Shown piece after piece: positions 1 to 64,000 of a stretch of 64,000 nt of DNA (positions within the stretch are counted from its first letter, which is position 1; each line of letters opens with the position of its first letter). A model generated the notes under the pieces. That model had not been told where the DNA came from. It worked only from the letters and a program-made list of their open reading frames with translations, and did not search any database. This stretch comes from Chitinophagales bacterium (GTDB lineage Bacteria > Bacteroidota > Bacteroidia > Chitinophagales > Saprospiraceae). The stretch spans positions 66,929-130,928 of the forward strand of contig JAIXKS010000039.1 in assembly GCA_026928325.1 (NCBI GenBank). The letters are read 5' to 3'. Both the position numbers and the translations under genes were made by a program.

Positions 1-607
1 TTTCTTCATTGGCATTTTGAATAAAAACTAAGATGCCATTATATCTATTACTTGGACTTTGATACCTAAATCCAATTCCAAAGGCTGTGCTTTTAGTTTC
101 TTGTTCATTGAAGAAGCCCTTTTGACTGAGCCTTTTATAATTTAAACTAACGGATAAACCATTTTGAAAATTTCTCGAAAAATCGGCACCTACTGCGATA
201 TTATCTTGGCTTCCGGTTTGTGAAAAGAATAGATTGGAAACAGGTCGATTTTGCTCATAAAATCTAAATTGTTCCTTCCTGATTTGATACGTCGCATACT
301 GGGTATATCCCGTATTAAAACCGGTATTTATTTCGAAATCTTTGTAAAGCGAAGATGTGGCACTCCCGTAATTTCCGGTATGGATGAGTACACTTTTTCC
401 AGAGTCATGCACATTCGATAAAAAGACAGGCACTTCTAGTGAATCTATCGCCTCGTAAATTTGGTAAATATCAGAGACATGAACATATCGATAGACCAAA
501 CCTAAGGTATCTTTATATTCTACAAATTGTGGTGCTTTAGTTTCTTGGTCTTCCGTTTGCGCTTGTATCGGCTGTAAAAATAGTAGTAAACCTACACATA
601 AACTCAT
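1..607 (-). CDS. putative outer-membrane porin-like beta-barrel protein, N-terminal part (3' end lies outside the window)
   Basis: Edge ORF absent from the track. Hand translation from the ATG (complement of 605..607) gives MSLCVGLLLFLQPIQAQTEDQETKAPQFVEYKD..., a signal peptide, and stays open to base 1. Tyr/Asn/Gly/Phe-rich like Bacteroidota porins. Confidence 0.5.
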   Translation of the reverse strand, partial: MSLCVGLLLFLQPIQAQTEDQETKAPQFVEYKDTLGLVYRYVHVSDIYQIYEAIDSLEVPVFLSNVHDSGKSVLIHTGNYGSATSSLYKDFEINTGFNTGYTQYATYQIRKEQFRFYEQNRPVSNLFFSQTGSQDNIAVGADFSRNFQNGLSVSLNYKRLSQKGFFNEQETKSTAFGIGFRYQSPSNRYNGILVFIQNANEE

Positions 608-702
608 TTTTATGAGCCATTGGCTGATGTGTTGCTGAGTTATGAGGTTTACAATTGTATTCATGACATTGATTCAATATACTGTCGTACAAAATTGCAA
701 AT

Positions 703-1656
703 CTACGAAAAAAGAGAGTCAACAAAAGCACGTTTGTTAAAAACTTGCAATTGATGGATGCCTTCACCTACACCTATGTATTTAATTGGAATTTTAAATT
801 GATCGGATATACCTAACACGACGCCACCCTTGGCACTACCATCGAGTTTGGTCAAAGCCAGAGCCGTAACATTAGTCGCTGCCGTAAAATGCTTGGCTTG
901 TTCTATGGCATTTTGTCCGGTTGTAGCATCTAAAACCAAAAGCACTTCATGCGGTGCACCGGGATATTTTTTTTCGATGGATCTTTTGATTTTTGATAGC
1001 TCATCCATCAATCCGATTTTGGTGTGAAGTCTTCCAGCTGTATCGATAATCGCCACATCCATTCCATTATTTTGAGCGTATTGTGTTGTTTCGTAAGCTA
1101 CTGCTGCCGGATCTGTATTCATGCCTTTTGAGTAAAATTCAGTGCCTGTTCTTTCAGACCATATCTTGAGTTGGTCAACGGCGGCAGCACGGAAGGTATC
1201 ACCTGCGCCAAGGACAACTTTGTAACCTTTACTTTTGTATTGATGGGCTAATTTTCCGATGGTAGTCGTCTTTCCAACGCCATTGACACCTACCACCATG
1301 ATGATAAATGGGTGAATATCAGACGGCAAATCGTAGTCTTCAATATCAACCGTATTATTTTCGGATAAGATATCAATAATTACGTTTTTGAGAATTGCGT
1401 TTAATTCATCCGTATTGAGATATTTGTCCCGTGCTACGTATTCTTCTAATCGATCTATGATTTTTACAGTGGTTTCTAAACCAACATCCGAAGAAATAAG
1501 GATATTTTCTAGGTCATCTAAAAACTCAATATCTACTTTAGACTTTCCAGCGACTGCCTTGGTGATTTGACTAAAGATACTTGTTTTTGTTTTTTCCAGC
1601 CCTTTGTTCAGATCCTCTTCTTTATCTTTGGAAAAAAACTTTTTAAAAAAGCTCAT
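703..1656 (-). CDS. ftsY: signal recognition particle receptor FtsY
   Basis: 317 aa; SRP-GTPase motifs GVNGVGKTTTIGKLA, DTAGRL, TKLDGSAKGG. Confidence 0.95.
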   Translation of the reverse strand: MSFFKKFFSKDKEEDLNKGLEKTKTSIFSQITKAVAGKSKVDIEFLDDLENILISSDVGLETTVKIIDRLEEYVARDKYLNTDELNAILKNVIIDILSENNTVDIEDYDLPSDIHPFIIMVVGVNGVGKTTTIGKLAHQYKSKGYKVVLGAGDTFRAAAVDQLKIWSERTGTEFYSKGMNTDPAAVAYETTQYAQNNGMDVAIIDTAGRLHTKIGLMDELSKIKRSIEKKYPGAPHEVLLVLDATTGQNAIEQAKHFTAATNVTALALTKLDGSAKGGVVLGISDQFKIPIKYIGVGEGIHQLQVFNKRAFVDSLFS

Positions 1657-1756
1657 ATCAAATAAGAATTAATGGTTAGCAATTATAAATGCGAATAGGG
1701 TTTCTCTTTAAACCAAGAAAAACCCTATGTTTAAGTTTTAAATAACTAAAAGCGGC

Positions 1757-1933
1757 TTATTTGTTTTCCTTCAGAAACTCTTGGACTTTATCCTTATGAA
1801 CCATCGTTTCTTTGTAGGAATATTTGCCTGTAATCGGATCTTTAATAGACTTGATTATTTTCACATGATCTCTACCTGATCCTGCATTCGCTGCTCTCTG
1901 AGCTACTCTTGAGTTTTTAGATACTTTAGCCAT
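1757..1933 (-). CDS. small basic protein of the DUF4295 type that follows rpmG in Bacteroidota
   Basis: 58-aa ORF below the track cutoff, hand translated: MAKVSKNSRVAQRAANAGSGRDHVKIIKSIKDPITGKYSYKETMVHKDKVQEFLKENK. Lies 2 nt downstream of rpmG in the conserved rpmB-rpmG-x order. Confidence 0.65.
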   Translation of the reverse strand: MAKVSKNSRVAQRAANAGSGRDHVKIIKSIKDPITGKYSYKETMVHKDKVQEFLKENK

Positions 1934-1935
1934 TA

Positions 1936-2124
1936 TTATTTAATTTCTTTGTGAACTGTATATTTCTTTAACACCGGATTGTACTTTTTAATTTCCAATC
2001 TGTCAGGATTATTTTTTCTGTTCTTTTCAGTAACATATCTTGACGTACCCGGCATACCACTTGCCTTGTGTTCTGTACACTCTAAAATTATCTGAATTCT
2101 ATTACCTTTTGCTTTCTTTGCCAT
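1936..2124 (-). CDS. rpmG: 50S ribosomal protein L33
   Basis: 62 aa, [20 protein letters not shown]...[21 protein letters not shown], typical L33. Confidence 0.95.
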
Positions 2125-2147
2125 GGTTAATTACTTTTTAAAATAAA

Positions 2148-2396
2148 TTAAAGTTTGACACCGGTGTTAACACCTTGATATTTTAATTCTTTAAGATACT
2201 CGTGCAAGCCTTTCTTGTCGATGGTTCTCAATGCACTTGTACTTACTTTCAATTTGACCCACTCACCAGTTTCAGGAATGAAAAACTTTTTCTCCTGAAG
2301 ATTTGGCAAAAATCTTCTTTTTGTCTTGATGTTTGAGTGCGATACTTTGTGACCTTTCATCGGTCTTTTACCTGTTAGTTGGCAAATTTTTGACAT
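2148..2396 (-). CDS. rpmB: 50S ribosomal protein L28
   Basis: 82 aa, MSKICQLTGKRPMKGHKVSHSNIKTKRRFLPNLQ, typical L28. Confidence 0.95.
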   Translation of the reverse strand: MSKICQLTGKRPMKGHKVSHSNIKTKRRFLPNLQEKKFFIPETGEWVKLKVSTSALRTIDKKGLHEYLKELKYQGVNTGVKL

Positions 2397-2461
2397 CTCT
2401 GCTGTATTTAAGTATTATCAATACTAAGGGAAATATTCCCTTTTAAATAATTATTTTTTTG

Positions 2462-2535
2462 TGACTCCGGAAGGATTCGAACCTTCAACCGCCTGATCCG
2501 TAGTCAGGTACTCTATCCAATTAAGCTACGGAGCC
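2462..2535 (-). tRNA. tRNA-Arg (anticodon ACG)
   Basis: The reverse complement folds as a cloverleaf: acceptor GGCTCCG/CGGAGTC, anticodon stem CCTGA/TCAGG with loop CTACGGA, T-arm GAAGG-TTCGAAT-CCTTC, discriminator A. Confidence 0.9.
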
Positions 2536-2799
2536 CGAAGGTTTTCAGTCTATTTGTTTATTTATCAATGATTTATCTTTTAAATCCCAACAAATAGTCT
2601 TCGCTTTCCTTATTTCAGGCTGCAAAGATAAATGTTTTATTTATAACTACAAAAGTTTTTTACAAAATAAATATATATTTTTTTATAATATAAAATAGAT
2701 GGATATGTTTTTAACGGTCGTTCTTGTGGTTTAGCTGCTTTTTTATCCTGTTTTTATTGTTGGATTTGTTGCTACTATCCTCTTGAAATGATTCGGGAT

Positions 2800-3465
2800 T
2801 TATGGATAGGCTGAATTAAAAGCCGGGTGCACGGTTGATTTTGTCTGTTGATTCAATTTGATCTTAATACCAGCTTGGAGGACATAGCTCCTTTCTTGGA
2901 TCGGATAAATGTCGGGTTGAAATGATAAGTCCGGACTGATATCAAAATCCATTAAATGCCGATCGACAAAGGCATCCACAACGGTAATCAAGTGCCCACC
3001 GATAAGCCAAAGCCAAGAATACTCACTCCATTTGCGGTAGTAATCGCGTTGTTGCTTATATCGGTTGGCTAAAGGATCTTCAAGCGCCAAATATTCTAAA
3101 TATTTTTTATTCGATTGTTTGTATTGGTTTCTATTGAAAATAAGCACATAAGTCAAACTTCCATCGATACCCAATGCAAGCGGTACTTTCCACCATTTTT
3201 TATTGTAAATTTGGCCACCAGAGGGTATCACTAATGAATATAAGGCTGCTCTTCCCGGTTTTCCCTTAAACAAGGAGAAAAATCCATTTTTGTTGATGAT
3301 GGTGTCATTTTCGTTATACGCAGATGTGTCGATTAGTATCGGATTGCCAAAAGGGTCGAGATTGGTATGGCTATTAATCTGCGCTTTCAGGCTGCCAGGA
3401 TTACCCAAGAGGGCCATGAGGCTACATATAAAAGCGGTCAGATATAATTTCCTTGGATCAATCAT
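2800..3465 (-). CDS. conserved hypothetical membrane/secreted protein (DUF5683-like, usual neighbour of parB in Bacteroidota)
   Basis: 221 aa, N-terminal signal peptide, positioned directly downstream of parAB. Confidence 0.5.
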   Translation of the reverse strand: MIDPRKLYLTAFICSLMALLGNPGSLKAQINSHTNLDPFGNPILIDTSAYNENDTIINKNGFFSLFKGKPGRAALYSLVIPSGGQIYNKKWWKVPLALGIDGSLTYVLIFNRNQYKQSNKKYLEYLALEDPLANRYKQQRDYYRKWSEYSWLWLIGGHLITVVDAFVDRHLMDFDISPDLSFQPDIYPIQERSYVLQAGIKIKLNQQTKSTVHPAFNSAYP

Positions 3466-3479
3466 GAACTCTGGTTTTG

Positions 3480-4385
3480 TTAGGCATCTTTTAAGATGCT
3501 TTCTGTGATGTTGTTGAAATCTTCATCGGTATTAAATCGGATGATGATGCTCCCACTCCCATCAATGGCGCGTTTGATATCTATCTGTGTACCCAGTTGA
3601 TGGCTCAATTGATCTTTGATTTTCTTTACTTCTGCCGTTATTCCACTTTTTTTGTCAATATTTGGCTTTGTTGTATCGTTTTTGGTGGGATGGTAGGATT
3701 TGATTAAACCCTCAAGAGCTCTGACCGATAGATGTTTGTCTAGTGTCTCTTGGTGAAGCTTCAACTGAAGAATCAAATCATCGATACCGGCTAATGCTCT
3801 GGCATGGCCCATACTCAAAACACCTTCTTTTACGGATGATTGTATTTGTGCCGGTAGTTTGAGCAGCCGTACATAATTGGTAACGGTACTTCTGTCCTTT
3901 CCGACGCGTTCGGATAAGGCTTCATGCGTGAGATTGCATTCGTCCATCAGGCGTTGGTAAGATATGGCAACTTCTACTGCATTTAAATCAGCACGTTGGA
4001 TATTTTCTACAAGAGCCATTTCAAGCATTTCCTGATCATTGGCTACTCGGATGTAGGCCGGAATTTCTTTAAGCCCTGCAATCTTTGAAGCTCGCAAACG
4101 ACGTTCTCCCGAGATGAGTTGGTATTTGGAATTGCCTAGAGATCGAACAGTTATAGGTTGAATTAATCCATTGGCTTGTAAGGATTTGGCGAGTTCTTGC
4201 AATTGATTTTCATCGAATTCTGTACGAGGCTGAAAAGGATTGACCTCGATGTTGTCTGGATCAATCAAAGCTATACTGTGCGTTAATTCACGGACTAACT
4301 GATTCCTTTCTACCGGATTGTTGGTTTTTTCAATATTGTTTAGTAAAGACCTGAGGCCTTTGGATACTTCACTCTTTTTATTCAT
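3480..4385 (-). CDS. parB: chromosome partitioning protein ParB/Spo0J
   Basis: 301 aa; ParB box LISGERRLRAS, HTH region, directly downstream of parA. Confidence 0.9.
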   Translation of the reverse strand: MNKKSEVSKGLRSLLNNIEKTNNPVERNQLVRELTHSIALIDPDNIEVNPFQPRTEFDENQLQELAKSLQANGLIQPITVRSLGNSKYQLISGERRLRASKIAGLKEIPAYIRVANDQEMLEMALVENIQRADLNAVEVAISYQRLMDECNLTHEALSERVGKDRSTVTNYVRLLKLPAQIQSSVKEGVLSMGHARALAGIDDLILQLKLHQETLDKHLSVRALEGLIKSYHPTKNDTTKPNIDKKSGITAEVKKIKDQLSHQLGTQIDIKRAIDGSGSIIIRFNTDEDFNNITESILKDA

Positions 4386-4393
4386 GTCTCGTG

Positions 4394-5179
4394 TTAGTTT
4401 TGAAATATTTTTTCTGTTTCTTGAATGGTTAAAAATTCTTTGGCCAAATTTAAAAAATTAATAGCACCCTTACTCGTTACGTCATAGACAATCACTGGTT
4501 GTCCTAGGGATGGCGCTTCACCGATTTTGCTATTTCGATGAATGATGGTTTCAAATATACGATCTGTAATAATGGAGCGGATTTCTTGAATGACCATATT
4601 CGCCATTCGTAGTCTTTGGTCGTACATGGAGAGCACCACGCCTTCGATTTGCAAATCTGGGTTGATGGATTGTTGTATAAGATTAATAGTGTCTTTAAGC
4701 TTTCCAAAGCCTTCTAATGAGAAAAATTCACATTGAACAGGGACGATGATGCTATCTGCTGCCGTGAGTGCATTTAATGTAATGAGACCTAGCGATGGCA
4801 AACAATCTATAAAGATATAATCGTATTCATCTTTGATGTTTTTTACCAAGTCCTTCATCTTAAATTCTCTATTGGGCGCATTGACCAATTCGATTTCAGC
4901 GCCTACAAGGTCTATGGATGATGGAAGGATATATAAGTTGGGCGTTTCCGTAAGGATAATGCCGTTTTGAGGATTTGCACCTTCTGTAAGGCATTCGTAC
5001 GTTGTAATTCCAATGTTTTCCGGCTTGACGCCAACACCTGAAGTAGCATTGGCTTGAGGATCTGCGTCGATAATGAGCACTTTATGATCTAAAACAGCTA
5101 ACGCTGCCGCTAGATTAATGGCCATCGTTGTTTTTCCAACACCACCTTTTTGATTTGCTATCGCAATGACTTTACCCAT
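4394..5179 (-). CDS. parA: chromosome partitioning ATPase ParA/Soj
   Basis: 261 aa; deviant Walker A NQKGGVGKTT, IIDADPQ motif. Confidence 0.9.
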   Translation of the reverse strand: MGKVIAIANQKGGVGKTTMAINLAAALAVLDHKVLIIDADPQANATSGVGVKPENIGITTYECLTEGANPQNGIILTETPNLYILPSSIDLVGAEIELVNAPNREFKMKDLVKNIKDEYDYIFIDCLPSLGLITLNALTAADSIIVPVQCEFFSLEGFGKLKDTINLIQQSINPDLQIEGVVLSMYDQRLRMANMVIQEIRSIITDRIFETIIHRNSKIGEAPSLGQPVIVYDVTSKGAINFLNLAKEFLTIQETEKIFQN

Positions 5180-5181
5180 AT

Positions 5182-5862
5182 TTATAATTCTATGCTTTGA
5201 CCAACGGTTAATAAAATTAATTCTTTCCCCATTTTTTTGAAATGCGCTTTAGCGGCTTCATGGTCGATTTTAATATAACCGAAAGTGTCGAAGTGACAGC
5301 CTATGATTGTATCGCATTCAATGTATTGTGCGGCTATGGCTGCATCTTCATATCCCATCGTGAAGTTATCGCCGATCGGTAATATTGCAAAGTTCAGCTT
5401 AGGACACGTCAAAGGAATCAATTTCATATCCATGGTGAGGGCTGTATCTCCAGCAAAATAAAAACTGGTCTGATCATCCCAAATGACAAAACCACCGGAA
5501 GCACCGCCATAACTTCCATCAGGTAACATACTCGAATGAATTGCATTTACGTATTTGACATAACCGAAGTCCATTTTGAACTTGCCGCCCAAATTCATGG
5601 GATGTCCTTCCACGCCTTTTTCTCCAAACCAAGATACGACTTCGAAGTTAGAAATAATCTTTGCTTGATTGTTTTTTGCGATTTCTTCGGCATTTTCTAC
5701 GTGGTCGCTATGTCCATGAGATATTAATACATAATCCGCCTGTAAGGCTTGGACATTGATGTCTGCTGCCAAAGGGTTGGAAGTGATCATAGGATCAAAA
5801 ATCAACTTTGTACCATTGAAATCGACCTGAAACGATGATTGGCCAAGATATCGAAGTGTCAT
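5182..5862 (-). CDS. metal-dependent hydrolase, metallo-beta-lactamase fold (UPF0173-like)
   Basis: 226 aa; HGHSDH motif, typical length. Confidence 0.75.
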   Translation of the reverse strand: MTLRYLGQSSFQVDFNGTKLIFDPMITSNPLAADINVQALQADYVLISHGHSDHVENAEEIAKNNQAKIISNFEVVSWFGEKGVEGHPMNLGGKFKMDFGYVKYVNAIHSSMLPDGSYGGASGGFVIWDDQTSFYFAGDTALTMDMKLIPLTCPKLNFAILPIGDNFTMGYEDAAIAAQYIECDTIIGCHFDTFGYIKIDHEAAKAHFKKMGKELILLTVGQSIEL

Positions 5863-6072
5863 GACTGAAAAAAATTAAATGATATTACAATAAACTTTAA
5901 TGTTCAATATGCAGATTATATTTCAAATAAAACCATTTTCCAAGTAAAATATTGATTTACATGGGTTTAAAATGAGCCGCAAAGGTACGATATTTTCCTT
6001 AATTAAGGAAATGATTTGATTTAATAAAATTTTGCAGCATAGTATAGTGTGTGATTCATTGTGAAATGAACC

Positions 6073-7086
6073 TTAATTTACATTGCCCGTTTTTACAATA
6101 TCTATTTTTAACTCTATGGTTTGTCCTGGGCTCGGAGTGATAGAGGTGACTTCAGGAATCGCTTTGTACGAAGGAACATTGTTAGGAAATTCGGTAAAAT
6201 AGCCAAGAATTACCTTTCTGAGTACTGTTAAGTCAGAGGCGGTTAGTCGTTGATCTCCGTTGACATCGGCAGCTGCTACCTGATAATCCTGACTCAACAA
6301 TCCCAATCCTAGTATATGCCTTTGAATAATAACGATATCTAGTGCAGAAATATCCGAAGTATAGGCTTCTGCATTACTTTTCATGATAACGACGGGATCT
6401 TGCATTGACGGATATTCGTCACTAGGATAATTAAAAGTGTATTGGTTCTGGCTATTTTTTAATATTTCGATTTGAGGCGAATCACTATGCTTAGGTTTTA
6501 AGTAAAACTGGATTGCATCATCTGGATCCGGAGCTAAAGCATGTAATTCTGGCGTAAAATGATAGGTCGTTGAGACTTGGATTTTCTTACTTCTAGCTAT
6601 ACTGATTGCTTGGTCAATATCATTGAAAAAAACGGGATATTGCATGGTTCTGTCCGGAGCTATCACGACAAAAGAAGGCGTTCCATACCATGAGCCATAT
6701 ATGCCATCCTTAAATTCATAGGATAGCGCTAGTGCACCACCATCTACGCTAATACCTTTCATAGTTTGGTCATATTTGTGTTCAAAGGCAATAACTTCGG
6801 GATCAAAATCAGTAGGAATCGTTGTAACGCTGAAAAATTCAACATCTTGAGCACCTGCTCCATAATCGATGTACTTCTGCTGGAAATAGGGCGCATTGGC
6901 GATACATGGCGGACACGTAGTAAAGAAAAATTTGATTACAACGACTTTGTTGTTGTTTAAATAATCTTCGTAGAGCCTGTGCGTTTGTCCGGTCACATCG
7001 GTAACTGTAAAATTGTGAAGCGTTTGTCCAAAAACAAAGGAAGAAGCCATAATTAAGATGACCAAAGTAAGAAAACGTGCTTTCAT
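6073..7086 (-). CDS. secreted thioredoxin-fold (TlpA/redoxin-like) protein with C-terminal dockerin-like repeat
   Basis: 337 aa; signal peptide, CPPC redox motif, DVNGDQRLTASDLTVLRKVILG dockerin-type Ca-binding repeat. Confidence 0.55.
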   Translation of the reverse strand: MKARFLTLVILIMASSFVFGQTLHNFTVTDVTGQTHRLYEDYLNNNKVVVIKFFFTTCPPCIANAPYFQQKYIDYGAGAQDVEFFSVTTIPTDFDPEVIAFEHKYDQTMKGISVDGGALALSYEFKDGIYGSWYGTPSFVVIAPDRTMQYPVFFNDIDQAISIARSKKIQVSTTYHFTPELHALAPDPDDAIQFYLKPKHSDSPQIEILKNSQNQYTFNYPSDEYPSMQDPVVIMKSNAEAYTSDISALDIVIIQRHILGLGLLSQDYQVAAADVNGDQRLTASDLTVLRKVILGYFTEFPNNVPSYKAIPEVTSITPSPGQTIELKIDIVKTGNVN

Positions 7087-7204
7087 GATTCCTATTGTGT
7101 TGATGATTATGATACAAATATATAGCGTTTATTTTTATTTGACTAAAAAAAAATAATTTTGACTGAAATTTCTTCTAATTTTGTATCATTGCATGATTTA
7201 TATA

Positions 7205-8431
7205 ATGAAGCATATGTTGAGCATCCGGACAATGCGTATTTGCATCTTGATATTAGGAGTAGGGTTGTTCCTTTCATTTTCGAAGCCCGAATCGTGGGGT
7301 TTTTATGGCCATAAGTTGATAAACCGAATGGCTGTATTTACGTTGCCACCGGAGATGTTTGGTTTTTATAAGAAACACATTGAATACCTCACAGAACATG
7401 CTGTTGATCCCGACAAAAGAAGGTACGCAACCAAGCACGAAGGTCCTCGTCATTTTATAGATATCGATCGATGGGATAAAATTCCTTTTGATGAAGTGCC
7501 ACGTGATTTTGAAGAGGCCATTATCAAGCATTGCAGCATTAAACTGATATCGGGTAGTGATTCGCTATATTTTGATAAAACGATTACGCAAGATTCATTC
7601 ATCTTGAACATGTCACATTTTGGTGGTATCCACTTGGCTATTGATTATCCTACGTTTGTAAAATATTGGAAAAAAGTTGTAAAACCTTTGTACTACGAAG
7701 ACGAATGGAGATTGTCCGGATATGATTTTGACGAATTGTTTCAAACGACCTATTTTCAAAAGAACAAGGTGGATATCTTAATTGAAGACCATTTTTCTGA
7801 ATACGGTATTGTTCCTTATCAGCTGGAGATGCACCTAGCTCGGCTGACTTATGCTTTTGAAAAGAAGGATTTGTGGATGATTTTGCGTTTATCGTCGGAG
7901 TTTGGTCATTATATAGCTGATGCTCATGTTCCCTTGCATACAACCGAGAACTATAATGGACAGTTGACAAATCAAGTGGGTATTCATGCATTTTGGGAGT
8001 CGGTCATTCCTGAGTTTTTTGCAGAAAAGGAATTTGATTTTTTTGTTGGAAAAGCCGAGTATATTGAAAATCCAAAGGATTTTATTTGGGATATCGTTAT
8101 TCAATCTCATAGTCATTTGGATAGTGTTTTAGCTATAGAATTGCGATTGAGCCAGACTTTTGATTCTGATCGACAATATTGTTATGACGAAAGATTAGGT
8201 AGAACCGTACGGATGCAGTGTGAATCATACGCTAAAGCCTATATGAAGGCAATGGGTACCATGGTCGAAGATCAAATGCGCGCTTCTATCCACGCCGTTG
8301 GATCGTTAATCTATACTGCATGGGTAAATGCGGGACAGCCCGTATTGGATGATGCTCAATATGTTGAAATCGATATACAGCCTATTGTCCCGGATAAAGA
8401 TGTCAAAGCAAGACCTCATGAAAATGAGTGA
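7205..8431 (+). CDS. S1/P1 nuclease / zinc-dependent phospholipase C superfamily protein
   Basis: WGFYGHKLI immediately after the signal/TM segment and HYIADAHVPLHT metal-ligand motifs. Start uncertain: ATGs at 7193, 7205 and 7214, and the track uses TTG at 7181. Confidence 0.5.
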   Translation: MKHMLSIRTMRICILILGVGLFLSFSKPESWGFYGHKLINRMAVFTLPPEMFGFYKKHIEYLTEHAVDPDKRRYATKHEGPRHFIDIDRWDKIPFDEVPRDFEEAIIKHCSIKLISGSDSLYFDKTITQDSFILNMSHFGGIHLAIDYPTFVKYWKKVVKPLYYEDEWRLSGYDFDELFQTTYFQKNKVDILIEDHFSEYGIVPYQLEMHLARLTYAFEKKDLWMILRLSSEFGHYIADAHVPLHTTENYNGQLTNQVGIHAFWESVIPEFFAEKEFDFFVGKAEYIENPKDFIWDIVIQSHSHLDSVLAIELRLSQTFDSDRQYCYDERLGRTVRMQCESYAKAYMKAMGTMVEDQMRASIHAVGSLIYTAWVNAGQPVLDDAQYVEIDIQPIVPDKDVKARPHENE

Positions 8432-8581
8432 AGTATATTATGACATTCATTGATTAATTCAGCTATCTTCTTACAATACTATTTTGCTCGTTTGCAGATA
8501 AGCGTATTGTTCTACTTGAGTTACCATTGTGCTTTATATTGCTAATGATGGCAAACCCGAAAGGGTAGGTAGATAAGCAGC

Positions 8582-9295
8582 TTATTCTAATTCTCTTAGG
8601 TATAGTTGAATGGTGTTTTTTAAACCTAAATATAAGGCATCACAAAAAACTGCATGGCCAATGGAAACTTCAAGCAAATTAGGAATATTGGCCTTAAAAA
8701 ATTTCAAATTGTCTAAATTGAGATCATGGCCGGCATTGATACCTAAATCAATTGAGTTCGCGTATTTTGCAGCTTTGGCAAAAGGTGCTATTGCTGTGTC
8801 TCTATCCTGATGGTATTGATCGGCGTATGGTCCTGTATAAAATTCTATTCTGTCGGCACCTAGCTCTTTGGCTGCGTACAATCTGTCTTCTATAGGATCG
8901 ATAAATAAACTCACTCTAATCCCGTGGTCGTGCAGTCTTTGTACCGTTTTCTTTAGGAAATCTTGATGTTGGATTGTATCCCAACCATCATCTGAAGTGA
9001 GCGCATCCGGAAGATCTGGTACCAAGGTACATTGATGAGGTTTATTGGCTATAACTAAAGATAAAAACGCTTCTGATGGGTAACCTTCTATATTAAATTC
9101 AGTAGTTACGACCTCCTTGAGTGCAGGAATATCATCATATTTGACATGCCTTTGGTCAGGTCTTGGGTGCACTGTGATGCCTTGTGCTCCGAAATTTTCA
9201 CAATCCCTAGCAGTTTTCAGCAAATCGGGATAATTGGCGCCTCTAGAATTTCGAATTAAGGCTACTTTATTGATGTTGACACTAAATAAAGTCAT
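8582..9295 (-). CDS. pdxJ: pyridoxine 5'-phosphate synthase
   Basis: 237 aa; LFSVNINKVALIRNSRG...ITVHPRPDQRH, typical PdxJ. Confidence 0.9.
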   Translation of the reverse strand: MTLFSVNINKVALIRNSRGANYPDLLKTARDCENFGAQGITVHPRPDQRHVKYDDIPALKEVVTTEFNIEGYPSEAFLSLVIANKPHQCTLVPDLPDALTSDDGWDTIQHQDFLKKTVQRLHDHGIRVSLFIDPIEDRLYAAKELGADRIEFYTGPYADQYHQDRDTAIAPFAKAAKYANSIDLGINAGHDLNLDNLKFFKANIPNLLEVSIGHAVFCDALYLGLKNTIQLYLRELE

Positions 9296-9316
9296 AGCAT
9301 ATTAAATGTAGATTGA

Positions 9317-9901
9317 TTAGGACTCGGTAGATTTTTTGCTGTTGATGATGTCTCTGATTTTTGCGGCTTTTTCGTAATCTTCCTTTTCAAGTGCTGCATC
9401 CAAAAGCTTTTCAAGGCTTGAAATGCTCATTTCTTCGATGGCTTCGGCTTTGGATTTCTTAGGTTTCGTTACCGGTTTTTCTTCGTTTTCCTCATCTAAG
9501 ATGACACCGGCGCTTTCCATAATAAACTCATAAGTATAGATAGGACATTCGTATCGTACTGCCATGGCAATAGCATCGGAAGTCCGCGCATCAATCTGAA
9601 TGACATTTCCGTTTTGTTCACAAACGAGTTGTGCAAAAAAGATTCCGTCCAATAGATTATTGATAATCACTTCTCTGAGTTCTATATTAAATGAATCTAG
9701 TGTATTTTTAAATAAATCGTGGGTTAAAGGTCGATTAGGATTCATATTTTCAAGGGCTACCGCTATGGCTTGTGCTTCAAAACCACCAATGATAATAGGT
9801 AATCTGCGTTTGCCAACTTCTTCTCCCAAGATAACAGCGTAATTATGCGACTGAGTAACGCTGTGGGATAATGCCATAATGGATAATTTTATTTTCTTCA
9901 T
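9317..9901 (-). CDS. bifunctional nuclease (BFN/DUF151) with C-terminal UVR motif
   Basis: 194 aa; LPIIIGGFEAQAIA...RPLTHDL core, C-terminal EDYEKAAKIRD UVR-like helix. Confidence 0.7.
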   Translation of the reverse strand: MKKIKLSIMALSHSVTQSHNYAVILGEEVGKRRLPIIIGGFEAQAIAVALENMNPNRPLTHDLFKNTLDSFNIELREVIINNLLDGIFFAQLVCEQNGNVIQIDARTSDAIAMAVRYECPIYTYEFIMESAGVILDEENEEKPVTKPKKSKAEAIEEMSISSLEKLLDAALEKEDYEKAAKIRDIINSKKSTES

Positions 9902-10033
9902 TCCTGATATGTATGAATCCTTTCTTTAATGGTTGATTGATAATAATCTAATATGTAATAAATGATGTTTGCGTACAATTTGTTTCGGATGTCAGATAGA
10001 AGTATAACTCCAATCATATACAATCTATTGTGA

Positions 10034-11176
10034 TTAATGGTTGTAATCGCCATATATGGCTTTCACAAATGGGCCATTGAGGAAGGCTTCGCTATCTAAT
10101 TCGCTTTGCAAAACGGTTCCTTTCCATCCTTTGGTCAGCATCATATAAGCTACTTGGCAAAGTGGCGCTGCTGTGGTGGTCTGAATGGCTCTTAATTTTC
10201 TACGGCCGACAAGGCTTGGTTTTATTTTATAAGCCTTTTCTTTAGATCGCAAATGCCCGTTGTTGTCTTTACCAGTGATTGATGCGTAAATGACTACAAT
10301 ATCGTCTTCAACGCTTGGTATTTGTTCGAGCATTGTTTTTTCGAGATTGCGAATTTTGTCTTCACCTTCTGGGATTGCATGGACGATTTCTTTAACCCAA
10401 TCGTAATGCCCGGAATATCTTAAAGTTTTATAATCTAAATTTTTCACTTTTCCAGAAAAAGCATCTGGAAGGTCTGCTGCGCCTCCCGAAGTGTAATTAT
10501 CTTCGTAAAGTTCGCCATCAATGATGATGGACTCTAATCCTGAGAGTGCCGGTACATTGATTTTGGTATAATTTCTGACAACTTCGGCATCTTTTAAGTA
10601 TTCTGTAGCAACACCTATGGGACTCCAAGTGAAAGCATAAAAATGAGGTGCTTGTGCATGTTGACTGATTGCTCCAACCTTCATTTTTACGTCGTCGGCT
10701 TGGTTTACACCGAAATCATGACAAAAATCTTTAAATAATTGATTCGCCAATATATTAATAAATCCAGGTGCCAAACCTGTCTGTAATACGAAAGCGGTAT
10801 CAGCATCCTTTGATAAAGCTTTTACTTGATTGGTTTCATTGACGTATTCCGTAAGGTTGGCATAGTGACAATGATGTTTTTTTGCCAAAGCCGCTATCCT
10901 TGGTGCTTGACTTCCCGGAAGGCAGTCTAAGATTACGTCACAAGTAGCAAGCACTTCGTCTAATGCTGCGTTGCTGCCTTCCATTGGCATGAGAACCGTA
11001 TGTACTTGCGCAGATTTTGTACAGCCTTGGATTACAAAGGTAGAAGCCCTATCTAAAGCTTGCTGAGAGATGTCACCAAAATAGACCACAGCATCTAAAA
11101 AATCAAATTCTGAAAGTATTAATCCGGCTGCTTGGCCTATGCCTCCACTACCGGCTATAAAAATATTTGCTTGCAT
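10034..11176 (-). CDS. saccharopine dehydrogenase family NAD(P)-binding oxidoreductase
   Basis: 380 aa; N-terminal Rossmann IFIAGSGGIGQAAG, family-typical length. Confidence 0.65.
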   Translation of the reverse strand: MQANIFIAGSGGIGQAAGLILSEFDFLDAVVYFGDISQQALDRASTFVIQGCTKSAQVHTVLMPMEGSNAALDEVLATCDVILDCLPGSQAPRIAALAKKHHCHYANLTEYVNETNQVKALSKDADTAFVLQTGLAPGFINILANQLFKDFCHDFGVNQADDVKMKVGAISQHAQAPHFYAFTWSPIGVATEYLKDAEVVRNYTKINVPALSGLESIIIDGELYEDNYTSGGAADLPDAFSGKVKNLDYKTLRYSGHYDWVKEIVHAIPEGEDKIRNLEKTMLEQIPSVEDDIVVIYASITGKDNNGHLRSKEKAYKIKPSLVGRRKLRAIQTTTAAPLCQVAYMMLTKGWKGTVLQSELDSEAFLNGPFVKAIYGDYNH

Positions 11177-11226
11177 CAGTTTTTATTGTAAGTTGGTTTT
11201 AATTATATTATTTACTTTTGGGCCTG

Positions 11227-11234
11227 CAAAGATA
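11227..11234 (-). promoter_or_regulatory. Bacteroidota -7 promoter box TAtcTTTG for the saccharopine dehydrogenase-like gene
   Basis: The minus strand reads TATCTTTG, matching the TAnnTTTG consensus, ~50 nt upstream of the start at 11176. Confidence 0.45.
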
Positions 11235-11421
11235 ATGATCTTTTCCGGTTTATTCTAAAATGTTGACATGATTCCAATCATAAATATACAAAAGATCCTT
11301 GCTTGTCTAAAGTATTGAATTTGTTAAATATAATATATTGTTAAAATACATAATGTATAATTTTTTAACATTTATAGTTAAAAATATTATGAAAAATTAT
11401 AATATGTTAAAAAGATACTAT

Positions 11422-11429
11422 TATCTTTG
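11422..11429 (+). promoter_or_regulatory. Bacteroidota -7 promoter box TAtcTTTG upstream of ftsK
   Basis: TATCTTTG on the plus strand in the AT-rich divergent intergenic region. Confidence 0.4.
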
Positions 11430-11603
11430 CCCTACAAAATTGAGATTGCCTATCGGATAATATATACATTCCTTCAGACTTACGGTTGAATAGCCTTATT
11501 GTTATCAACGCGCGTTTTGCTCTTTAAAGAATCGTGTTATCCATGTAGTCATAAATCAATTTATCCCGATTGTATTTATTTAAAAACCGATTATTCATTT
11601 GTT

Positions 11604-14141
11604 ATGGCTTTGAAAAAGCAAAAAACTAAAACGACGGCAGCGTCTCGTTTTAATTGGAAGGATGAGCGAATTCCCAAAGTTTTTGGAGTTATTCTTATAC
11701 TTTCAGCTATTTATCTGGCAATCGCTTTTGTCTCTTATTTATATACGTGGAAAGTGGATCAAGATAAAGTCTTACGATTTTCTTGGGGTATGTTGTTTCA
11801 AGGCGATTTGAGTGTCGAAAATTGGCTGGGCCGACTTGGAGCTATTATCTCTAATATGTTCTTCTATTGGGGATTTGGTTTGCCGTCTATGATTTTTGTA
11901 GTATTGTTAATTAAATTGGGATTTGATTTAATTCGAAGAAAACCACTAAAACCATTCTTGATATTTGCCAGAAATTCATTCGTCATTATGGCGTTTTTCT
12001 CACTTTTGCTAGAGTTTATCTTTCGAAGATCAGAATTCACATGGGGTGGTGCATTTGGAGAAAGTACCGTTTTTTGGTTGAGCAACTTTCTCGGCCAAGT
12101 GGGCTTGTTTTTACTTATTCTATTTAGTATGGGTGCCTATATCATGTGGCGATATAATCCAAACCTTGAACATTTAACAGTAGCAAACCCGCTAGAAAAT
12201 ATGAAGATGCCTTCTATTGATTTTTTCAAAGGTATGGAAGATTCGGACATAAAGTCCACGCCTAAACCATCGAAAAAGGATATTTTATCAGATGCTATAG
12301 ATAATTTGTTTAAAAGACCCGATCACGATTTGTCAACAACAGAAAAACCTAAGTCAACATCACCGCTTGATACAAAGGCGGCGGATTCAGCTTCAGGACA
12401 ATCTATGGAATTGGATTTGGGCGAACATCAGGCTATAAAAACTCAGGTAGCACCTATAAGCCATGAATTAGAAATCATAGACAGTTTAGACTTTGGTGAA
12501 GTGAGTTCAGGTGCTGAATCTATCTCAGACGATTTGGAAGAGGATATAATGGACAATGGATTGGCAAAAGTGCCTTATGCACCAGAATCACAAATCGAAG
12601 CGGTGAAATTGGAAGATGAGCTTGAGCCTTATGATCCTACCTTGGATTTGTCTCGCTATAAATTTCCTACTACGGAGTTGCTTTTGGATTATGCCGATAA
12701 AAAAGTGGTTGTCGATCGAGAGGAATTGGAAGCGAATAAGGATCAGATTATAGCAACTTTATTGAATTATAAAATCGAAATCACGCAGATTCGTGCCACT
12801 GTAGGTCCAACCGTTACATTATACGAAATCGTTCCGGCACCGGGCGTTAAGATATCTAAGATTAGAAACCTCGAAGACGACATTGCTTTAAGTTTGTCTG
12901 CATTAGGTATCCGTATCATCGCACCTATTCCCGGTAAGGGCACCATCGGTATTGAAGTACCTAATAAAAACAAACAAGTTGTTTCGTTAAAGGAATTACT
13001 TTTATCAGATAAGTTTACGCAGTCAAAAATGGCTTTACCTATCGCCTTAGGAAAAACAATTTCAAACGAAGTCTTTGTAGCTGACTTGGCTAAAATGCCG
13101 CATTTATTAGTTGCTGGAGCTACCGGACAAGGGAAGTCTGTAGGTATCAACGCTATTTTGATGTCTCTTTTGTATAAAAAACATCCTTCTCAAGTTAAGT
13201 TAGTTTTGATAGACCCTAAAAAGGTGGAATTATTCCCTTACGGTACGTTGGACCAGCATTTTTTGGCGTTCTTGCCAGATCAGGATGAGCCGATTATTAC
13301 CGAAACATCTAAGGTTATCAATACTTTAAATTCTCTATGTATTGAAATGGATGATCGCTATGACCTTCTTAAGAAGGCTAGAGTTCGTAATATTAATGAA
13401 TATAACGAGAAGTTTACCGATAGAAAATTAAATCCAAAAGAAGGGCACAAGTTTTTACCGTATATCGTGTTGGTCATCGATGAATTTGCAGATTTGATTA
13501 TGACTGCTGGTAAAGAAGTTGAAATGCCGATAGCTCGATTAGCACAATTGGCGCGTGCTATTGGGATTCACTTGATTATTGCTACTCAGCGTCCTTCTGT
13601 AAATATCATTACAGGTATCATCAAGGCCAACTTCCCGGCTCGTTTGGCATTTAAGGTAACTTCTAAAATTGACTCTCGTACAATTTTGGATGCCGGTGGT
13701 GCAGATCAATTGATTGGTGCCGGAGATATGTTATTGTCTATTGGAAGTAACAATGTTCGTTTGCAATGCGCTTTCGTTGATACGCCTGAGGTTGAAAACG
13801 TCATTAATCATATATCCAAACAGCAAGGATTTCCTGAACCTTTTTATCTTCCTGAGTACAAGGGAGATGATGAAGGCGGAAATGGTGCAGGAGACATTCG
13901 TTTTTCCGATTTAGATGCTGAATTTGAAGATGCAGCAAGATTGGTCGTTGCTTCGCAACAAGGTTCGACATCATCGATACAGCGAAAATTTTCTATAGGA
14001 TATAATAAAGCAGGACGTATCATGGATCACATGGAGCAATTGGGTATTGTAGGACCTGTGCAAGGCTCTAAACCACGCGAAGTATTGTTTTTTTCAGTTG
14101 AAGAATTAGAGCATTTTATGACTGCTCTCAAGAATAAATAG
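11604..14141 (+). CDS. ftsK: DNA translocase FtsK/SpoIIIE
   Basis: N-terminal TM helices, acidic linker, Walker A GATGQGKSV, VIDEFADL, ATQRPS, C-terminal gamma wHTH. ATG at 11604 is preferred over the track's upstream TTG. Confidence 0.9.
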   Translation: MALKKQKTKTTAASRFNWKDERIPKVFGVILILSAIYLAIAFVSYLYTWKVDQDKVLRFSWGMLFQGDLSVENWLGRLGAIISNMFFYWGFGLPSMIFVVLLIKLGFDLIRRKPLKPFLIFARNSFVIMAFFSLLLEFIFRRSEFTWGGAFGESTVFWLSNFLGQVGLFLLILFSMGAYIMWRYNPNLEHLTVANPLENMKMPSIDFFKGMEDSDIKSTPKPSKKDILSDAIDNLFKRPDHDLSTTEKPKSTSPLDTKAADSASGQSMELDLGEHQAIKTQVAPISHELEIIDSLDFGEVSSGAESISDDLEEDIMDNGLAKVPYAPESQIEAVKLEDELEPYDPTLDLSRYKFPTTELLLDYADKKVVVDREELEANKDQIIATLLNYKIEITQIRATVGPTVTLYEIVPAPGVKISKIRNLEDDIALSLSALGIRIIAPIPGKGTIGIEVPNKNKQVVSLKELLLSDKFTQSKMALPIALGKTISNEVFVADLAKMPHLLVAGATGQGKSVGINAILMSLLYKKHPSQVKLVLIDPKKVELFPYGTLDQHFLAFLPDQDEPIITETSKVINTLNSLCIEMDDRYDLLKKARVRNINEYNEKFTDRKLNPKEGHKFLPYIVLVIDEFADLIMTAGKEVEMPIARLAQLARAIGIHLIIATQRPSVNIITGIIKANFPARLAFKVTSKIDSRTILDAGGADQLIGAGDMLLSIGSNNVRLQCAFVDTPEVENVINHISKQQGFPEPFYLPEYKGDDEGGNGAGDIRFSDLDAEFEDAARLVVASQQGSTSSIQRKFSIGYNKAGRIMDHMEQLGIVGPVQGSKPREVLFFSVEELEHFMTALKNK

Positions 14142-14172
14142 TTTAACTATTTTTTTGAATAGGACCTTAGAA

Positions 14173-14208
14173 TGTCTGTGCAGAAAAGACTGTGCAGGCA
14201 TTTTTTTT
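14173..14208 (+). terminator. rho-independent terminator of ftsK
   Basis: RNA hairpin UGUCUGUGCAG-AAAAGA-CUGUGCAGGCA (with G-U pairs) followed by T8. Confidence 0.6.
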
Positions 14209-14215
14209 GTTTATT

Positions 14216-14379
14216 TAGTGCTCCGTCCACAAAAAAATCTTAATGAAATGTCGTTCTTTTTCCAAATCTCATCGTTAAAAATACTCGCCATAGTTACCAC
14301 TATGCCTGCGTTTTTTGCCTTGATCTTTTAAAAAATAACTTCCATTATAATTTAAGTCTTTTTATAGACAGAGCACTAG
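14216..14379 (-). repeat. MITE-like ~165-bp repeat, copy A (inverted relative to copies B and C)
   Basis: The reverse complement aligns end to end with 23411..23576 and 33172..33336. Ends are GACAGAGCACTAG / degenerate TAGTGCTCCGTC. Confidence 0.85.
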
Positions 14380-14400
14380 ATTTCAAGATAATAGCGATTT

Positions 14401-15993
14401 TTAAAGATAGATTGTCAAAAAATCTTTATCGAGTGGGTTGAGATTTTCAACCATGATTTGATTAAGATCGTAGACATCATTTGTCCAAAATTGCAAATAA
14501 CTTTCCACTCTTTCTTGCAAATTGTTTTCAGGGAAGAGTTTACTCTTTAGATTTTTTATTTGATTGATTTGCACCTCTTGTTTTTGCTTGATACTTCGTT
14601 TGAGTCTGTTTTCAAGGTTTTCGACGGTTTTAATGGTTTTGTGGGCTTCGCCTAGGACAGTTGGCTCTAAAGTGGCATCGATATGTTTGGCTTTATCAGC
14701 TATTTCGTAAAAAGCCTGCATGATTTGTTTGGATTCATTGGTCAGATAAAACTCTTCTTCTGTATTTTTATCTATATATTCGTTGATTAGCTGATTTTCT
14801 TCTTTCCGTAGGTCATCTTCCGAAATGCCAAGTTTTTCCATCAATTTTTGAAGATGTTTTGGGATAAACATAACCGAATTTCTCCTGATTAATACCGGAT
14901 AAAAGACGTTGAATGCTGCAAATTGACTTTTTCTTTCTAACCAGTAGGCTAGTTCTCCGCCGCCGCCGATATAAGCTAAATTGGGTAGCGTAAACTCCTC
15001 GTACATCGGTCGCAAAACGACATTTGGACTAAATCGTTCCGGATGTTCATGCAGTAAGTTTAGTATTTCCTCTTTGGTAAACGATAAATCGCTATTGTTG
15101 ATTTTAAATCGGTCGTCTTCAAAATAAATGCGTTCTCTAGAATGATTATTTATATAGAATAGGTTGATATCTCTGACAAAGGCTTGTGGTGTGAATTTGT
15201 GTTCCTTTTCCAGGGCTTCCTGCGTTGCTGTGACCAAAGGCAGACTTATTCTTTCGGTAATTTCCCGTTCCATAACCGGAATAAAAGCAGCTTTAAGCCT
15301 CTTATCGTCCATGTTTAAAACAAGTAGTCCATAGTCTTTAAAAAATGCATTGACCCAATGTGCGACAAAATCATTGTAATTGTTGGCCTTACTGAAGGCA
15401 TCTTTAAATATTTCTCCTATTTGTTCTGCTTTCGGTGATTTGCCCAATATGGAAATCAATGCTTCTATTGCTGTATCTAAATTTTCAGTGCTAAATCTAC
15501 CAACGGAACCACTTTGAGGAGTATCCCAGGTTATGGATTTACCAAAAAGGTTGATGGTCTTGATTTCATCAAAATCGTGATCTTCCGATCCATTGATAAA
15601 TACCGGGATAAATTTATAGTCCGGTAATTCCTGATTGAGTTTAGAAGTTAGATTAATGATTGAAAACATCTTATAAAAATAATATCCTGGCCCTCCAAGT
15701 AAACTCGGTTGATGCGCCGTAACAATGGTAAAGGTTTTATCATCTTTTAACGCCTGAATATTGAGATCCTGGCTTGCTGATTTGTCAATATTTTTGTATT
15801 GGTCTTGCAGGACTTCGGACAATAGCGCTCTTTCCACAGGAAAGTTTTTTCTACCTTCAATAGCTGCTTTGATACCGTCAAATGTGGGTTCGTATTGATA
15901 GAAAGATTTCAAATGCTGATATTGTTCCTGATAGTAAATATCCTTGTACGCAAGTTTATTGATTTTATTGAAAGGTGTTTTCGAGATACGCAT
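14401..15993 (-). CDS. bshC: bacillithiol biosynthesis cysteine-adding enzyme BshC (putative)
   Basis: 530 aa; family-typical length and N-terminal pattern (LKSFYQYEPTFDGIKAAIEGRKNFPVERALL..QDQY). Confidence 0.7.
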   Translation of the reverse strand: MRISKTPFNKINKLAYKDIYYQEQYQHLKSFYQYEPTFDGIKAAIEGRKNFPVERALLSEVLQDQYKNIDKSASQDLNIQALKDDKTFTIVTAHQPSLLGGPGYYFYKMFSIINLTSKLNQELPDYKFIPVFINGSEDHDFDEIKTINLFGKSITWDTPQSGSVGRFSTENLDTAIEALISILGKSPKAEQIGEIFKDAFSKANNYNDFVAHWVNAFFKDYGLLVLNMDDKRLKAAFIPVMEREITERISLPLVTATQEALEKEHKFTPQAFVRDINLFYINNHSRERIYFEDDRFKINNSDLSFTKEEILNLLHEHPERFSPNVVLRPMYEEFTLPNLAYIGGGGELAYWLERKSQFAAFNVFYPVLIRRNSVMFIPKHLQKLMEKLGISEDDLRKEENQLINEYIDKNTEEEFYLTNESKQIMQAFYEIADKAKHIDATLEPTVLGEAHKTIKTVENLENRLKRSIKQKQEVQINQIKNLKSKLFPENNLQERVESYLQFWTNDVYDLNQIMVENLNPLDKDFLTIYL

Positions 15994-16186
15994 ATAGAGA
16001 ATGCCCTAAGGCCGCTTCGTTTTACTAAAAATGATATCTCAACCTAACCACTTTGAGTTGATTTTGTTCAAATGTGCGCAGGAATTAAATTAAGGAAAAG
16101 TTGGTTTGATTCGTAAAGGCAATTTGTGCAATGTTGTAGAATTTTACCTTTAAAACTTGGAATTTAAGGCTAATCAAAGCTAGGGA

Positions 16187-16996
16187 TTATCCTGTTATTT
16201 TCTTCATATTTTCCAAATGCGCCGCCAATAGGTTGGGATTATCGCTGTAGGACTTCAAGTGTTGTTTGATTTCCTTTTCCCGGTTTTCAGAATCCGGCTG
16301 CTGAAGTAAGTCAAGATACTTTTTGTCGTTGTGGATTCTTCGTTTGATTTCCAATCGGTGGGTTGCGGTATCGCCATGTCCAGGGATTAGAATATGGACA
16401 CTTGGGTATTGATGGAATATATTTTTTGCTTTTTCTAGGGTTTTTGTATAGGCAATCAAGTTGTCATCGATTAAGGGAATCTCAATATTGCTTAGATAAT
16501 CGCCAGCTATCCATATACCATAGTTAGGAATGACGACAAATAGCGCATCAGCACAATGTCCCTGTGCGTGGTAAAATATTAATTCGCAGCCTCCGATATG
16601 CATGGTTTGCCCGTCGTGTAGGATGACCCAGTTTACATCCGGGTACCTGATTGGATAATCCCTGTTGATATAATAGGTATTGTCGAAGGATTGGATCTCA
16701 TCGATGATTTGCTCTTTATATGGATTTTCTGCAAGTTGAATGGTGGCTATAACTTCTGCCCCTGGAAATGCGCAGTACCCGATAATGTGGTCATAGTCCG
16801 AGTGTGTGAATATCAGGTATTGCTTGTGGTTTTTGTAATTGTGAGTGACATATTTTACGATATAATCGATTTCTACTGGCAACCAATTTGGATCGATGAT
16901 TAGGATTGCTTGGTCGAGGGCTATAAGCGTAGTAGTAGTACGATAGAGCGCACTTTCGAAAACGGTGATATGGTTATGCCTAAATTGTATTTTCAT
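16187..16996 (-). CDS. MBL-fold metallo-hydrolase
   Basis: 269 aa; THSDYDH metal motif, downstream His/Asp ligands (HAQGHC, PGHGD). Confidence 0.7.
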   Translation of the reverse strand: MKIQFRHNHITVFESALYRTTTTLIALDQAILIIDPNWLPVEIDYIVKYVTHNYKNHKQYLIFTHSDYDHIIGYCAFPGAEVIATIQLAENPYKEQIIDEIQSFDNTYYINRDYPIRYPDVNWVILHDGQTMHIGGCELIFYHAQGHCADALFVVIPNYGIWIAGDYLSNIEIPLIDDNLIAYTKTLEKAKNIFHQYPSVHILIPGHGDTATHRLEIKRRIHNDKKYLDLLQQPDSENREKEIKQHLKSYSDNPNLLAAHLENMKKITG

Positions 16997-17008
16997 GTTG
17001 ATTATGAT

Positions 17009-17045
17009 AAATGCAGTCGGAATGATGTTGATTCCGACTGCATTT
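17009..17045 (-). terminator. perfect 15-bp stem hairpin between the S46 peptidase and MBL genes
   Basis: AAATGCAGTCGGAAT / ATTCCGACTGCATTT with a 7-nt loop. The U-tract on the minus strand is weak. Confidence 0.45.
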
Positions 17046-17067
17046 ATAATTTTTACAAGGGCACGGT

Positions 17068-19137
17068 TTAGTCGATTTCCTTGATGATTCTTTCTGCTTT
17101 GTAGATATATTTTAAGGCTGCAAAGATACCACCTGCGTGCACGCTTACCGCCCGATTTTGCTCTTCGTCAAAAATGAAATTTCCTGGTAGAGATTCGATG
17201 TTACCATCGAAGATGAGGCCTACTGCTTCTTTATTTTTGTTGATTAAAGGGCTACCGCTATTGCCACCTATAATGTCATTGGTAGAGACGGTATTGTACG
17301 GTGCTTGAAGCAATTCTGCTGATGGATTTAGCCAACGTTCAGGTAGGGACCAAGGAAATACCTTCTTGTGCGAATAATATCTATCGTATAATCCATAATA
17401 CGTCGTATTAACCGGTGCTATTGTGCCATTGTAATTAAGACCTTTGATGACACCATCAGAGATTCTCAAAGTAAAAGTGGCATCGGGTGGCAATTGATCG
17501 CCAAAGACTTTGAAGGTTTGACTGGCTATCTTAGCTTCCAGATTTTTTCTTGCTCCTTCTGTAGCTTGTGCAGCCTGAATCGCTTCCTTATATTTAGGCA
17601 CCAATATATCGGCAGCATCAAGTAATGGATCCTTGATACCGGACATAGATGCTTCCTTTTCAAAGAAAGATGCACTAAACTTCTCATCTGAAAACTTGGT
17701 GTTGGATAACAAATAGTTTATATAAGCTTCGATACTTCTATTGCCAAGAACCTTTTGTAGGGTCATATCTCCCGGGTAAATATCTTCCTTAATCTCTTGT
17801 AACGCTAAGGCGAATAAATCCTTTTGGTTGGGCTCATTCAAGGTTTCTAATTTCCCGAGAATTGTATTTTTTAGTTGTTCCTTTTTAAGGGCACTTTCTC
17901 CATTTTTAACTAATTCCTTGTAATTATAAAGGTCATGCATAAGAGAAATTATATTGCCTCTGAATGGACTAGGACTAAGGTGAACGCTTGCCCATCCATT
18001 CGGACTCATGTCCTTGTACATCTTTGCTATTTCATCCCAATAGGTCAATCCAGGAGATTTAGAACGGATATAATTTTCCATTTCAACTTTTCTATTGAAT
18101 AAAGCCGGATCGTTTAAACCTTTTGTAATACCACCATAGACTTTCATCGAATTGGCAATATTAGCGATACGGTTTAATAATTCTTGAGCTTCATATTCTT
18201 TTTCAGGATTTTGCTTCATGGCATTGTACTTATCCATCATGTATTCGTTTCTGTTTTTCAAAAATTTGTACATAAATGGATATCTATAATCGCGATCATA
18301 TTCTAATTGTGCTACGGTACGATAGCGTTCTGTACGACCGGGATTGCCGACGACAAATACTGGTTCGCCTTCCTCAGCACCGTATTTATTGAATTTTAAA
18401 TAATTATTTGATGTATTTAAAGGCTTGCCATCATCATCATAAGCTCTCCAAAAAGTAGCATCTAAATTGTATCTTGGATAAGTGAAATTGTCGGGATCTC
18501 CACCAAAAAATCCTAAGTCTAATTCAGGCACCCAAACAAGTCGGATATCATTGTATCTTTTGTATCCATAGATGGAAAACTTATTGCCACTATAAAACGT
18601 GACGACCTGAGTTCTTAGGTTTTTCCACTCAGGTTTTTCTTTATACATCTGTTCGATTTCATCCAATGCCGCTTTTTGTAGCGTGGCTTTTTCATCATCC
18701 GTTTTTGCATTTTTTATTTTAGCCATGATTAATGTAGTAATGTCGGCAGCCTCGATCAATTGCTCTACAAATAAGCCGTTTGCCTTGCGTTCATCCGCTA
18801 ATGTTGCAGCATAATATCCATGTTTGTCGAAATTTTCGCCTTCTTTTTGAAGTTTAGTGACAACATCTCGGGAGCAGTGATGGTTGGTCATAATCAGCCC
18901 TTGATCTGAAATGAAAGAAGCACTACACCAGGTAGCAAATTTGAGCGATGACTTTCTAACGTAATCAAACCAATCATCTTGGACGTCCATTCCGTAGGTC
19001 TCTTTGAGCCACTCTTTGGGTGGGTTTTCGAATGTCCACATCTTACCAAAATCATGTGGACTGGCATTTTGCTGAGCTTCGATATTCAGGACAAATGCTA
19101 ATGTCAATAAAAAACTTAAGACAATTTTCTTATTCAT
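17068..19137 (-). CDS. S46 family dipeptidyl-peptidase (DPP7/DPP11-like)
   Basis: 689 aa; signal peptide, catalytic His context IMTNHHC, Ser context GGNSGSPLINKNKEAVGLIFDGN. Confidence 0.85.
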   Translation of the reverse strand: MNKKIVLSFLLTLAFVLNIEAQQNASPHDFGKMWTFENPPKEWLKETYGMDVQDDWFDYVRKSSLKFATWCSASFISDQGLIMTNHHCSRDVVTKLQKEGENFDKHGYYAATLADERKANGLFVEQLIEAADITTLIMAKIKNAKTDDEKATLQKAALDEIEQMYKEKPEWKNLRTQVVTFYSGNKFSIYGYKRYNDIRLVWVPELDLGFFGGDPDNFTYPRYNLDATFWRAYDDDGKPLNTSNNYLKFNKYGAEEGEPVFVVGNPGRTERYRTVAQLEYDRDYRYPFMYKFLKNRNEYMMDKYNAMKQNPEKEYEAQELLNRIANIANSMKVYGGITKGLNDPALFNRKVEMENYIRSKSPGLTYWDEIAKMYKDMSPNGWASVHLSPSPFRGNIISLMHDLYNYKELVKNGESALKKEQLKNTILGKLETLNEPNQKDLFALALQEIKEDIYPGDMTLQKVLGNRSIEAYINYLLSNTKFSDEKFSASFFEKEASMSGIKDPLLDAADILVPKYKEAIQAAQATEGARKNLEAKIASQTFKVFGDQLPPDATFTLRISDGVIKGLNYNGTIAPVNTTYYGLYDRYYSHKKVFPWSLPERWLNPSAELLQAPYNTVSTNDIIGGNSGSPLINKNKEAVGLIFDGNIESLPGNFIFDEEQNRAVSVHAGGIFAALKYIYKAERIIKEID

Positions 19138-19471
19138 ATTTCTTGAATGCTTTAATTGAAAAAAAATAATAAATCGTAAAAATAGAATGAATTTGAAATA
19201 TTTTAAAATTTATGGATTACAATTCACTAGGAATGTCGGGATTTATTATAAAACTATCAACGCTTAAATAGTTTAGAAATGATTTTTTAATTTGGGAAAA
19301 CGGACTATAAAACCCTTTATACGATATAAATAAACCTAAAAACTACTCTTTTCGAAATTTATTAATAAATATTTAACACCTATTGAGTAAAATCATAGAT
19401 TTACTTTTGGTAGTTATGTTAAAATTCCCTTTCTTTGCGTTCATTTTATAAACATCATAAAATTTAGATTA

Positions 19472-20389
19472 ATGAGATATTTAAAATTGACATTCTTGCT
19501 CTTAGGTCTGATTAGTTTGGGCACAAGTTGCGTGAGCAAGAAAAAATTTAACGAAACGAATGCTGCTCTAGAAGCAACAAAAAATTTATTGACAGATTGC
19601 GAGCAAAGAACCAAAACCCTACAAGGACAGGTTGATGACCTTACAGCTCAGTTGAATATGGCTAATCAAAACCTTAAAAAGGCAAATGATGAGTTGACAT
19701 CGGCTAATATGAAATTGAAATCAGCTGAAGATCAATTGATGGTATTAAGAAACAGCCAAAGCAGTTTATTGGATCAGTTGAATTCTGCTTCAGTCATCAA
19801 TAAAGCAGGTGCAGAAAGTATTAAGAAATCCCTTGATGCTATCAGCCAACAAAGTAGCTACATCAAGGAGTTAACTCAAAAGATGCAGTACAAAGATTCT
19901 GTTAATTTAGCGTTAGCAATGAATTTGAAGAAATCTCTTAAAGATTTCAATGACAAAGACGTTTCTATCGAAGTTAAGAAGGGCGTAGTTTATATTTCTC
20001 TTTCTGACAACATGTTATTTAAAACTGCTTCTGCTAGCATCAATGCAAGTGCACAAAATGTTTTAGGTAAAATTGCTTCTATTTTGAATGATCAAAGTGA
20101 TTTAGATATCCTTGTTGAAGGTCACACAGATAACGTGCCTATGGGCGGTGAGTGTATCACAGACAACTGGGATTTAAGTTCAAAAAGAGCTTTAGCTGTT
20201 GTTAAGACACTTCAAAGCAAATATAAAGTAGATCCTGCAAGAATGACTGCCGGAGCAAGAGGTGAATATGCGCCTAAATCTACTAATAAAACAGCAGCTG
20301 GAAGACAAGCTAACAGAAGAACTGAAATCATCGTTCTACCTAAGTTAGACCAGTTCTTTAAGTTGATGGAAGCTCCTGAAGGGAAATAA
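19472..20389 (+). CDS. OmpA-family lipoprotein with N-terminal coiled coil
   Basis: 305 aa; lipobox LGTSC, coiled-coil region, OmpA_C motifs GHTDN...NWDLSSKRA...NRRTEI. Confidence 0.8.
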   Translation: MRYLKLTFLLLGLISLGTSCVSKKKFNETNAALEATKNLLTDCEQRTKTLQGQVDDLTAQLNMANQNLKKANDELTSANMKLKSAEDQLMVLRNSQSSLLDQLNSASVINKAGAESIKKSLDAISQQSSYIKELTQKMQYKDSVNLALAMNLKKSLKDFNDKDVSIEVKKGVVYISLSDNMLFKTASASINASAQNVLGKIASILNDQSDLDILVEGHTDNVPMGGECITDNWDLSSKRALAVVKTLQSKYKVDPARMTAGARGEYAPKSTNKTAAGRQANRRTEIIVLPKLDQFFKLMEAPEGK

Positions 20390-20433
20390 GATAGATTACC
20401 TATCTAATTGATAAAATGCTGAAAGGCTTAAAT

Positions 20434-20474
20434 AAAAGGGTATCTTTTAAAAAAGATGCCCTTTTATTGTTTTT
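20434..20474 (+). terminator. rho-independent terminator of the ompA-family gene
   Basis: AAAAGGGTATCTTTT / AAAAGATGCCCTTTT hairpin followed by a T-rich tract. Confidence 0.6.
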
Positions 20475-20642
20475 AGGTTGTAGGTTTTTGATGAACTAAT
20501 TTATGGTTATGAATAGATAATATGATAAATAAATGGATATTTTGAATTTTAATGGTAATTTTTATTTAAATATCTAAAGATATTTGTCTATTTCAAAATG
20601 ACTAATTATATTTGACGTTTTGTGTCAAGTTAAAATTTTCAA

Positions 20643-20957
20643 ATGGAAACAGTTGGACAAATAGTAAGAGCAAAGCGGGAAAGTTTAGGTCTATTACTTC
20701 GACAGGTTGCATCGTATCTCGATATTGATCAAGCTATTTTGAGTAAGATTGAACGTAACGAACGTAGGCCGTCACGAGATAACATCACGAAACTTGCTGA
20801 AATACTTAAACTAGACAAAGAAGACTTACTCGTGCAATTTATAAGCGAAAGGATTGCTAACGAAATTGCAGATGAAGAATGTGCAAGTAAAGTATTAAAA
20901 GCAGCTGAATTAAAGATAATGTATATAAAGTCCAATGTGGTAAAAAATGATCTATGA
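20643..20957 (+). CDS. XRE-family HTH protein, probable restriction-modification controller (C) protein
   Basis: 104 aa; HTH LRQVASYLDIDQAILSKIERNERRPS. ATGA overlap with the methyltransferase start. Confidence 0.65.
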   Translation: METVGQIVRAKRESLGLLLRQVASYLDIDQAILSKIERNERRPSRDNITKLAEILKLDKEDLLVQFISERIANEIADEECASKVLKAAELKIMYIKSNVVKNDL

Positions 20958-22309
20958 GCACATTTAAAACAGAAGACAATGTAAATATAGCTAAAGAACA
21001 GCAATTGGATATATTGTTTTATCCTAAAGCTACTTTTAAAATAGGTGAAAGGGAAGAAATTTTAAATGTGCTTTCACTTTTTTCGGGTTGTGGCGGAATG
21101 GATTTAGGCTTTGAGGGCGGATTTGCTGTTTTGCAAGAGTCTGTTAATGAAATTTTGTCACAAGATTTCATTGATAGAAAGGAGAATAATGGGTTTGTAA
21201 AGCTAAAAAAAACAAAGTTTAAAACTATTTTTGCCAATGATATTTTAATCGATGCTAGAAATGCTTGGGTAAATTATTTTTCAAATCGTGGACACAATCC
21301 AGAGGATTTTTACAAGGACAGTATTGTTGATTTGGTAAAAATGTATCGAGCAGGTGTAAATGTTTTTCCTGAAGATGTCGATGTTGTTACAGGTGGGTTT
21401 CCTTGTCAAGATTTTAGCATAGCGGGAAAACGTAATGGATTTAATTCACATAAAAACCATAAAGGAGAATTGATTGACGATAAAGCAGCTTCTGTTGAAA
21501 CTCGTGGGCAGCTTTATATGTGGATGAAAGAAGTGATTGAGATTACGCAACCAAAAATTTTTATTGCTGAAAATGTGAAAGGTTTGGTCAATCTTGGCGA
21601 CGTAAAATCCATTATACAAAACGACTTTTCATCAGCTAACGAAAACGGTTATATCGTTCTCGACCCAAAAGTTTTACATTCCGCAGATTTCGGTGTTCCT
21701 CAATCAAGAGAAAGAGTGTTTTTTATAGGCATCAAAAAATCTGCTTTGAAAAAGTCAGCTTTAACAGAATTGGAAAAGGAAACGATCGCTGAACATTACA
21801 ATCCATATCCAAACCCGACACATTCCTACACCGTCAAGGGTAAAGAATTAAAGCATTTTGTGCAGTTAAAAAATGTTTTCAAACATTTAGAAGAACCTGA
21901 AAATACAGAAGATTTGTCCCAAAAATTTTATTCAAAAGCAAAGTTTATGGGCAAACATTGCCAAGGACAAACCGAAATTAAATTAGACAATATTTCGCCA
22001 ACAATTCGTTCGGAACATCATGGAAACATTGAATTTAGGCGGCTTTCAAAAGAAAACGGAGGCCAAAATGAAAACGAATTAAAAAAAGGTTTAAAGGAAA
22101 GAAGATTAACAGTAAGGGAATGTGCATTAATTCAAACGTTTCCGCCTGACTATGATTTCGTAATTGAAAATAAAAATGGGAGAAAAGGCTCCTTTTTAGT
22201 TAGTCCTTCACAAGCATACAAAATTATTGGAAACGCAGTTCCACCGCTTTTGGCCTACAATTTAGCCAAGAGAATAGAAGAAGTTTGGGACTTATATTTC
22301 AAGAAATAA
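20954..22309 (+). CDS. DNA (cytosine-5)-methyltransferase
   Basis: 451 aa; motif I FSGCGGMDLGF, IV GGFPCQDFSIAGKR, VI ENVKGL, VIII QSRERVFFIG, X GNAVPPLL. Confidence 0.92.
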   Translation: MSTFKTEDNVNIAKEQQLDILFYPKATFKIGEREEILNVLSLFSGCGGMDLGFEGGFAVLQESVNEILSQDFIDRKENNGFVKLKKTKFKTIFANDILIDARNAWVNYFSNRGHNPEDFYKDSIVDLVKMYRAGVNVFPEDVDVVTGGFPCQDFSIAGKRNGFNSHKNHKGELIDDKAASVETRGQLYMWMKEVIEITQPKIFIAENVKGLVNLGDVKSIIQNDFSSANENGYIVLDPKVLHSADFGVPQSRERVFFIGIKKSALKKSALTELEKETIAEHYNPYPNPTHSYTVKGKELKHFVQLKNVFKHLEEPENTEDLSQKFYSKAKFMGKHCQGQTEIKLDNISPTIRSEHHGNIEFRRLSKENGGQNENELKKGLKERRLTVRECALIQTFPPDYDFVIENKNGRKGSFLVSPSQAYKIIGNAVPPLLAYNLAKRIEEVWDLYFKK

Positions 22310-22311
22310 TT

Positions 22312-23391
22312 ATGATAATTTCAGTAAATTCAGACCCAAACAGAAGCGAATTTGATACGTTGCTCGGCTCAACGATTGACGAGTTAAATATTTACGGCCA
22401 AAAATCAGCTAAAAAAGTAGCAACACTTTTAGGCAGAAATCTAGAACCGTATGTAAGAGATGTTATGGCAGATTTGGCAGTAGGAACACCATTTGAAAAC
22501 TCAATTGAATTGATTGGCGGACAGAAATTCCCTGATATTATCGCTAAGAAATATTACGGAATTGAAGTCAAAACCACAACTCAAAACCATTGGAAAACTA
22601 CGGGAAACAGTATTTTGGAAAACACTAGACTTGATGATGTTGAACGCATTTTTATGTTGTTCGCAAAGTTGGCAAGTCCGATAGAGTTTCGTTGTCGTCC
22701 TTACGAAGAAGTTTTATCGGAAGTTGTGGTAACACACTCTCCTCGCTATTTAATTGATATGAATTTGGAGCACGGCAATACTATTTTTGACAAAATCAAA
22801 ATGCCTTACGACACATTACGCAAGAAAGAAAATCCAATCAGGCCGATTGTAGATTATTACAAAAGCAAACTCAAACCAGGTGAAGAACTTTGGTGGATGG
22901 ATGCCGAAAACAATAGCAAAGCAAGTAATATTGTTATCCGAATTTGGAATAATCTTTCTTTGAAAGAGAAACAAGAATTGAAAAATCGGGCAATGGTATA
23001 TTTTCCCGAACTTTTTGGAAATAGAAGCGACAAATTCAGCAGATTGGCGATTTGGTTGGTAACGCGTGAAGCGGTTGTTTGCCCGAATGTTCGAGATTTG
23101 TTTACGGCAGGAGGAAAGAGTGATTATGTGATAGGCAAAAATGTGTATGAAAAAGTACCGAGAATATTTTTGAACTTGTTTGACAATCTTTCAAGTATAG
23201 TAGAAGACATAAAGCAAACATCAGCTTTTGAACTTTCTGAATATTGGGATCTTAAAACGACCGACAAAATGAAGTTGTCTGATTGGATAGACTTGGTTGC
23301 TAAACATGCAAATAGAATTCAAGATGCGAAGGATTTAAACATCAAGCAATTATTGACGGAAATGGTCAAAAATAATACAGATGTGTTATAA
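22312..23391 (+). CDS. putative type II restriction endonuclease (PD-ExK)
   Basis: 359 aa from the ATG 2 nt after the MTase stop; candidate catalytic core FPDIIAKKYYGIEVK (PD...ExK). Confidence 0.55.
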   Translation: MIISVNSDPNRSEFDTLLGSTIDELNIYGQKSAKKVATLLGRNLEPYVRDVMADLAVGTPFENSIELIGGQKFPDIIAKKYYGIEVKTTTQNHWKTTGNSILENTRLDDVERIFMLFAKLASPIEFRCRPYEEVLSEVVVTHSPRYLIDMNLEHGNTIFDKIKMPYDTLRKKENPIRPIVDYYKSKLKPGEELWWMDAENNSKASNIVIRIWNNLSLKEKQELKNRAMVYFPELFGNRSDKFSRLAIWLVTREAVVCPNVRDLFTAGGKSDYVIGKNVYEKVPRIFLNLFDNLSSIVEDIKQTSAFELSEYWDLKTTDKMKLSDWIDLVAKHANRIQDAKDLNIKQLLTEMVKNNTDVL

Positions 23392-23410
23392 ATAAATTAA
23401 AATGGAAGAT

Positions 23411-23576
23411 CTAGTGCTCTGTCTATAAAAAGATTTAAATAATAATGGAAGTTGTTTTTTTTAAAGATCAAGGCAAAAAACGCAGGCATAGTGGTAACTA
23501 TGGCGAGTATTTTTAACGATGAGATTTGGAAAAAGAACGACATTTCACTAAGATATTTTTGTGGACAGAGCACTAG
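23411..23576 (+). repeat. MITE-like ~165-bp repeat, copy B
   Basis: Perfect 13-bp terminal inverted repeats CTAGTGCTCTGTC / GACAGAGCACTAG. Near-identical to the other two copies. Confidence 0.9.
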
Positions 23577-23585
23577 TCACTATCC

Positions 23586-24488
23586 TCAATTATCATATCC
23601 AAAATACTTCAACATCGTGTCGTCATTTCTCCAATTTTCCTTAATTTTTACATTGAGGTCAAGAAAGGTTCTAATGCCAAAGAAGGCTTCAATGCCTTGG
23701 CGAGATTCGATACCTAATTTTTTGATTCCGGCACCGCCTTTCCCAATAATAATTGGTTTTTGAGATTTTCTATCTACGTAGATATCGGCATAAATTCTCA
23801 AGATAGGTTGGCCATTTTTATCTTCTTCTTCCTTAAATCTTGTTACTACCACTTCACAAGAGTAGGGTACTTCTTGCTTGTACAGTTTTAAGATTTGCTC
23901 CCGAATAATTTCTGTGGTAAAAAACCGTTCGGAACGGTCAGACATATCGTCTTTAGGAAAGTAAGGTGGATTTTCTGGTAGGTCTTTTAAGATCTGACTT
24001 AAAAGCGCATCTGTATTTAGTTTTTGTTCGGCGGAGATCAGAAATGTGTGATCGAATGGGATGCGTTCTTGCCATAATTGAGCGATTTCCTCGCTTCTAT
24101 TATCTTTGTCAAGGTCACTTTTGTTGATGATTAGATACTTAGGTGTAGTCGCTGCTTGGAGCGCTGCTATGATCCGTTCTTCTCCGGTGTATCGCTCAAA
24201 GATATCGGTAACAAATAGAATGATGTCTGCATCCTCGAATGATGAATATGCAAACTTGTTCATGGCGCTTTGCATACCGTATTGCGGAGATTCGATAACT
24301 CCTGGTGAGTCTGACAGAACAATCTGATAATCCTCTTCACTGATAAGGCCAAAAATGCGGTGTCGTGTCGTTTGAGGCTTGCTGGTGATGATGGACATCT
24401 TTTCACCTACCAGCGCATTCATGAGGGTTGATTTTCCTACATTAGGGTTGCCGACTATATTGACAAAACCTGATTTATGTACGGTCAT
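23586..24488 (-). CDS. era: GTPase Era
   Basis: 300 aa; GNPNVGKST, DSPG, NKSD, C-terminal KH domain. Confidence 0.95.
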   Translation of the reverse strand: MTVHKSGFVNIVGNPNVGKSTLMNALVGEKMSIITSKPQTTRHRIFGLISEEDYQIVLSDSPGVIESPQYGMQSAMNKFAYSSFEDADIILFVTDIFERYTGEERIIAALQAATTPKYLIINKSDLDKDNRSEEIAQLWQERIPFDHTFLISAEQKLNTDALLSQILKDLPENPPYFPKDDMSDRSERFFTTEIIREQILKLYKQEVPYSCEVVVTRFKEEEDKNGQPILRIYADIYVDRKSQKPIIIGKGGAGIKKLGIESRQGIEAFFGIRTFLDLNVKIKENWRNDDTMLKYFGYDN

Positions 24489-25066
24489 AAGCGTAATTTA
24501 ATTGGGTTATTCATGATTTGTTCTACCATATCTAACAGATGATTAGGTTTAACAGTTCGCCAAGGGAGATTGTTATATCTTTCTCCAAAATTAACGTAGT
24601 GATGCAGTCTGTACTTGGACATTTCATTGCAGACATGGTCATAGGTATTGATCAAGCATACCCAACCTCGGTCGTCTTTGATGTCGTCATACCATTCCTC
24701 ATAATAACAATCATCATCACCGTGAAAATTGAGCACATGTTCGCATATAATAGCGAATTTATATATTTTATTTTTATTTAATATGTCAGCAAATTCTCGT
24801 TTTAAAAACATGATGTCGTTATATAGGGCATCATTCCACTCTCCAATGAGCTCGACGACGGCGAAGTGCTTGGCATAGTTGACAAAAAGTAATTTTCCGT
24901 ATAGTGTTTCAGAACCAAAATAATCCCATTGTGGGTGGATGAGATAGTTGTATATTTTGTTACTAAAATTAAATTCGTCATACGTACATCCGTGGAAAGG
25001 AGATTTTTTGTCATTTTCTGCCATATATTCGTCGCGCCAGCCCCACCAAGGTTCTATGTCATGCAT
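24485..25066 (-). CDS. hypothetical protein
   Basis: 193-aa ORF with a 4-nt overlap onto era; Trp/Tyr/Asp-rich, no motif recognised. Confidence 0.45.
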   Translation of the reverse strand: MHDIEPWWGWRDEYMAENDKKSPFHGCTYDEFNFSNKIYNYLIHPQWDYFGSETLYGKLLFVNYAKHFAVVELIGEWNDALYNDIMFLKREFADILNKNKIYKFAIICEHVLNFHGDDDCYYEEWYDDIKDDRGWVCLINTYDHVCNEMSKYRLHHYVNFGERYNNLPWRTVKPNHLLDMVEQIMNNPIKLRL

Positions 25067-25079
25067 ATAAAAAAAGCAT

Positions 25080-26081
25080 TTAGATAATCAAATTGTTTTT
25101 TCCGGTGATTTGTTCAATGGACCAAACCTTTTCTTCGTCGTAAGCGGGATTATTCAAAATGCAAAGATCTTTACATTTTGGACAATTTTCTTTTCGACAA
25201 GGTTCGCTTTGAATAGAAATATCGAGTTCTTCCTCTTCAAATTCTTTTCTAATGATACTTTTTAAAAAGGTCGTCTCCTGATGTGCTTGTTCGACAGTAT
25301 AATGATAGGGTAGCGTAAGATGCATATCGATATGATATACTTGACCAAATCTCAACAAAGTGAGTTTGTGGATATTGACCCAAGTGGGTCTTTTGTTCAA
25401 TTTGATGACGTTTACAATTCTATTTAGTGCGATCGGATCGGCTTCATCCATCAGACCGGTTACGGTATCTTTTAGCACTTGATAGCCTGTATAAAGAATA
25501 AAAAGCCCAAAGCTAATAGCCAAAAGACTATCCATCCACTGGTGACCTGTCGCCATATATAGCAGCAATCCTCCGATAAGGGCAAAGGTAGAATAGGCAT
25601 CTGATTGCAGGTGCTTGCCTTCGGATATTAGGCTGATGGAACCATAGTTTTTGCCCTTTTTTATACTGAACATTCCTAAAATATAATTAATTAGGCTGGT
25701 GGACATTAAAATGATAATACCCAATCCTATATCTTGAATTATCGGTGGATGATTGAGCCTATTAATCGCTTCAATGACGATCAAAACGCCGGCGACAGCA
25801 ATCAAGATACCTTCAACTGAAGCCGTTAATAATTCGATTTTCCCATGACCATAGGGATGATCTTCATCTCTAGGTTTCAAAGCGTACTTTAAGGCTTGAA
25901 GCGTCATAATCGAAGTAGTGATATTGACGATACTTTCTAGTGCATCGGATAAGATACTTACCGAGTTTGTAAAGTAAAATGCAAGCATTTTGGCTAAAAA
26001 TACGAGGATGCTTGCTCCTAATATCAACCACTGGAATTTTGTCTTTTTTTTGCCCTTATTTAAAATGAATTGATTTTCCAT
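25080..26081 (-). CDS. cation diffusion facilitator family transporter
   Basis: 333 aa; six TM segments, HxxxD-type sites (DALESIVN, HLQSDAYS), C-terminal cytoplasmic domain. Confidence 0.85.
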   Translation of the reverse strand: MENQFILNKGKKKTKFQWLILGASILVFLAKMLAFYFTNSVSILSDALESIVNITTSIMTLQALKYALKPRDEDHPYGHGKIELLTASVEGILIAVAGVLIVIEAINRLNHPPIIQDIGLGIIILMSTSLINYILGMFSIKKGKNYGSISLISEGKHLQSDAYSTFALIGGLLLYMATGHQWMDSLLAISFGLFILYTGYQVLKDTVTGLMDEADPIALNRIVNVIKLNKRPTWVNIHKLTLLRFGQVYHIDMHLTLPYHYTVEQAHQETTFLKSIIRKEFEEEELDISIQSEPCRKENCPKCKDLCILNNPAYDEEKVWSIEQITGKNNLII

Positions 26082-26215
26082 GGCATTTTGCCATTTTTAC
26101 TTACAGTATAAATTACTAACGTGTAAATGTATAAAAGTATTACGACTAATTGCTAAGTTTTATATGATGAAGTATCTTTTTTTTTAAATCGCTTTTTACT
26201 CCCAAAACTAATCCC

Positions 26216-26223
26216 TACCTTTG
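26216..26223 (+). promoter_or_regulatory. Bacteroidota -7 promoter box TAccTTTG
   Basis: TACCTTTG immediately upstream of the riboswitch. Confidence 0.5.
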
Positions 26224-26226
26224 TGC

Positions 26227-26340
26227 TTCCTAAATTGGGGTGCTTGAGCATTGCTCTTGCTGAGATTATACCCATCGAACCTGTCCGGGTAATGCCGGAA
26301 AGGGAGCAACATACCATCTACAGCGTATCTCATTTAGGAA
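26227..26340 (+). promoter_or_regulatory. TPP (THI-box) riboswitch
   Basis: Conserved aptamer elements GGGGTGC...CTGAGA...ACCC...GAACCTG-CCGGGTAATGCCGGAAAGGGAG. A 9-bp long-range pairing TTCCTAAAT/ATTTAGGAA brackets it. Confidence 0.8.
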
Positions 26341-26370
26341 ATTCAATTTTTTATTAAAAATGTAATTGAA

Positions 26371-28827
26371 ATGAGATACTTAATTATTCTGTTGACTTTT
26401 TTTTCATCGAATGTTTTGTTTAGCCAATATACCATTTCCGGTAAGGTCTTTAATGACATGGGCGAACGGCTTGAATTTGGATCTGTTTTCCTAGTTAATA
26501 CGCCTTATGCAGCGGTTTCGGATATCAATGGCTTATATGTTATACGTGATATTGCACCCGGTAATTATTTCCTAAAAGCATCGTATGTGGGATACGATCC
26601 GATAATTATGGAGGTTGAAGTTTATGATAATATCGAACAAGATATCCATTTTAGTGGTGAGATTTTTCGATTGCACCAAATCGATATCCAAGCCAATAGA
26701 ATCGTAGCTCGTGGACCGTTTACGAGGAGTGATGTGTCTAAAGAATCATTGATTAAAAATAATTTAGGGCAAGATGTGACCTATCTCTTACAGTGGACGC
26801 CATCGATGGTAGTTACTTCAGATGCCGGAGCCGGTATCGGTTATACGAGCATGCGCATGAGAGGCTCGGACCAAACCAGAATCAACGTTACGCTCAATGG
26901 TGTTCCGGTCAATGATGCCGAATCTCAAAATGTTTTTTGGGTCAATATGCCGGACTTGGCAGCCTCAGTGACGAATGTTCAGGTTCAGCGAGGAGCAGGC
27001 CCGTCCACTGTCGGAGCAGGAGCCTTTGGCGGAACGGTGAGTATCAATACTTCAGAAGTAAGGATTAATCCTTTCCTTGATGTGGATGCTGTGTATGGAT
27101 CCTTCGGAACGCATAAACTTTCAGCCAATCTAGGTTCTGGATTGATGCATGACAAATATAGTGTTCAAGGTCGAATCAGTTGGATACATTCTGATGGTTA
27201 TATTGACAGAGCCTCGGCTGACTTAGCGAGTTATTATTTTTCAGCGGTTCGAGTAACATCTAAATCTTCACTTCGATTGAATGTTTTAAGTGGCCAAGAG
27301 CAAACCTATCAAGCATGGAATGGATCGCCCGAAGCCAAGGTCAGAGGCGATGAAGCAGCTTTGCAAGCACATTATTGGGTAAATGTAGGTGGCTTGTATA
27401 AAACCAGAGAGGACTCAGTCAATCTCTTTTCATCCGATCGTAAATACAATTACTACACTTATCAAAATCAAGTAGATAATTACCGCCAAACACATTTTCA
27501 ATTGCTACATGCGTATCAATTCAACCCTAAGTTTAAAACCAAATTGACGCTATTTTATACCAAGGGCAAGGGCTTTTTTGAAGAATGGAAATCTCAAGCT
27601 AAACTCAAAGATTATGGTGTTGAGCCCGTTATGGACGAGCATGGCTCTTTGATTTCAAAATCGGACATCGTTAGGAAACGTTGGTTAGATAATGGACTTG
27701 TTGGTGTGCTCGGTGATGCAGTCTATGATGTAAATAATAACGCAGCTTTACACTTTGGAATAGGTGCTAATCATTATGTAGGTCACCATTTTGGCCATAT
27801 CAAGAAGTCGTCTATCGCATTGCCCAATTTGCCGCGAGACTATCGATATTTTGATAATACAGGGAAGAAATCAGATATTTCGGGTTATGCGAGATGGGTT
27901 CAACACCTAGCCAACAGATGGACATTTTTTGGAGATCTACAAGTGCGATATGTAGATTATGGTATTTTGGGAACAGATAAGACTAGGGAATTTGTCGATG
28001 TATCTGAGGACTTTACTTTCTTCAATCCTAAAGCTGGATTGAGCTATGGCTTGACTCATTCCTCTGACTTGTACGCATCTATTGCTGTAGCTGGAAAAGA
28101 ACCTTCTCGAGGTGATTTTATTGATAATGCGTTGGCAGGCTTACCCAATCCAGAGCGGTTGTATAATTCAGAAATCGGGTATCGACTTGACAAAAATAAG
28201 ACGAAGTTTGAATCCAATATCTATTATATGGATTATAAAGATCAGTTGGTACTCACTGGCGACCTTAATGAGTCTGGTGCGGGCATACGAGTCAATGTGC
28301 CTAAAAGCTATCGACTAGGATGGGAATCATCGCTGACACATTTTCTAAATAATACCTGGGCGATTCACTTGAATGCAACTTGGAGCCAAAATAAAATCAA
28401 AGCTTTTGACGAGGTGTTTGCGGATTATACCAATGGATTTGAAAAAGAGATTATTCATCACGAAAATACGGATATTTCATTTTCTCCGTCCTTAACTGGA
28501 ATGGTGGGTATTTTGTGTAAGCCTTTGGATGGATTGGAAATAGAGTGGTCTGGAAAATATGTAAGCCGCCAATATCTTGATAATACCTCCAATCTTGATC
28601 GTTCCTTGCCGAGTTATCATTTTCACAATTTGAGGATAGCTAAGGATTTTAATGCTTCATTTTGGAAACTTTGTACCGCTACTTTGCAAGTCAATAATGT
28701 GTTGAATTATAAATATTCGTCCAATGGTTACACCTATTCCTATAGATACGAAGATGTAATCACTGAAAATTTCTTATATCCACAAGCTGGCATTAACTTG
28801 ATGTTGGGTGTGAATATACGATTTTAA
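26371..28827 (+). CDS. TonB-dependent receptor with N-terminal carboxypeptidase-regulatory-like domain
   Basis: 818 aa; signal peptide, CarbopepD_reg-like start, plug domain, beta-barrel ending in aromatic ...NIRF. Confidence 0.85.
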   Translation: MRYLIILLTFFSSNVLFSQYTISGKVFNDMGERLEFGSVFLVNTPYAAVSDINGLYVIRDIAPGNYFLKASYVGYDPIIMEVEVYDNIEQDIHFSGEIFRLHQIDIQANRIVARGPFTRSDVSKESLIKNNLGQDVTYLLQWTPSMVVTSDAGAGIGYTSMRMRGSDQTRINVTLNGVPVNDAESQNVFWVNMPDLAASVTNVQVQRGAGPSTVGAGAFGGTVSINTSEVRINPFLDVDAVYGSFGTHKLSANLGSGLMHDKYSVQGRISWIHSDGYIDRASADLASYYFSAVRVTSKSSLRLNVLSGQEQTYQAWNGSPEAKVRGDEAALQAHYWVNVGGLYKTREDSVNLFSSDRKYNYYTYQNQVDNYRQTHFQLLHAYQFNPKFKTKLTLFYTKGKGFFEEWKSQAKLKDYGVEPVMDEHGSLISKSDIVRKRWLDNGLVGVLGDAVYDVNNNAALHFGIGANHYVGHHFGHIKKSSIALPNLPRDYRYFDNTGKKSDISGYARWVQHLANRWTFFGDLQVRYVDYGILGTDKTREFVDVSEDFTFFNPKAGLSYGLTHSSDLYASIAVAGKEPSRGDFIDNALAGLPNPERLYNSEIGYRLDKNKTKFESNIYYMDYKDQLVLTGDLNESGAGIRVNVPKSYRLGWESSLTHFLNNTWAIHLNATWSQNKIKAFDEVFADYTNGFEKEIIHHENTDISFSPSLTGMVGILCKPLDGLEIEWSGKYVSRQYLDNTSNLDRSLPSYHFHNLRIAKDFNASFWKLCTATLQVNNVLNYKYSSNGYTYSYRYEDVITENFLYPQAGINLMLGVNIRF

Positions 28828-28987
28828 AGCCAGAGCATTAGGATATATTGAAATTGTATAAGTCAGGATAAAATGAAAGATGAATAGATAAAATGGTATA
28901 GATAAGTTGATTGATAATTTTATTGCAGGTTGTGATTTTTTTCATATGTTTGTATCTTCTAATTTTTAGGATTGTAAATTATCAAAT

Positions 28988-29563
28988 ATGGATTTTGGCC
29001 GATATTTAGTAGAAAACTTAGATCTGACCCTTGAAGAAGAAAGGGATATTCTATTGATAGGCAAAAATAAAAGCTTCGCAAAGGGCGAGATTATCTTGCC
29101 ACCCGATAATAAATCATCCTATATCTATTTTATAGAATCCGGGTTAGTTAAAATGTTTTATTTCAAAGAAGATAAGAGCATTACACATTATTTCTTATCT
29201 GAAAATGACTTTATAACACGCACGAGCAATTTTTATGCAAATGCTGATGATTCGGAATTTAAGTTTGGGTTACAATCTTTAGAAAGTCAAACTCGGGTTT
29301 TTTTACTGCCATTTGCTGCAATTCAAGAATTGGCTAAAGCCAACCTGAGCATCAATAATTTTATTCAAAAATTATTATTGAATCTAATCAAAGGTTACTC
29401 TAATCGATTGTACAGCCTTCAATTTGAAAACGCTAAAGATCGATATGCACAATTGCTACGTGAATCACCGGAAATCCTTTTGCGAGCACCATTAGGAGAC
29501 ATCGCTTCTTACTTGGGTATTTCCCAACAAACGCTGAGTGTAATCAGAGGTCAGGTTAAATAA
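28988..29563 (+). CDS. Crp/Fnr family transcriptional regulator
   Basis: 191 aa; cNMP-binding-like N-terminus, C-terminal HTH GDIASYLGISQQTLSVIR. Confidence 0.7.
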   Translation: MDFGRYLVENLDLTLEEERDILLIGKNKSFAKGEIILPPDNKSSYIYFIESGLVKMFYFKEDKSITHYFLSENDFITRTSNFYANADDSEFKFGLQSLESQTRVFLLPFAAIQELAKANLSINNFIQKLLLNLIKGYSNRLYSLQFENAKDRYAQLLRESPEILLRAPLGDIASYLGISQQTLSVIRGQVK

Positions 29564-29650
29564 ATTCATCATTTGTTCATTTTTTAAGATTTCTTAAAAA
29601 TCGAATGGTTTTTGTGGCTTAATTTTGCGGCATAATTAGAAATTAGGATC

Positions 29651-31045
29651 ATGAAATCACGTTTAGTATTATTTTTGAGCTTGAGTACATCCTTGTTTTT
29701 GTCTTCATTGAGCGCCCAGTCGATTGTAACGCCTACACTCAATGAACCAATCAGACAAGCGATTGCTAACAATGCCCAATTGGAACTCAAAAGAGCCGAT
29801 AGCGAGATTACTCGACTAGAAGAAGCACAATTGCGCGGCCGCTAAACGCCTCAGGTAGATGTTATTGGTGGCTATGGATTTTTGTTCTCCCGAATGAACA
29901 ATGAATTTCCAACACATTATTTACCTATTTCTCAAAAGCCAATTTTTGACGACGCACTTATTTCAAATTTGAATACCCACACGGTATTAGGCGGTGTTTC
30001 AGCTAAGCAAATCATCTATGCCGGGCATCAAATAAAATATGGTCGCGAAGCCTTACAGGAAAAAGAAAAGGCACAGCGATTGATGGCAGAAGCAGCCAAA
30101 GAAGAAATAGCAATGGAAGTCATCGAAACCTTTGACCAATTGATGCTGCTTCATGAGATAGATACGCTTATTATACATACCGAACAGCGATTAAATATTG
30201 AAAAGCAAAGAATCGAAATGGGTATAAAAAATGGTTTGGCGGTACCTTATGATAGAGATAAGATAGCCTTGGCTTTACTAGAATTGGAAGAGAAAAAGTT
30301 AGATGTTGCCGGTAGCCGATCGTTATTATATGAAAAACTCCAATATTTGACGCACATGGATGCAGTAGCGCTGATGGATATTAATTATAAATTGGCACCT
30401 ATGGATGAATTCGATTTTGTGGCTTCCCCGGAAAAGAGGTTGGAATTAAAAGCCTTATCAGCCGGACAAAAAGCCCAAGAGATGCTTTACAATAAAGAAA
30501 AGGGTAGTCTGATGCCAAGCGTTTTTGCTTTTGCCAATGTCAATTATTTTAATGCTTTCGGTACGCATCTCAATCTTAAAGATGTACCATCTGGTGTAGA
30601 TATCGGAATAAAAGCCGATCATCTGAGTTTACAACCAGCTATGACCATAGGTGTGGGATTCAAGTGGAATCTTTTGGATGGCGGTGCCCAAGATAAAAAG
30701 ATAAAAAAAGCAGCTCTTGAAGTATCCATGGCTGAGACTAAATTGAAAGATACAGAAGAAAAACTTACGCTTTTGATTTCTAAAAACAAGACGGACTTGA
30801 ATGTTGCAAATATGCGAATAGACGTGGCATCGAAGCAAATTGTCATTGCTGCGAATAGCCTAGATTTGGCGACGAAACAATATCAGTCTGGTCTTATTGA
30901 TTTGCCGGAAAGATTAGCGGCAGAAAATGATTATTATCGGGCTAATTTCAATTATTATACAAATTTATTAAATCAACGTAAAGCCAGTGTTTCATTGCTT
31001 GTAGCTACTGGCGAATTAATCGAAAAAACCATAGGACATGAATAA
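29651..31045 (+). pseudogene. TolC-family outer membrane efflux protein interrupted by an in-frame TAA
   Basis: ORFs 29651..29845 (signal peptide plus first TolC helix) and 29882..31045 are in the same frame. A single TAA at 29843..29845 separates ...EEAQLRGR from TPQVDVIGGYGF... Confidence 0.7.
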
Positions 31046-32006
31046 GAATAAAGTGCTTTTATTAGGAGCTGTTTTAAGTTTAGCAAGCTGTAAAGTTGAA
31101 AAAATCGATCCTGCTTTCTTAGGTAAAATCGAAAGAGATAAAATTTCAGTTACGACAAAAATACCAGGTACGGTCGCAGCATTATATGTCAATGAAGGCG
31201 AATGGGTAAAACAAGGCGATACATTGGGTATTTTGGATATTCCTGAGGTTGAAGCCAAAAGGACACAAGCCCAAGGTGCCGTTAAATCTGCGGAAGCGCA
31301 ATATGCGATGACAGTAAAAGGTGCTACCCAAGCGCAATTGAGCCAGTTACAAAACAAGGTTGATGGGCTGAAAGAACAATATGATTTTGCAAAAAAATCT
31401 AAAGACCGCATGTCAGAGATGCTTCGAGATAGTTTGATAGCACAGCAAAAATATGATGAAGTATTTGCAAAGTATATGGGCGCAAAAAATCAGTATGAGG
31501 CAGCCGTGACCGAACTGAATGATGCTAAAAAAGGCTTGCGCATCGAACAGCAAACCATGGCATTGGGTCAAGAGATTTTAGCCCAAGGCGCATTGTCCGA
31601 AGTTGGTGTCGCAGCTAATTCTAAATACATAATTGCACCACAAGATATGTCAATAGAAACGTCTAATTTGAAAGTGGGCGAATTGGCACTTCCAGGATAT
31701 CCGATATTTAGCGGCTACCTCCAGAATAGTGTATTTTTCCGTTTTACCATAGCTGAAAGTAGAATTGGAGATTTGAAAATAGGCGATCATGTGGATGTCG
31801 GGCTGATGTACAAAAATGGAAGTCCTATCCCAGGTAAGGTCAGTGCTATAAAAGCTTTGAGTGCCTATGCTAATATAGCAACGGCTTATCCTGACTTTGA
31901 AATGCAACAGTCACTTTTTGAAGTTCGAGTGACACCGGAAGACAAAGATAAAGTCAAAGATTTGATAACCAAAGGCAGTGTTTCATTGCAATTTAAAAGC
32001 AAGTAA
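31038..32006 (+). CDS. HlyD-family periplasmic adaptor (membrane fusion) protein
   Basis: 322 aa; lipobox LASC, barrel-sandwich/coiled-coil pattern, between the TolC-like and ABC-2 genes. Confidence 0.8.
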   Translation: MNKNKVLLLGAVLSLASCKVEKIDPAFLGKIERDKISVTTKIPGTVAALYVNEGEWVKQGDTLGILDIPEVEAKRTQAQGAVKSAEAQYAMTVKGATQAQLSQLQNKVDGLKEQYDFAKKSKDRMSEMLRDSLIAQQKYDEVFAKYMGAKNQYEAAVTELNDAKKGLRIEQQTMALGQEILAQGALSEVGVAANSKYIIAPQDMSIETSNLKVGELALPGYPIFSGYLQNSVFFRFTIAESRIGDLKIGDHVDVGLMYKNGSPIPGKVSAIKALSAYANIATAYPDFEMQQSLFEVRVTPEDKDKVKDLITKGSVSLQFKSK

Positions 32007-32008
32007 TC

Positions 32009-33169
32009 GTGAAAAAGTTTTTTGCCTTAATAGGCCGGGAGTTTAAGTTGTTTTGGGATAATAGTGTCTTACGACTATTGTTTATAGGTGCGCCCATCAT
32101 GTATGGTGTGCTGATAGGTGCCGTCTATCAAAAGGGTAAGATTACGGATTTGCCGATAATTGTTGTAGATGAAGACGCTACCCCGATTAGTGCTAAGCTT
32201 ATCGAAATGTTAGAAGATAACGAGACGGTTAGAATCGTAGATGTGCTGCCTTCCATTTTTGGTGTCAAGGATCTTGCCATTGAGAAGGAAGCTACGGTAA
32301 TTGTTGAGATTCCAAAGGATTTTAGCGCTGATATTCAGCAAAATAGAATCCCTGAACTCAAGGTGTTTGTCGATGGTTCTAATACGTTGACATCCAACAC
32401 TGCATTGATGGCCGTCAACCAAGTAACCATGACAATGAAAGCTGGTATGCAGATCGAATCTCAAATGAAAAAGGGTGTGCCTGAATACGTGGCGATGCAG
32501 AGTTTCGAACCCTTTAAGATGACGGTTGTAAAACAAAGTATTCGCAGTGGCAACTACCTTTATTTTATGCTTCCCGGTGTTTTGTTGACCGTGTTTCAAC
32601 AAGTTTTGCTCCTAGGATTGGCATTGACTTTCGCTTCGGAATTTGAAAATGGAACCTTCGGTACATTGACGCAAAAAATGTCAAATCCGATCGGCTTATT
32701 GGTCGTAAAGATGTTTCCTTATATGTTGATGTCGGTCGGCATTATGTTGATGTACTATGGATTTTCCAGATATTATAATATGATTATAGGTGGTGCTTTC
32801 TGGGCATTTTTGCTCAGTACCTTTATATTTATTCTAGCCGTTTGTGGCATCGGTGTGTTAGTTAGCATCATTTTGCCCAATCAATTGAAGGCGACAGAAG
32901 TATTGATGGTGATAGCTACACCGAGTTTCATCTTGAGTGGATTTACATGGCCACATAGTCAAATGCCTATTTGGGTTCAGACCATCGCCGATATGATACC
33001 GTTGACACATTATCTGAAAATATTTAGATTGCTATATTTGAATCACTCGGGCATTTCGCACGTTTTATCTTCAATATGGGCGATGGCAGCGATAGCTGTG
33101 GTTACACTTTTAGCATCTCTTGTGATTTTACATTTCAAAATTAAAAAGGAAAAAAGTAGGGTGCGGTAG
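32009..33169 (+). CDS. ABC-2 type transporter permease
   Basis: 386 aa; N-terminal TM, large periplasmic loop, C-terminal cluster of about five TM helices. Confidence 0.8.
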   Translation: MKKFFALIGREFKLFWDNSVLRLLFIGAPIMYGVLIGAVYQKGKITDLPIIVVDEDATPISAKLIEMLEDNETVRIVDVLPSIFGVKDLAIEKEATVIVEIPKDFSADIQQNRIPELKVFVDGSNTLTSNTALMAVNQVTMTMKAGMQIESQMKKGVPEYVAMQSFEPFKMTVVKQSIRSGNYLYFMLPGVLLTVFQQVLLLGLALTFASEFENGTFGTLTQKMSNPIGLLVVKMFPYMLMSVGIMLMYYGFSRYYNMIIGGAFWAFLLSTFIFILAVCGIGVLVSIILPNQLKATEVLMVIATPSFILSGFTWPHSQMPIWVQTIADMIPLTHYLKIFRLLYLNHSGISHVLSSIWAMAAIAVVTLLASLVILHFKIKKEKSRVR

Positions 33170-33171
33170 CA

Positions 33172-33336
33172 CTAGTGCAACGTTCATAAAAAGACTTAAA
33201 TAATAATGGAAGTAATTTTTTTAAAGATCAAGGCAAAAAACGCAGGCATAGTGGTAACTATGGCGAGTATTTTTAACGATGAGATTTGAAAAAAGAACGA
33301 CATTTCATTAAGATCCTTTTGAGGACAGAGCACTAG
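33172..33336 (+). repeat. MITE-like ~165-bp repeat, copy C
   Basis: Aligns with copy B throughout. Left TIR degenerate (CTAGTGCAACGTTC), right TIR GACAGAGCACTAG. Begins 3 nt after the permease stop codon. Confidence 0.85.
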
Positions 33337-33445
33337 GTTACATATCGATTATTTATATTTTTACGTTAATCAAAAGTAAATTTTAAACAAATACTGTGAT
33401 TAAACCATTACTAAGTTTATTTTTGTGACGACAATGAAGTAATAT

Positions 33446-35476
33446 ATGCAATTTTTATATCCCTATTTTTTATGGGCATTGGCAGCGATAGCTATTCCGA
33501 TTATCATTCATTTGTTCCAATTTCGAAGATTTAAGAAGGTTTTCTTCACGAATGTTCGCTTTTTGAAAGAAATCAAGGATGAGACGACCAATAGAAACAA
33601 ACTTAAAAACTTGTTGATATTACTTAGTCGAATTTTAGCCGTTGTTGCCCTCGTTTTGGCTTTCGCTCAACCCTTTATTCCAAAAGGTGATACGCTTAAA
33701 TCTGGAAAGAATCAAGTTTCTATTTTTGTAGATAACTCTTTTTCTATGACTGCGATGCGCAATGATGTACCTTTATTGGATTATGGAAAAGAGAAGGCTA
33801 GGGCAGTCGTTAAAGCTTATAGTGAAAAGGATCAGTTTCAGATCCTAACGCATGATTTTGAGGGAAGACATCAACGATTTTTATCGCAAGAGGATGCTTT
33901 AAGCTACATTGACGAAATCGTTCCTACACCAAATGTTCAACCTATCGACCGGGTCATCAATCGCCAAAAGCAATTGCTTGATATGGGTTCGGATAATAAA
34001 ATTAGCTACATCATATCTGATTTTCAAAGAACCATAATGCCTGTGGAAGCCCTTCAGGATACATCAATGGAAATCAATTTGCTACCTATTCAGACACATC
34101 AATTGAGCAATGTTTCTATTGATAGCGTATGGTTTGAAGGCCCGATTCCATTTCTGAACCAAAACAATCGCTTGCTCATCAAGACGACCAATAATAGTAA
34201 TCGAAATGCGGAACAAGTTAAAATCTCGTTGAGTAAGGATGGCCAAGAAAAACCGGTAACGGTTCGTGATATTGAGGCAAATACGACGGTTACAGACACG
34301 GTAAATATTTCTATAGCCAATTCTGGTTGGCATCAAGGTGTTGTAAAAGTAACGGATTATCCAGTGACATTTGACGATGAATATTTTATAGCATTTAATG
34401 TCCCGGATACGATAAAAACGCTATTGATCAACGAAGGCGGTATTTCAAAGTATATGGATGCACTGTTTAAAGGCATTCAAAATCTTTCGGTACTCAACCA
34501 GAATGTAAATCAGCTCCAATACCAGCAGTTTCCGGATTATGATCTCATTATATTAAATGATTTGCGGCAAATCAGTTCTGGACTTTCGACCGAATTAGTA
34601 CAATATCTTCGCAATGGAGGCAAGGTGTTGATGTTTCCTGGACAAACTGCGGATATGAATAGTTATAATAGCTTTTTGCAATCTATTCAAGCAGGAAGCC
34701 TTTCGTCACAAAATAATTCGCTTCGAGAGGTTTATACAATCAATACGGAAGAGTTTGTTTTTTCCGATGTTTACATTCGAACTGCCTCCAACCTCAAGCT
34801 GCCTAAAACACAATTTAGCTACGATTTTCTTACTTCGGGAGCTAGTAATATGGAAAAGTTATTATCCTATCGAGATGGCAGCATGTATCTTGGAAAATTC
34901 AAGGTCCAAGATGGTCAATTCTATATGTGTGCTGCACCGCTAGATACAGAAGTCAATGACCTAGTGTATAATGCCGAGGTCTTTGTTCCAATGGTTTATA
35001 AAATAGCCATTTCTACGACCAAGCAGAAATCGTTAGCCTATACCATTACTAATCATATCACCGTCGAAACCGCCAATCTTCGACGTACAGGAGATTATAC
35101 CTATAAGGTAAAGCATGGTGAAGAGGAGTTTATTCCAGGACAGATGCCGGCAGGTAATCATATAATATTGGATTTTAACGATCAAGTTAAAAAATCCGGA
35201 TATTATGATTTACTTTTAGATGACAAATTGGTCAATAAGTTGGCGTTTAATTATGATAGAAAGGAATCAGACATGCGGATTTTTGAAGAGAAGGAACTCA
35301 AAGATATAGAAGCCTCCAATCCCAAGGTCAAAGTCTTGGGAGAAGTGCTTCAGGCGAACATGACAGCGGCGATAACAGAAAAAGATCAGGGCATTGCATT
35401 ATGGAAATGGTTTGTTATCGTTGCTTTATGCTTTCTGCTAGTGGAAACCTTATTGATACGTTTTTTAAAATCATGA
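33446..35476 (+). CDS. BatA-domain (aerotolerance-regulator N-terminal) membrane protein
   Basis: 676 aa; characteristic N-terminus FLYPYFLWALAAIAIPIIIHLF, C-terminal TM anchor. Confidence 0.7.
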   Translation: MQFLYPYFLWALAAIAIPIIIHLFQFRRFKKVFFTNVRFLKEIKDETTNRNKLKNLLILLSRILAVVALVLAFAQPFIPKGDTLKSGKNQVSIFVDNSFSMTAMRNDVPLLDYGKEKARAVVKAYSEKDQFQILTHDFEGRHQRFLSQEDALSYIDEIVPTPNVQPIDRVINRQKQLLDMGSDNKISYIISDFQRTIMPVEALQDTSMEINLLPIQTHQLSNVSIDSVWFEGPIPFLNQNNRLLIKTTNNSNRNAEQVKISLSKDGQEKPVTVRDIEANTTVTDTVNISIANSGWHQGVVKVTDYPVTFDDEYFIAFNVPDTIKTLLINEGGISKYMDALFKGIQNLSVLNQNVNQLQYQQFPDYDLIILNDLRQISSGLSTELVQYLRNGGKVLMFPGQTADMNSYNSFLQSIQAGSLSSQNNSLREVYTINTEEFVFSDVYIRTASNLKLPKTQFSYDFLTSGASNMEKLLSYRDGSMYLGKFKVQDGQFYMCAAPLDTEVNDLVYNAEVFVPMVYKIAISTTKQKSLAYTITNHITVETANLRRTGDYTYKVKHGEEEFIPGQMPAGNHIILDFNDQVKKSGYYDLLLDDKLVNKLAFNYDRKESDMRIFEEKELKDIEASNPKVKVLGEVLQANMTAAITEKDQGIALWKWFVIVALCFLLVETLLIRFLKS

Positions 35477-35480
35477 CCCT

Positions 35481-36752
35481 ATGAACTTGCTCATTAAAGA
35501 AGCCACCATTTTGCTGAAAGACAGTATTTTTCACCAACAAAAAAAGGATATTCATATCGTTGATGGAATTATAACTCAGATTGGTGAAAACCTTAATGAT
35601 GCACAAGCGCAAATAATCTCCGGTAATCAATTGTATTGTACAATTGGCCTTTGTGATATAGGTACGCATAGTGGCGAACCAGGATTTGAACATCGCGAGA
35701 CCATAGATACGCTGACTAGGGCAGCACGGCAAGGTGGATATACATCCCTCGTTGTTTTTCCCAATAATCAACCCATTACCCAAGCTAAAGCGGCGATTCA
35801 GTTTTTTAAAAATCATCCCGACCGCAACGCTGTCGATATTTGGCCCATTGGCGCCTTGAGTCACGACCTTAAAGGTGAAGATATCACGGAGTATTTGGAC
35901 TTGTCGCAAGCGGGAGCTGTTGCTATGAGTGACGGCATGAAGAGCATTCAAGATACTCGTTTGCTCAATCGAGCCATGCAGTACGCCAGTGCTGCAAATA
36001 TTCCTTTAATCTTGCATCCGGATGATCATTTTTTGAGCCACGAAGGACAGATGCACGAAGGCGTCACGAGTACTTCACTCGGGATGAAAGGTGTACCGGA
36101 TATTGCAGAAATTCAGATGATCCAAAGAGATTTGACGGTCCTTGGATACAATGAAGCTTCTATCGTAGAACACGGTATCTCTACTGCAAGAGGATTGGAA
36201 GCTATCCAAGGATTTAAACATGAAAAATCTTGCGTTTTTGCCACTGTGCCATATATGAATTTAGTGCATACGGATGAAGATTTGTCGGACTTTGATTCTA
36301 ACTTAAAGGTTGTACCTGTACTCAGGGAATCTTCGGATAGAAAGGCACTGATCCAAGGCGTAAAATATGACCAAATCGATGCCATCGTCAGCAATCACAC
36401 ACCCTTGGATAAAGAAGCCAAAGATGTCGAATTTCCTTATGCTAAGTCGGGTGCAATTGGTCTGGAGACGTGCCTTCCCATGTTGATAGATACGCTGAAA
36501 GATGCGTTGGAAATTGCTCAGATTGTCGATAAACTCACAATTGGCCCAAGGAAGATTCTAGGTTTACCCATTCCTGAAATAGTAGAAGGCGTAAAGGCCA
36601 ATGTCTGCGTGTTTGATACAGATTCCGCATGGACTTATACGGAAGAAGCCATTGTCTCAACGTCGCACAATACGCCTTATCTCAACCGACGATTCCAAAC
36701 GCGTGTCGTTGCAAGTATCATCAATGATCATTTGTATTTATCTGATTTATAA
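35481..36752 (+). CDS. dihydroorotase-like amidohydrolase (probably non-catalytic)
   Basis: 423 aa; DHOase-like layout, but the canonical DxHxH...EPG..HKE reads DIGTHSGEPGFEHRE (first His pair not conserved). Confidence 0.7.
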   Translation: MNLLIKEATILLKDSIFHQQKKDIHIVDGIITQIGENLNDAQAQIISGNQLYCTIGLCDIGTHSGEPGFEHRETIDTLTRAARQGGYTSLVVFPNNQPITQAKAAIQFFKNHPDRNAVDIWPIGALSHDLKGEDITEYLDLSQAGAVAMSDGMKSIQDTRLLNRAMQYASAANIPLILHPDDHFLSHEGQMHEGVTSTSLGMKGVPDIAEIQMIQRDLTVLGYNEASIVEHGISTARGLEAIQGFKHEKSCVFATVPYMNLVHTDEDLSDFDSNLKVVPVLRESSDRKALIQGVKYDQIDAIVSNHTPLDKEAKDVEFPYAKSGAIGLETCLPMLIDTLKDALEIAQIVDKLTIGPRKILGLPIPEIVEGVKANVCVFDTDSAWTYTEEAIVSTSHNTPYLNRRFQTRVVASIINDHLYLSDL

Positions 36753-36848
36753 ATAAAATTTATAATATAAGCTAAAAGTTTTTCAGTTAAACATATCAGA
36801 ACTTATAATTTTGACGTTTTGTAATTATTACATATTAAAAAATATGCA

Positions 36849-36856
36849 TACCTTTG
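36849..36856 (+). promoter_or_regulatory. Bacteroidota -7 promoter box TAccTTTG
   Basis: TACCTTTG 29 nt upstream of the ATG at 36885. Confidence 0.5.
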
Positions 36857-36884
36857 CATTTGTTCATTTTACAACATAAGATCA

Positions 36885-37163
36885 ATGGCTCAAGACAAGA
36901 TATACACAAGTCGATTAGATGCTTCTAAAGAAGGAGTTTCTACACAATCCGGATTGGTATTCGGTAAGAAAAATTATATGTTTATCATCATTGGAACGGT
37001 ACTTATATTCTTAGGAATGGGATTAATGACTGGTGGGCATATGCCTTCTCCTGAAGTGTGGGATGAGTCTTTGATTTATAGTTTCAGAAGGATTACCTTG
37101 GCACCAATCGTCATCTTGATTGGCCTTGGCGTAAATATCTATGCCATTTTTGTAAAAAAATAA
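36885..37163 (+). CDS. small two-TM membrane protein (DUF3098-like)
   Basis: 92 aa, two hydrophobic helices, conserved position upstream of uppP. Confidence 0.55.
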   Translation: MAQDKIYTSRLDASKEGVSTQSGLVFGKKNYMFIIIGTVLIFLGMGLMTGGHMPSPEVWDESLIYSFRRITLAPIVILIGLGVNIYAIFVKK

Positions 37164-37181
37164 CTTGTTTACTTTCATTGT

Positions 37182-37979
37182 ATGTGGGAAATTTGGATTG
37201 CGGTAATTCTTGGAATTGTCCAAGGACTAACCGAGTTTTTGCCAGTCAGTAGTAGCGGTCACCTTGAATTGGCTAAGTTTATTTTGGGAGATACTTCAGT
37301 AGGAGAGGAAAGCCTCTTGATGACGGTTGTCTTGCATCTTGGAACTGCCTTAGCTACGATTTATGTGTTTCGAACTCAAATCATGGACTTGATTAAGAAG
37401 TTTTTTTCTAAAGGGCCATCTGAAGAAAAATCCTTTGCCTACAAAATTGTGCTTTCCATGATTCCTGCAGTATTTGTCGGCCTCATGTTTGAAAAGGAAT
37501 TAGAAGCGATGTTCACACAAAACATTATGTTAGTTTGTGGTATGTTGATATTAACCGGGATATTATTGTTTGTGGCCGATCGGCCTACGACAGCCGGTAA
37601 GTCAGTCTCTTATGCGGATGCGATAAAAGTTGGGATAGCACAAGCTATTGCGATTATTCCGGGTATTTCTAGGTCCGGAGCTACGATTTCAACTTCAGTT
37701 TTATTGGGTATTGATCGTGCAAAGGCTGCTGAATTCTCTTTTCTCATGGTTGTTCCTTTGATTTTTGGCAAAATGGCCAAAGATATGCTCGACGGTGCGT
37801 TTATTGCAGAAAATGTAAAGTTGGCAGAATTAGGTGTAGGTTTTGTGGCTTCCTTTATTACAGGCGTGGTAGCATGTACTTGGATGTTAAAGATTGTCCG
37901 CAATAGCCAACTTAAATATTTTGCGTATTACTGTATCCTTATAGGAGTTATAGGAATTGCTTATGCCTTCTTTAAATAA
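37182..37979 (+). CDS. uppP: undecaprenyl-diphosphate phosphatase
   Basis: 265 aa; LTEFLPVSSSGHL and PGISRSGATI motifs. Confidence 0.92.
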   Translation: MWEIWIAVILGIVQGLTEFLPVSSSGHLELAKFILGDTSVGEESLLMTVVLHLGTALATIYVFRTQIMDLIKKFFSKGPSEEKSFAYKIVLSMIPAVFVGLMFEKELEAMFTQNIMLVCGMLILTGILLFVADRPTTAGKSVSYADAIKVGIAQAIAIIPGISRSGATISTSVLLGIDRAKAAEFSFLMVVPLIFGKMAKDMLDGAFIAENVKLAELGVGFVASFITGVVACTWMLKIVRNSQLKYFAYYCILIGVIGIAYAFFK

Positions 37980-38715
37980 TAAGATCATTCATAAGCGGTA
38001 TGCCAGCCTATCATGTGACTTCGAGCAAGGCGTGGTATTGCTGATTGATAAACCGCTTGAGTGGACATCTTTTGATGTAGTCAATAAACTGAGATTTAAA
38101 ATTAAACATGGTCTCGGAATCAAAAAAATCAAAGTAGGACACGCCGGTACTTTGGATCCTTTGGCTACGGGTTTACTCATCATTTGCACCGGGAAATTGA
38201 CCAAATCCATTGATGAATTACAAGGACTCCATAAAGAATATTCCGGTACCATCAGGATTGGCGCAACGACACCTACGTATGATGGTGAGGTAGAACCCAC
38301 GGACTTTTTTGCGTTTGACCATGTGGATCAAGTGCTCATCGAGCAAACCCGTCAACAGTTTCTAGGTACTATCGAACAAATCCCACCTATATATTCGGCA
38401 GTGAAAGTAAAAGGTCAATCAGCCTATACATTAGCCCGTCGTGGACAAGATGTCGCTCTAAAACCGAGGACTATCGAAATTTCACGGTTTGATATCTTGG
38501 ATTACACATTGCCCGAATTGCCTTTTATCTGTGGATGTAGTAAAGGAACCTATATCCGTTCTCTAGCACACGATTTTGGGAAAGCCATGAATTCCGGTGC
38601 CTATCTTTCGTCTCTGAGACGTGAGGCTATCGGCGAATACCGAGTAGAAGATGCCATGACGATGGATGAGGCTTTGAACTTTATAGAAGCGATGACTACC
38701 ATTCAACAATCTTAA
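37957..38715 (+). CDS. truB: tRNA pseudouridine(55) synthase
   Basis: 252 aa; GHAGTLDPLATGLL catalytic Asp motif; exact start uncertain. Confidence 0.9.
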   Translation: MLMPSLNNKIIHKRYASLSCDFEQGVVLLIDKPLEWTSFDVVNKLRFKIKHGLGIKKIKVGHAGTLDPLATGLLIICTGKLTKSIDELQGLHKEYSGTIRIGATTPTYDGEVEPTDFFAFDHVDQVLIEQTRQQFLGTIEQIPPIYSAVKVKGQSAYTLARRGQDVALKPRTIEISRFDILDYTLPELPFICGCSKGTYIRSLAHDFGKAMNSGAYLSSLRREAIGEYRVEDAMTMDEALNFIEAMTTIQQS

Positions 38716-38725
38716 ATTCATCATT

Positions 38726-39280
38726 ATGGCTCATTCGCACATAAATGATAAGCCAAGGTTACTAATACTTTCAGATTTGTGGGGTTGGTCTAATGCGCCT
38801 TGGATCGAATTGTATCTACAGGCACTGCATCCATACTTTGATTTTGTGATCTATGATAGCTGTGTTTTAGCTGAGCTGTCGGCTGACCTAGATAGTGAGG
38901 CATTGCGCCATACAGCTTTTATACATGGAGGCATCGAAAGGGCTGTGGATAAACTCTTGTTGGTAGAAAAGTCACCGGTTTGGATGTTGGCTTTTAGTAT
39001 CGGTGGCTATATCGCATGGAAGGCAGCACAACAATCGCTTTCAGGGTCGGGTATCCTCGCTGTAAGTGCTACGAGGCTTCGATTAGAAACAGAACAGGCA
39101 AATTTTCCTATACATTTGATTTATGGCGCCAATGATCCATTCAAACCAGAAATAGATTGGTTTGAAACCATGCAGATAGACTATGAAATCTATTCGGACT
39201 TAGGTCATGATCTTTATACTCTTCCTGAAGTGATACCTTCTATTTGCCAGCAGTTGATAAAGATATACCAATCTTCATAA
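38726..39280 (+). CDS. alpha/beta-hydrolase-like hypothetical protein
   Basis: 184 aa; nucleophile-elbow-like AFSIGG, late GHD. Confidence 0.4.
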   Translation: MAHSHINDKPRLLILSDLWGWSNAPWIELYLQALHPYFDFVIYDSCVLAELSADLDSEALRHTAFIHGGIERAVDKLLLVEKSPVWMLAFSIGGYIAWKAAQQSLSGSGILAVSATRLRLETEQANFPIHLIYGANDPFKPEIDWFETMQIDYEIYSDLGHDLYTLPEVIPSICQQLIKIYQSS

Positions 39281-39287
39281 GCAAGGG

Positions 39288-40913
39288 CTAAAATACCCAT
39301 TTTATGCCACCACGGAGTTGAGTGCCGACATTGGGATAACCATAATACCTTTCGTACTGATTATTGAAGAGATTCATGCCTTTAAGATTTAGATGAAATC
39401 GCTCAAAAAGCGCATAGTCTGCTTCTATACTTAGGTCAAGTAGAAAACCAGAAGATGCCTCAGTGCCTAATTTATCAATATAGTGAACTGCACTGCCTAA
39501 GAAAACATCACCTCTAAAACTCAATTTATCATCCAATAAATGAATGACCGTATAAACATTGGCTTCTAGGGCTGGCGTATGCCATGCTTGCGCTAAAGTA
39601 TCTGTTTTTAAGAAATTTTGTGTTAACCATCCTCCAAATTGAAAGGTATTAGAAAATGTAAAATCTAGGTTGCCACTTATGAAGGTCGTACCCAAATGGT
39701 CATAAACCATATCAAAAACCCTTAAATCTTCTTCATGATTCAAGAGAAACATTTGATTTTTTATATTTTTGTAACCAACCTTTGCCTGATATCCGAGAAA
39801 AGAGAATTTGCCCTTGAGCCCGGCGCTATATTCTTGCCAAACGCTTGTCGTTAATGAGTCTATGCTCGTATTGATATAAGGATTGAATGTTGAAATGTTC
39901 ATGGCAGTATTGGTAAAGTATTGTTGTTGTACTTTTGCAAATATCAAGAGATTTTGCTCGGGTACAAACCAACCTAATTCAGCCTCCGGAAATAGGGAAG
40001 ATCGTCCATCAGAAGTGTAAAGCATCTGAACACCTCCATCTAGCAATAAATTGCTGATTTTGGTTTTGAAGTGTGGCGTAAAATACGCAATGGATAGACT
40101 AGCATCGAGCGAATCCCGATATGATGTATAGTTATAACCTGCATGGGCATAGATCACAGAACTCTTGCCAAATAGTTTTTCACCCATGGCCTCTATACCA
40201 AAGCCATTGTCTCGTGCTTTTTTAGCATCTATGGATAGATTGTGGATATTAAATTTAACATCGTAATTGAAGTTATACTTGGTAGATTCAGGATTAGCTA
40301 TTCCGATGGTTATTTTATTGGCATTGAGTTTTCTGCGTAAATCTTGACTTTCGTACAAGGTATCAATACCCAAGTCTGTATGATAGAGATATCTATTTTG
40401 AAATGAGGTATTGATCTGTCCATACAGTTTTAGATTCTCTTTTAGCAAATAATCACCAAATAAGCCAATCTTGGTTTGGTTGTACTGCTGATAAGGTGTG
40501 TTTTTGCTATTGTCTAAGGATTGATACCCGATTTGGATACCAGCATTGTACCGATCTTTTTGAGCCAGATGATAACCTGCGGATACATCGATGTTGTTCT
40601 TAATGCCATAAGCTGCAAATAGATATCCGTTATTGACGATAAAAGGTGCATCCTGTGGTAGAGCAAGCGGAAGAATCTGTGGTCGAGCTGCCTCTGTTTG
40701 GACAGGAAATTGAGATATCGTGTATTTATAAGATGGCGTAAAGTTGGTGGCTGGTGGCGTAGCAGGCTTCACTTGATGTAGAGACGCATCTTGGATTTTA
40801 GCCTCAAAATCTTTCAATACTTCCACTTGTTTGATGTCCAAATATGCAGTATCGGCTTGACCCATCAATAAGGTCGTCGTAAAAATAATGGCCGGGATTA
40901 ATATATATTTCAT
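39288..40913 (-). CDS. putative outer-membrane porin/beta-barrel protein
   Basis: 541 aa; signal peptide, alternating aromatic/Gly pattern, C-terminal GIKWVF. Confidence 0.55.
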   Translation of the reverse strand: MKYILIPAIIFTTTLLMGQADTAYLDIKQVEVLKDFEAKIQDASLHQVKPATPPATNFTPSYKYTISQFPVQTEAARPQILPLALPQDAPFIVNNGYLFAAYGIKNNIDVSAGYHLAQKDRYNAGIQIGYQSLDNSKNTPYQQYNQTKIGLFGDYLLKENLKLYGQINTSFQNRYLYHTDLGIDTLYESQDLRRKLNANKITIGIANPESTKYNFNYDVKFNIHNLSIDAKKARDNGFGIEAMGEKLFGKSSVIYAHAGYNYTSYRDSLDASLSIAYFTPHFKTKISNLLLDGGVQMLYTSDGRSSLFPEAELGWFVPEQNLLIFAKVQQQYFTNTAMNISTFNPYINTSIDSLTTSVWQEYSAGLKGKFSFLGYQAKVGYKNIKNQMFLLNHEEDLRVFDMVYDHLGTTFISGNLDFTFSNTFQFGGWLTQNFLKTDTLAQAWHTPALEANVYTVIHLLDDKLSFRGDVFLGSAVHYIDKLGTEASSGFLLDLSIEADYALFERFHLNLKGMNLFNNQYERYYGYPNVGTQLRGGIKWVF

Positions 40914-40960
40914 ACGATTAAGTATCTTAATTTTTTTAAATGATGAGTTACAATTATGGT

Positions 40961-43900
40961 TTAAGGTTTTAACATTTCGAGGGTATCGTGCTCTGTGGCC
41001 TCGGGTTTTATACGGGATTGCTGCTTTTCAAGCTGACCAATCAAGTCCAGTCTGCTTTGAGCTTCACCCAATAATTCCTTGTCGCCTTGAAAGTTTTCTA
41101 TGATGGCTTCTAAAGCAGCACGAGCATTGAAAAGATCTTGACGATCCACGTAGATGTCGGATAATAATATCAGGCTTTTGGCTATCCAATAAGGATAAGC
41201 GGCATTTTGTTCGTTGGCAAGGTTACATTGGGCTTCTGCATCTTTGATTTTGCCTTGCTTGTATAAAATCTCTGCCAACATGTATCGTGATTCGGCAGCT
41301 TGATTATTGTCTGTCATGGTGCTGACTTGCTTAAAGGCTTGAGTAGCTTGCGGCATGTCATTTTCACGCATGTAGGTCTTCGCTAGATAGTACCAAGCCG
41401 ACGCTTGCTCATCTTTATCTGCTCTTTTATCTGTCGTAACCATATGTCCATATTGTTTGATTGCATCACTATTAGATATTCTGAATGCACTTCTCAAAGC
41501 TCCTAGAGCCGCTTTATATTTTTCATCTTCATCGGTGATCTTTTGATAATAAAGGTCATAATACTTAAAGGCCTTGTCAAATTCCTGAGTAGAATTATAA
41601 GCGATCAATGCTGACTTGCGGATAGCTTGGATATAAAATTCAGAAGTACCGGCCTGAACCGTTTTTTCATAATCGGCTAATGCTAGGTTGTACTTTTTGA
41701 GAATGCTGTACGATTCTGCACGATAATATGTAGCTGATAATCGATTAGCACCATTCGGATATTTGTCTAGATAATTGCTAAATCCCGTGATGGCTTTTTC
41801 GTATTCACCATCATTGTATCTCAAATTTCCTACCATATAGGCTAACGAATCTGCCGTACTTGCGGTAACATTATAACCAGGGATGGTACTTACATAGGCT
41901 ACATATTCGTCAGATTTTCCTAAATCATTGATATAAATCTCCTGAAGGCCGAGTAGGGCACTTTCAGATTCTCGTGCGGAAGGATTATTGGCCATGACCG
42001 CTTTATAATGGGTAATGGCTGTGTTTAGATCTCCTTTGTTATACGCAATAAGCCCAATTTTGAGATGCGCTTCATTGACGTAAGGACTCGTCTTGTATTG
42101 CGCAGTTAATTCTTGATAGGTTTGATATGCATTTTCGAAATTTTCGACTTCTGCATAGGTGTCTCCAAGTTGCAAAAGGGCATCATCAGCATATTCTGAC
42201 TTAGGATGTTGCAGTTTCAAATTGCGTAGAGTAACGATTTTTTGGTAGGGTTCGTCCAATAAACCTTCCAACATCCCACGCTGATACATGGCATAAATAT
42301 AAGGTCCTTGCTTTTTTTGAACGACTTGATCATAAGTTTTAACGGCATCTTTATACTGTTTGCGCTTAAACTGGCAATCACCAATTCTTACGATTGCGTC
42401 CGGCCAAACGACTTCTGAGATTTGTTTGTTTTTGATCTTTGAAAGTTGTGCTTGAATCAAGGCGTGTGTTTGAGTAAAAGCCTTTTCAGCGTCACTGTAT
42501 TGTTGTTGCTTGAAGTAATTGTACCCTTGGGTATAATATGCCATAGCCTGCGTAGATTCGTCCGGCATCCAAGTGATATCACTACTTGTTTTGAAGTAGG
42601 TAGTGAGCAAGGCATTAGAAGCCTCATATTCTTGTGACTCATGCTTGACCATTGCCGCCCAATATAGACCTTGAGATGCGGTGATTCGACTGGCTTGATA
42701 TTGATTTGCTTTGATAAAATTTGCGTAAGCAGCATCTTTTATATCATCATTATAGAGTTGAATACCGTATTTCAACGCCAGACTTTGATAGACGACTTTC
42801 ATCTTTTCATTGACGGTAGTCATATTTTCGATGATTTGAAGCCCAGTAGCATAATCCGACGTATTTTCGAGTAGATTTACGAGGATATCTTGAGCTTCCG
42901 CATAATAAGGATTACTAGTATCGATTTTTAGAAGGGTATTGATAGCTTCACGTTCGTATCCTGATTCTGCCGACAGTTTAGCGTAATTGATCAGCGCTTC
43001 ATCTCTAAGGTTGGGCTCATAGTCCATTTGGCTTACCTTTTTGAAGGCTGTTCGTGCTGAAAGCTTATCTCCGGTTTTGTTGTAGCAGTCAGCTAAGTAA
43101 TGATTGACTAACTGACCAAGGCGGCTATCTAAGAGGCTCAATTCTTTAAAATGTGGGATGGCTTGTGGATAATTTCCTAATTTGTAATGAGAAAATCCAA
43201 GCTGATAAAACTCCTCGGTCGTTAATTTTTCAGAATTGTCTTCATAATAAGCGAGATGTGGGAGCGCCTGCTCGTATTTTTCTTGACGAAAATAAGCTTG
43301 TCCTAAGATCAACCGAATCTCCTTTCTATTGCGCAATTGCTTGTCATTGAGTGCGCCTTCTCCGTATTGAATGACTTTGTCATCTTGATGTTGTGCAGCA
43401 TAGATTTGTACCAAATTATAGGGTATAAAAGATTTATAAGTTTCATGGTTTTTCACTAAATCGAAACTGGCGATGGCACCACCATAACTTCCGAGGAAGT
43501 ATTCGCACATGCCATAATAGTAATTGGTCGGGTAGTAAAAATCGCCGCGAATGTCTCGGGTGCGATCGAGTTCATGGCGTGCTAACATAAATTCCTTCGT
43601 CACAAAGAGAGCATATCCTTTTTTTAGAGAAGCCTCTGCCATTTCATCCGTCGAAAGTCGGTCTAATTGAACCATGTCATAGGTCTCAATACATCTTTGA
43701 TACCATTTTTTATTGAAGTAGTAACTACCCAATTCAAGTATAGCGGGTATTGTAACTGGGTCTGGATATTTGTGATTGATAAAAGCGACTAATTCTTGTT
43801 CGCCACTCATCAAATCCGCCCGAAGACCTGATATAGCAGCCATAGCAAGGGCTTCATCTTTAAGATTGGCAAAATCATCCTCGGGAGCAGGTCTTTGTTG

Positions 43901-44065
43901 CTCTGCAAAGAGTTGTAATGGATACCGGGCACCACCATAAAGATTATAATCAAATAGGGTAGAACCATGATGGTAATCTCCAAGGACATTTTTATCTACT
44001 TTGTTTTCCTGTGCGTGCGCATGAAAGGCTGCAAGGATGAAAACAACGATTTTTAAAGGCTTCAT
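40961..44065 (-). CDS. large secreted tetratricopeptide-repeat protein
   Basis: 1034 aa; signal peptide, many TPR-like A..Y...G.Y..A units. Confidence 0.75.
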   Translation of the reverse strand: MKPLKIVVFILAAFHAHAQENKVDKNVLGDYHHGSTLFDYNLYGGARYPLQLFAEQQRPAPEDDFANLKDEALAMAAISGLRADLMSGEQELVAFINHKYPDPVTIPAILELGSYYFNKKWYQRCIETYDMVQLDRLSTDEMAEASLKKGYALFVTKEFMLARHELDRTRDIRGDFYYPTNYYYGMCEYFLGSYGGAIASFDLVKNHETYKSFIPYNLVQIYAAQHQDDKVIQYGEGALNDKQLRNRKEIRLILGQAYFRQEKYEQALPHLAYYEDNSEKLTTEEFYQLGFSHYKLGNYPQAIPHFKELSLLDSRLGQLVNHYLADCYNKTGDKLSARTAFKKVSQMDYEPNLRDEALINYAKLSAESGYEREAINTLLKIDTSNPYYAEAQDILVNLLENTSDYATGLQIIENMTTVNEKMKVVYQSLALKYGIQLYNDDIKDAAYANFIKANQYQASRITASQGLYWAAMVKHESQEYEASNALLTTYFKTSSDITWMPDESTQAMAYYTQGYNYFKQQQYSDAEKAFTQTHALIQAQLSKIKNKQISEVVWPDAIVRIGDCQFKRKQYKDAVKTYDQVVQKKQGPYIYAMYQRGMLEGLLDEPYQKIVTLRNLKLQHPKSEYADDALLQLGDTYAEVENFENAYQTYQELTAQYKTSPYVNEAHLKIGLIAYNKGDLNTAITHYKAVMANNPSARESESALLGLQEIYINDLGKSDEYVAYVSTIPGYNVTASTADSLAYMVGNLRYNDGEYEKAITGFSNYLDKYPNGANRLSATYYRAESYSILKKYNLALADYEKTVQAGTSEFYIQAIRKSALIAYNSTQEFDKAFKYYDLYYQKITDEDEKYKAALGALRSAFRISNSDAIKQYGHMVTTDKRADKDEQASAWYYLAKTYMRENDMPQATQAFKQVSTMTDNNQAAESRYMLAEILYKQGKIKDAEAQCNLANEQNAAYPYWIAKSLILLSDIYVDRQDLFNARAALEAIIENFQGDKELLGEAQSRLDLIGQLEKQQSRIKPEATEHDTLEMLKP

Positions 44066-44459
44066 AAATAATGGTCAATTTTTGAAAGATGCAATGTCAA
44101 GGCCAAATTTAATAGTTAAAAACATATGATGATGAATTGCACTATATAATATCGGCCGAATATGGAGGCAAATATATAACAATTTTTTGTAATATGTAAC
44201 ATTATTGAAGAATTATTGATGAGGAAGGTAGAATAGGGGATGTGAGCATCACTAAAAGGTTGCGATTTTATTTTAGGAGTAATAGTAAAGTAGGAAAATG
44301 AATCTTGATTATCAAGAGGAAATAAAAATAATTAAATAAAAATCAGTTCAAATAACTTGGAAATTCAATAATTTTTGTATTTTTACAGCATAATTCGTCG
44401 ATATGAGCTATTTTGAAAATATTAGTTTGTTGATTTTCAGGATTTTACATGTTGACGCA

Positions 44460-46014
44460 GTCCGAACCATATGTCCAGCTTAGAAGGATTAAGACCATTA
44501 TAACCTGCATCTACTGTTGATGCCTTCAATGTCCGAACCATATGTCCAGCTTAGAAGGATTAAGACTAGCACTATTTGTATATATAGGCTAATCCTATTA
44601 CGGTCCGAACCATATGTCCAGCTTAGAAGGATTAAGACTCAACCGCTACTGAAAATACATCTGGATTTTTAGTAGGTCCGAACCATATGTCCAGCTTAGA
44701 AGGATTAAGACTATCAATCTTAAATGTAGATAAAAAGAAATTATCTAAGTCCGAACCATATGTCCAGCTTAGAAGGATTAAGACAGGACAAAGGTAAACC
44801 TATCATTTTCTAATTGAATGGTCCGAACCATATGTCCAGCTTAGAAGGATTAAGACCAAGAGCAGAGATTAATGTTTGAAAAACTTCGGTTGGAGTGTCC
44901 GAACCATATGTCCAGCTTAGAAGGATTAAGACCCTCATATATGTTTTGTGTGATTAGGTCGTGCAAGTCCGAACCATATGTCCAGCTTAGAAGGATTAAG
45001 ACATATCAATTTTTATTGGTTTAAATTAGATGTTAAGTCCGAACCATATGTCCAGCTTAGAAGGATTAAGACTTTCTTTTTCTGTGAACTTTAGATCTTT
45101 CGTTGTTTTTGTCCGAACCATATGTCCAGCTTAGAAGGATTAAGACCAACTCGTTTCTAAACAGTAACATATTATAATTATTTGTCCGAACCATATGTCC
45201 AGCTTAGAAGGATTAAGACTTGGTCTGCCATCGCTATTCTGATTTTATTTTTTAAGTCCGAACCATATGTCCAGCTTAGAAGGATTAAGACGTTTGTGGG
45301 TTAATTACAGGGCTTTGTCCATCATAAGTCCGAACCATATGTCCAGCTTAGAAGGATTAAGACTTCTTAGCTGCTGGTGCAGCAAAAGGGTTAATAAAGT
45401 CCGAACCATATGTCCAGCTTAGAAGGATTAAGACTCTGCACTTTTAAAGTACAGACTGTAATGATTTTTAGTCCGAACCATATGTCCAGCTTAGAAGGAT
45501 TAAGACCAGCAAAAGGGTTATTATAGTCTGCACTTTTAAAGGTCCGAACCATATGTCCAGCTTAGAAGGATTAAGACACTTGAAATTCGTTGTCAGATAA
45601 AAAGTTTAGAAAATGTCCGAACCATATGTCCAGCTTAGAAGGATTAAGACACCCGTCAATAAGGTCGTAAAAGTCACCTATACTATTGTCCGAACCATAT
45701 GTCCAGCTTAGAAGGATTAAGACATCACTCTTCTTGATCGAAAGAGCAATGAACTCAAGTCCGAACCATATGTCCAGCTTAGAAGGATTAAGACTTCTAA
45801 TGATTTTAATAATATAACAATATATTCCTTAGGTCCGAACCATATGTCCAGCTTAGAAGGATTAAGACTTCTGTTTTGGTTACTGTTATATCATCTACAG
45901 TATATGTCCGAACCATATGTCCAGCTTAGAAGGATTAAGACGTTATATCGCTGGTAGATACTCTTCACCTTCACGGAGGTCCGAACCATATGTCCAGCTT
46001 AGAAGGATTTAAAA
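44460..46014 (+). CRISPR. CRISPR array: 22 repeats of 36 bp (GTCCGAACCATATGTCCAGCTTAGAAGGATTAAGAC), 21 spacers of 34-40 bp
   Basis: Repeats counted by hand; 21 are identical and the last (45979..46014) degenerates after nt 31. AT-rich leader at 44066..44459. The repeat 3' end ATTAAGAC resembles the canonical 8-nt crRNA 5' tag, so transcription is left to right. Confidence 0.97.
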
Positions 46015-46050
46015 AAGTCATATGATAATTTTTCGTCATATGACTTTTTT
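46011..46050 (+). terminator. rho-independent terminator closing the CRISPR array
   Basis: AAAAAAGTCATATGA / TCATATGACTTTTTT, a 15-bp stem with a 10-nt loop and T-run, overlapping the degenerate last repeat. Confidence 0.65.
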
Positions 46051-46275
46051 CTTATCCATACCATAGTTTAGAATGATAGGTATAGAGGATGCGTCTTAAT
46101 GAAGCAAGGGGCGCAAAAGTCAAAGCTTGTGTTTTTATATCAATCGTTGTAGGCATATTTCGATTTATTTTCCTATTCGCATATCCGTCAAAACATAGCG
46201 GCGGAACCATGATTTTGATCAGGAAATTATTGACAGCAAATAATAATTCAAAATATTTTAGAAATTTATTCTTTG

Positions 46276-46294
46276 AATGCAAGAATTTTGCATT
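46276..46294. promoter_or_regulatory. candidate operator: palindrome AATGCAA-N5-TTGCATT upstream of cas6
   Basis: Arms identical to the palindrome at 59601..59619. Centre is ~65 nt upstream of the cas6 ATG. Confidence 0.5.
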
Positions 46295-46349
46295 TTGTAT
46301 CGTATATTAGCGTTTCTATTGAACTATATCCGTTTTAAAAAGCGCAATT

Positions 46350-47093
46350 ATGCCAAAAACCAGGTACTTACATATCGTTTTTTCTGAGCCGATACAATCG
46401 TATGATATCCCTAAGTTCAGAGCCGCAGTGATTGAAAAGACCAAGAGAGAATCCACCTTGTTTCACAATCATGTGGACGACAATGTATATATTTATAGGT
46501 ATCCATTGATACAATATAAAGTGACGGATAAGAAAGCTAGCTTGATATGTTTGGCTGAAGCGACGGAAGACATTCATTATCTATTGAAGCAGCGACAATT
46601 TGATTTTCGTATCGCAGGGCGAACCGTCAATTATGAGATCGATGATGTCCGGCTTAAATATGAATTAATTCAAACGTGGGATCAGGACTTTGTTTATAAT
46701 CTCCATCATTGGATTGCGCTCAATCAGGATAATTATCGGGAGTATCAACAATTAGCCACCTTAATCGAAAGGATTGCTTTTTTAGAACACCTTCTCGAAA
46801 AACACCTGCGGATCTTTATGGAAGCCATGGGCGCAGAAGAGGTCATACCACTTCAACTAAATATTCTCGACATCAAAGGAGAAAAGTATATAGAATATAA
46901 AAATATTTTTCATCTTACCTTTTCTCTTAATTTTAGATGTAATCTTTCTATACCCAATCATGTGGGTATCGGAAAAGGCGTAAGTGTCGGGTTTGGGCTG
47001 GTGAAAAAACTAGGAGATTCAAATGATTTATTTCATCGAAAATCGAAAAGTAAGGTAAAAAGTGATGAAGCATTCCCTATTATTGATGATTAA
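46350..47093 (+). CDS. cas6: CRISPR endoribonuclease Cas6
   Basis: 247 aa; C-terminal glycine-rich loop GIGKGVSVGFGLV, position between the array and cas10. Confidence 0.8.
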   Translation: MPKTRYLHIVFSEPIQSYDIPKFRAAVIEKTKRESTLFHNHVDDNVYIYRYPLIQYKVTDKKASLICLAEATEDIHYLLKQRQFDFRIAGRTVNYEIDDVRLKYELIQTWDQDFVYNLHHWIALNQDNYREYQQLATLIERIAFLEHLLEKHLRIFMEAMGAEEVIPLQLNILDIKGEKYIEYKNIFHLTFSLNFRCNLSIPNHVGIGKGVSVGFGLVKKLGDSNDLFHRKSKSKVKSDEAFPIIDD

Positions 47094-47299
47094 AAATCAT
47101 TTTTCAATGGTAAGTATGTCATGGTTGCATTTTAAATTAAATATTAGACAATTTATGTAGAGCATTAAGATAGAAAGATTGGGTGTAGGTAAGTTTGAGG
47201 GTAAGGATTGTAAAATGGGTAAGTTTAGAATTTAAGATTAAGATTTAGAATAAATATCTAAGTTCAGTTTATGAGGTTATTTAGAAATGATGAAAGAAT

Positions 47300-49951
47300 A
47301 TGAGTATTAAAGAAAGGCAAAGAATAGTTTTAGCAGCTTTACTTCATGATATCGGAAAGTTTTGGGAACGAGCTGATTTAAAATACGATCAATCAGAAGT
47401 AATTAAAAAAGAATTTCCTAATAAGGAATACAATCATGTGGTTCCTACATACCCAAACGGAAATCCGATGTATAGTCATGCACTATGGACACAGGCATTT
47501 TTTAATAAATACGGGATAGGGGCGCATTTGGCATTGGATGATGAAAAGGACAAAAACCTTGCTAATTTGTCAGCAAAGCATCACCGACCAACAAACCATT
47601 TGGAGGCTATAATTTCTCTTGCAGACAAATGGTCATCTTCTATTGACAGACCTGACGAAGATCAAGAAGATGAAAATTTCTATAAGGAGGTTAAAGAGAA
47701 ATGGGGAGAGCAGTTTCAGAAGAAGGTGCCATTGGAAAATATTTTTGATATTCTTAATAGAGAAACCAAGGATTACGATAGTCACTGTCTAAAATTAGCA
47801 AAACTGAATGTATTGGACAGTGATATACTATTTAGTCAAAAAACTGTACCGGACAAAAATAGTAACCTGCAGGATCAATATCATGACTTGTGGAAAGGAT
47901 TTGAAAAAGAAATAACTTCATTAATAAGCAGATGTACTGATTTTGACAGTTTTTACACATCCATTAATGACATACTTAGGAATTATACGTGGTGCATGCC
48001 TTCAGCTACCAATGTCATTCCAGCCAATGTAAGTCTTTATGAGCATTTAAAGACTACCGCTGCCATTGCATTGAGCTTATATGATTATTATAAGGATTCA
48101 AATAAAGAGATAACGATTCAGGGAGATTGGCAAAGTTCTGTAAGAGATATTGACACGCTGTTGATGGTTTGTATTGATCTTTCTGGAATTCAAAAGTTTA
48201 TATATGATATAGCTAATAAAAAAGCCGCAAAAAGTTTGAAAGGTCGTTCATTTTATCTCAATTTGTTGATGCAGCATATTGTTGATAAGGTATTAAATCA
48301 TGAAAATATTCTTTGCTATCCGACTAATGTCATTTATTCAAGTGGTGGTAAAGCATATATGATTTTGCCAAATATTGAAAGAGTAAAGGACGCATTAATC
48401 GACGTAGAAGAACAGATTCAGGCTTTCCTTTTTAAAGAATACCATGGAAAACTGTTTGCTTGTTTTGGTGCGCTTGCTTTTGGATATGAAACCTTTAAAG
48501 ATAACAATGGGATTTGGGCTAATAAGATTTTTAGTAAAGAATTAACTGGAAAAGAAAAAAATATGCTTGCTGAAGACATTTTTGATCTTGGCGATTTATG
48601 GCGTTTTGCATCCGATAGGGCTTCGGCTAAGAAAGGGCAAAAGTTCAAAAGTCAGCTAATAGCTGATTATAATTCTTTTTTTAAGCCTCAATCAATTGAT
48701 TATAATTTAAATAAATGTGCTGTAACCGGTGAAAGAGGCGCATTGTTCGATATGAATAATAATAGAGATTCTTCTGACCAAATATGGGTATTAAAACAAG
48801 TTTACGATCAAGCAGAATTAGGTGAAGCCCTTAAAAAAGGCAATTTTATTATTTCATATAAGGATATTCGGGATAAACTTAGAACCGACATTCAAGTTAG
48901 TGATGAATTTTTTGAAATCAAGGATATAGAACACATCAAAAATCTTCCGGCTTCACTATATGATAAGGCGACTATAAGTACAATGAATAATACGGATGCG
49001 ACAATAGTTGCTTCAAATGTTGGAGTTAAAACCATCTTCTATGGAGGAAATAAGCAACCTGAAAATATCAATGGCGATTATAAAACCTATGAAGACTTAG
49101 CGTTAACAGACAAAGGAAATCGTACCAAATTTGGTATCCTGCGCATGGATGTGGACAATCTGGGTCAGATATTCATTCATGGATTTAATGAAAAGGTTCA
49201 GAAAAAATCATTTGCGGCATACTCGACTTTGTCGTTTATGTTAGAAGCATTTTTCAGTGGACATATCAATCATATACATCAGTCTAATCCTGAGTTTAAA
49301 GATTATGTACAGATATTATATTCTGGAGGAGATGACTTGTTTGCTGTAGGTAGGTGGGATGCTATTATCAATTTTGCATATGAGGTCAGGAAGGAATTTG
49401 CTCGATTTGTCAGTCGGGATGACATATCCATTAGCGGTGGAATAGCTATTGTAGGAGCTAAGTACCCAATCATGAAGTCTGCCGATTTAGCGGGAGATGC
49501 TGAGAAAGCCGCAAAAGATTTCAATAACAAGGCTAAGAATGCCATTAATTTTTTCGGAGAGACTGTCAGCTGGGATAAAGAGTTTGAATTTGTTAAAGGC
49601 ATGAAAGATAGTTTTATGTACTTTAAAGATGCAACAGGTACTGCATTACTTCAAAACATACAAAAATATAAACTGATTAAAGATAACGGTATTAAATTGA
49701 ATAAGAAGGATTTAAGTTACCTTTGGCATAGTGCTTATACTTTAAAAAGAATGGCGGACAGAATTGGAGATAAAGACAAACAAGCCGTAGAATTTGTGGA
49801 ACACATAGCAGATAATATACTGTACAACAAAGAATATGGTTCTGAACGATACCTAGACTTAATGGCATTAGCAGCAAGATGGGCAGAATATTTATTAAAA
49901 GATAAAAACAAAAATTTAGAAGAGTATGAAATATCCAGAGAAGAAGTTTGA
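47300..49951 (+). CDS. cas10: type III-A Cas10/Csm1
   Basis: 883 aa; N-terminal HD nuclease motif LLHDIGKF plus HHRP...SLADKWSS; Palm/cyclase motif YSGGDDLFAVG intact. Confidence 0.93.
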   Translation: MSIKERQRIVLAALLHDIGKFWERADLKYDQSEVIKKEFPNKEYNHVVPTYPNGNPMYSHALWTQAFFNKYGIGAHLALDDEKDKNLANLSAKHHRPTNHLEAIISLADKWSSSIDRPDEDQEDENFYKEVKEKWGEQFQKKVPLENIFDILNRETKDYDSHCLKLAKLNVLDSDILFSQKTVPDKNSNLQDQYHDLWKGFEKEITSLISRCTDFDSFYTSINDILRNYTWCMPSATNVIPANVSLYEHLKTTAAIALSLYDYYKDSNKEITIQGDWQSSVRDIDTLLMVCIDLSGIQKFIYDIANKKAAKSLKGRSFYLNLLMQHIVDKVLNHENILCYPTNVIYSSGGKAYMILPNIERVKDALIDVEEQIQAFLFKEYHGKLFACFGALAFGYETFKDNNGIWANKIFSKELTGKEKNMLAEDIFDLGDLWRFASDRASAKKGQKFKSQLIADYNSFFKPQSIDYNLNKCAVTGERGALFDMNNNRDSSDQIWVLKQVYDQAELGEALKKGNFIISYKDIRDKLRTDIQVSDEFFEIKDIEHIKNLPASLYDKATISTMNNTDATIVASNVGVKTIFYGGNKQPENINGDYKTYEDLALTDKGNRTKFGILRMDVDNLGQIFIHGFNEKVQKKSFAAYSTLSFMLEAFFSGHINHIHQSNPEFKDYVQILYSGGDDLFAVGRWDAIINFAYEVRKEFARFVSRDDISISGGIAIVGAKYPIMKSADLAGDAEKAAKDFNNKAKNAINFFGETVSWDKEFEFVKGMKDSFMYFKDATGTALLQNIQKYKLIKDNGIKLNKKDLSYLWHSAYTLKRMADRIGDKDKQAVEFVEHIADNILYNKEYGSERYLDLMALAARWAEYLLKDKNKNLEEYEISREEV

Positions 49952-50360
49952 CCCAAAATGGGTTAACGGCGAATCAAAAATTGACGAACAGGTTGTTGAA
50001 TGGTTAGAATCCTTTGGAGGGTTCCTTGCTAAGGATGGTGATGATAATGGAAATGATAAACCAAAAGCCTTATCATCATCTCAAATCAGAAAATTTTTTG
50101 GTGAAGTTAAAAAAATTGAAGCTGATTTTGACAGAAAAAAAGGTGAAATCGTCCTTTTAGCGCCCAAATTGGCTTATGCAGTAGGTAGAGATTACAAAGC
50201 TCAAATGAAAAGAAGTGAATCTAAAATAAAGGAATTTCATGATGAGATTATACGAGGTCTTAACGAAGTAAAAGAAGATAAAAAGCGATATTCAAACTTC
50301 GTGAATTTAGTAGAAGGTATTGTAGCATATCATAGATATAAAGGAGGAAAAGTAAATTAA
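49926..50360 (+). CDS. csm2: type III-A small subunit Csm2
   Basis: 144 aa helical protein directly after cas10 (26-nt overlap); LSSSQIRKFFGEVKKIE motif. Confidence 0.75.
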   Translation: MKYPEKKFDPKWVNGESKIDEQVVEWLESFGGFLAKDGDDNGNDKPKALSSSQIRKFFGEVKKIEADFDRKKGEIVLLAPKLAYAVGRDYKAQMKRSESKIKEFHDEIIRGLNEVKEDKKRYSNFVNLVEGIVAYHRYKGGKVN

Positions 50361-50372
50361 AAATCTAATAAT

Positions 50373-51020
50373 ATGAAGTTAATAAAAAAACAAAAATTGA
50401 CTGGGACAATAACATTGTTATCCGGTTTGCATATTGGGGACTCAAAAGAGTCAGCTGATATTGGTGGTGTTGATTCACCAATAGTAAGACGAAAAGACAG
50501 TAACCAACCCTATATTCCAGGTAGTAGTATAAAAGGAAAAATAAGATGTTTGTTAGAACAACTTGAAGGCGCAACTGAGGTAGGTAAAGGCGGCGCAGAA
50601 ATTAATCAGCTTTTTGGTATTACAGAAATAAAAAAAGATGGAGCGATCATAAGAAAGGCTGAACTTTCTAGGTTAATTGTTCGAGATTGTTATATGACAA
50701 AGGAATCAGTTAAAAAATTTAATGATTCTAATTTAGATACAGACTTACCATTTTCTGAAATAAAATTTGAAAATACCATTGATAGAGTGAAAGGTGCAGC
50801 AAGACAAGGAGGTTTGCGAAATATTGAGAGAATACCTGCCGGTGCTGAATTCGATTTTGAATTTATTTTAAATTATTATGAGGGTGATAGTGATAATTTA
50901 AGAAAATTATTAGATAAAGGTATTTCAGCATTAAATGCCGACTATCTAGGAGGAAGTGGTACTAGAGGATATGGACATATTGAGATGAAAATTGTAAATG
51001 ACGAACCCATTGAATTATGA
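50373..51020 (+). CDS. csm3: type III-A RAMP backbone subunit Csm3
   Basis: 215 aa; GLHIGDSKESADIGGVDSPIVRRKDSNQPYIPGSSIKGKIR (catalytic Asp context present), C-terminal GGSGTRGYG. Confidence 0.9.
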   Translation: MKLIKKQKLTGTITLLSGLHIGDSKESADIGGVDSPIVRRKDSNQPYIPGSSIKGKIRCLLEQLEGATEVGKGGAEINQLFGITEIKKDGAIIRKAELSRLIVRDCYMTKESVKKFNDSNLDTDLPFSEIKFENTIDRVKGAARQGGLRNIERIPAGAEFDFEFILNYYEGDSDNLRKLLDKGISALNADYLGGSGTRGYGHIEMKIVNDEPIEL

Positions 51021-51997
51021 CCTACACCGCATACTATTTACATTTTAATACACCGCTTCATATTGGCGATTATAAACCGGAAAGTTATGAAAAGTCTGAA
51101 TCGTTTTTACGGAGCGATACCATTGTAGCTGCGATTATATCAGCATGGGCTAAGTCGGGGCATGAAGATTGGATAGGTGATGGAGACTTACCTTTTACTA
51201 TAAGTAGTGCTTTCCCGTTTTTTTGTGCTAATGGTAATGAAGTGATGTTTTTTCCGCGGCTAAAGAGTAGCTTTAAAATAAAAGACCACGACTCAACTTT
51301 GTCAAAAGCAATAAAAAAGATAACCTGGCTCGATCAGTATTATTTTGAAAAAGTGATAAATAATGAAGATGTCTCTGAAAAGTTGTCTGATTTTATACGA
51401 GGAGATTTTTTGTCAAAAATAGCATTGCCGCAAGGAGGTTTTATGCAAAAACAAGTCAGCGAACGAGTGCAAATACCAAGAGAACGCAATGAAGACAATC
51501 AAAGTGAACCGTTTTATATGGAAAGGATATACTTTGAAAAGGGAGGTTTGTATTTTCTAGCTACCGGCGATGGATTAGATCGTTTAGAAAAAGCATTAAA
51601 CTTATTGCAGTATGAAGGCTTTGGCACAGATAGAAGCATCGGCAATGGTTTCTTTGAATGGAATAAGGGTGAGGTGGAGCTATCGCTACCCGATAATACT
51701 TCTTACGCTGCATCTTTGGGACTATATGTACCTGAAAGCAGGGATAAACTCACAGCCGAACTGGATGATAATACCTCCTATGACCTCATCAAACGTGGTG
51801 GCTGGATCACTACGGATGGTTATCAGTCATTTGAGAAGAACAGCATTTATATGTTTACAGAAGGATCTGTATTTAAAAAACATGAGCGTATTGACGGAAA
51901 AGGTAGTATCGACTTGTCTCCTTCTGATATTCCGAAAATACTCGATCACAAGATTTACAGAAGTGGCAAAACCATTTTTATACCTGTTAAACTTTAA
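51017..51997 (+). CDS. csm4: type III-A RAMP subunit Csm4
   Basis: 326 aa; N-terminal YLHFNTPLHIGD...LRSDTIVAAIISAW and G-rich loop GFGTDRSIGNG. Confidence 0.85.
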   Translation: MTYTAYYLHFNTPLHIGDYKPESYEKSESFLRSDTIVAAIISAWAKSGHEDWIGDGDLPFTISSAFPFFCANGNEVMFFPRLKSSFKIKDHDSTLSKAIKKITWLDQYYFEKVINNEDVSEKLSDFIRGDFLSKIALPQGGFMQKQVSERVQIPRERNEDNQSEPFYMERIYFEKGGLYFLATGDGLDRLEKALNLLQYEGFGTDRSIGNGFFEWNKGEVELSLPDNTSYAASLGLYVPESRDKLTAELDDNTSYDLIKRGGWITTDGYQSFEKNSIYMFTEGSVFKKHERIDGKGSIDLSPSDIPKILDHKIYRSGKTIFIPVKL

Positions 51998-52000
51998 GAG

Positions 52001-53452
52001 ATGACCAACATTGGCAAGACAATAATAAAAGGCAAAGTCAGGATTGTAACTCCGGTACATATCGGTGGAGCTCAAGAGAAACACCTAATGAGTGGCTTAG
52101 ATTATTTGAATAAAGATAATAAAATATTTTTCTTTGACGATAAGAAACTAATTAAGGAGTTTGGAATTGATAATTACAGCAATGCTTTGAGTGAAAACGG
52201 ATTAAGAGAACTTATCAAAAATAGACATAGAGATATTGAAGATTTTTCAAATAAACAAGCTACCATTACAGGCGTAGTTGGATTAGATATCAAAGCGAAT
52301 ATCAAAAATGCGTTAAGTGGTAAACCAATCATACCTGGAAGTTCGCTGAAAGGCTCACTGAGGTCGGTACTTTATAATCTAGCAGAAGGTGGCAGAAACA
52401 ACCGTAATGTATTCGGAAGAATAGAGGTAGATATGTTCCGTTTCTTGATAGTAGGGGATATTGAGTTTAATAGATCGACATATATAAACACAAAGATTTA
52501 TAATCTTAGGACTGCACGAGAAAATGGAGGTGGGTGGAAAAATGCATGGCAAAATAATACGACTGAACATTTTAATGAAAATGGATTCACCACGGCTCAT
52601 GAAGTCATCGAGAAAGATGATTTTTCAGATTTTGAGATAATAATTAATAATAAGGCGTTTGAAAAAGCGTTGGTAGAAGGGAAAGTTATGGCGCCTGCAA
52701 ATGTTAAAAATATTTTTATCGGCCAAGCAGACTTATTTGAAATTATCAAAGAATACACAAAGAATTATCTTAAAGCAGAAATAGCGTTCTTCGAAAAGTA
52801 TAAAGGACAACATTCAGACGTTATTATTGCAGAGCTAAATAGACTTTTGGCACTTAATGAAAACTCGCCATTGCTCAGGCTTGGCCTCGGTTCTGGCTTT
52901 CATGCTATGACGGGAGATACGCTTCATGATTCGCATTTGATAGACAGTATTCATATGATTGGGAATCGTTCAAGAGGAACATTAAACAGATATGACTCTG
53001 CAAAATCTCGCAAATTAGCATTTGAAAAAATTGGGGAGGAATTCAAGTTTTATCCAATGGGATTTATTCAGCTCTTTTCAGATGAAGATTGGATTAAGGA
53101 TGCAGATAAATTGATAAAGGAGCAAGAAGCATCGAAAATACAAGAGCAAGCTAAAATAGCAGAAGAAAAGGCACGTCAAGAAAAGGAACAAGCGTTAAAA
53201 GAAGAAGCAATGAAGCCTAAAATGGTGGAATTATCGTTTTTAGGCAACAGACCGAAATGGGTAGATGCAAAAGTTGTAGCTCAAAGAGGTACTCAACTAA
53301 TATTTAAACCTTTTATTTTAGGTTTTGAAGATAAAGAATTTGATTTGAGGTATGGGATTGGAATGGATGAAGGTACGATCATTCAAGTAGAATGCACGAA
53401 ACAAGGAAATAATATTAGATTTCAAGGGTCTCCACGTAAAAAACAGGGATAG
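52001..53452 (+). CDS. csm5: type III-A RAMP subunit Csm5 with ~120-aa C-terminal extension
   Basis: 483 aa; VRIVTPVHIGG, IIPGSSLKGSLRS, LGLGSGF RAMP motifs up to ~aa 358, then a Lys/Glu-rich helix and a ~75-aa extra domain. Confidence 0.75.
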   Translation: MTNIGKTIIKGKVRIVTPVHIGGAQEKHLMSGLDYLNKDNKIFFFDDKKLIKEFGIDNYSNALSENGLRELIKNRHRDIEDFSNKQATITGVVGLDIKANIKNALSGKPIIPGSSLKGSLRSVLYNLAEGGRNNRNVFGRIEVDMFRFLIVGDIEFNRSTYINTKIYNLRTARENGGGWKNAWQNNTTEHFNENGFTTAHEVIEKDDFSDFEIIINNKAFEKALVEGKVMAPANVKNIFIGQADLFEIIKEYTKNYLKAEIAFFEKYKGQHSDVIIAELNRLLALNENSPLLRLGLGSGFHAMTGDTLHDSHLIDSIHMIGNRSRGTLNRYDSAKSRKLAFEKIGEEFKFYPMGFIQLFSDEDWIKDADKLIKEQEASKIQEQAKIAEEKARQEKEQALKEEAMKPKMVELSFLGNRPKWVDAKVVAQRGTQLIFKPFILGFEDKEFDLRYGIGMDEGTIIQVECTKQGNNIRFQGSPRKKQG

Positions 53453-53499
53453 GGAACTATATTTGTTTTTCATGCGTTTTACATTCAAAATTCATGCTT

Positions 53500-53751
53500 A
53501 TGCCGATCTTACAAATTCGTAATCTACCACAAAAGCTTTATGATGAGTTGAAAGCTTCAGCGGATAAATCTCGGCGGTCACTTACTCAGGAAGCGATCGT
53601 TTTACTTGAAAAGGGGCTTCAACTTTCTTCTATCAATACGACTAGCGATAAAAATCAATTGCTAAAGCGTTTATTGGAAGATGTCAATAAGCCGTCTTTT
53701 TGTAGTGAAGACGCTACTGAATGGATTAGAAATGATCGAGATAGCAGATGA
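53500..53751 (+). CDS. ribbon-helix-helix antitoxin (VapB/FitA-like)
   Basis: MPILQIRNLPQKLYDELKASADKSRRSLTQEAIVLLEKGL, an Arc/MetJ-type RHH; 4-nt overlap with the PIN gene. Confidence 0.7.
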   Translation: MPILQIRNLPQKLYDELKASADKSRRSLTQEAIVLLEKGLQLSSINTTSDKNQLLKRLLEDVNKPSFCSEDATEWIRNDRDSR

Positions 53752-54143
53752 ATATCGTTTTAGATACAAGTGCTGCTGTGCGTGTTGTTTTAGATCGAGA
53801 TATTCATCTTATTAAAATCTTACAGCAAGCTGAACACATATTTGTGCCTCATTTGTTTTTTGCAGAAGTAGGTAATGTGTTTCTAAAATATTATCAGTTT
53901 CAGAATATGCATCCAGAAGCTTGTAAATTGTATATGATGCAATGTCGGCAGCTCATTACTGATGTCGTAGATGAATACACTTTTAATGAAGAAGTGTTTG
54001 ATATAGCGACTAAAAATCAGTTGAGTTTTTATGATGCAATATACTTGGCTATGGCAAAAAAGTTGGCAGCTAATCTTCTTACCGAAGATAAAAAATTGAA
54101 CGATGTTGCATCAAAACTTGGTTTAGTAGCCAAGGAGGTTTAA
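53748..54143 (+). CDS. vapC: PIN-domain toxin VapC
   Basis: 131 aa; IVLDTSA (first acidic residue), FAEVGNV, SFYDAIYLAMA, LLTEDKKL. Confidence 0.85.
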   Translation: MNIVLDTSAAVRVVLDRDIHLIKILQQAEHIFVPHLFFAEVGNVFLKYYQFQNMHPEACKLYMMQCRQLITDVVDEYTFNEEVFDIATKNQLSFYDAIYLAMAKKLAANLLTEDKKLNDVASKLGLVAKEV

Positions 54144-54190
54144 TTACTCTATAAATATTTTTTCTTTATCATGAGCATAGAAAAGATCAT

Positions 54191-55018
54191 ATGAAAATTT
54201 TATTAACAAATCTCGGTAATCGAAACATCACTTTTCAAGGCAAAACGTATAATGAATGGGATATAAGCAATCAAAATCACAAGCATTTTGTCAATTTTGC
54301 TAATTGGACTAAAAAGCTCAATGATGATTTTGAGAAAGAAAAGGCTTTTTTAGATATTAATATCATCAATCCTATTATCAATCAAAAGGAAAATTATGAT
54401 TATATCGTACTCTATTACACCGACCAAAGTGATTATGAGACAAGAACAGATCAAGATACAATTCATGAAGCTGCTATCATTAAAAGAATACTGATTGACC
54501 GATATGAGTATATAGAAGATAGAATCATAACTATCGCTGTAAAATCAAAAGTCATAGATAATGGAGGATTACTTAAATTTTATAGATCTGAATTGACACG
54601 CATTAAAAAGAAGTATGATGCTCCATTTATCACTATTTGTGATGCTGGAGGAACAGCTCAACAAAAAATGGCATTAAAAGTCATCGCAGAATATGTATTT
54701 GATGCGAGCCAATATGAAATCTTGTATGTCGAAAAGAACTCATTGATTACGGATGTCAATGTGAATGAATATAGAAAAGTGATAAATTCAGAGCAGGCTA
54801 TTAGTTTGATAAAACATGGTGAATTTGGAGCTGCCGCAGAGCTTTTGGATTATAAGGAAATACTTAATTTTCAAAAAGCCCAGAAATATGATTGGAAAGG
54901 GAAGGTTATGGCTCATGTTATTTATAGGTTTAATCAAAATAAGAATGAGGCAAAACATATTTTAGGAAATTTGCAAGTTTCTAACGAACTATTGAAAAAT
55001 TATATGGCGGATTCAAGT
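54191..55018 (+). pseudogene. csm6: csm6-type CARF-HEPN effector, 5' fragment (CARF domain), truncated by IS insertion
   Basis: Rossmann-like MKILLTNLGNRN start and CARF loop ICDAGGTAQQKMAL. The frame runs 11 codons into the IS and stops. Confidence 0.75.
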
Positions 55019-55993
55019 CATAAATGCAACTTTTCCGTCATTATTAATTAAATGCAAATGTACTTGATTTGGAGATAAAAATCCAAATCTTTTTCTTGGT
55101 CTATTGTTTAGTTTATCTTCTACATATTCGATATCATCATTTGTGATTAAATTAAAGTCGTAATTCTTTGGGAAATACTGTCTTACCAACCCATTAAAGT
55201 TTTCATTTGCTCCTCTTTCCCAACTATGATAAGGTCTTGCGAAGAAATAATCTATCTCCAATTCTGTTGCGATTTCTTTGTGTAAAGCAAATTCTTTTCC
55301 ATTATCGGAGGTAATGGTTTTCAAAAAGGACTTCCATTCTGTAAGGATTTCAATTGCCTTTTGCTTGGTCTCTTCCGATGACTTTGACTCTAATAATGCC
55401 ATTTTTGCTTTTCCTGTTACCCTGTCATTTGCCGTCAATATTGCCCTTTTGTGATTTTTCCCAATTACTAAATCTATTTCCACATCTCCTATTCTGACTT
55501 TTTCTTCTACTATTTTAGGTCGATTTTCAATACTTACTTTATCAGGAATTTGCCCCCGTTTATCCTTTGAAGCTCCTCTTTTACGGTATCTTTTGCCCTT
55601 TGTCCGCAAGTGTGTGTAAAGATTGCCGCCCTGTCTTTTGTCTGACCAAATATGTTGGTAAATTCGCTCTATTGACACGCAATCGTCTCCTTGAAGTTTA
55701 GAAAATCCTACGACTTGCTCCGGACTGTAATCTTGTCGGAGTAATTCTTCTACATTTTCCTGAATTTCAGCGGTAAATCTGATTTTCTTCTTTTTTGTTT
55801 TATGCCTGTTAGCACATTTTCTTTCCGCCAATTCGGCTTTGTACTTACCACTTCTTTGGTCACAATTCCTTTTCAGTTCTCTACTCACAACTGACTTATC
55901 CCGATTAATTCTTTTAGCTATTTCACTTTGTGAAAAACCTTCTTCTTTTAATACTTGAATTGTGTATCTTTGTGCTACGGTTAAATGTCCCAT
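55013..55993 (-). CDS. IS30-family DDE transposase
   Basis: 326 aa; N-terminal HTH (GFSQSEIAKRINRDKSVVSRELKRN), DDE region ...DLVIG...TSDNGKEF...ERGANENFNGLVRQYFPK. The stop codon lies in the left TCAAGT repeat. Confidence 0.9.
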   Translation of the reverse strand: MGHLTVAQRYTIQVLKEEGFSQSEIAKRINRDKSVVSRELKRNCDQRSGKYKAELAERKCANRHKTKKKKIRFTAEIQENVEELLRQDYSPEQVVGFSKLQGDDCVSIERIYQHIWSDKRQGGNLYTHLRTKGKRYRKRGASKDKRGQIPDKVSIENRPKIVEEKVRIGDVEIDLVIGKNHKRAILTANDRVTGKAKMALLESKSSEETKQKAIEILTEWKSFLKTITSDNGKEFALHKEIATELEIDYFFARPYHSWERGANENFNGLVRQYFPKNYDFNLITNDDIEYVEDKLNNRPRKRFGFLSPNQVHLHLINNDGKVAFMT

Positions 55994-56138
55994 TTATTGC
56001 GAATTTTGGACGAGGAGCAAAATGAGGAAATTTTACCATTCAGAAAAGGAGAGGAGAGTTTTTCTCTTCTCTTTTCTGAAAAAAATTATCCCTTATTTCT
56101 TTCCTACCAAAAGTTGCATTTATTAGTTGAACTCAAGT
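55013..56138 (-). mobile_element. IS30-family insertion sequence (coordinates include both flanking TCAAGT direct repeats)
   Basis: Inverted repeats ATAAATGCAACTTTT (55020..55034) and AAAAGTTGCATTTAT (56109..56123); TCAAGT at 55013..55018 and 56133..56138; single transposase ORF. Confidence 0.85.
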
Positions 56139-56750
56139 ATCCATGAAAATGCTTTTTCAAATAATACAGAATTGGAGGAGATGTTTGGAAGTGATTGGAT
56201 TGATATCACAGAAAAACTCTATAAAAGTATATTTTATTACAATCGTAAAAATTTTAGTCTATCGATACTTTCATTTTCTCAATTTTATGAATATTTCTTA
56301 GAGAAAATTATCCCAGTGATTTTACCTATCGAAATTTATGGAAAGACTAATGCCCAAAATGCTGAACAATATTTTAACTTTAATGGCCTTTTTGAAGAAT
56401 ATTATGCTGATTATTTACGGAAAAGACCCGAATTTAAGCCGAAAATAGAGAGTGTCAATTCTGGAATAATGGTTGTTAAAGCTTTGACAAAAGGTTCTGC
56501 TAAAGACTTTACAAAGATGATTTCTCCGTATATTGATTTTACAGATGATTGTATTTACGGGAAAGCTTTACTTAATGTAACTAGAAACCAAATTGCACAT
56601 CAAGGTAAGTTTATTTCAGAAAGTGATATTTCAAAGAAGCTGAGTTATTATCCGAATTTATTAAGTCGTACAGCTGAGATTTTTCAGTTGACTAGGGCTG
56701 ATTTGTTTAGCGATCTTGGAGATTTGTTAGAAAACAATTTAAGGAATTGA
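56133..56750 (+). pseudogene. csm6: csm6-type CARF-HEPN effector, 3' fragment (HEPN domain)
   Basis: HEPN R-x4-H motif in LLNVTRNQIAHQG. Reading frame is continuous with 54191..55018 once 55019..56138 is removed. Confidence 0.75.
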
Positions 56751-56753
56751 CTT

Positions 56754-58520
56754 ATGGCTGTTCTCCTTGGCATAACAGATTCCAAAGACATTACATTAGT
56801 TCAAGCAATATTGCTTTTAAAAAGTAAAGGAATAGTAATTGATAATGTTAAATATATTAGGACTGGAGGACTAGAAATTGATCGTAAGGCTGAAATGTTT
56901 TACAATAACTTTAAAATCAATTTTGTAGTTTCTTCACTTCCTCAAGGAGGCAAATTACAAAAAGAGGATGATTACCTTGTACAAGAAGATGAGTTGTTTA
57001 AATGGTATTTAGAATCAACTCATGGCTTCGATAAAATATATGTTTTTATTGGTGGAGGGCATAAGCTGCATTCATTGGCCTTGCAAAAATGTGCATTTTT
57101 ATTTGGAGCTGAAGAGGTTTTCCACATGTTTATAGATGTTCCTAGAGAACATGAGCCTAAATCAATTTCCGATATCGAAATTGCTATTAAAAACAATCAG
57201 ATTCTTTATGCGAACATTGGTAAGCATTTGGCTTGGCCGGCTATAAAAAAATTGGTTCAACAAAATATCACAGCACCTAATCTAATAAGGGAAGTTATTG
57301 GAATAATCGGCAGTCGTGCAGTGTCACAAGTTAATGAATTGCCATTTGAATCTTTACAGTTGTTACCAGCTATGGCAATGCAATGGCTACAAGGTAGGTT
57401 AGTGGAGCGTGATTATGATTTTATTAAAATGCTACCTAAAGTAGAGTTGCATTGTCATCTTGGTGGGTTTGCTTCTGACGGAGATGCTCTAGATATCGTT
57501 AGAGCAAGCTATGAAGGGAATATTCCGTTACGAGAAAAGCATGTTATTTCGTATCCAGAGAATTGGCCTCTTCCTAAAAAGCCCATTGAATTAGACAAAT
57601 ATATGAATTTAGGTGATAACACTGGATCTTATATTCTACATAATAAAGGATGCCTTGAAAAACAAATTGAACTTTTATACAGTCATTTTTTAGAACAAAA
57701 CATTGGCTATGCAGAAGTTAGATGTTCTCCTTATAATTATGCTAGTGATAAATATTCCGGATTTGAAATTGTACAAATCATTATTGATAAGTTTAATGAG
57801 CTCATGGACCTTGCTAAAGAACATGAATTTTGGTGTCATGTCAATTTATTAATTATTGCTACCCGGACAGACCTAAAAAATACGCAAAAAATTCAAAATC
57901 ATTTAGAGTTGGCTACTGTAGCAGAATCTAAAAGTAGTACTAAGGGATTGTGTAAAATTGTTGGCGTTGATTTAGCAGGCTTTGAGCATCCTTCGACAAG
58001 GGCATCCTACTATACCAATCTTTTTGATCCAATCCATAGAAAGGGAATTGCTTTAACGATCCATGCAGGTGAGAATGATGAATCAGAGGCTATTTGGGAT
58101 GCCGTATTTAGATTGAATACGAGAAGGATTGGTCATGGACTACACCTTTATCAAGATGCTAATCTTTTAAAGTCAGTCATAAATCGAGGAATCGGCGTTG
58201 AAATGTGTCCCTACGCCAATTATCAAATCAAAGGATACGCTCCTATGGAAAATCAAAGCAAAGTTTATCCTTTACTTGATTATTTGAATCAAGGAGCTCA
58301 AGTTACTGTAAATACTGATAATATAGGTATAAGTTCAGCATCTCTCACAGATAATATAATCCTTTTGTCGAAATTGAACCCAGATATTACTAGAATTCAG
58401 ATATTGCAATTGGTTAGAAATGGAATCAACCAAGCATTTATTGATGTCAGTTTGCGTAATAAATTTATCGAAATTTATAATGAACGAATTTTTAAGTTGA
58501 TTCTAGAATTTACGCTATAA
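56754..58520 (+). CDS. cad1: CARF domain-adenosine deaminase fusion (Cad1-type CRISPR ancillary effector)
   Basis: 588 aa. The N-terminal ~215 aa are Rossmann-like with the loop VFIGGGHKLHSLAL. The C-terminal deaminase has VELHCHLGG, GVDLAGFE, LTIHAGE, RIGHGLHL, EMCPYANY, VNTDN. Confidence 0.85.
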   Translation: MAVLLGITDSKDITLVQAILLLKSKGIVIDNVKYIRTGGLEIDRKAEMFYNNFKINFVVSSLPQGGKLQKEDDYLVQEDELFKWYLESTHGFDKIYVFIGGGHKLHSLALQKCAFLFGAEEVFHMFIDVPREHEPKSISDIEIAIKNNQILYANIGKHLAWPAIKKLVQQNITAPNLIREVIGIIGSRAVSQVNELPFESLQLLPAMAMQWLQGRLVERDYDFIKMLPKVELHCHLGGFASDGDALDIVRASYEGNIPLREKHVISYPENWPLPKKPIELDKYMNLGDNTGSYILHNKGCLEKQIELLYSHFLEQNIGYAEVRCSPYNYASDKYSGFEIVQIIIDKFNELMDLAKEHEFWCHVNLLIIATRTDLKNTQKIQNHLELATVAESKSSTKGLCKIVGVDLAGFEHPSTRASYYTNLFDPIHRKGIALTIHAGENDESEAIWDAVFRLNTRRIGHGLHLYQDANLLKSVINRGIGVEMCPYANYQIKGYAPMENQSKVYPLLDYLNQGAQVTVNTDNIGISSASLTDNIILLSKLNPDITRIQILQLVRNGINQAFIDVSLRNKFIEIYNERIFKLILEFTL

Positions 58521-58540
58521 TTTCATACATAACTTTTTGA

Positions 58541-59548
58541 TTAATCACTATTATAATATCCCGTCATCCTAGCCGTTTTTTCAGCCATGATGTTTACCAA
58601 TTCGGCAGGTTCTAATACGATAAGGTCGGGGCCGTAGCTCAATAGTCGGTGTATAATTTCATAAGTGATGTAAATGTCTAACGAGAAGCGCGACTTTTGT
58701 TCTGTTTGTTCGACCAATCTCTGTGAGGGATGTATCGGTTTAGAACGAAGATACTTGCTGAGTAAGGGTATCACCTCAAATTCAATATGCTGCACTTGGG
58801 CGTCTTGAATCCTGGTTACGCCATACATGTGTTTAAACCAATTGGCGTGGTTGAAATCTGGAGGTATAAAATAATCGGTTAAAGAAGGCTGAATATCTGC
58901 CATCCGATCTAATGCCAGATTGATGATGACTTCCTTACTATGTAGATATCCGTATAGATACCACCGATTGTTATATTCATGGATAAAGGCTGGTGATAGG
59001 GTATGCGTATCGGGCTCGCCGTCAAATGGTTCGTACTTGATCCGGAGTGTTTGTCGGTTTTTGATATGCTTATACACGGTGTCCAACCATCTTTGCCCAG
59101 CTTCATTCAGGCTATGTTCTAGGTAAATGGATGGCTCTTGATTGATATCGATGCTGAGATTAAGTTTGTCTTCAAGGACAGATAAGGTGTGATGGATATC
59201 TAACAATTTTTCATTTTTAGTCAGTTGCTTGAGCATCAATAAGGCATCTTTGACTTTATCAGCATTGATATTATTTAAGGGAACTTTAAAAATACTAAAC
59301 TTTTTATTGGTGTAGTAATATCCCTTATGTTTGTTATAGGCAATCGGTGCTTCGTACCCTAAGATTCCGGAACGCATTCTTTGGATATCATAGGCAATGG
59401 TTCGCTTCGATGGAGCTATCAGATTTTTATTCCAATCTGCTGCAGCAAGAGCGCAAGCTTCTGATAAGTCTTGCCAATGATTAACGGAGTTCTTTCTTAA
59501 TCGTTGGTCAATAATTTGGTATCTCAATTGTGCATTGATAGAACTCAT
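58541..59548 (-). CDS. WYL-domain transcriptional regulator (wHTH-WYL-WCX)
   Basis: 335 aa; N-terminal wHTH, WYL core LRIKYEPF...HEYNNRWYLYGY, C-terminal ...LIVLEPAELV. Confidence 0.85.
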   Translation of the reverse strand: MSSINAQLRYQIIDQRLRKNSVNHWQDLSEACALAAADWNKNLIAPSKRTIAYDIQRMRSGILGYEAPIAYNKHKGYYYTNKKFSIFKVPLNNINADKVKDALLMLKQLTKNEKLLDIHHTLSVLEDKLNLSIDINQEPSIYLEHSLNEAGQRWLDTVYKHIKNRQTLRIKYEPFDGEPDTHTLSPAFIHEYNNRWYLYGYLHSKEVIINLALDRMADIQPSLTDYFIPPDFNHANWFKHMYGVTRIQDAQVQHIEFEVIPLLSKYLRSKPIHPSQRLVEQTEQKSRFSLDIYITYEIIHRLLSYGPDLIVLEPAELVNIMAEKTARMTGYYNSD

Positions 59549-59600
59549 TTAAGTGATAATTTTAAAGTAAGAGCTAACAAAAATCAAAATTAATCAAATG

Positions 59601-59619
59601 AATGCAAAAATCTTGCATT
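59601..59619. promoter_or_regulatory. candidate operator: palindrome AATGCAA-N5-TTGCATT upstream of the WYL regulator gene
   Basis: Arms identical to 46276..46294. Centre is ~62 nt upstream of the regulator ATG, with an extra TTGCAT half-site at 59632..59637. Confidence 0.5.
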
Positions 59620-59838
59620 GTGGATTTTATATTGCATGTGAATATTAAAAATTATGAAATTCATGTATAATTTTTGTTTTTTGAAGGAACTTTTTACTTC
59701 CATTTATCGATTTATAAATAAAGAACTTTTGATTAGTAAAAAATTACAATTTTCGGTGTTTGGTATAAAACCTCGATTTGAAAACTATAAAAAGATTCTA
59801 AAATCTAATTTTTTTTGAATAACTAATTCTTTTTCTCT

Positions 59839-60759
59839 ATGAAGTACTTCATTGCTTTTATTATCACTGCAATTGTCCTAGTGACGATGGTTAATTATTA
59901 TGAAGGATCGCAATCTCAGATTAAACTATTGGATGATAAGGTCCAGAGCATGAATGAATTTAATTCTTCGCTTAAGGATAGTGTGCAAACGCTCAAACAC
60001 ACCATAGATACGCTAAATAACATGTTTGATGCATCTAAACCTGTCGATTTGGTGGCCTTGAGTAAATACCTTTCTGCTTCTGTCTTTCCCATTCATGTGT
60101 ATTTGGTCATTGAGGGAAGTGAAGAAGTAGAGCAGGAAGACGAAAACGGATATGTGTACACAGAAACATCTATTTTAGTAGATACTGTCTTGGCTTTTGG
60201 TACTACGTTTTGTTTTGGGCAAAGTGGTGTTTTTTTGACGAATTATCATGTCTTTCCGCCTAATACTGTGGATGCATTCATCGAGGATAATGAGGGTAGG
60301 TTTCATCCGGTCACTTATGTTATTGCAGCTAATAAAGACTTGGACTATGTTTTATTTACTTGTCCGGATTTGTGGGTCAGCCCATTACCTATAGCAAGGT
60401 ATCTGCCCGAACAAGGAGCAGATATTTTTACGATGGGTAACCCTCTGAATTTTAATTATACTTTATCGCGAGGCATTGTATCTGGATGGTTAGCAAATCA
60501 TTCTTACATCCAATCGGATATTCCCATCAATAGAGGCAGTAGCGGAGGACCATTAGTGAATAAAAATGGAGAAGTTGTTGGTGTTGCTTTTGCCAAATTA
60601 GAAAGCGCTGAAAATTTTAGTTTTGGAATTAACATTCATCACATTGCTGAAGATATTATAGCTGTTATAGAATCAAATACTTTTCTGCATTCAAATTTTG
60701 ACGAAAATTCATTTAAGTTGGTTAGTGATGCTGAATTTCTACAGTTCTTACGACAATAG
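59839..60759 (+). CDS. membrane-anchored trypsin-like (S1/DegP-type) serine protease
   Basis: 306 aa; N-terminal TM helix, coiled coil, catalytic triad contexts LTNYHVF, DLDYVLF, NRGSSGGPLVNKNGEVVGV. Confidence 0.75.
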   Translation: MKYFIAFIITAIVLVTMVNYYEGSQSQIKLLDDKVQSMNEFNSSLKDSVQTLKHTIDTLNNMFDASKPVDLVALSKYLSASVFPIHVYLVIEGSEEVEQEDENGYVYTETSILVDTVLAFGTTFCFGQSGVFLTNYHVFPPNTVDAFIEDNEGRFHPVTYVIAANKDLDYVLFTCPDLWVSPLPIARYLPEQGADIFTMGNPLNFNYTLSRGIVSGWLANHSYIQSDIPINRGSSGGPLVNKNGEVVGVAFAKLESAENFSFGINIHHIAEDIIAVIESNTFLHSNFDENSFKLVSDAEFLQFLRQ

Positions 60760-60834
60760 TACTGATACATCTTTATATTTATTAACACAGATAAGCTTTA
60801 ACCGAACCCTCAACTTTTAATAATACTACCTTTA

Positions 60835-61848
60835 ATGAGAATATTTATCAATACTTACGGAACTTCTTTGAAGATGCAAGATGGTTTGCTTTCAATTAAA
60901 TACGAAGACAAAATCAATAAAGTTCCCATAGGAAAAGTTAAAACCATTTATCTTACAAAAAGCGTTCATTTATCTACGGATGTACTTTATGCCTGCCTCG
61001 AACAAGGCATAGATTTAATGATTACGGAGCGGAGTGGTGCTCCGGTGGGAAGATTATGGAATAATAGGTTCGGATCTATATCTACTATCCGAAAAAACCA
61101 ATTGGACTTTGCAGCAAGTGGTCATGTTACTTCGTGGGTTATCGACCAACTTTCAGAAAAAATTGAAAACCAAATTGATTTACTTTTTTGCTTATTGACA
61201 TTGGATGAACCCGATGAAACAGAGATTAATCGAGTAGTCGAAAAAATGAGATCAATTATTATTAGGATGTCCGAATCTAAAGAGGATCATATCAGCGAAG
61301 CGGCAGCAAGATTACGAGCTTTGGAAGGCCAAGCCGCTAAACTCTATTTTTCGTGTATCAATAGACATTTGCCATTTAAATATCAATTTTCAGGTAGAAG
61401 CAGACATCCCGCCTTGGATATGGTCAACTCGATGTTAAATTATGTATATGGTATATTATACGGACATATAGAATCCGCATTGATAAAAGCTGGGTTAGAT
61501 CCTTTTATTGGCCTCTTTCATCGGGATGAATACAATAGACCGGTTCTTACTTATGATGTAATCGAACCATTTAGACCTTGGGCTGATTGGACAGTTTTTC
61601 ATTTGTGCACTAACGAGGTACTAGATGATGTTCATTTTCAGATAGAAAATGGACAATATTGGCTCCAAGGGGATGCTAAAAGGATATTGATTCAGCATTT
61701 TTCGGACTTTTTTGATGAAGTAATCGATTATAAGGGAAATCGGTTTTCGCGGATGATTCATTTGGATAAGGCAGCTCAACAATTAGCTAGTTTTATTCAA
61801 AATAATGCGCCAGGCCCTGAATCAGGATTTATAACGTCACACAAATAA
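60835..61848 (+). CDS. cas1: CRISPR integrase Cas1
   Basis: 337 aa; LEGQAAKLYF, NSMLNYVYGILY, GLFHRDEYNRPVLTYDVIEPFRP motifs. Confidence 0.9.
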   Translation: MRIFINTYGTSLKMQDGLLSIKYEDKINKVPIGKVKTIYLTKSVHLSTDVLYACLEQGIDLMITERSGAPVGRLWNNRFGSISTIRKNQLDFAASGHVTSWVIDQLSEKIENQIDLLFCLLTLDEPDETEINRVVEKMRSIIIRMSESKEDHISEAAARLRALEGQAAKLYFSCINRHLPFKYQFSGRSRHPALDMVNSMLNYVYGILYGHIESALIKAGLDPFIGLFHRDEYNRPVLTYDVIEPFRPWADWTVFHLCTNEVLDDVHFQIENGQYWLQGDAKRILIQHFSDFFDEVIDYKGNRFSRMIHLDKAAQQLASFIQNNAPGPESGFITSHK

Positions 61849-61859
61849 TTATAAGATAG

Positions 61860-62837
61860 ATGCCAAATATACTTTTATCATACGGCACCAATTGTAAGGA
61901 TAACAAATCTTCGCTTTCTATCATGGATTTAGTGTCCTTGTATGAATTGATTATTGCACCGGACGAACACAATTTAGTTACCACAACACAAAACTTGAGG
62001 TCTGTGCTGAAATATTCTCAAGAGCGATATCGTTACATGAAAACATCACTTCCTTTTTTCTCTTGTTCGCATTTTGATCCGCCATTGAGAGGCATTCAAA
62101 ATTTTGTTAGAGCTGAAGGACTTGTCATTGATTTAGATATGAAAGCACCTTTAGACCAGGAGTTGATCCGTAAGTTTAAAGAGGATGAAAGGATAGCTTT
62201 GGGTTATATTTCTCCAAGTAATATGGGCATAAAATTAGTATTTGTTTTAGATGAGCCAGTTAGAGATGCACAAGTATATAGAGCGTTATATCTAAAATTT
62301 TCTAGTGATTTTGCAATGCAATATCACTTGGCTGACTGCTTGGATCAAAAAAACTGTGACGTTAGCCGTATTAGTTTTATATGCCATGACTCGCAAGCAT
62401 GGTTCAATTCTGATGCTATCCCATTGACAATCAATCATTGGATATCGGAAGATTCCATAAGTGTTCCAATGGATACTCCAGATGAGATGGTGGCTGAAAA
62501 ACAAAATATTCCTGAAACTGCCTACAAAAAGATTTTAGAATTATTAGATACACGTCCTAAAACTGTTAAAGCGGTTGTACCTCTTATGCCGGAAATATCG
62601 CAGATCATGGATATTATATCTGAAGAATTGGACATCTATGAAATCCGTGTCGATCATGTCGAAAGCATTCAGTATGGAGCAAAACTAAGGTTGGCGAAGG
62701 ATGTACAAAAGGCGGAAATCAATGTGTATTATGGAAAGCAAGGTTATCGGGTAGTAACAAGTCCACGAAAAGGAACTGACCATCAGCTCAATGAGGTAGC
62801 CAGATTTGTCTTACAATCCTTATTGGATAAATATTAA
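61860..62837 (+). CDS. archaeo-eukaryotic primase superfamily Prim-Pol (BT4734/VirE-N-like), CRISPR-associated (CAPP-type)
   Basis: 325 aa between cas1 and cas2; AEP motif I LVIDLDMK (DxD), motif II region SPSNMGIKLVFVL, motif III region NCDVSRISFICHD. Confidence 0.7.
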   Translation: MPNILLSYGTNCKDNKSSLSIMDLVSLYELIIAPDEHNLVTTTQNLRSVLKYSQERYRYMKTSLPFFSCSHFDPPLRGIQNFVRAEGLVIDLDMKAPLDQELIRKFKEDERIALGYISPSNMGIKLVFVLDEPVRDAQVYRALYLKFSSDFAMQYHLADCLDQKNCDVSRISFICHDSQAWFNSDAIPLTINHWISEDSISVPMDTPDEMVAEKQNIPETAYKKILELLDTRPKTVKAVVPLMPEISQIMDIISEELDIYEIRVDHVESIQYGAKLRLAKDVQKAEINVYYGKQGYRVVTSPRKGTDHQLNEVARFVLQSLLDKY

Positions 62838-62852
62838 AATTGAATAAAAATT

Positions 62853-63296
62853 ATGAGCAAATACCCTTCATTTAATACCATTCGAGATGTAGAAGTCAAT
62901 GATGAAAAGTTAGCTTCGTTGGCAGAATTAAATATAGACCAAAAAATCAATACCATCATGGGCTGGCTTGCCCGTCAAAGCCGCATCAAATCTAACCTTA
63001 TGTTGTATATGATTATGTATGATATAGAAAACAATAAAATCCGTACTCATATCGCCAAATATCTGATAAAAAAGGGTTGTCTTAGAATCCAAAAATCAGT
63101 TTATCTTGCAAAAAGTAGTCCTGTAATTATGAAAGAAATAACGGAAACACTCAAAGAAATTAATGATATTTATGAAAATCAAGATAGTATTTTTGTACTG
63201 CCTGTTCCGGAAGAAAAGTTCAATAATATTACGGTGATTGGCCAAAATGTTGAATTTGAAATTGTAACCCAACCCAAGATTGTTTTATTTTTTTAA
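62853..63296 (+). CDS. cas2: CRISPR-associated Cas2 with N-terminal extension
   Basis: Cas2 core LYMIMYDIENNKIRTHIAKYLIKKGCLRIQKSVYL starts near aa 50 of 147. An internal Met (MGWLAR) could be the true start. Confidence 0.8.
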   Translation: MSKYPSFNTIRDVEVNDEKLASLAELNIDQKINTIMGWLARQSRIKSNLMLYMIMYDIENNKIRTHIAKYLIKKGCLRIQKSVYLAKSSPVIMKEITETLKEINDIYENQDSIFVLPVPEEKFNNITVIGQNVEFEIVTQPKIVLFF

Positions 63297-63362
63297 ACAA
63301 TGATTGGCTTGGGTTTGGTTTAGGAAATGTTTTAATAAAATAATTAAAGATATTAAATAGAA

Positions 63363-64000
63363 ATGGATGTTAAAGGTATAATTCAAATATTTTTTGTTTT
63401 GTTCGTGCTTGGCATGTTAAAGTATTGTGATACGTCGTCAGATACACCAGACTATTATAGCGGTTTTGATTATGATTCAAAAATTTGGCATGAAGGTTAT
63501 AGCATTGAAAAGGAAAGGAAAATCAATCGCATTTTGGAACATGCAAAGGAATTTTCTGATAACTTGAATGCGGCTAAAAAGCTCCTAATGTATATGATAC
63601 CATTTCCTATGCTTAACGATTCGGAAACCTTTATGATTGATATAGCAGATTTTCCTGGTATATATGGGTATGCACTGCCATCACAAAAAGATATTGTGGA
63701 AGGAAGTGAATGGTATAGATGTCTTTATGAAAACGACAACAATTTAGATCCTGAGTATCTGCCCTATGTTATTTATAATGATTATAACCAGGATAGTATT
63801 ATGGATGTAGTTTGTGTATTAAAACCGACAGTCGATACGTATGGTTCCTTAGTCTGCTTGTATGTAAGTACCGGTACAAATCAATATAAAGTATATGTAA
63901 TAGACGAAAGGGATGAATTTTGGGTCAATAGATCTTTTTTGTTTCCGTTAGGCAAAGGAGATGAACTATGCCTTTATGAAGGAGATGATCCTAGAGAAAT
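63363..64000 (+). CDS. hypothetical lipoprotein, N-terminal part (runs off window end)
   Basis: Edge ORF absent from the track; hand translation MDVKGIIQIFFVLFVLGMLKYCDTSSD... stays open to base 64000. Confidence 0.45.
   Translation, partial: MDVKGIIQIFFVLFVLGMLKYCDTSSDTPDYYSGFDYDSKIWHEGYSIEKERKINRILEHAKEFSDNLNAAKKLLMYMIPFPMLNDSETFMIDIADFPGIYGYALPSQKDIVEGSEWYRCLYENDNNLDPEYLPYVIYNDYNQDSIMDVVCVLKPTVDTYGSLVCLYVSTGTNQYKVYVIDERDEFWVNRSFLFPLGKGDELCLYEGDDPRE

Follow-up and report, generated by a model that had tools for sequence, protein, structure and literature searches.

A csm6/csx1-type gene of a type III-A CRISPR locus is disrupted in the genome of a Saprospiraceae bacterium; the disruption is real, and the two halves are parts of one broken gene. 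The locus lies in the stretch of DNA analyzed here (64,000 nucleotides of contig JAIXKS010000039.1, hereafter the window). Very probably, an IS30-family insertion sequence (IS) of 1132 bp, at positions 55006-56137, inserted into codon 272 of this 474-codon gene and duplicated the target sequence TAT. The split gene is an ordinary IS knockout, a routine case of IS expansion striking an accessory defence gene.

The two halves of one CARF-HEPN gene

The 5′ fragment (54191-55005, + strand) comprises codons 1-271 plus 2 nt and encodes the CARF domain together with the initial helices of the linker. Its open reading frame, which contains ICDAGGTAQQKMAL, spans 54191-55051, running into the IS and acquiring 15 IS-encoded residues (MADSSHKCNFSVIIN) before a stop codon at 55049-55051. 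The 3′ fragment (56139-56750, + strand) comprises codons 272-474 and the stop codon, and encodes a helical region followed by the HEPN domain with its R420-N-Q-I-A-H425 motif. The corresponding open reading frame, 56127-56750, contains TRNQIAH and opens with a TTG at 56127 that is located inside the left inverted repeat of the IS.

Removing positions 55006-56140 restores the empty site and yields an open reading frame of 474 aa (...ELLKNY-IHENAF...). The rejoined protein has 22 full-length homologs of 460-492 aa, which align to it collinearly over approximately 100% of its length with no gap at the junction. The best of these is 64% identical, is itself 474 aa long and is encoded in the same context as in the window, csm5-TA-csm6-cad1-WYL-cas1; the restored 1425-nt coding sequence aligns to the 1425 nt of this ortholog with zero gaps. 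Thus, both halves align to single full-length family members, which bears out the first-pass annotation of a CARF-HEPN gene split by an IS30-family element. The search for an uninterrupted allele found no homolog of the gene in 24 genomes of the same genus and 16 of the same order. In a set of 5.8 billion proteins, no cluster exceeds 64% identity to the rejoined protein, the window's own truncated ORF aside.

In order to assign the rejoined protein to a family, we compared it with profile and structure collections. Its best PADLOC matches are Csx1 (PDLC01509, 1.7e-22) and Csx1/Csm6 CARF+HEPN (PDLC01031, 1e-18), spanning residues 1-468, and CARF_m7 is matched at 8.6e-16. The CARF motif C150-DAGGT-x-QQK159 is invariant among the homologs and is kept in the 5′ fragment, while R420, N421, A424 and H425 of the HEPN domain are invariant in 23 sequences. 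In an AF2 model (pLDDT 89.6) of the ortholog with 64% identity, residues 1-186 form a predicted Rossmann-like beta/alpha core, and the R-N-x-x-A-H motif falls within helix 416-426. A Foldseek search of the PDB with this model ranks only Csm6 and Csx1 proteins at the top, with E-values down to 3e-7, namely: EiCsm6 (6TUG), TtCsm6 (5FSH and 8JBB), StCsm6′ (8PE3) and Csx1-Crn2 (8Y7G). Like these RNases, the protein has its CARF domain at the N terminus and its HEPN domain, with R-x4-H, at the C terminus, the two being joined by a helical linker, and its gene directly follows csm5 in a type III-A operon; the solved Csm6 proteins are only 11-14% identical, with TM-scores of 0.3-0.44 against the ortholog model. 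Unlike the known Csm6/Csx1 genes, the copy in the window is interrupted.

Pfam (E <= 0.01) and NCBIfam (0.1) give no family match for either half or for the rejoined protein, and a sequence profile search of the PDB returns nothing at E <= 1. The Csm6 assignment therefore rests on the PADLOC profiles, the motifs and the predicted ortholog fold, which support the view that the gene encodes a putative RNase of the Csm6/Csx1 CARF-HEPN family, a family activated by cyclic oligoadenylate (cOA). Judged by sequence, it is a member of a divergent Bacteroidota subfamily missed by Pfam and NCBIfam, most members of which come from MAGs of Bacteroidota, among them Saprospiraceae and Spirosomataceae.

Ends, copies and family of the insertion sequence

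A search of the rest of the genome, which the first-pass annotation had recommended, found six other full copies of the IS that are 100% identical over exactly 55006-56137 and diverge immediately outside it. With seven copies in different flanks, the ends of the element are fixed. Its terminal inverted repeats are 29 bp long and imperfect (22/29): the right repeat, at the 3′ end of the transposase gene, occupies 55006-55034 (GGCGGATTCAAGTCATAAATGCAACTTTT) and is compared with the reverse complement of the left repeat at 56109-56137 (...AAAAGTTGCATTTATTAGTTGAACTCAAG), which lies at the transposase 5′ end and holds the TTG that opens the downstream fusion ORF. The 15-bp inverted repeats reported initially (ATAAATGCAACTTTT, at 55020-55034 and 56109-56123) are present as described, but are merely the perfect core of these longer repeats. 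Flank comparison across the copies identifies TAT at 55003-55005 and 56138-56140 as the left and right copies of the target-site duplication. Perfect 3-bp duplications accompany five of the seven full copies (TAT, TAT, TAT, ACC and GGT, the csm6 site being one of the TAT cases); the other two have none, which fits later recombination between copies.

These copies also decide against a different anatomy of the insertion, in which the element spans 55019-56132 with 15-bp inverted repeats, TCAAGT is a 6-bp target duplication, and target DNA supplies the stop codon of the transposase ORF. TCAAGT does flank the split on both sides (55013-55018 and 56133-56138), and deleting 55019-56138 likewise restores the reading frame. 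However, GGCGGATTCAAGTC... and ...GAACTCAAG form the two ends of all the other copies, next to unrelated flanks, and TCAAGT is therefore IS sequence rather than a duplication: the left occurrence is wholly within the IS, and the right one consists of five IS bases and one duplicated base. Furthermore, the protein of about 479 aa obtained by that deletion contains a five-residue insertion, MADSS, that is absent from 22/22 homologs, whereas the 474-aa version matches the ortholog length exactly. As the IS begins at 55006, the transposase stop codon, a TGA on the complement of 55013-55015, falls at IS positions 8-10 and includes no target DNA. Hence the boundaries, the duplication and the stop codon as first annotated are refuted by the other IS copies and the homolog alignment, and the probability that we would still give that anatomy is practically nil.

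The gene on the opposite strand is, as previously annotated, that of a 326-aa IS30-family DDE transposase (55013-55993, - strand). The protein matches the curated NCBIfam equivalog model NF033563 over all of its profile positions (1-267/267) with 279.7 bits (cutoff 80; E 2.9e-83). Pfam HTH_38 is matched at 54.2 bits, above the cutoff, and rve at 26.5 bits, below its cutoff of 32.6. D174, D230 and E264 form the catalytic triad, and the latter two are separated by 33 residues, in keeping with the IS30-family rule of about 33 residues from the second D to the E. The element most resembles the IS4351 group of Bacteroidota within this family (IS4351; also ISApl1 and IS30), the members of which likewise are about 1.1 kb long, encode one DDE transposase with an HTH at the N terminus and a D..D(33)E arrangement, have imperfect 29-bp inverted repeats at their ends, duplicate 3 bp of AT-rich target and have a transposase ORF that terminates within the inverted repeat. 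Terminal repeats of about 20-30 bp and target duplications of 2-3 bp are expected for the IS30 family. Nevertheless, transposases annotated as IS4351-family are merely 51% identical to the one at the csm6 site, the nearest plasmid-borne IS30-family transposase, from Empedobacter, is 57% identical, and the closest DNA in 24 congeneric species reaches 72-81% identity over fragments only. Because of these distances, we treat the IS as an unnamed element.

In total, the genome has about 12-14 identical copies of the IS, and in wastewater metagenomes the depth of the IS contigs is 13-14 times that of the flanks. The same terminal bases bound a variant of the IS that is 98% identical and comes from an unrelated wastewater metagenome. 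We infer from the multiple identical copies that the element transposes. By analogy with characterized members of the IS30 family, for which copy-out-paste-in is the demonstrated mechanism (PMC5821093), it would have entered the csm6/csx1-type gene in this way; a 2-bp target duplication is quoted as typical for ISApl1 in the same work. The insertion looks recent, as previously suggested, since no full IS copy differs from any other and the two halves retain 36 of the 37 family-invariant residues. Neither half contains an extra stop or a frameshift.

The junction in the assembly and in metagenomes

The genome is a 74-contig draft, and the IS exceeds the length of short reads and breaks many contigs: 11-12 IS ends are found in the assembly, many of them at contig termini. 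An assembler could in principle have misplaced a repeat copy of the IS between two contigs, the true gene being intact or otherwise arranged. Against this, the two flanks are exactly both halves of one gene, share the TAT duplication and have equal depth (24 vs 22.6). Metagenome contigs with the same depth as the flanks connect the gene to the IS over 55005/55006, and a 9-kb contig that comes from the gene reaches 25 nt past this boundary with no branch. An intact gene would produce an empty-site contig, yet no contig links 55005 to 56141 in the eight metagenome runs compared, although Logan contigs drop rare variants and a minority uninterrupted allele could go undetected in them. Only two of these runs, X1 and X2, cover the junction, and they lend no independent support because they are probably the source of the assembly. 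We therefore consider an assembly artefact very improbable and retain the insertion as the cause of the split.

The type III-A locus and the consequences of the split

Apart from the split gene, the type III-A locus is complete. Directly upstream of csm6/csx1 are cas6, a cas10 predicted to be cyclase-competent (HD at 16, GGDD at 676) and csm2-5, and these genes are intact in sequence, as are two CRISPR arrays, cad1, a WYL regulator and cas1-primpol-cas2. cad1 (56754-58520, + strand), which starts 4 nt past the csm6 stop codon, encodes a CARF-adenosine deaminase (Pfam A_deaminase, 4e-40; PADLOC CARF5--CARF_ADA, 2e-125). The order csm5-(TA)-csm6-cad1 recurs in the loci L027, L029 and L030, and csm6 is also linked to a type III locus with cas10 in L027, L029 and L032. 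As for the spacers, a comparison of the 21 in the array of the window and the 34 in the second array with the whole genome gives long matches only between the arrays themselves, and thus reveals no self-targeting. Autoimmunity is thereby ruled out as a selective reason for the knockout.

With the IS in place, the CARF sensor (residues 1-271 with the 15-residue IS-encoded tail) and the HEPN nuclease (residues 272-474) lie in separate open reading frames, so that the full-length allosteric RNase can no longer be produced; we infer that Csm6/Csx1 RNase activity is lost. Cad1, the only intact CARF effector seen within the window, is likely the remaining cOA effector, and signalling by the type III-A system probably continues, with Cad1 as its only output. 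Antisense to the operon, the IS lies between the upstream promoters and cad1, and some polar effect on cad1 is plausible. A search for RNA runs covering the locus found none. Consensus scans for sigma-70 promoters and terminators give no more matches than the shuffled expectation. The Bacteroidota-type -33/-7 motif occurs 9 times in the whole window against 4.7 expected, with none directed toward cad1 and, in the same scan, no + strand match in or just upstream of the 3′ fragment.

In Csm6/Csx1 proteins, the HEPN sites form across the dimer, which the CARF domains help to organize. This bears on another reading of the split, according to which the fragments are functional: a CARF-only protein would serve as a ring nuclease or cOA sponge, a HEPN-only protein would be translated from the IS-borne TTG at 56127 or an ATG at 56181, and either or both would retune signalling toward Cad1 or yield unregulated RNase activity. 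The two fragments indeed retain long open frames, of 286 and 207 aa, in which no catalytic or ligand motif is missing, and in the ortholog model the break falls at the end of helix 266-272, in the predicted linker that connects the CARF fold to the HEPN helices. In addition, cross-regulation has been reported for CAAD/Cad1-Csx1 pairs, with cA4 degradable by either effector (PMC12993439). On the other hand, open frames are expected right after any recent insertion, the 3′ fragment has no evident promoter in the scans above (sigma-70 matches at chance, no + strand Bacteroidota-type match), and the part that CARF domains play in organizing the HEPN dimer also speaks against it. We give functional fragments only a slim chance. 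In its fullest form, the split would be more than neutral debris: a stand-alone CARF fragment would bind or degrade cOA, perhaps accompanied by a HEPN fragment that lacks CARF and starts from the IS-borne TTG, the dual-effector (Csm6 and Cad1) locus would become a Cad1-only system with an added signal damper, and the insertion would have been selected to relieve Csm6 toxicity; this too we regard as very unlikely. A simple knockout by the IS remains our reading of the locus.

A CARF-adenosine deaminase beside a CARF-HEPN RNase in one type III locus has likewise been described for CAAD/Cad1 and Csx1, in Thermoanaerobaculum aquaticum (PMC12993439) and for Bacteroidales Cad1 (PMC11645235). Compared with those loci, the one in the window is III-A rather than III-B, and its RNase gene precedes cad1 and is disrupted by an IS.

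Taken together, the analysis turns two "hypothetical" ORFs into one broken csm6/csx1 gene and flags a Bacteroidota CARF-HEPN subfamily unrecognized by Pfam and NCBIfam. It also supplies the exact ends, inverted repeats and duplication length of an unnamed IS30-family element, the activity of which is suggested by its identical copies. With its RNase partner naturally knocked out, this type III locus with the dual effectors Csm6 and Cad1 could serve studies of the cooperation between CAAD/Cad1 and Csx1/Csm6.

The interrupted CARF-HEPN gene

The first-pass annotation described a csm6 gene at 54191-56750 split by an IS30-family element, and this core claim holds: the insert matches the IS30 profile NF033563, and the two halves are collinear with the same full-length homologs. 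The raw sequence and ORF list give a 5′ ORF of 286 aa (54191-55051, + strand) and a 3′ ORF of 207 aa with a TTG start (56127-56750, + strand). Excision of 55006-56140, i.e. the element and one copy of the triplet TAT, yields a 474-codon ORF (...ELLKNY-IHENAF...). The rejoined protein has 22 full-length homologs (460-492 aa) that align across the junction without a gap; the closest, at 64% identity, likewise has 474 aa, and at the DNA level its 1425 nt align to the rejoined 1425 nt with zero gaps. In-frame restoration was thus correctly predicted, but not the length of 479 aa, which was rejected since it adds MADSS, residues found in no homolog. The element interrupts codon 272, where helix 266-272 ends within the linker that joins CARF to HEPN.

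Searches of Pfam, NCBIfam and PDB sequence profiles gave no match for the gene product. PADLOC profiles return Csx1 at 1.7e-22 and Csx1/Csm6 CARF+HEPN at 1e-18, the latter spanning residues 1-468, and both the CARF motif (C150-DAGGT-x-QQK159) and the HEPN R-x4-H motif (R420-N-x-x-A-H425) are invariant in the homolog alignment. For the ortholog with 64% identity, the AlphaFold2 model (mean pLDDT 89.6) has a Rossmann-like domain over residues 1-186 and, beyond it, a region made up entirely of helices. The top PDB matches of this model are all Csm6/Csx1, namely: 6TUG, 8JBB/8JH1/5FSH, 8PE3 and 8Y7G (E down to 3e-7, probability 1.0), with low TM-scores (0.3-0.44) and 11-14% identity. Given the PADLOC profiles, the invariant motifs and the Csm6/Csx1 matches of the ortholog's predicted fold, the interrupted gene is one for a divergent Csm6/Csx1-family effector.

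The element and its genomic copies

The 326-aa transposase on the opposite strand (55013-55993, − strand) was confirmed in the ORF list and raw sequence. It aligns to the entire NCBIfam IS30 equivalog profile NF033563 (279.7 bits; cutoff 80), and has an N-terminal HTH_38 domain, an rve core (Pfam) and the residues D174, D230 and E264, D230 and E264 being separated by 33 residues. Element length, inverted-repeat length and a 3-bp duplication are consistent with the IS30 family, for members of which a copy-out-paste-in mechanism has been demonstrated (PMC5821093). The nearest annotated transposase in the plasmid collection, an IS30-family protein from Empedobacter, is 57% identical, a Riemerella protein annotated "IS30-like element IS4351 family" is 51% identical, and the matches in 24 same-genus species are limited to fragments of 72-81% identity. 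The element is therefore an unnamed IS30-family member.

As the first-pass annotation had anticipated, other copies fix the ends and the duplication length. When the genome that contains the window (74 contigs, 3.72 Mb; window at C17:66929-130928) was searched at the DNA level, six full copies turned up in addition to the one in csm6, along with many fragments at the ends of contigs. The seven full copies share 100% identity from 55006 to 56137 (1132 bp) and no further, their flanks being unrelated. A perfect 3-bp direct repeat lies just outside the ends in five of them (TAT/TAT at csm6; TAT, TAT, ACC and GGT elsewhere) and is absent at two; CAG is common to one contig-end pair of flanks. The element's ends are therefore 55006 and 56137, which corrects the earlier placement, and the duplication at csm6 is TAT (55003-55005 and 56138-56140), rather than the proposed 6-bp TCAAGT. 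Both hexamers exist (55013-55018 and 56133-56138), but the left one is IS positions 8-13, and the right one comprises the last 5 IS bases and the first base of the duplication. Likewise, the transposase stop (TGA, complement of 55013-55015), thought to be supplied by target DNA, is IS sequence found in every copy. The reported 15-bp inverted repeats (ATAAATGCAACTTTT; 55020-55034 and 56109-56123) are present, but are merely the perfect core of 29-bp imperfect repeats (22/29 matching) formed by the termini GGCGGATTCAAGTCATAAATGCAACTTTT and AAAAGTTGCATTTATTAGTTGAACTCAAG, as seen when the copies are oriented and compared.

The assembly contains 11 left and 12 right IS ends, and the metagenome depth ratios of IS to flanks are 333.8/24 and 112.3/8.8, which together give about 12-14 copies per genome. 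An independent wastewater metagenome (X15) contains a 98%-identical variant at a different site with the same terminal bases. Among the six uninterrupted full copies, the csm6 copy alone interrupts the middle of a long ORF. The two full copies without matching triplets, at C74:35837-36968 (AAA/ACT) and C60:18907-20038 (TAT/AAT), suggest that IS copies recombined with one another, or that adjacent sequence was deleted, once the insertions had occurred. The copy at C2:3244-5649 (duplication GGT) is a nested IS, itself interrupted after ~45 bp by a 1269-bp element encoding an IS5-family transposase (NF033581, 282 bits).

Contigs from the metagenome runs X1 and X2 run from the gene through 55005/55006 into the IS with the depth of the flanks, the left flank is as deep as the right one (24 and 22.6), and the empty-site join 55005-56141 occurs in no contig of either run; it should be noted that these runs are probably the source of the assembly and thus not independent support for the junction. 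A mis-join is nevertheless very unlikely, since the TAT duplication matches on both sides and the two flanks are exactly collinear with a single gene. As initially proposed, the insertion appears recent, judging from the identical IS copies, the lack of stops or frameshifts in either half, and the retention in the rejoined protein of 36 of 37 residues invariant among the homologs (the exception being S77T).

The type III-A locus

The window holds a complete type III-A locus, comprising a CRISPR array of 22 repeats (44460-46014), cas6, cas10 (HD at 16, GGDD at 676), csm2, csm3, csm4, csm5, an RHH-PIN toxin-antitoxin pair, csm6::IS, cad1 (588 aa; 56754-58520, + strand), a divergent WYL regulator, a protease gene and cas1-primpol-cas2. 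The closest ortholog locus (L027) has the same order, csm5 - RHH/toxin - csm6 - cad1 - WYL - cas1, with csm6 and cad1 1 nt apart, and the csm6-cad1 pairing recurs in four Bacteroidota MAGs (L029, L030, L032 and L033). Cad1 is described in PMC11645235, and CAAD/Cad1 is reported to co-occur and cooperate with a Csx1 RNase (PMC12993439). No uninterrupted csm6 was available from related strains: 24 congeneric species contain no homolog of the gene, and the locus is therefore an accessory island.

The pair between csm5 and csm6 (53494-54143) consists of an RHH (FitA-like) antitoxin and a PIN toxin, whereas L027 has RHH and PemK in this slot, i.e. different modules at the same position. A second array of 35 repeats, with the same 36-bp repeat, lies downstream of cas2 (C17:132862-135358), ~1.9-4.4 kb past the window's 3′ end. 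Spacer 20 of this second array matches spacer 16 of the window array (45578-45614) perfectly over 35 nt, and its spacer 4 has 20 nt in common with window spacer 1 (44496-44530); both arrays thus acquired spacers from identical or overlapping protospacers. With no self-targeting spacer in either array, there is no sign of selection against autoimmunity.

Consequences of the insertion

Antisense to the operon, the IS contains two terminator-like hairpins at 55066-55089 and 56047-56070 (+ strand); the terminator scan found 3 against 1.7 expected, which is not above chance. Promoter scans revealed none that faces out of the IS toward cad1. Within the IS, close to the 3′ end of the transposase gene, a match to the Bacteroidota-type promoter (TTTG-N21-TAnnTTTG; 55055-55087, − strand) faces outward; with 9 such matches in the window against 4.7 expected, it may be due to chance. 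If active, it would drive antisense transcription across the CARF fragment and csm5. The insertion may exert polarity on cad1, and either fragment may be expressed; a search of RNA runs turned up none that contains the locus.

The 5′ ORF closes after 15 IS-encoded residues, and the open 3′ frame begins at a TTG within the left inverted repeat of the IS. Overall, a csm6/csx1-type gene has been knocked out by a genuine, recent IS insertion of an ordinary kind, and the full-length sensor-nuclease can presumably no longer be made.

Follow-up and report, generated by a model that had tools for sequence, protein, structure and literature searches.

A predicted Cad1/CAAD-family CARF–adenosine deaminase beside an insertion-split csm6 in a Chitinophagales type III-A CRISPR locus

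The type III-A locus and its interrupted csm6

The window analysed here, a 64,000-nucleotide stretch of a Chitinophagales contig, contains a CRISPR locus of type III-A with an array, cas6 and a complete set of csm genes (Table 1). Cas10 keeps both its HD and GGDD motifs, in agreement with the original prediction of a type III-A context with a cyclase-competent Cas10. The cad1 gene contains neither a frameshift nor an internal stop, and all of its functional residues are intact; open frames of this length are expected by chance about 2e-14 times on both strands of a window with 37% G+C. Its WYL/WCX-domain neighbour also adjoins cad1 in related loci, and the genes beside cad1 matched only two Pfam/PADLOC families, WYL and trypsin-like protease. 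The protease gene (59839-60759) was considered as a second cyclic oligoadenylate (cOA) effector and rejected, its N-terminus being a transmembrane helix and a short region with no CARF or SAVED match. In the public record, cad1 and both csm6 fragments are annotated "hypothetical protein".

Table 1 Features of the locus, in window coordinates; aa, residues of the encoded protein
Feature	Position	Strand	Remarks
CRISPR array	44460..46014	.	22 repeats of 36 nt, 21 spacers of 34-40 nt
cas6 (Cas6b type)	46350..47093	+	
cas10/csm1	47300..49951	+	HD at aa 16; GGDD at aa 676-679
csm2, csm3, csm4, csm5	49926..53452	+	
csm6 5' part	54191..55018	+	276 native codons: complete CARF and part of helical linker
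IS30-family insertion sequence	55012..56131	-	~1.1 kb; ends uncertain by ~8 nt
IS30 transposase ORF	55013-55993	-	NF033563, E = 2.9e-83
csm6 3' part	56139..56750	+	HEPN domain, RNQIAH motif intact
cad1 (CARF-adenosine deaminase, 588 aa)	56754..58520	+	ATG start; sequence, profile and structure matches
CARF motif I region, T8-D9-S10-K11-D12	56775..56789	+	subclade-specific; in place of usual L-G-x-S-p
CARF motif II, VFIGGGHKLHSLAL	aa 97-110; 57042..57083	+	K104 aligns with BbCad1 K104
VELHCHLGG	aa 230-238; 57441..57467	+	metal-binding HxH (H233, H235); G237 replaces Asp19 of canonical adenosine deaminase
GVDLAGFE	aa 404-411 of cad1 product		
LTIHAGE	aa 434-440 of cad1 product		
RIGHGLHL	aa 458-465 of cad1 product		
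EMCPYANY	aa 483-490 of cad1 product		
VNTDN	aa 519-523; 58308..58322	+	D522 metal ligand; N523 Cad1-specific ATP-binding Asn
WYL/WCX-domain protein	58541..59548	-	likely CRISPR-associated regulator

Upstream of cad1, csm6 is split by an IS30-family element. The present 5' ORF reads on into the element and stops at 55051. Inverted repeats of 23 nt bound the insertion (55012-55034 and 56109-56131, 91% complementary); a TCAAGT direct repeat (55013-55018 and 56133-56138) is asymmetrically placed, and the target duplication is ambiguous. No second copy of the element was found across the window. Placing the junctions with the intact genes at the csm6 position of two related loci (L001 and L002), which encode CARF-HEPN proteins only ~20% identical to Csm6 here, gave no BLASTP match at E <= 1e-3, and the junctions were instead placed by a database search with the rebuilt Csm6. 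Removal of the element restores a 479-residue CARF-HEPN frame that aligns end to end with an intact 474-residue protein (P0121) at 64% identity and belongs to a family of 24 homologues with no Pfam domain. Both Csm6 domains are present, divided by the insertion between two reading frames. The disruption of csm6 had been anticipated from the sequence, as had the 3-nt gap between the csm6 stop (ending at 56750) and the cad1 ATG (56754). As the csm6 fragments are undecayed, the insertion is recent, and selection has therefore had little time to act in either direction.

A PADLOC scan of all other ORFs of >= 100 aa detected no further CARF or SAVED protein in the window. Cad1 is the only intact CARF effector at this locus, because Csm6 is split by the IS30-family insertion. 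The original prediction had gone further and named Cad1 the likely sole functional sensor. This wording is overstated: it is a genome-wide claim, and it cannot be shown here because the scope is the window, the truncated Csm6 keeps its whole CARF domain, and the insertion may alter the co-transcribed cad1. The retained CARF allows another reading, in which truncated Csm6 (276 native residues) is still made and damps Cad1 activation by soaking up cOA or by ring-nuclease cleavage, so that Cad1 is not the lone cOA binder of the locus. The 5' fragment has its own start and a full CARF and lies upstream of the element within the operon, and the literature records both intrinsic ring-nuclease activity of Csm6/Csx1 CARF domains and rivalry of CARF proteins for cA4 (PMC12669630, PMC12993439 and work cited in them). 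However, truncated proteins are often unstable, and both expression of the fragment and ring-nuclease activity in this Csm6 family are purely hypothetical; we consider such damping quite improbable.

Family membership and deaminase active site

Sequence searches matched the 588-residue protein to BbCad1 (PDB 9C67; E = 3.3e-134, aa 54-583), TaqCad1 (9EBT/9UBL; E = 1e-121, aa 14-562) and CAAD (8Z3K; E = 6e-113). Crystal chains of the isolated Cad1 CARF domain (9C68/9C69) were matched at E = 2e-11, the PADLOC profile CARF5--CARF_ADA at E = 2e-125, and Pfam A_deaminase covers aa 228-573. In the AlphaFold2 model (pLDDT 92.3, pTM 0.86), beta and alpha elements alternate across aa 2-158 with pLDDT > 90. 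The layout comprises a CARF domain (~aa 1-160), a linker (~aa 160-225) and the deaminase (aa 228-573). The top Foldseek match for the model was 9C77_B, a structure of Cad1 with cA4 and ATP (TM 0.80/0.78, E = 4.7e-61, ~600 aligned columns); canonical adenosine deaminases matched its C-terminal half only. The original prediction of a 588-residue CARF-deaminase fusion of Cad1 type is therefore borne out over both domains, the N-terminal part matching the Cad1 CARF and the C-terminal part the adenosine deaminase family, and every motif it quoted was located at the residues given in Table 1.

The residues needed for catalysis and ligand binding are conserved. H243, H245, M294, H448, E451, H472, D533 and N534 of the BbCad1 deaminase correspond to H233, H235, M284, H437, E440, H461, D522 and N523 here, and H233, H235, H437, E440, H461 and D522 are invariant in the family alignment. 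In the CARF domain, BbCad1 K104, T35 and D128 correspond to K104, T37 and D128; by motif position, the counterpart of K104 in TaqCad1 is K106. Homology, fold, residue conservation and locus context are demonstrated by these data.

The protein reads TDN where canonical adenosine deaminases have TDD, which had been proposed as a peculiarity, or even a possible inactivation, of this copy. This proposal was not supported. Of the 119 homologues with a residue aligned there, every one has the Asn, the active BbCad1 among them, and N523 and G237 (HCHLGG) are both invariant columns. The Asn has been described as an ATP-binding residue, and the N549D reversion abolishes ATP deamination (PMC12669630). 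TDN is thus unremarkable in this copy, because it is the normal signature of the family, and the changes Asp296 to Asn and Asp19 to Gly relative to canonical adenosine deaminase define Cad1 (PMC12669630).

The same substitutions bear on whether the protein could be a housekeeping adenosine deaminase that serves purine salvage, its N-terminal extension being unrelated and its place beside the CRISPR locus incidental. The C-terminal domain is indeed matched by Pfam A_deaminase and TIGR01430. However, TIGR01430 scores 154 and so misses its cut-off (216.55), and the NF0068xx models for adenosine deaminases all fall far short of theirs. Moreover, both Cad1-defining substitutions (Gly237 and Asn523) are present and abolish adenosine use (PMC12669630), the N-terminal domain shares homology with the CARF of Cad1, and synteny with csm genes is conserved. 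A salvage identity is effectively refuted, and we regard it as having a negligible chance of being right.

Judged by its sequence and predicted structure, the 588-residue ORF is a full-length orthologue of Cad1/CAAD, an already characterised family. Taking these data with the analogy to its studied members, we estimate a probability of about 0.9 that it acts as a Cad1/CAAD-type effector of type III CRISPR and is the only intact CARF effector of the locus, with Csm6 split by the insertion. In this model the Csm complex would bind a complementary invader transcript, and the palm domains of Cas10, with GGDD intact, would synthesise cyclic oligoadenylates. Binding of cA4 and/or cA6 to the dimeric N-terminal CARF of Cad1 would then lead the metal-dependent deaminase domain to turn ATP into ITP, and this conversion would arrest growth of the infected cell and block phage spread. 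The ligand, the hexamer, the ATP-to-ITP chemistry and the growth arrest are carried over from characterised homologues and would apply here by analogy. The original prediction had set out the same logic from target RNA through cOA to purine-nucleotide deamination, and experiments on the family have demonstrated this course, with ATP as the nucleotide deaminated (PMC11645235, PMC12669630, PMC12993439).

Expression of cad1 and divergence of the CARF domain

In six related loci csm6 adjoins cad1, and in the three closest relatives compared by sequence (L001, L004, L020) it lies directly upstream, with a 4-nt overlap in L001 and L020; spacing in close relatives is either this overlap or a gap of <= ~10 nt. 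The insertion may affect cad1 expression, because cad1 and csm6 are normally transcribed and translated as a single unit, and its expression is uncertain because the element sits between the operon promoter and cad1. In an alternative scenario cad1 is intact but silenced or strongly reduced by a polar IS30 insertion, and defence relies on the Cas10 HD DNase and Csm3 RNA cleavage alone, with no working cOA effector. The overlapping or nearly abutting genes of close relatives leave no room for a separate cad1 promoter, and the 1.1-kb element carries its transposase gene antisense. No convincing promoter was found from the element to cad1: a scan for sigma-70-like promoters gave 25 hits where chance alone predicts 28.4, and no complete Bacteroidetes -33/-7 promoter was present between 44 and 64 kb. 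The element does, however, contain a lone Bacteroidetes-type -7 motif (TATCTTTG at 55965, + strand) that points towards cad1, and the + strand has no canonical terminator, so that read-through from the operon is possible. A hairpin within the element (56040-56079; -21.6 kcal/mol, z = -3.0) was considered as a terminator and rejected, because an A-run follows it on the + strand. With cad1 free of lesions and the insertion recent, as described above, we consider polar silencing doubtful.

While the deaminase domain is 49% identical to that of BbCad1, the CARF domain is only ~26% identical (~40% overall). In place of the canonical motif I (G-x-S/T after strand 1), which is associated with cOA degradation, the protein has T8-D9-S10-K11, against G-H-S in BbCad1; relative to BbCad1, S12 is replaced by K11, H11 by S10, N130 by E134 and D67 by K67. 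The protein belongs to a Chitinophagales/Saprospiraceae subclade of 30 members, where motif I reads LLGiTD.KDI; the remaining 90 homologues have LL.slGtSpaiVPEA. Within the subclade, Lys takes the place of the motif-I Ser in 25/30 members and the N130 position is Glu in 27/30. A precomputed match to PF09623, the ring-nuclease CARF family, is absent from 29/30 subclade proteins and present in 69/90 of the other listed homologues.

This departure bears on ring-nuclease activity and details of the ligand, and leaves family membership intact; BbCad1 has the motif-I Ser, yet does not cleave cOA (PMC11645235). Given the motif-I differences and the low CARF identity, ligand preference and ring-nuclease behaviour are not confidently transferable from the characterised enzymes. 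The subclade pocket may even have been re-tooled to answer another cOA species or to differ in ring-nuclease activity, and known Cad1 proteins already vary in cA4/cA6 preference and ring-nuclease activity (PMC11645235, PMC12669630). Nevertheless, the protein retains T37, D128 and the Lys of motif II, and its CARF domain as modelled can be superposed on Cad1 with bound ligand. Sequence changes need not alter specificity, because BbCad1 tolerates single and several double pocket mutations (PMC11645235). We view a re-tooled pocket as unlikely. Its extension, in which the altered subclade pocket would change ligand preference or signal termination and the truncated Csm6 of this locus, reduced to its CARF, would tune Cad1 by acting as a decoy or a ring nuclease, seems slightly less likely again.

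Significance and comparison with known systems

With these results cad1 can be named Cad1/CAAD and the flanking fragments an IS-disrupted Csm6. Loci with Cad1 alone and with Cad1 plus an RNase have both been described before; the present locus, a natural pair whose RNase has just been lost, offers a comparison case for the published idea of effector cooperation. The sole point that is new, and only mildly so, is that this copy falls in the Chitinophagales/Saprospiraceae subclade whose CARF motif I has diverged, a defined sequence set for probing the determinants of Cad1 ligand preference and ring-nuclease activity. Beyond annotation the findings carry little weight, and the view of type III CRISPR signalling is unchanged.

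RADAR RdrB likewise has an adenosine-deaminase fold and an antiviral action by (d)ITP poisoning (PMC11645235). It was not among the matches of the protein described here, and it deaminates ATP/dATP without CARF or cOA control, in a large complex with the RdrA ATPase. LngCAAD (PDB 8Z3K, 8Z3P, 8Z3R, 8Z40; Li et al. 2025, cited in PMC12669630) belongs to the same family and is a hexameric ATP deaminase activated by cOA (TM ~0.73). It is reportedly paired with a Nudix hydrolase (PMC12993439), whereas here only WYL and trypsin-like protease families were matched by the neighbours.

TaqCad1/TaqCAAD of Thermoanaerobaculum aquaticum (PDB 9EBT, 9OF1, 9OFB-E, 9MMW, 9UBL; PMC12669630, PMC12993439) is the same fusion, with the Asn of TDN and the Gly of HCHLGG, and also shares its locus with a CARF-HEPN RNase. 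That locus is type III-B with Csx1 downstream, in contrast to the type III-A locus with Csm6 upstream here. TaqCad1, a thermophile protein of ~36% identity to the model, acts as a ring nuclease on cA4, and its motif I is canonical, unlike that of the present protein.

The closest parallel by structure is BbCad1 from Bacteroidales (HAJ98955.1; PDB 9C67, 9C6C, 9C6F, 9C77, 9CDB; Baca et al. 2024, PMC11645235). It has the same two-domain architecture (600 aa, against 588 here), though with a longer linker, and shares all deaminase active-site residues including TDN, together with the three CARF residues mapped above. Its hexamer is a trimer of dimers formed via the deaminase domains. The stacking interface residue W349, essential there, aligns with F337 here; the aromatic character is kept, although subclade members vary at this site. 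Of the inter-domain ATP-pocket residues that matter in BbCad1, R161 and K589 become K165 and R578 with the basic character kept, and K165 becomes Q169 with it lost; family-wide, conservation in these columns is poor. BbCad1 is likewise encoded in a type III-A locus directly downstream of csm genes, from which the present locus differs in having a native, now broken, csm6 upstream of cad1.

Identity of the cad1 product

The cad1 gene starts with ATG on the forward strand and encodes 588 amino acids, and all seven motifs quoted in the original prediction lie at their expected places. Open frames of this length are expected only ~2e-14 times in the window (37% G+C), so the frame is not due to chance. 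Its product is 100% identical to LC107_08200 from a Chitinophagales metagenome-assembled genome; the public record labels both this protein and the 5′ csm6 fragment (LC107_08185) as hypothetical.

Sequence comparison matched the protein over almost its full length to solved structures of the Cad1 family (alias CAAD): Bacteroidales Cad1 (BbCad1; PDB 9C67, residues 54-583, E = 3.3e-134), Thermoanaerobaculum Cad1 (9EBT/9UBL, residues 14-562, E = 1e-121) and CAAD (8Z3K, E = 6e-113). Crystal chains of the isolated Cad1 CARF domain (9C68/9C69) matched with E = 2e-11 and the PADLOC CARF_ADA model with E = 2e-125. Pfam A_deaminase was located at residues 228-573, and the NCBIfam housekeeping adenosine deaminase models all scored under their cut-offs. 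An AlphaFold2 model built from a 92-sequence alignment was confident (pLDDT 92.3, pTM 0.86), with residues 2-158 forming an alternating beta/alpha Rossmann-like domain. Its top Foldseek match was 9C77_B, Cad1 with cA4 and ATP (TM 0.80/0.78, E = 4.7e-61, ~600 aligned columns); each of the next 37 matches was a chain of Cad1/CAAD. Canonical adenosine deaminases aligned with the C-terminal half only. Together, the sequence and Foldseek matches identify the N-terminus as CARF and the C-terminus as adenosine deaminase. The original prediction of a Cad1-type deaminase responding to cyclic oligoadenylate (cOA) was right on both identity and mechanism.

Functional residues and CARF divergence

Residues tested by Baca et al. 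(PMC11645235) were mapped onto the window protein via P0058 (BbCad1 minus its first 13 residues) and P0120 (a close full-length relative). All deaminase-site residues are kept, BbCad1 H243/H245/M294/H448/E451/H472/D533 corresponding to H233/H235/M284/H437/E440/H461/D522. The CARF pocket retains K104, T35 (T37 in the window) and D128, with H11, S12, D67 and N130 replaced by S10, K11, K67 and E134; the hexamer-interface residue W349 is F337.

The Thr-Asp-Asn (TDN) motif, which reads TDD in canonical adenosine deaminases, had been regarded as a peculiarity and possible defect of this copy. That view does not stand: all 119 homologues that align at this position have the asparagine (N523 in the window protein, N534 in BbCad1), and both N523 and G237 (HCHLGG) are among the invariant columns of the family alignment. 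Asn and Gly in place of mouse ADA Asp296 and Asp19 are reported to characterise Cad1 and close homologues; in Thermoanaerobaculum aquaticum Cad1, Asn549 is described as an ATP-binding residue, and its substitution (N549D), alone or with G264D, abolishes ATP deamination (PMC12669630). TDN is therefore a Cad1 family signature that accompanies ATP as substrate.

The window protein falls within a set of ~30 sequences from bacteria of the Chitinophagales/Saprospiraceae type, which share 42-62% identity among themselves and no more than 48% with the remaining homologues. In this subclade the CARF domain is far more diverged than the deaminase domain (for the window protein, 26% versus 49% identity to BbCad1). 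Motif I reads LLGiTD.KDI, versus LL.slGtSpaiVPEA in others, and the precomputed PF09623 match is retained in 1/30 subclade proteins. This divergence could bring a different ligand preference or ring-nuclease behaviour. Since many mutations in the BbCad1 pocket are tolerated and the Cad1 enzymes characterised so far vary in both properties (PMC11645235, PMC12669630), it is a modest lead rather than a finding.

The type III-A locus and the interrupted csm6

As predicted, cad1 lies in a type III-A system whose Cas10 keeps GGDD; the system is complete, with array, cas6, cas10 and csm2-csm5.

Features of the type III-A locus and other window elements
Feature	Position	Detail
Restriction-modification cassette	20643-23391	type II
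CRISPR array	44460-46014	22 repeats
cas6	46350-47093	
cas10	47300-49951	HD at aa 16; GGDD at aa 676-679
csm2-csm5	49926-53452	csm5 52001-53452
RHH-PIN pair	53494-54143	ribbon-helix-helix 53494-53751; PIN 53748-54143
csm6, IS-split	54191-56750	CARF-containing ORF 54191-55051; HEPN part 56127-56750
IS inverted repeats	55012-55034, 56109-56131	23 nt
IS hairpin	56040-56079	-21.6 kcal/mol, z = -3.0
cad1	56754-58520	+ strand
WYL regulator gene	58541-59548	- strand
Membrane-anchored trypsin-like protease	59839-60759	Trypsin_2, E = 4e-23
cas1, PrimPol-like gene, cas2	60835-63296	PrimPol-like 61860-62837; cas2 ORF 62853-63296

The IS disruption of csm6 was confirmed, an IS30-family element dividing the CARF part from the HEPN part. 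The CARF-containing ORF reads into the element, which encodes its transposase (NF033563, E = 2.9e-83) in the opposite orientation, and the HEPN part has an intact RNQIAH motif. Removal of 1120 nt restores a 479-aa ORF whose alignment with an uninterrupted 474-aa homologue covers the full length, junction included, at 64% identity (intact homologues, n=22, span 460-492 aa). Neither fragment showed further lesions, and the insertion thus looks recent. This Csm6 family has 24 detectable homologues and no Pfam domain. The stretch from the transposase start to the right inverted repeat contains a very stable hairpin, which may control expression of the transposase; because an A-run comes after it on the + strand, it does not qualify as a canonical terminator.

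Csm5 has 483 aa (505-547 in relatives), and the 364-position TIGR01899 model covers only its first ~125 residues. The overlapping RHH and PIN genes form a VapBC-like toxin-antitoxin pair between csm5 and csm6, where the related loci L001 and L002 have none. The protease, located between the WYL gene and cas1, has an N-terminal transmembrane helix; in L002 (6170-8119) and L003 this slot is filled by a Piwi-domain (prokaryotic Argonaute) gene, making it a variable cargo position within the CRISPR locus. The PrimPol-like gene (PADLOC PrimPol / Pfam BT4734-like_N) keeps its place between cas1 and cas2 in L002 and L003, resembling CRISPR-associated primase-polymerase adaptation modules. In the 147-aa cas2 ORF, homology to Cas2 models begins at residue 50; the real start may lie farther downstream, or the ORF may carry an N-terminal extension. 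The restriction-modification cassette encodes an HTH controller, a cytosine-5 DNA methyltransferase (E = 2e-79) and a restriction endonuclease (E = 5e-34).

Sensor status, expression and known systems

Cad1 had been proposed as the sole functional sensor. Within the window this holds, a profile scan of ORFs of at least 100 aa revealing no other CARF or SAVED protein; beyond that it is overstated. The trypsin-like protease was rejected as a sensor, having a transmembrane N-terminus instead of a sensor domain. The 5′ csm6 fragment still encodes the whole CARF domain, and truncated Csm6, if made, could bind cOA and might even cleave it; the literature documents both Csm6/Csx1 CARF domains that act as ring nucleases and CARF proteins that compete with one another (PMC12669630, PMC12993439).

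The predicted 3-nt gap separates the csm6-fragment stop codon from the cad1 start. In the relatives compared at the sequence level the two genes form a tight unit, overlapping (ATGA in L020, GTGA in L001) or lying ~10 nt apart (L004 and L002), which leaves cad1 without its own promoter. In the window the IS separates the operon promoter from cad1, and normal cad1 expression may be lost in this genome. Promoter scans gave no convincing replacement, nor was a canonical terminator found on the + strand.

Cad1 homologues already appeared in earlier CARF censuses. A database search returned 748 homologous proteins at E <= 1e-20, named genomes that carry relatives including Flavihumibacter profundi and Membranihabitans marinus. 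Several groups have established Cad1/CAAD biochemistry and structure, with cA4/cA6 binding, a hexamer and ATP-to-ITP conversion, leading to growth arrest and phage defence, and some members are ring nucleases (PMC11645235, PMC12669630, PMC12993439). More than 70% of Cad1 homologues come from genomes with type III systems, and another CARF effector (Csm6, Csx1, Card1, etc.) is present in 76% of 121 CAAD loci (PMC11645235, PMC12993439). While BbCad1 comes from a Cad1-only locus, the window carries a csm6-cad1 pair in which csm6 is broken; the pair, the Cad1-only locus and IS insertions into cas loci have all been seen before, and the window cad1 adds a member to the known Cad1/CAAD family.

Follow-up and report, generated by a model that had tools for sequence, protein, structure and literature searches.

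The stretch of DNA analysed here (the window) comprises 64,000 nt from a MAG of a Chitinophagales bacterium (phylum Bacteroidota) and contains a type III-A CRISPR locus, that is, the taxon and the system type in which a CRISPR-associated primase-polymerase type B (CAPP_B) is expected. The features discussed below are located as follows (positions in the window):

44420-44459, plus strand: end of the leader beside the first repeat, carrying the motif TTGAnnnTCA ... GACGC(A/T)
44460-46014, plus strand: CRISPR array with 36-nt repeats (GTCCGAACCATATGTCCAGCTTAGAAGGATTAAGAC; 22 copies, the final one degenerate) and 21 spacers of 34-40 nt
46350-53452, plus strand: type III-A effector genes cas6 (Cas6b-like), cas10/csm1, csm2, csm3, csm4 and csm5
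58541-59548, minus strand: gene for a WYL/WCX-domain protein (PF13280, PF25583), divergent from the adaptation operon
60835-61848, plus strand: cas1, integrase subunit, 337 aa (PF01867, E 4.8e-66; TIGR00287, 204 bits)
61860-62837, plus strand: gene for CAPP_B, 325 aa (NF040562)
61860-62459, plus strand: AEP (Prim-Pol) catalytic domain of CAPP_B, approximately residues 1-200 (PF08800, alignment A1, Foldseek)
62505-62834, plus strand: putative C-terminal TBP-like domain of CAPP_B, residues 216-325, built as helix, four-stranded sheet, helix
62853-63296, plus strand: cas2, 147 aa (PF09827, E 3.2e-15; TIGR01573)

The effector genes were assigned by means of TIGR02578 (560 bits), TIGR01870, TIGR02582, TIGR01903 and TIGR01899, together with Cas6b_N and Cas6b_C. 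In the adaptation module, the 325-aa ORF is separated from cas1 by 11 nt (61849-61859) and from cas2 by 15 nt (62838-62852), as read directly from the sequence, and the ORF coordinates likewise bear out the preliminary description of an ORF wedged between these two genes on one strand. Cas1 contains PF01867 as its only domain and no fused reverse transcriptase (RT), and in Cas2 a core covered by PF09827 (residues 50-125) is preceded by an N-terminal extension of ~49 aa, which is present in all CAPP_B-linked Cas2 proteins examined (143-165 aa long). A weak match of Cas2 to another domain of TOTE systems (Mu_Gam-Sipho_Gp157-TOTE, at 21.4 bits under its cutoff of 27) falls inside the Cas2 core and was treated as chance. 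Promoters and terminators predicted between 59.5 and 63.7 kb did not exceed the shuffled expectation, the sigma-70 consensus used being inappropriate for Bacteroidota.

The 325-aa product, whose exact sequence is deposited as MCZ2101505.1 from a Chitinophagales MAG and annotated as "hypothetical protein", matches the equivalog model NF040562 PrimPol_Db ("CRISPR-associated primase-polymerase type B") at 242.5 bits (cutoff 200), and the alignment runs over the full length (ORF residues 6-321, model positions 1-334 of 335). PF08800 (BT4734-like_N) is matched over residues 62-182 with 32.1 bits (cutoff 22.4). At the sequence level the ORF is read as a real gene: it has 49 close homologues, and at E <= 1e-30 it matches the representatives of at least 292 clusters formed at 50% identity; all these matches span the full length. 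Since a family-profile sequence search of PDB chains gave no meaningful match (the best, Cas12i2 at E 0.04, was deemed spurious), the relationship to the AEP fold had to be established with Foldseek, using an AF2 model of pLDDT 90.3. The top PDB match is the AEP domain of the cyanophage S-2L PrimPol (6zp9_A, E 6.5e-5, probability 1.0), followed by poxvirus D5/E5 primase, the polymerase domain of LigD and human PrimPol, while in BFVD phage VirE-N primase-helicases (E 1e-13) are the closest structural relatives of the domain.

The catalytic acidic residues of this fold are intact. All three AEP motifs that had been proposed for the ORF are present, namely LVIDLDMK from residue 88, GIKLVFVL from residue 123 and DVSRISFICHD from residue 167, and the AEP domain contains the segments DxD (D91, D93), SPSxxGxK (S118-K125) and DVSRxxFxxxD (D167, R170, D177). 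Across 36 aligned homologues (37-64% identity), D91, D93, S118, P119, G123, K125, D167, R170 and D177 are invariant, hence these are conserved catalytic-type positions and not chance strings. Neither a helicase, an RT nor a TPR is fused to the protein in Pfam and NCBIfam scans, which returned only PF08800 and a weak TBP-TOTE match. A C-terminal TPR fusion does occur in one relative (P0132).

CAPP_B is built of two domains, joined by a linker (residues 202-215) that is modelled with low confidence. The C-terminal half, put at ~125 aa, had been called unrecognised, a label that no longer holds in view of PF22721 (TBP-TOTE) matches in homologues and of structural matches: the last ~110 aa look like a TBP-like nucleic-acid-binding domain. 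On the window protein itself PF22721 scores 17.2 bits, under its cutoff, and of 25 homologues it matches 13, the best of them at E 2.8e-7. Modelled alone, the domain reaches a pLDDT of 91.3, and its best structural matches are the N-terminal domains of RnlA (probability 0.99-1.0, TM 0.5), which superpose with an rmsd of 3.0-3.7 Å over 81 columns. Ten of its residues are invariant in the 36-homologue alignment (Y222, I225, L229, G273, K275, E286, Y290, G292, G295 and L310).

A peptide-pattern scan of genome contigs with a single pattern gave 7 loci, and wider context was taken from the contigs that encode the homologues. The order cas1-PrimPol-cas2 is kept in all related loci that extend far enough to reveal it: the three genes are collinear in L001-L006 and L008-L013, the contig of L007 stops within CAPP, after cas1, and more distant CAPP_B members (L014, L015 and the P0102 locus) also lie between cas1 and cas2. 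Co-occurrence of the homologues with cas1 and cas2 was therefore found as had been anticipated, and the profile and structure searches recovered the expected AEP similarity, so that the view of the ORF as an AEP Prim-Pol within a cas1-X-cas2 module is supported by NF040562, PF08800, Foldseek and synteny alike. Identity to the counterparts in L001-L013 is 42-60% for CAPP, 59-78% for the Cas1 encoded directly upstream of it and 61-79% for Cas2; judged by these values, CAPP is conserved less well than Cas1 and Cas2 and is not under the same constraint, which counts against reading the three genes as one adaptation operon. Across the loci compared, cas1 and cas2 are the only universal neighbours of CAPP_B. 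Homologues of the WYL/WCX-domain protein (40-57% identity) are encoded upstream of the module, in divergent orientation, in 9 of 13 related loci, and the P0102 locus is arranged likewise; this protein is a conserved neighbour and probably acts as a regulator. Taken together, we put at about 0.8 the probability that the 325-aa ORF, cas1 and cas2 form a three-gene adaptation operon of a type III-A locus in this Chitinophagales bacterium, in which the ORF is CAPP_B.

The CAPP_B prototype is DbCAPP (WP_101486965.1) from a Dysgonamonadaceae bacterium, which is likewise encoded between Cas1 and Cas2 (Zabrady et al., 2021; PMC8211822). DbCAPP primes DNA synthesis on DNA templates, starting with GTP, and is also a DNA polymerase with strand displacement, its D86A/D88A mutant is dead, and it interacts with Cas1 in yeast two-hybrid and pull-down assays; the class is mostly confined to type III loci of Bacteroidetes (PMC8211822). 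The window protein falls under the same family model, above cutoff and over its full length, is of similar size (325 vs 337 aa), combines a VirE-N/BT4734-type AEP domain with a small C-terminal domain, and likewise has its gene flanked by cas1 and cas2, within a Bacteroidota type III locus, with D91/D93 corresponding to D86/D88 in DbCAPP numbering. The link to published CAPPs drawn in the preliminary description was thus right and can be made tighter, as the ORF is not merely similar to them but belongs to the defined CAPP_B class; because the prototype has the same cas1-CAPP-cas2 order, however, the novelty is much lower than had been thought, and the gene clearly belongs to a family that has been described before, real but not new.

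There are also differences to DbCAPP. The window protein is ~30% identical to P0102, a 337-aa member whose operon matches the published DbCAPP operon and whose LDLD aligns with the DxD pair of the window protein. P0102 may be DbCAPP itself, which length and operon would fit, but the position numbers of its DxD pair differ by one. The window comes from a mesophile-type MAG, whereas the source of DbCAPP is a hot-spring thermophile (PMC8211822), and in the window the array is not adjacent to cas2. The window and its close relatives have no RecD-like helicase upstream of cas1, where the WYL gene and, in the window, also a trypsin-like protease gene are found instead. The RecD-like helicase is the partner of DbCas1 and is missing in the window's subclade.

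CAPP_A (Marinitoga MpCAPP/MsCAPP, and the CAPP-RT and CAPP-helicase types) resembles the window protein as an AEP primase-polymerase that is operonic with cas1/cas2 in type III loci and has the same proposed role in adaptation. CAPP_A forms a separate, non-intersecting homology group, however (PMC8211822), and differs in having an Msp-related AEP, TPR, RT or helicase fusions and a PriCT-like C-terminal domain; no CAPP_A domains were detected in the window protein by Pfam and NCBIfam scans, in which the type B model was the only match.

The array at 44460-46014 is presumed to be the integration target of the cas1-CAPP-cas2 module, from which it lies 15 kb away. It is the sole array, none being present downstream of cas2 (63297-64000), and arrays of the same repeat family follow directly after cas2 in L001, L004, L006, L008 and L010. 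The leader motif TTGAnnnTCA ... GACGC(A/T) is common to the window leader and the cas2-adjacent arrays of related loci (alignment A3, six leader-repeat junctions). Six arrays yielded 179 unique spacers, which were tested for biased end composition: C makes up 27% of first bases (background 18.6%) and G 25% of last bases (background 16.4%), biases with raw p values of 0.003-0.007 that are not significant after correction for 48 tests. An enrichment of 5'-G, expected if a GTP-initiated primer end were retained, was not seen among these spacers; this speaks only weakly against a role of CAPP_B in adaptation, as the signal would be lost if spacer ends are trimmed.

Spacer acquisition in type III-A systems ordinarily draws on DNA and involves no reverse transcriptase. 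This weighs against a reading in which the Prim-Pol replaces an RT and provides the RNA-sensing type III system with DNA prespacers copied from RNA of the invader or from RNA:DNA hybrids. The preliminary description had reasoned along these lines from the lack of an RT, and its observation stands, as the ORFs scanned at 38-64 kb of the window include no RT domain, whether fused to Cas1 or next to it; the inference drawn from it is weak, given that DbCAPP prefers DNA templates. On the crRNA-sense strand, spacers are richer in T than in A and in C than in G, which fits antisense to purine-rich mRNAs, yet selection for functional spacers explains this equally well. The TBP-like domain could be counted in favour, since that of RNase HIII binds RNA:DNA hybrids (PMC3710099). 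DbCAPP and MpCAPP are both DNA-dependent primases, however, and their polymerase activity is far lower on RNA than on DNA templates (PMC8211822); DbCAPP, being poor on RNA templates, is therefore not a reverse-transcriptase substitute. RT-Cas1 and CRISPR-associated RTs are comparable in that a nucleic-acid polymerase has been recruited to the type III Cas1-Cas2 integrase, but the fold is that of an RT rather than an AEP, and the template differs too: RT-Cas1 allows spacers to be taken from RNA, while DNA is the preferred template of the CAPPs tested. On balance, we regard the replacement of an RT as quite improbable.

The kinship to phage VirE-N primase-helicases, together with the occurrence of CAPP homologues in mobile elements and phages (PMC8211822), could also mean that the gene is a remnant or passenger, i.e. 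a VirE-type primase of a mobile element inserted by chance between cas1 and cas2 and without CRISPR function. The VirE/BT4734 primase-helicases share the PF08800 N-terminal domain and are the closest relatives in AEP fold, but they are proteins of 600-850 aa with a C-terminal P-loop helicase that replicate mobile elements, whereas the window protein has no helicase, has a TBP-like end and is fixed between cas1 and cas2. A passenger is disfavoured, indeed highly improbable, as the gene order is kept across loci with Cas1 proteins of 59-78% identity and in the 30%-identical DbCAPP-like clade, the 11- and 15-nt gaps are tight, the catalytic residues are invariant, and neither a flanking integrase nor other mobile-element genes are present at the site; moreover, DbCAPP binds Cas1 (PMC8211822). 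It is unlikely, too, that CAPP_B acts outside adaptation, where it might provide DNA guides or substrates for a nuclease or Argonaute, or serve in DNA repair or in abortive-infection signalling tied to type III interference. A Piwi-domain pAgo is found beside WYL-cas1-CAPP-cas2 in L008, and MpCAPP binds MpAgo strongly (PMC8211822), but pAgo is missing from the window and from most related loci, and no neighbours other than cas1 and cas2 are universal.

In all CRISPR systems, DNA synthesis is needed to complete spacer integration. In the adaptation operon that we favour, CAPP_B would supply the synthesis required for adaptation while docked on Cas1-Cas2, probably aided by the extended N-terminus of Cas2 and by the TBP-like domain, which would clamp the nucleic acid. 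Its task might be to turn single-stranded fragments of invader DNA into duplex prespacers, to fill in the single-stranded gaps that remain at the repeats once a spacer has been integrated at the leader-proximal repeat, or to do both. Primase, polymerase and strand-displacement activity as well as Cas1 binding of the window protein are extrapolated from DbCAPP, because it is so distant from P0102, the member with the DbCAPP-matching operon. The literature searched offers no in-vivo support for the involvement of a CAPP in acquiring spacers, and as the source of the window is an uncultured MAG, the role of CAPPs is no more testable here than with the published model proteins. More speculatively, the TBP-like domain, as kin of RnlA and TOTE and thereby of RNase HIII, could steer CAPP_B to RNA:DNA hybrids or R-loops at transcribed invader DNA and so couple type III recognition or transcription to local prespacer synthesis, in analogy to primed adaptation, with the extended Cas2 N-terminus as a possible docking site, although we think it unlikely that this holds.

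New here are the TBP-like C-terminal domain and the conserved N-terminal extension of CAPP_B-linked Cas2, which leave what is known of the CAPP_B family unchanged and could guide experiments. A further addition is that the array, despite its distance of 15 kb, retains the leader-end motif of the family. The locus adds one natural example of cas1-CAPP_B-cas2, from a Saprospiraceae/Chitinophagales subclade without the RecD partner.

The 325-aa ORF between cas1 and cas2 is, at a probability of about 0.95, a previously uncharacterised member of the type B CRISPR-associated primase-polymerases (CAPP_B). It matches the NCBIfam equivalog model NF040562 ('PrimPol_Db, CRISPR-associated primase-polymerase type B') with 242.5 bits, above the curated cutoff of 200 bits, over residues 6-321 (model positions 1-334 of 335), and Pfam places a BT4734-like/VirE-N archaeo-eukaryotic primase (AEP) domain at residues 62-182. 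The three genes stand exactly where the preliminary description had placed them, on the same strand and separated by 11 nt (cas1 to CAPP) and 15 nt (CAPP to cas2), and the three motifs that it quoted are located at residues 88, 123 and 167 of the middle ORF.

The cas1-CAPP-cas2 module
60835-61848, + strand: cas1, 337 aa (PF01867, E 4.8e-66; TIGR00287)
61860-62837, + strand: CAPP_B ORF, 325 aa (NF040562; PF08800-type domain, BT4734-like/VirE-N AEP)
62853-63296, + strand: cas2, 147 aa (PF09827, E 3.2e-15; TIGR01573)

Judged by these profiles, the Cas1 and Cas2 assignments are unambiguous. The identical NCBI protein, MCZ2101505.1 from a Chitinophagales MAG, is annotated as 'hypothetical protein'. 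An exhaustive profile search places it in a family of at least 292 clusters (clustered at 50% identity; E <= 1e-30), with full-length matches in nearly all of the best 150. In an alignment of 36 sequences (37-64% identity), the DxD residues D91 and D93 are invariant, as are D167, R170, D177 and, within an SPSxxGxK segment, S118, P119, G123 and K125; this segment is probably the counterpart of AEP motif II, with Lys replacing the usual His.

The AlphaFold2 model built on the same 36-sequence alignment (pLDDT 90.3) has as its top PDB match the AEP domain of the cyanophage S-2L PrimPol (6zp9_A; E 6.5e-5, probability 1.0), followed by the poxvirus D5/E5 primase, the LigD polymerase domain, human PrimPol and NrS-1, while a search of PDB chains by sequence alone gave no meaningful match. 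Among viral predicted structures, the top ranks (E ~1e-13) went to tailed-phage primase-helicases of the VirE-N type, one of them from a phage of Cellulophaga (Bacteroidota).

Gene order was compared across thirteen loci with close relatives (six metagenomic, seven in species-representative genomes), whose named sources are all Saprospiraceae, Chitinophagales or Aureispira. The order cas1-CAPP-cas2 is collinear in 12 of them, and in the remaining one (L007) cas1 is followed by a CAPP gene inside which the contig ends. A divergent WYL gene is kept in 9/13, and CAPP (42-60% identity) is less conserved than Cas1 (59-78%) and Cas2 (61-79%). In the distant locus L014, a RecD-like helicase precedes Cas1, CAPP and Cas2, and the CAPP (3177-5495; 772 aa) carries a TPR part fused to its C-terminus; the distant 337-aa member P0102, 30% identical to the window protein, is encoded in the order WYL, RecD-like helicase, Cas1, CAPP, Cas2; and in L015 the CAPP gene (2362-3417) is inverted between cas2 and cas1. 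In contrast to the DbCAPP-type operons, which have the RecD-like helicase, the Saprospiraceae/Chitinophagales CAPP_B subclade lacks it, which is new here. One metagenomic relative, L008, has a gene for a prokaryotic Argonaute with a Piwi domain (1979-3904) next to WYL-cas1-CAPP_B-cas2, an arrangement that echoes the published association of Argonaute with MpCAPP, a member of the other CAPP class.

Both the AEP-fold similarity and the co-occurrence with cas1 and cas2 that the preliminary description had named as checks were thus found. In every feature that can be read from sequence, the protein appears as a CAPP_B, so that the original identification as an AEP Prim-Pol was right, and the family had already been described. 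It has a curated naming model, hence the window protein adds a member rather than a new family, and its genomic and taxonomic setting, in an order within Bacteroidota, is the expected one.

CAPPs were defined by Zabrady et al. (2021; PMC8211822), who separated the Marinitoga-related CAPP_A, with fused TPR, RT or helicase parts, from CAPP_B, whose members are related to the Dysgonamonadaceae protein DbCAPP and combine a simple architecture with a catalytic domain of the VirE-N type. DbCAPP both primes and polymerises DNA in a DNA-dependent manner, with GTP as the first nucleotide of its primers, and has strand-displacement activity; it is much less active when the template is RNA, and the D86A/D88A mutant is inactive. 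Its partner DbCas1, to which it binds, also binds a RecD-like helicase (PMC8211822). By analogy, the window protein is likely to work as an adaptation-linked DNA primase-polymerase. Zabrady et al. proposed that such enzymes make prespacers from ssDNA fragments, generate them by strand displacement, and fill gaps in the integration intermediate or resolve it (PMC8211822); a 2023 review still terms the role in acquisition 'likely', and no in vivo demonstration was found in the literature searched. The earlier suggestion that the enzyme makes or fills in prespacer DNA hence coincides with a published proposal, but its reasoning from the lack of an RT and from an RNA-targeting system is unsupported because of the template preference of DbCAPP.

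The C-terminal half, previously held to be unrecognised, contains a TBP-like domain of ~110 aa (residues 216-325), which is conserved family-wide with ten invariant positions in the 36-sequence alignment and is modelled as a helix, a four-stranded sheet and a helix (pLDDT 91.3). PF22721, the TBP-like domain of TOTE conflict systems, scores below threshold in the window protein (17.2 bits) but matches 13/25 homologues (best E 2.8e-7; 27.2 bits in the relative P0086), and the top structural matches are RnlA N-terminal domains (probability 0.99-1.0, TM 0.5, rmsd 3.0-3.7 A across 81 columns). In proteins of the RNase LS family, a fused TBP-like domain resembles the domain by which RNase HIII binds RNA:DNA hybrids (Anantharaman et al., 2013). 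The domain in CAPP_B would most naturally serve as a nucleic-acid-binding accessory. The C-terminal region had been termed 'a diverse smaller C-terminus' (PMC8211822), and its TBP-like assignment in CAPP_B is new.

Also new is an extended N-terminus of CAPP_B-linked Cas2: in all those examined (window, 62853-63002; L001, L004, L008, L010, L012 and the distant L014 and L015), 45-70 aa precede the Cas2 core, and the whole proteins are 143-165 aa long. The extension has no Pfam match, is weakly conserved across subclades and is a candidate docking element.

The CRISPR locus of the window is of type III-A.

Locus and accessory genes
44460-46014: CRISPR array, 22 repeats of 36 nt
cas6, Cas6b-like
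cas10/csm1, csm2, csm3, csm4 and csm5: type III-A effector genes
53494-54143: RHH antitoxin/PIN toxin pair, between csm5 and the accessory genes
54191-56750: csm6-like gene, split by an IS30-family element
~55012-56131: IS30-family element, 23-nt terminal inverted repeats (91% complementary)
55013-55993, - strand: IS30 transposase
56754-58520: adenosine deaminase-domain protein, 588 aa (PF00962, E 4e-40, C-terminal residues 228-573)
WYL/WCX gene, divergent from cas1-CAPP-cas2
59839-60759: trypsin-like serine protease, between the WYL gene and cas1 (PF13365; hydrophobic N-terminus)

Of the two halves of the split gene, the upstream one (54191 to ~55011) matches no family and the downstream one (56127-56750) weakly matches the Csm6 C-terminal/HEPN region; owing to the insertion, one cyclic-oligoadenylate effector of the locus is probably inactivated. 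The 588-aa protein has a further N-terminal region of ~220 aa, a putative CARF part, and we take it to resemble Cad1, the CARF-adenosine deaminase among type III accessory effectors. A PIN-domain pair with identical gene sizes (85 and 131 aa) occurs in the related locus L012 (2788-3437). At the corresponding place in L004 (3942-4709) lies a homologue of the protease with 28% identity, and the protease gene may be a recurring accessory of the module.

No array follows cas2 in the remaining 700 nt of the window, while in five related loci (L001, L004, L006, L008, L010) arrays with the same repeat family (...GTCCAGnTnnGAAGGATTAAGAC) lie directly 3' of cas2. The last ~40 nt of the leader share the motif TTGAnnnTCA ... 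GACGC between these five arrays and that of the window (region compared, 44420-46014), which lies 15 kb upstream of the module, beside cas6/cas10. The shared motif and repeat family suggest a rearrangement of the locus, and the motif makes the window array a plausible integration target of the module. GTP-initiated primers, if retained intact, would leave G-rich 5' ends; 5'-G enrichment was absent among 179 unique spacers, a mark that prespacer trimming would erase, and a marginal excess of 5'-C and 3'-G was lost after multiple-testing correction. In crRNA sense, the spacers of the window (44496-45978) and of the same five loci contain 35.8% T vs 29.2% A and 18.6% C vs 16.4% G, a bias in line with spacers being antisense to coding strands rich in purines.
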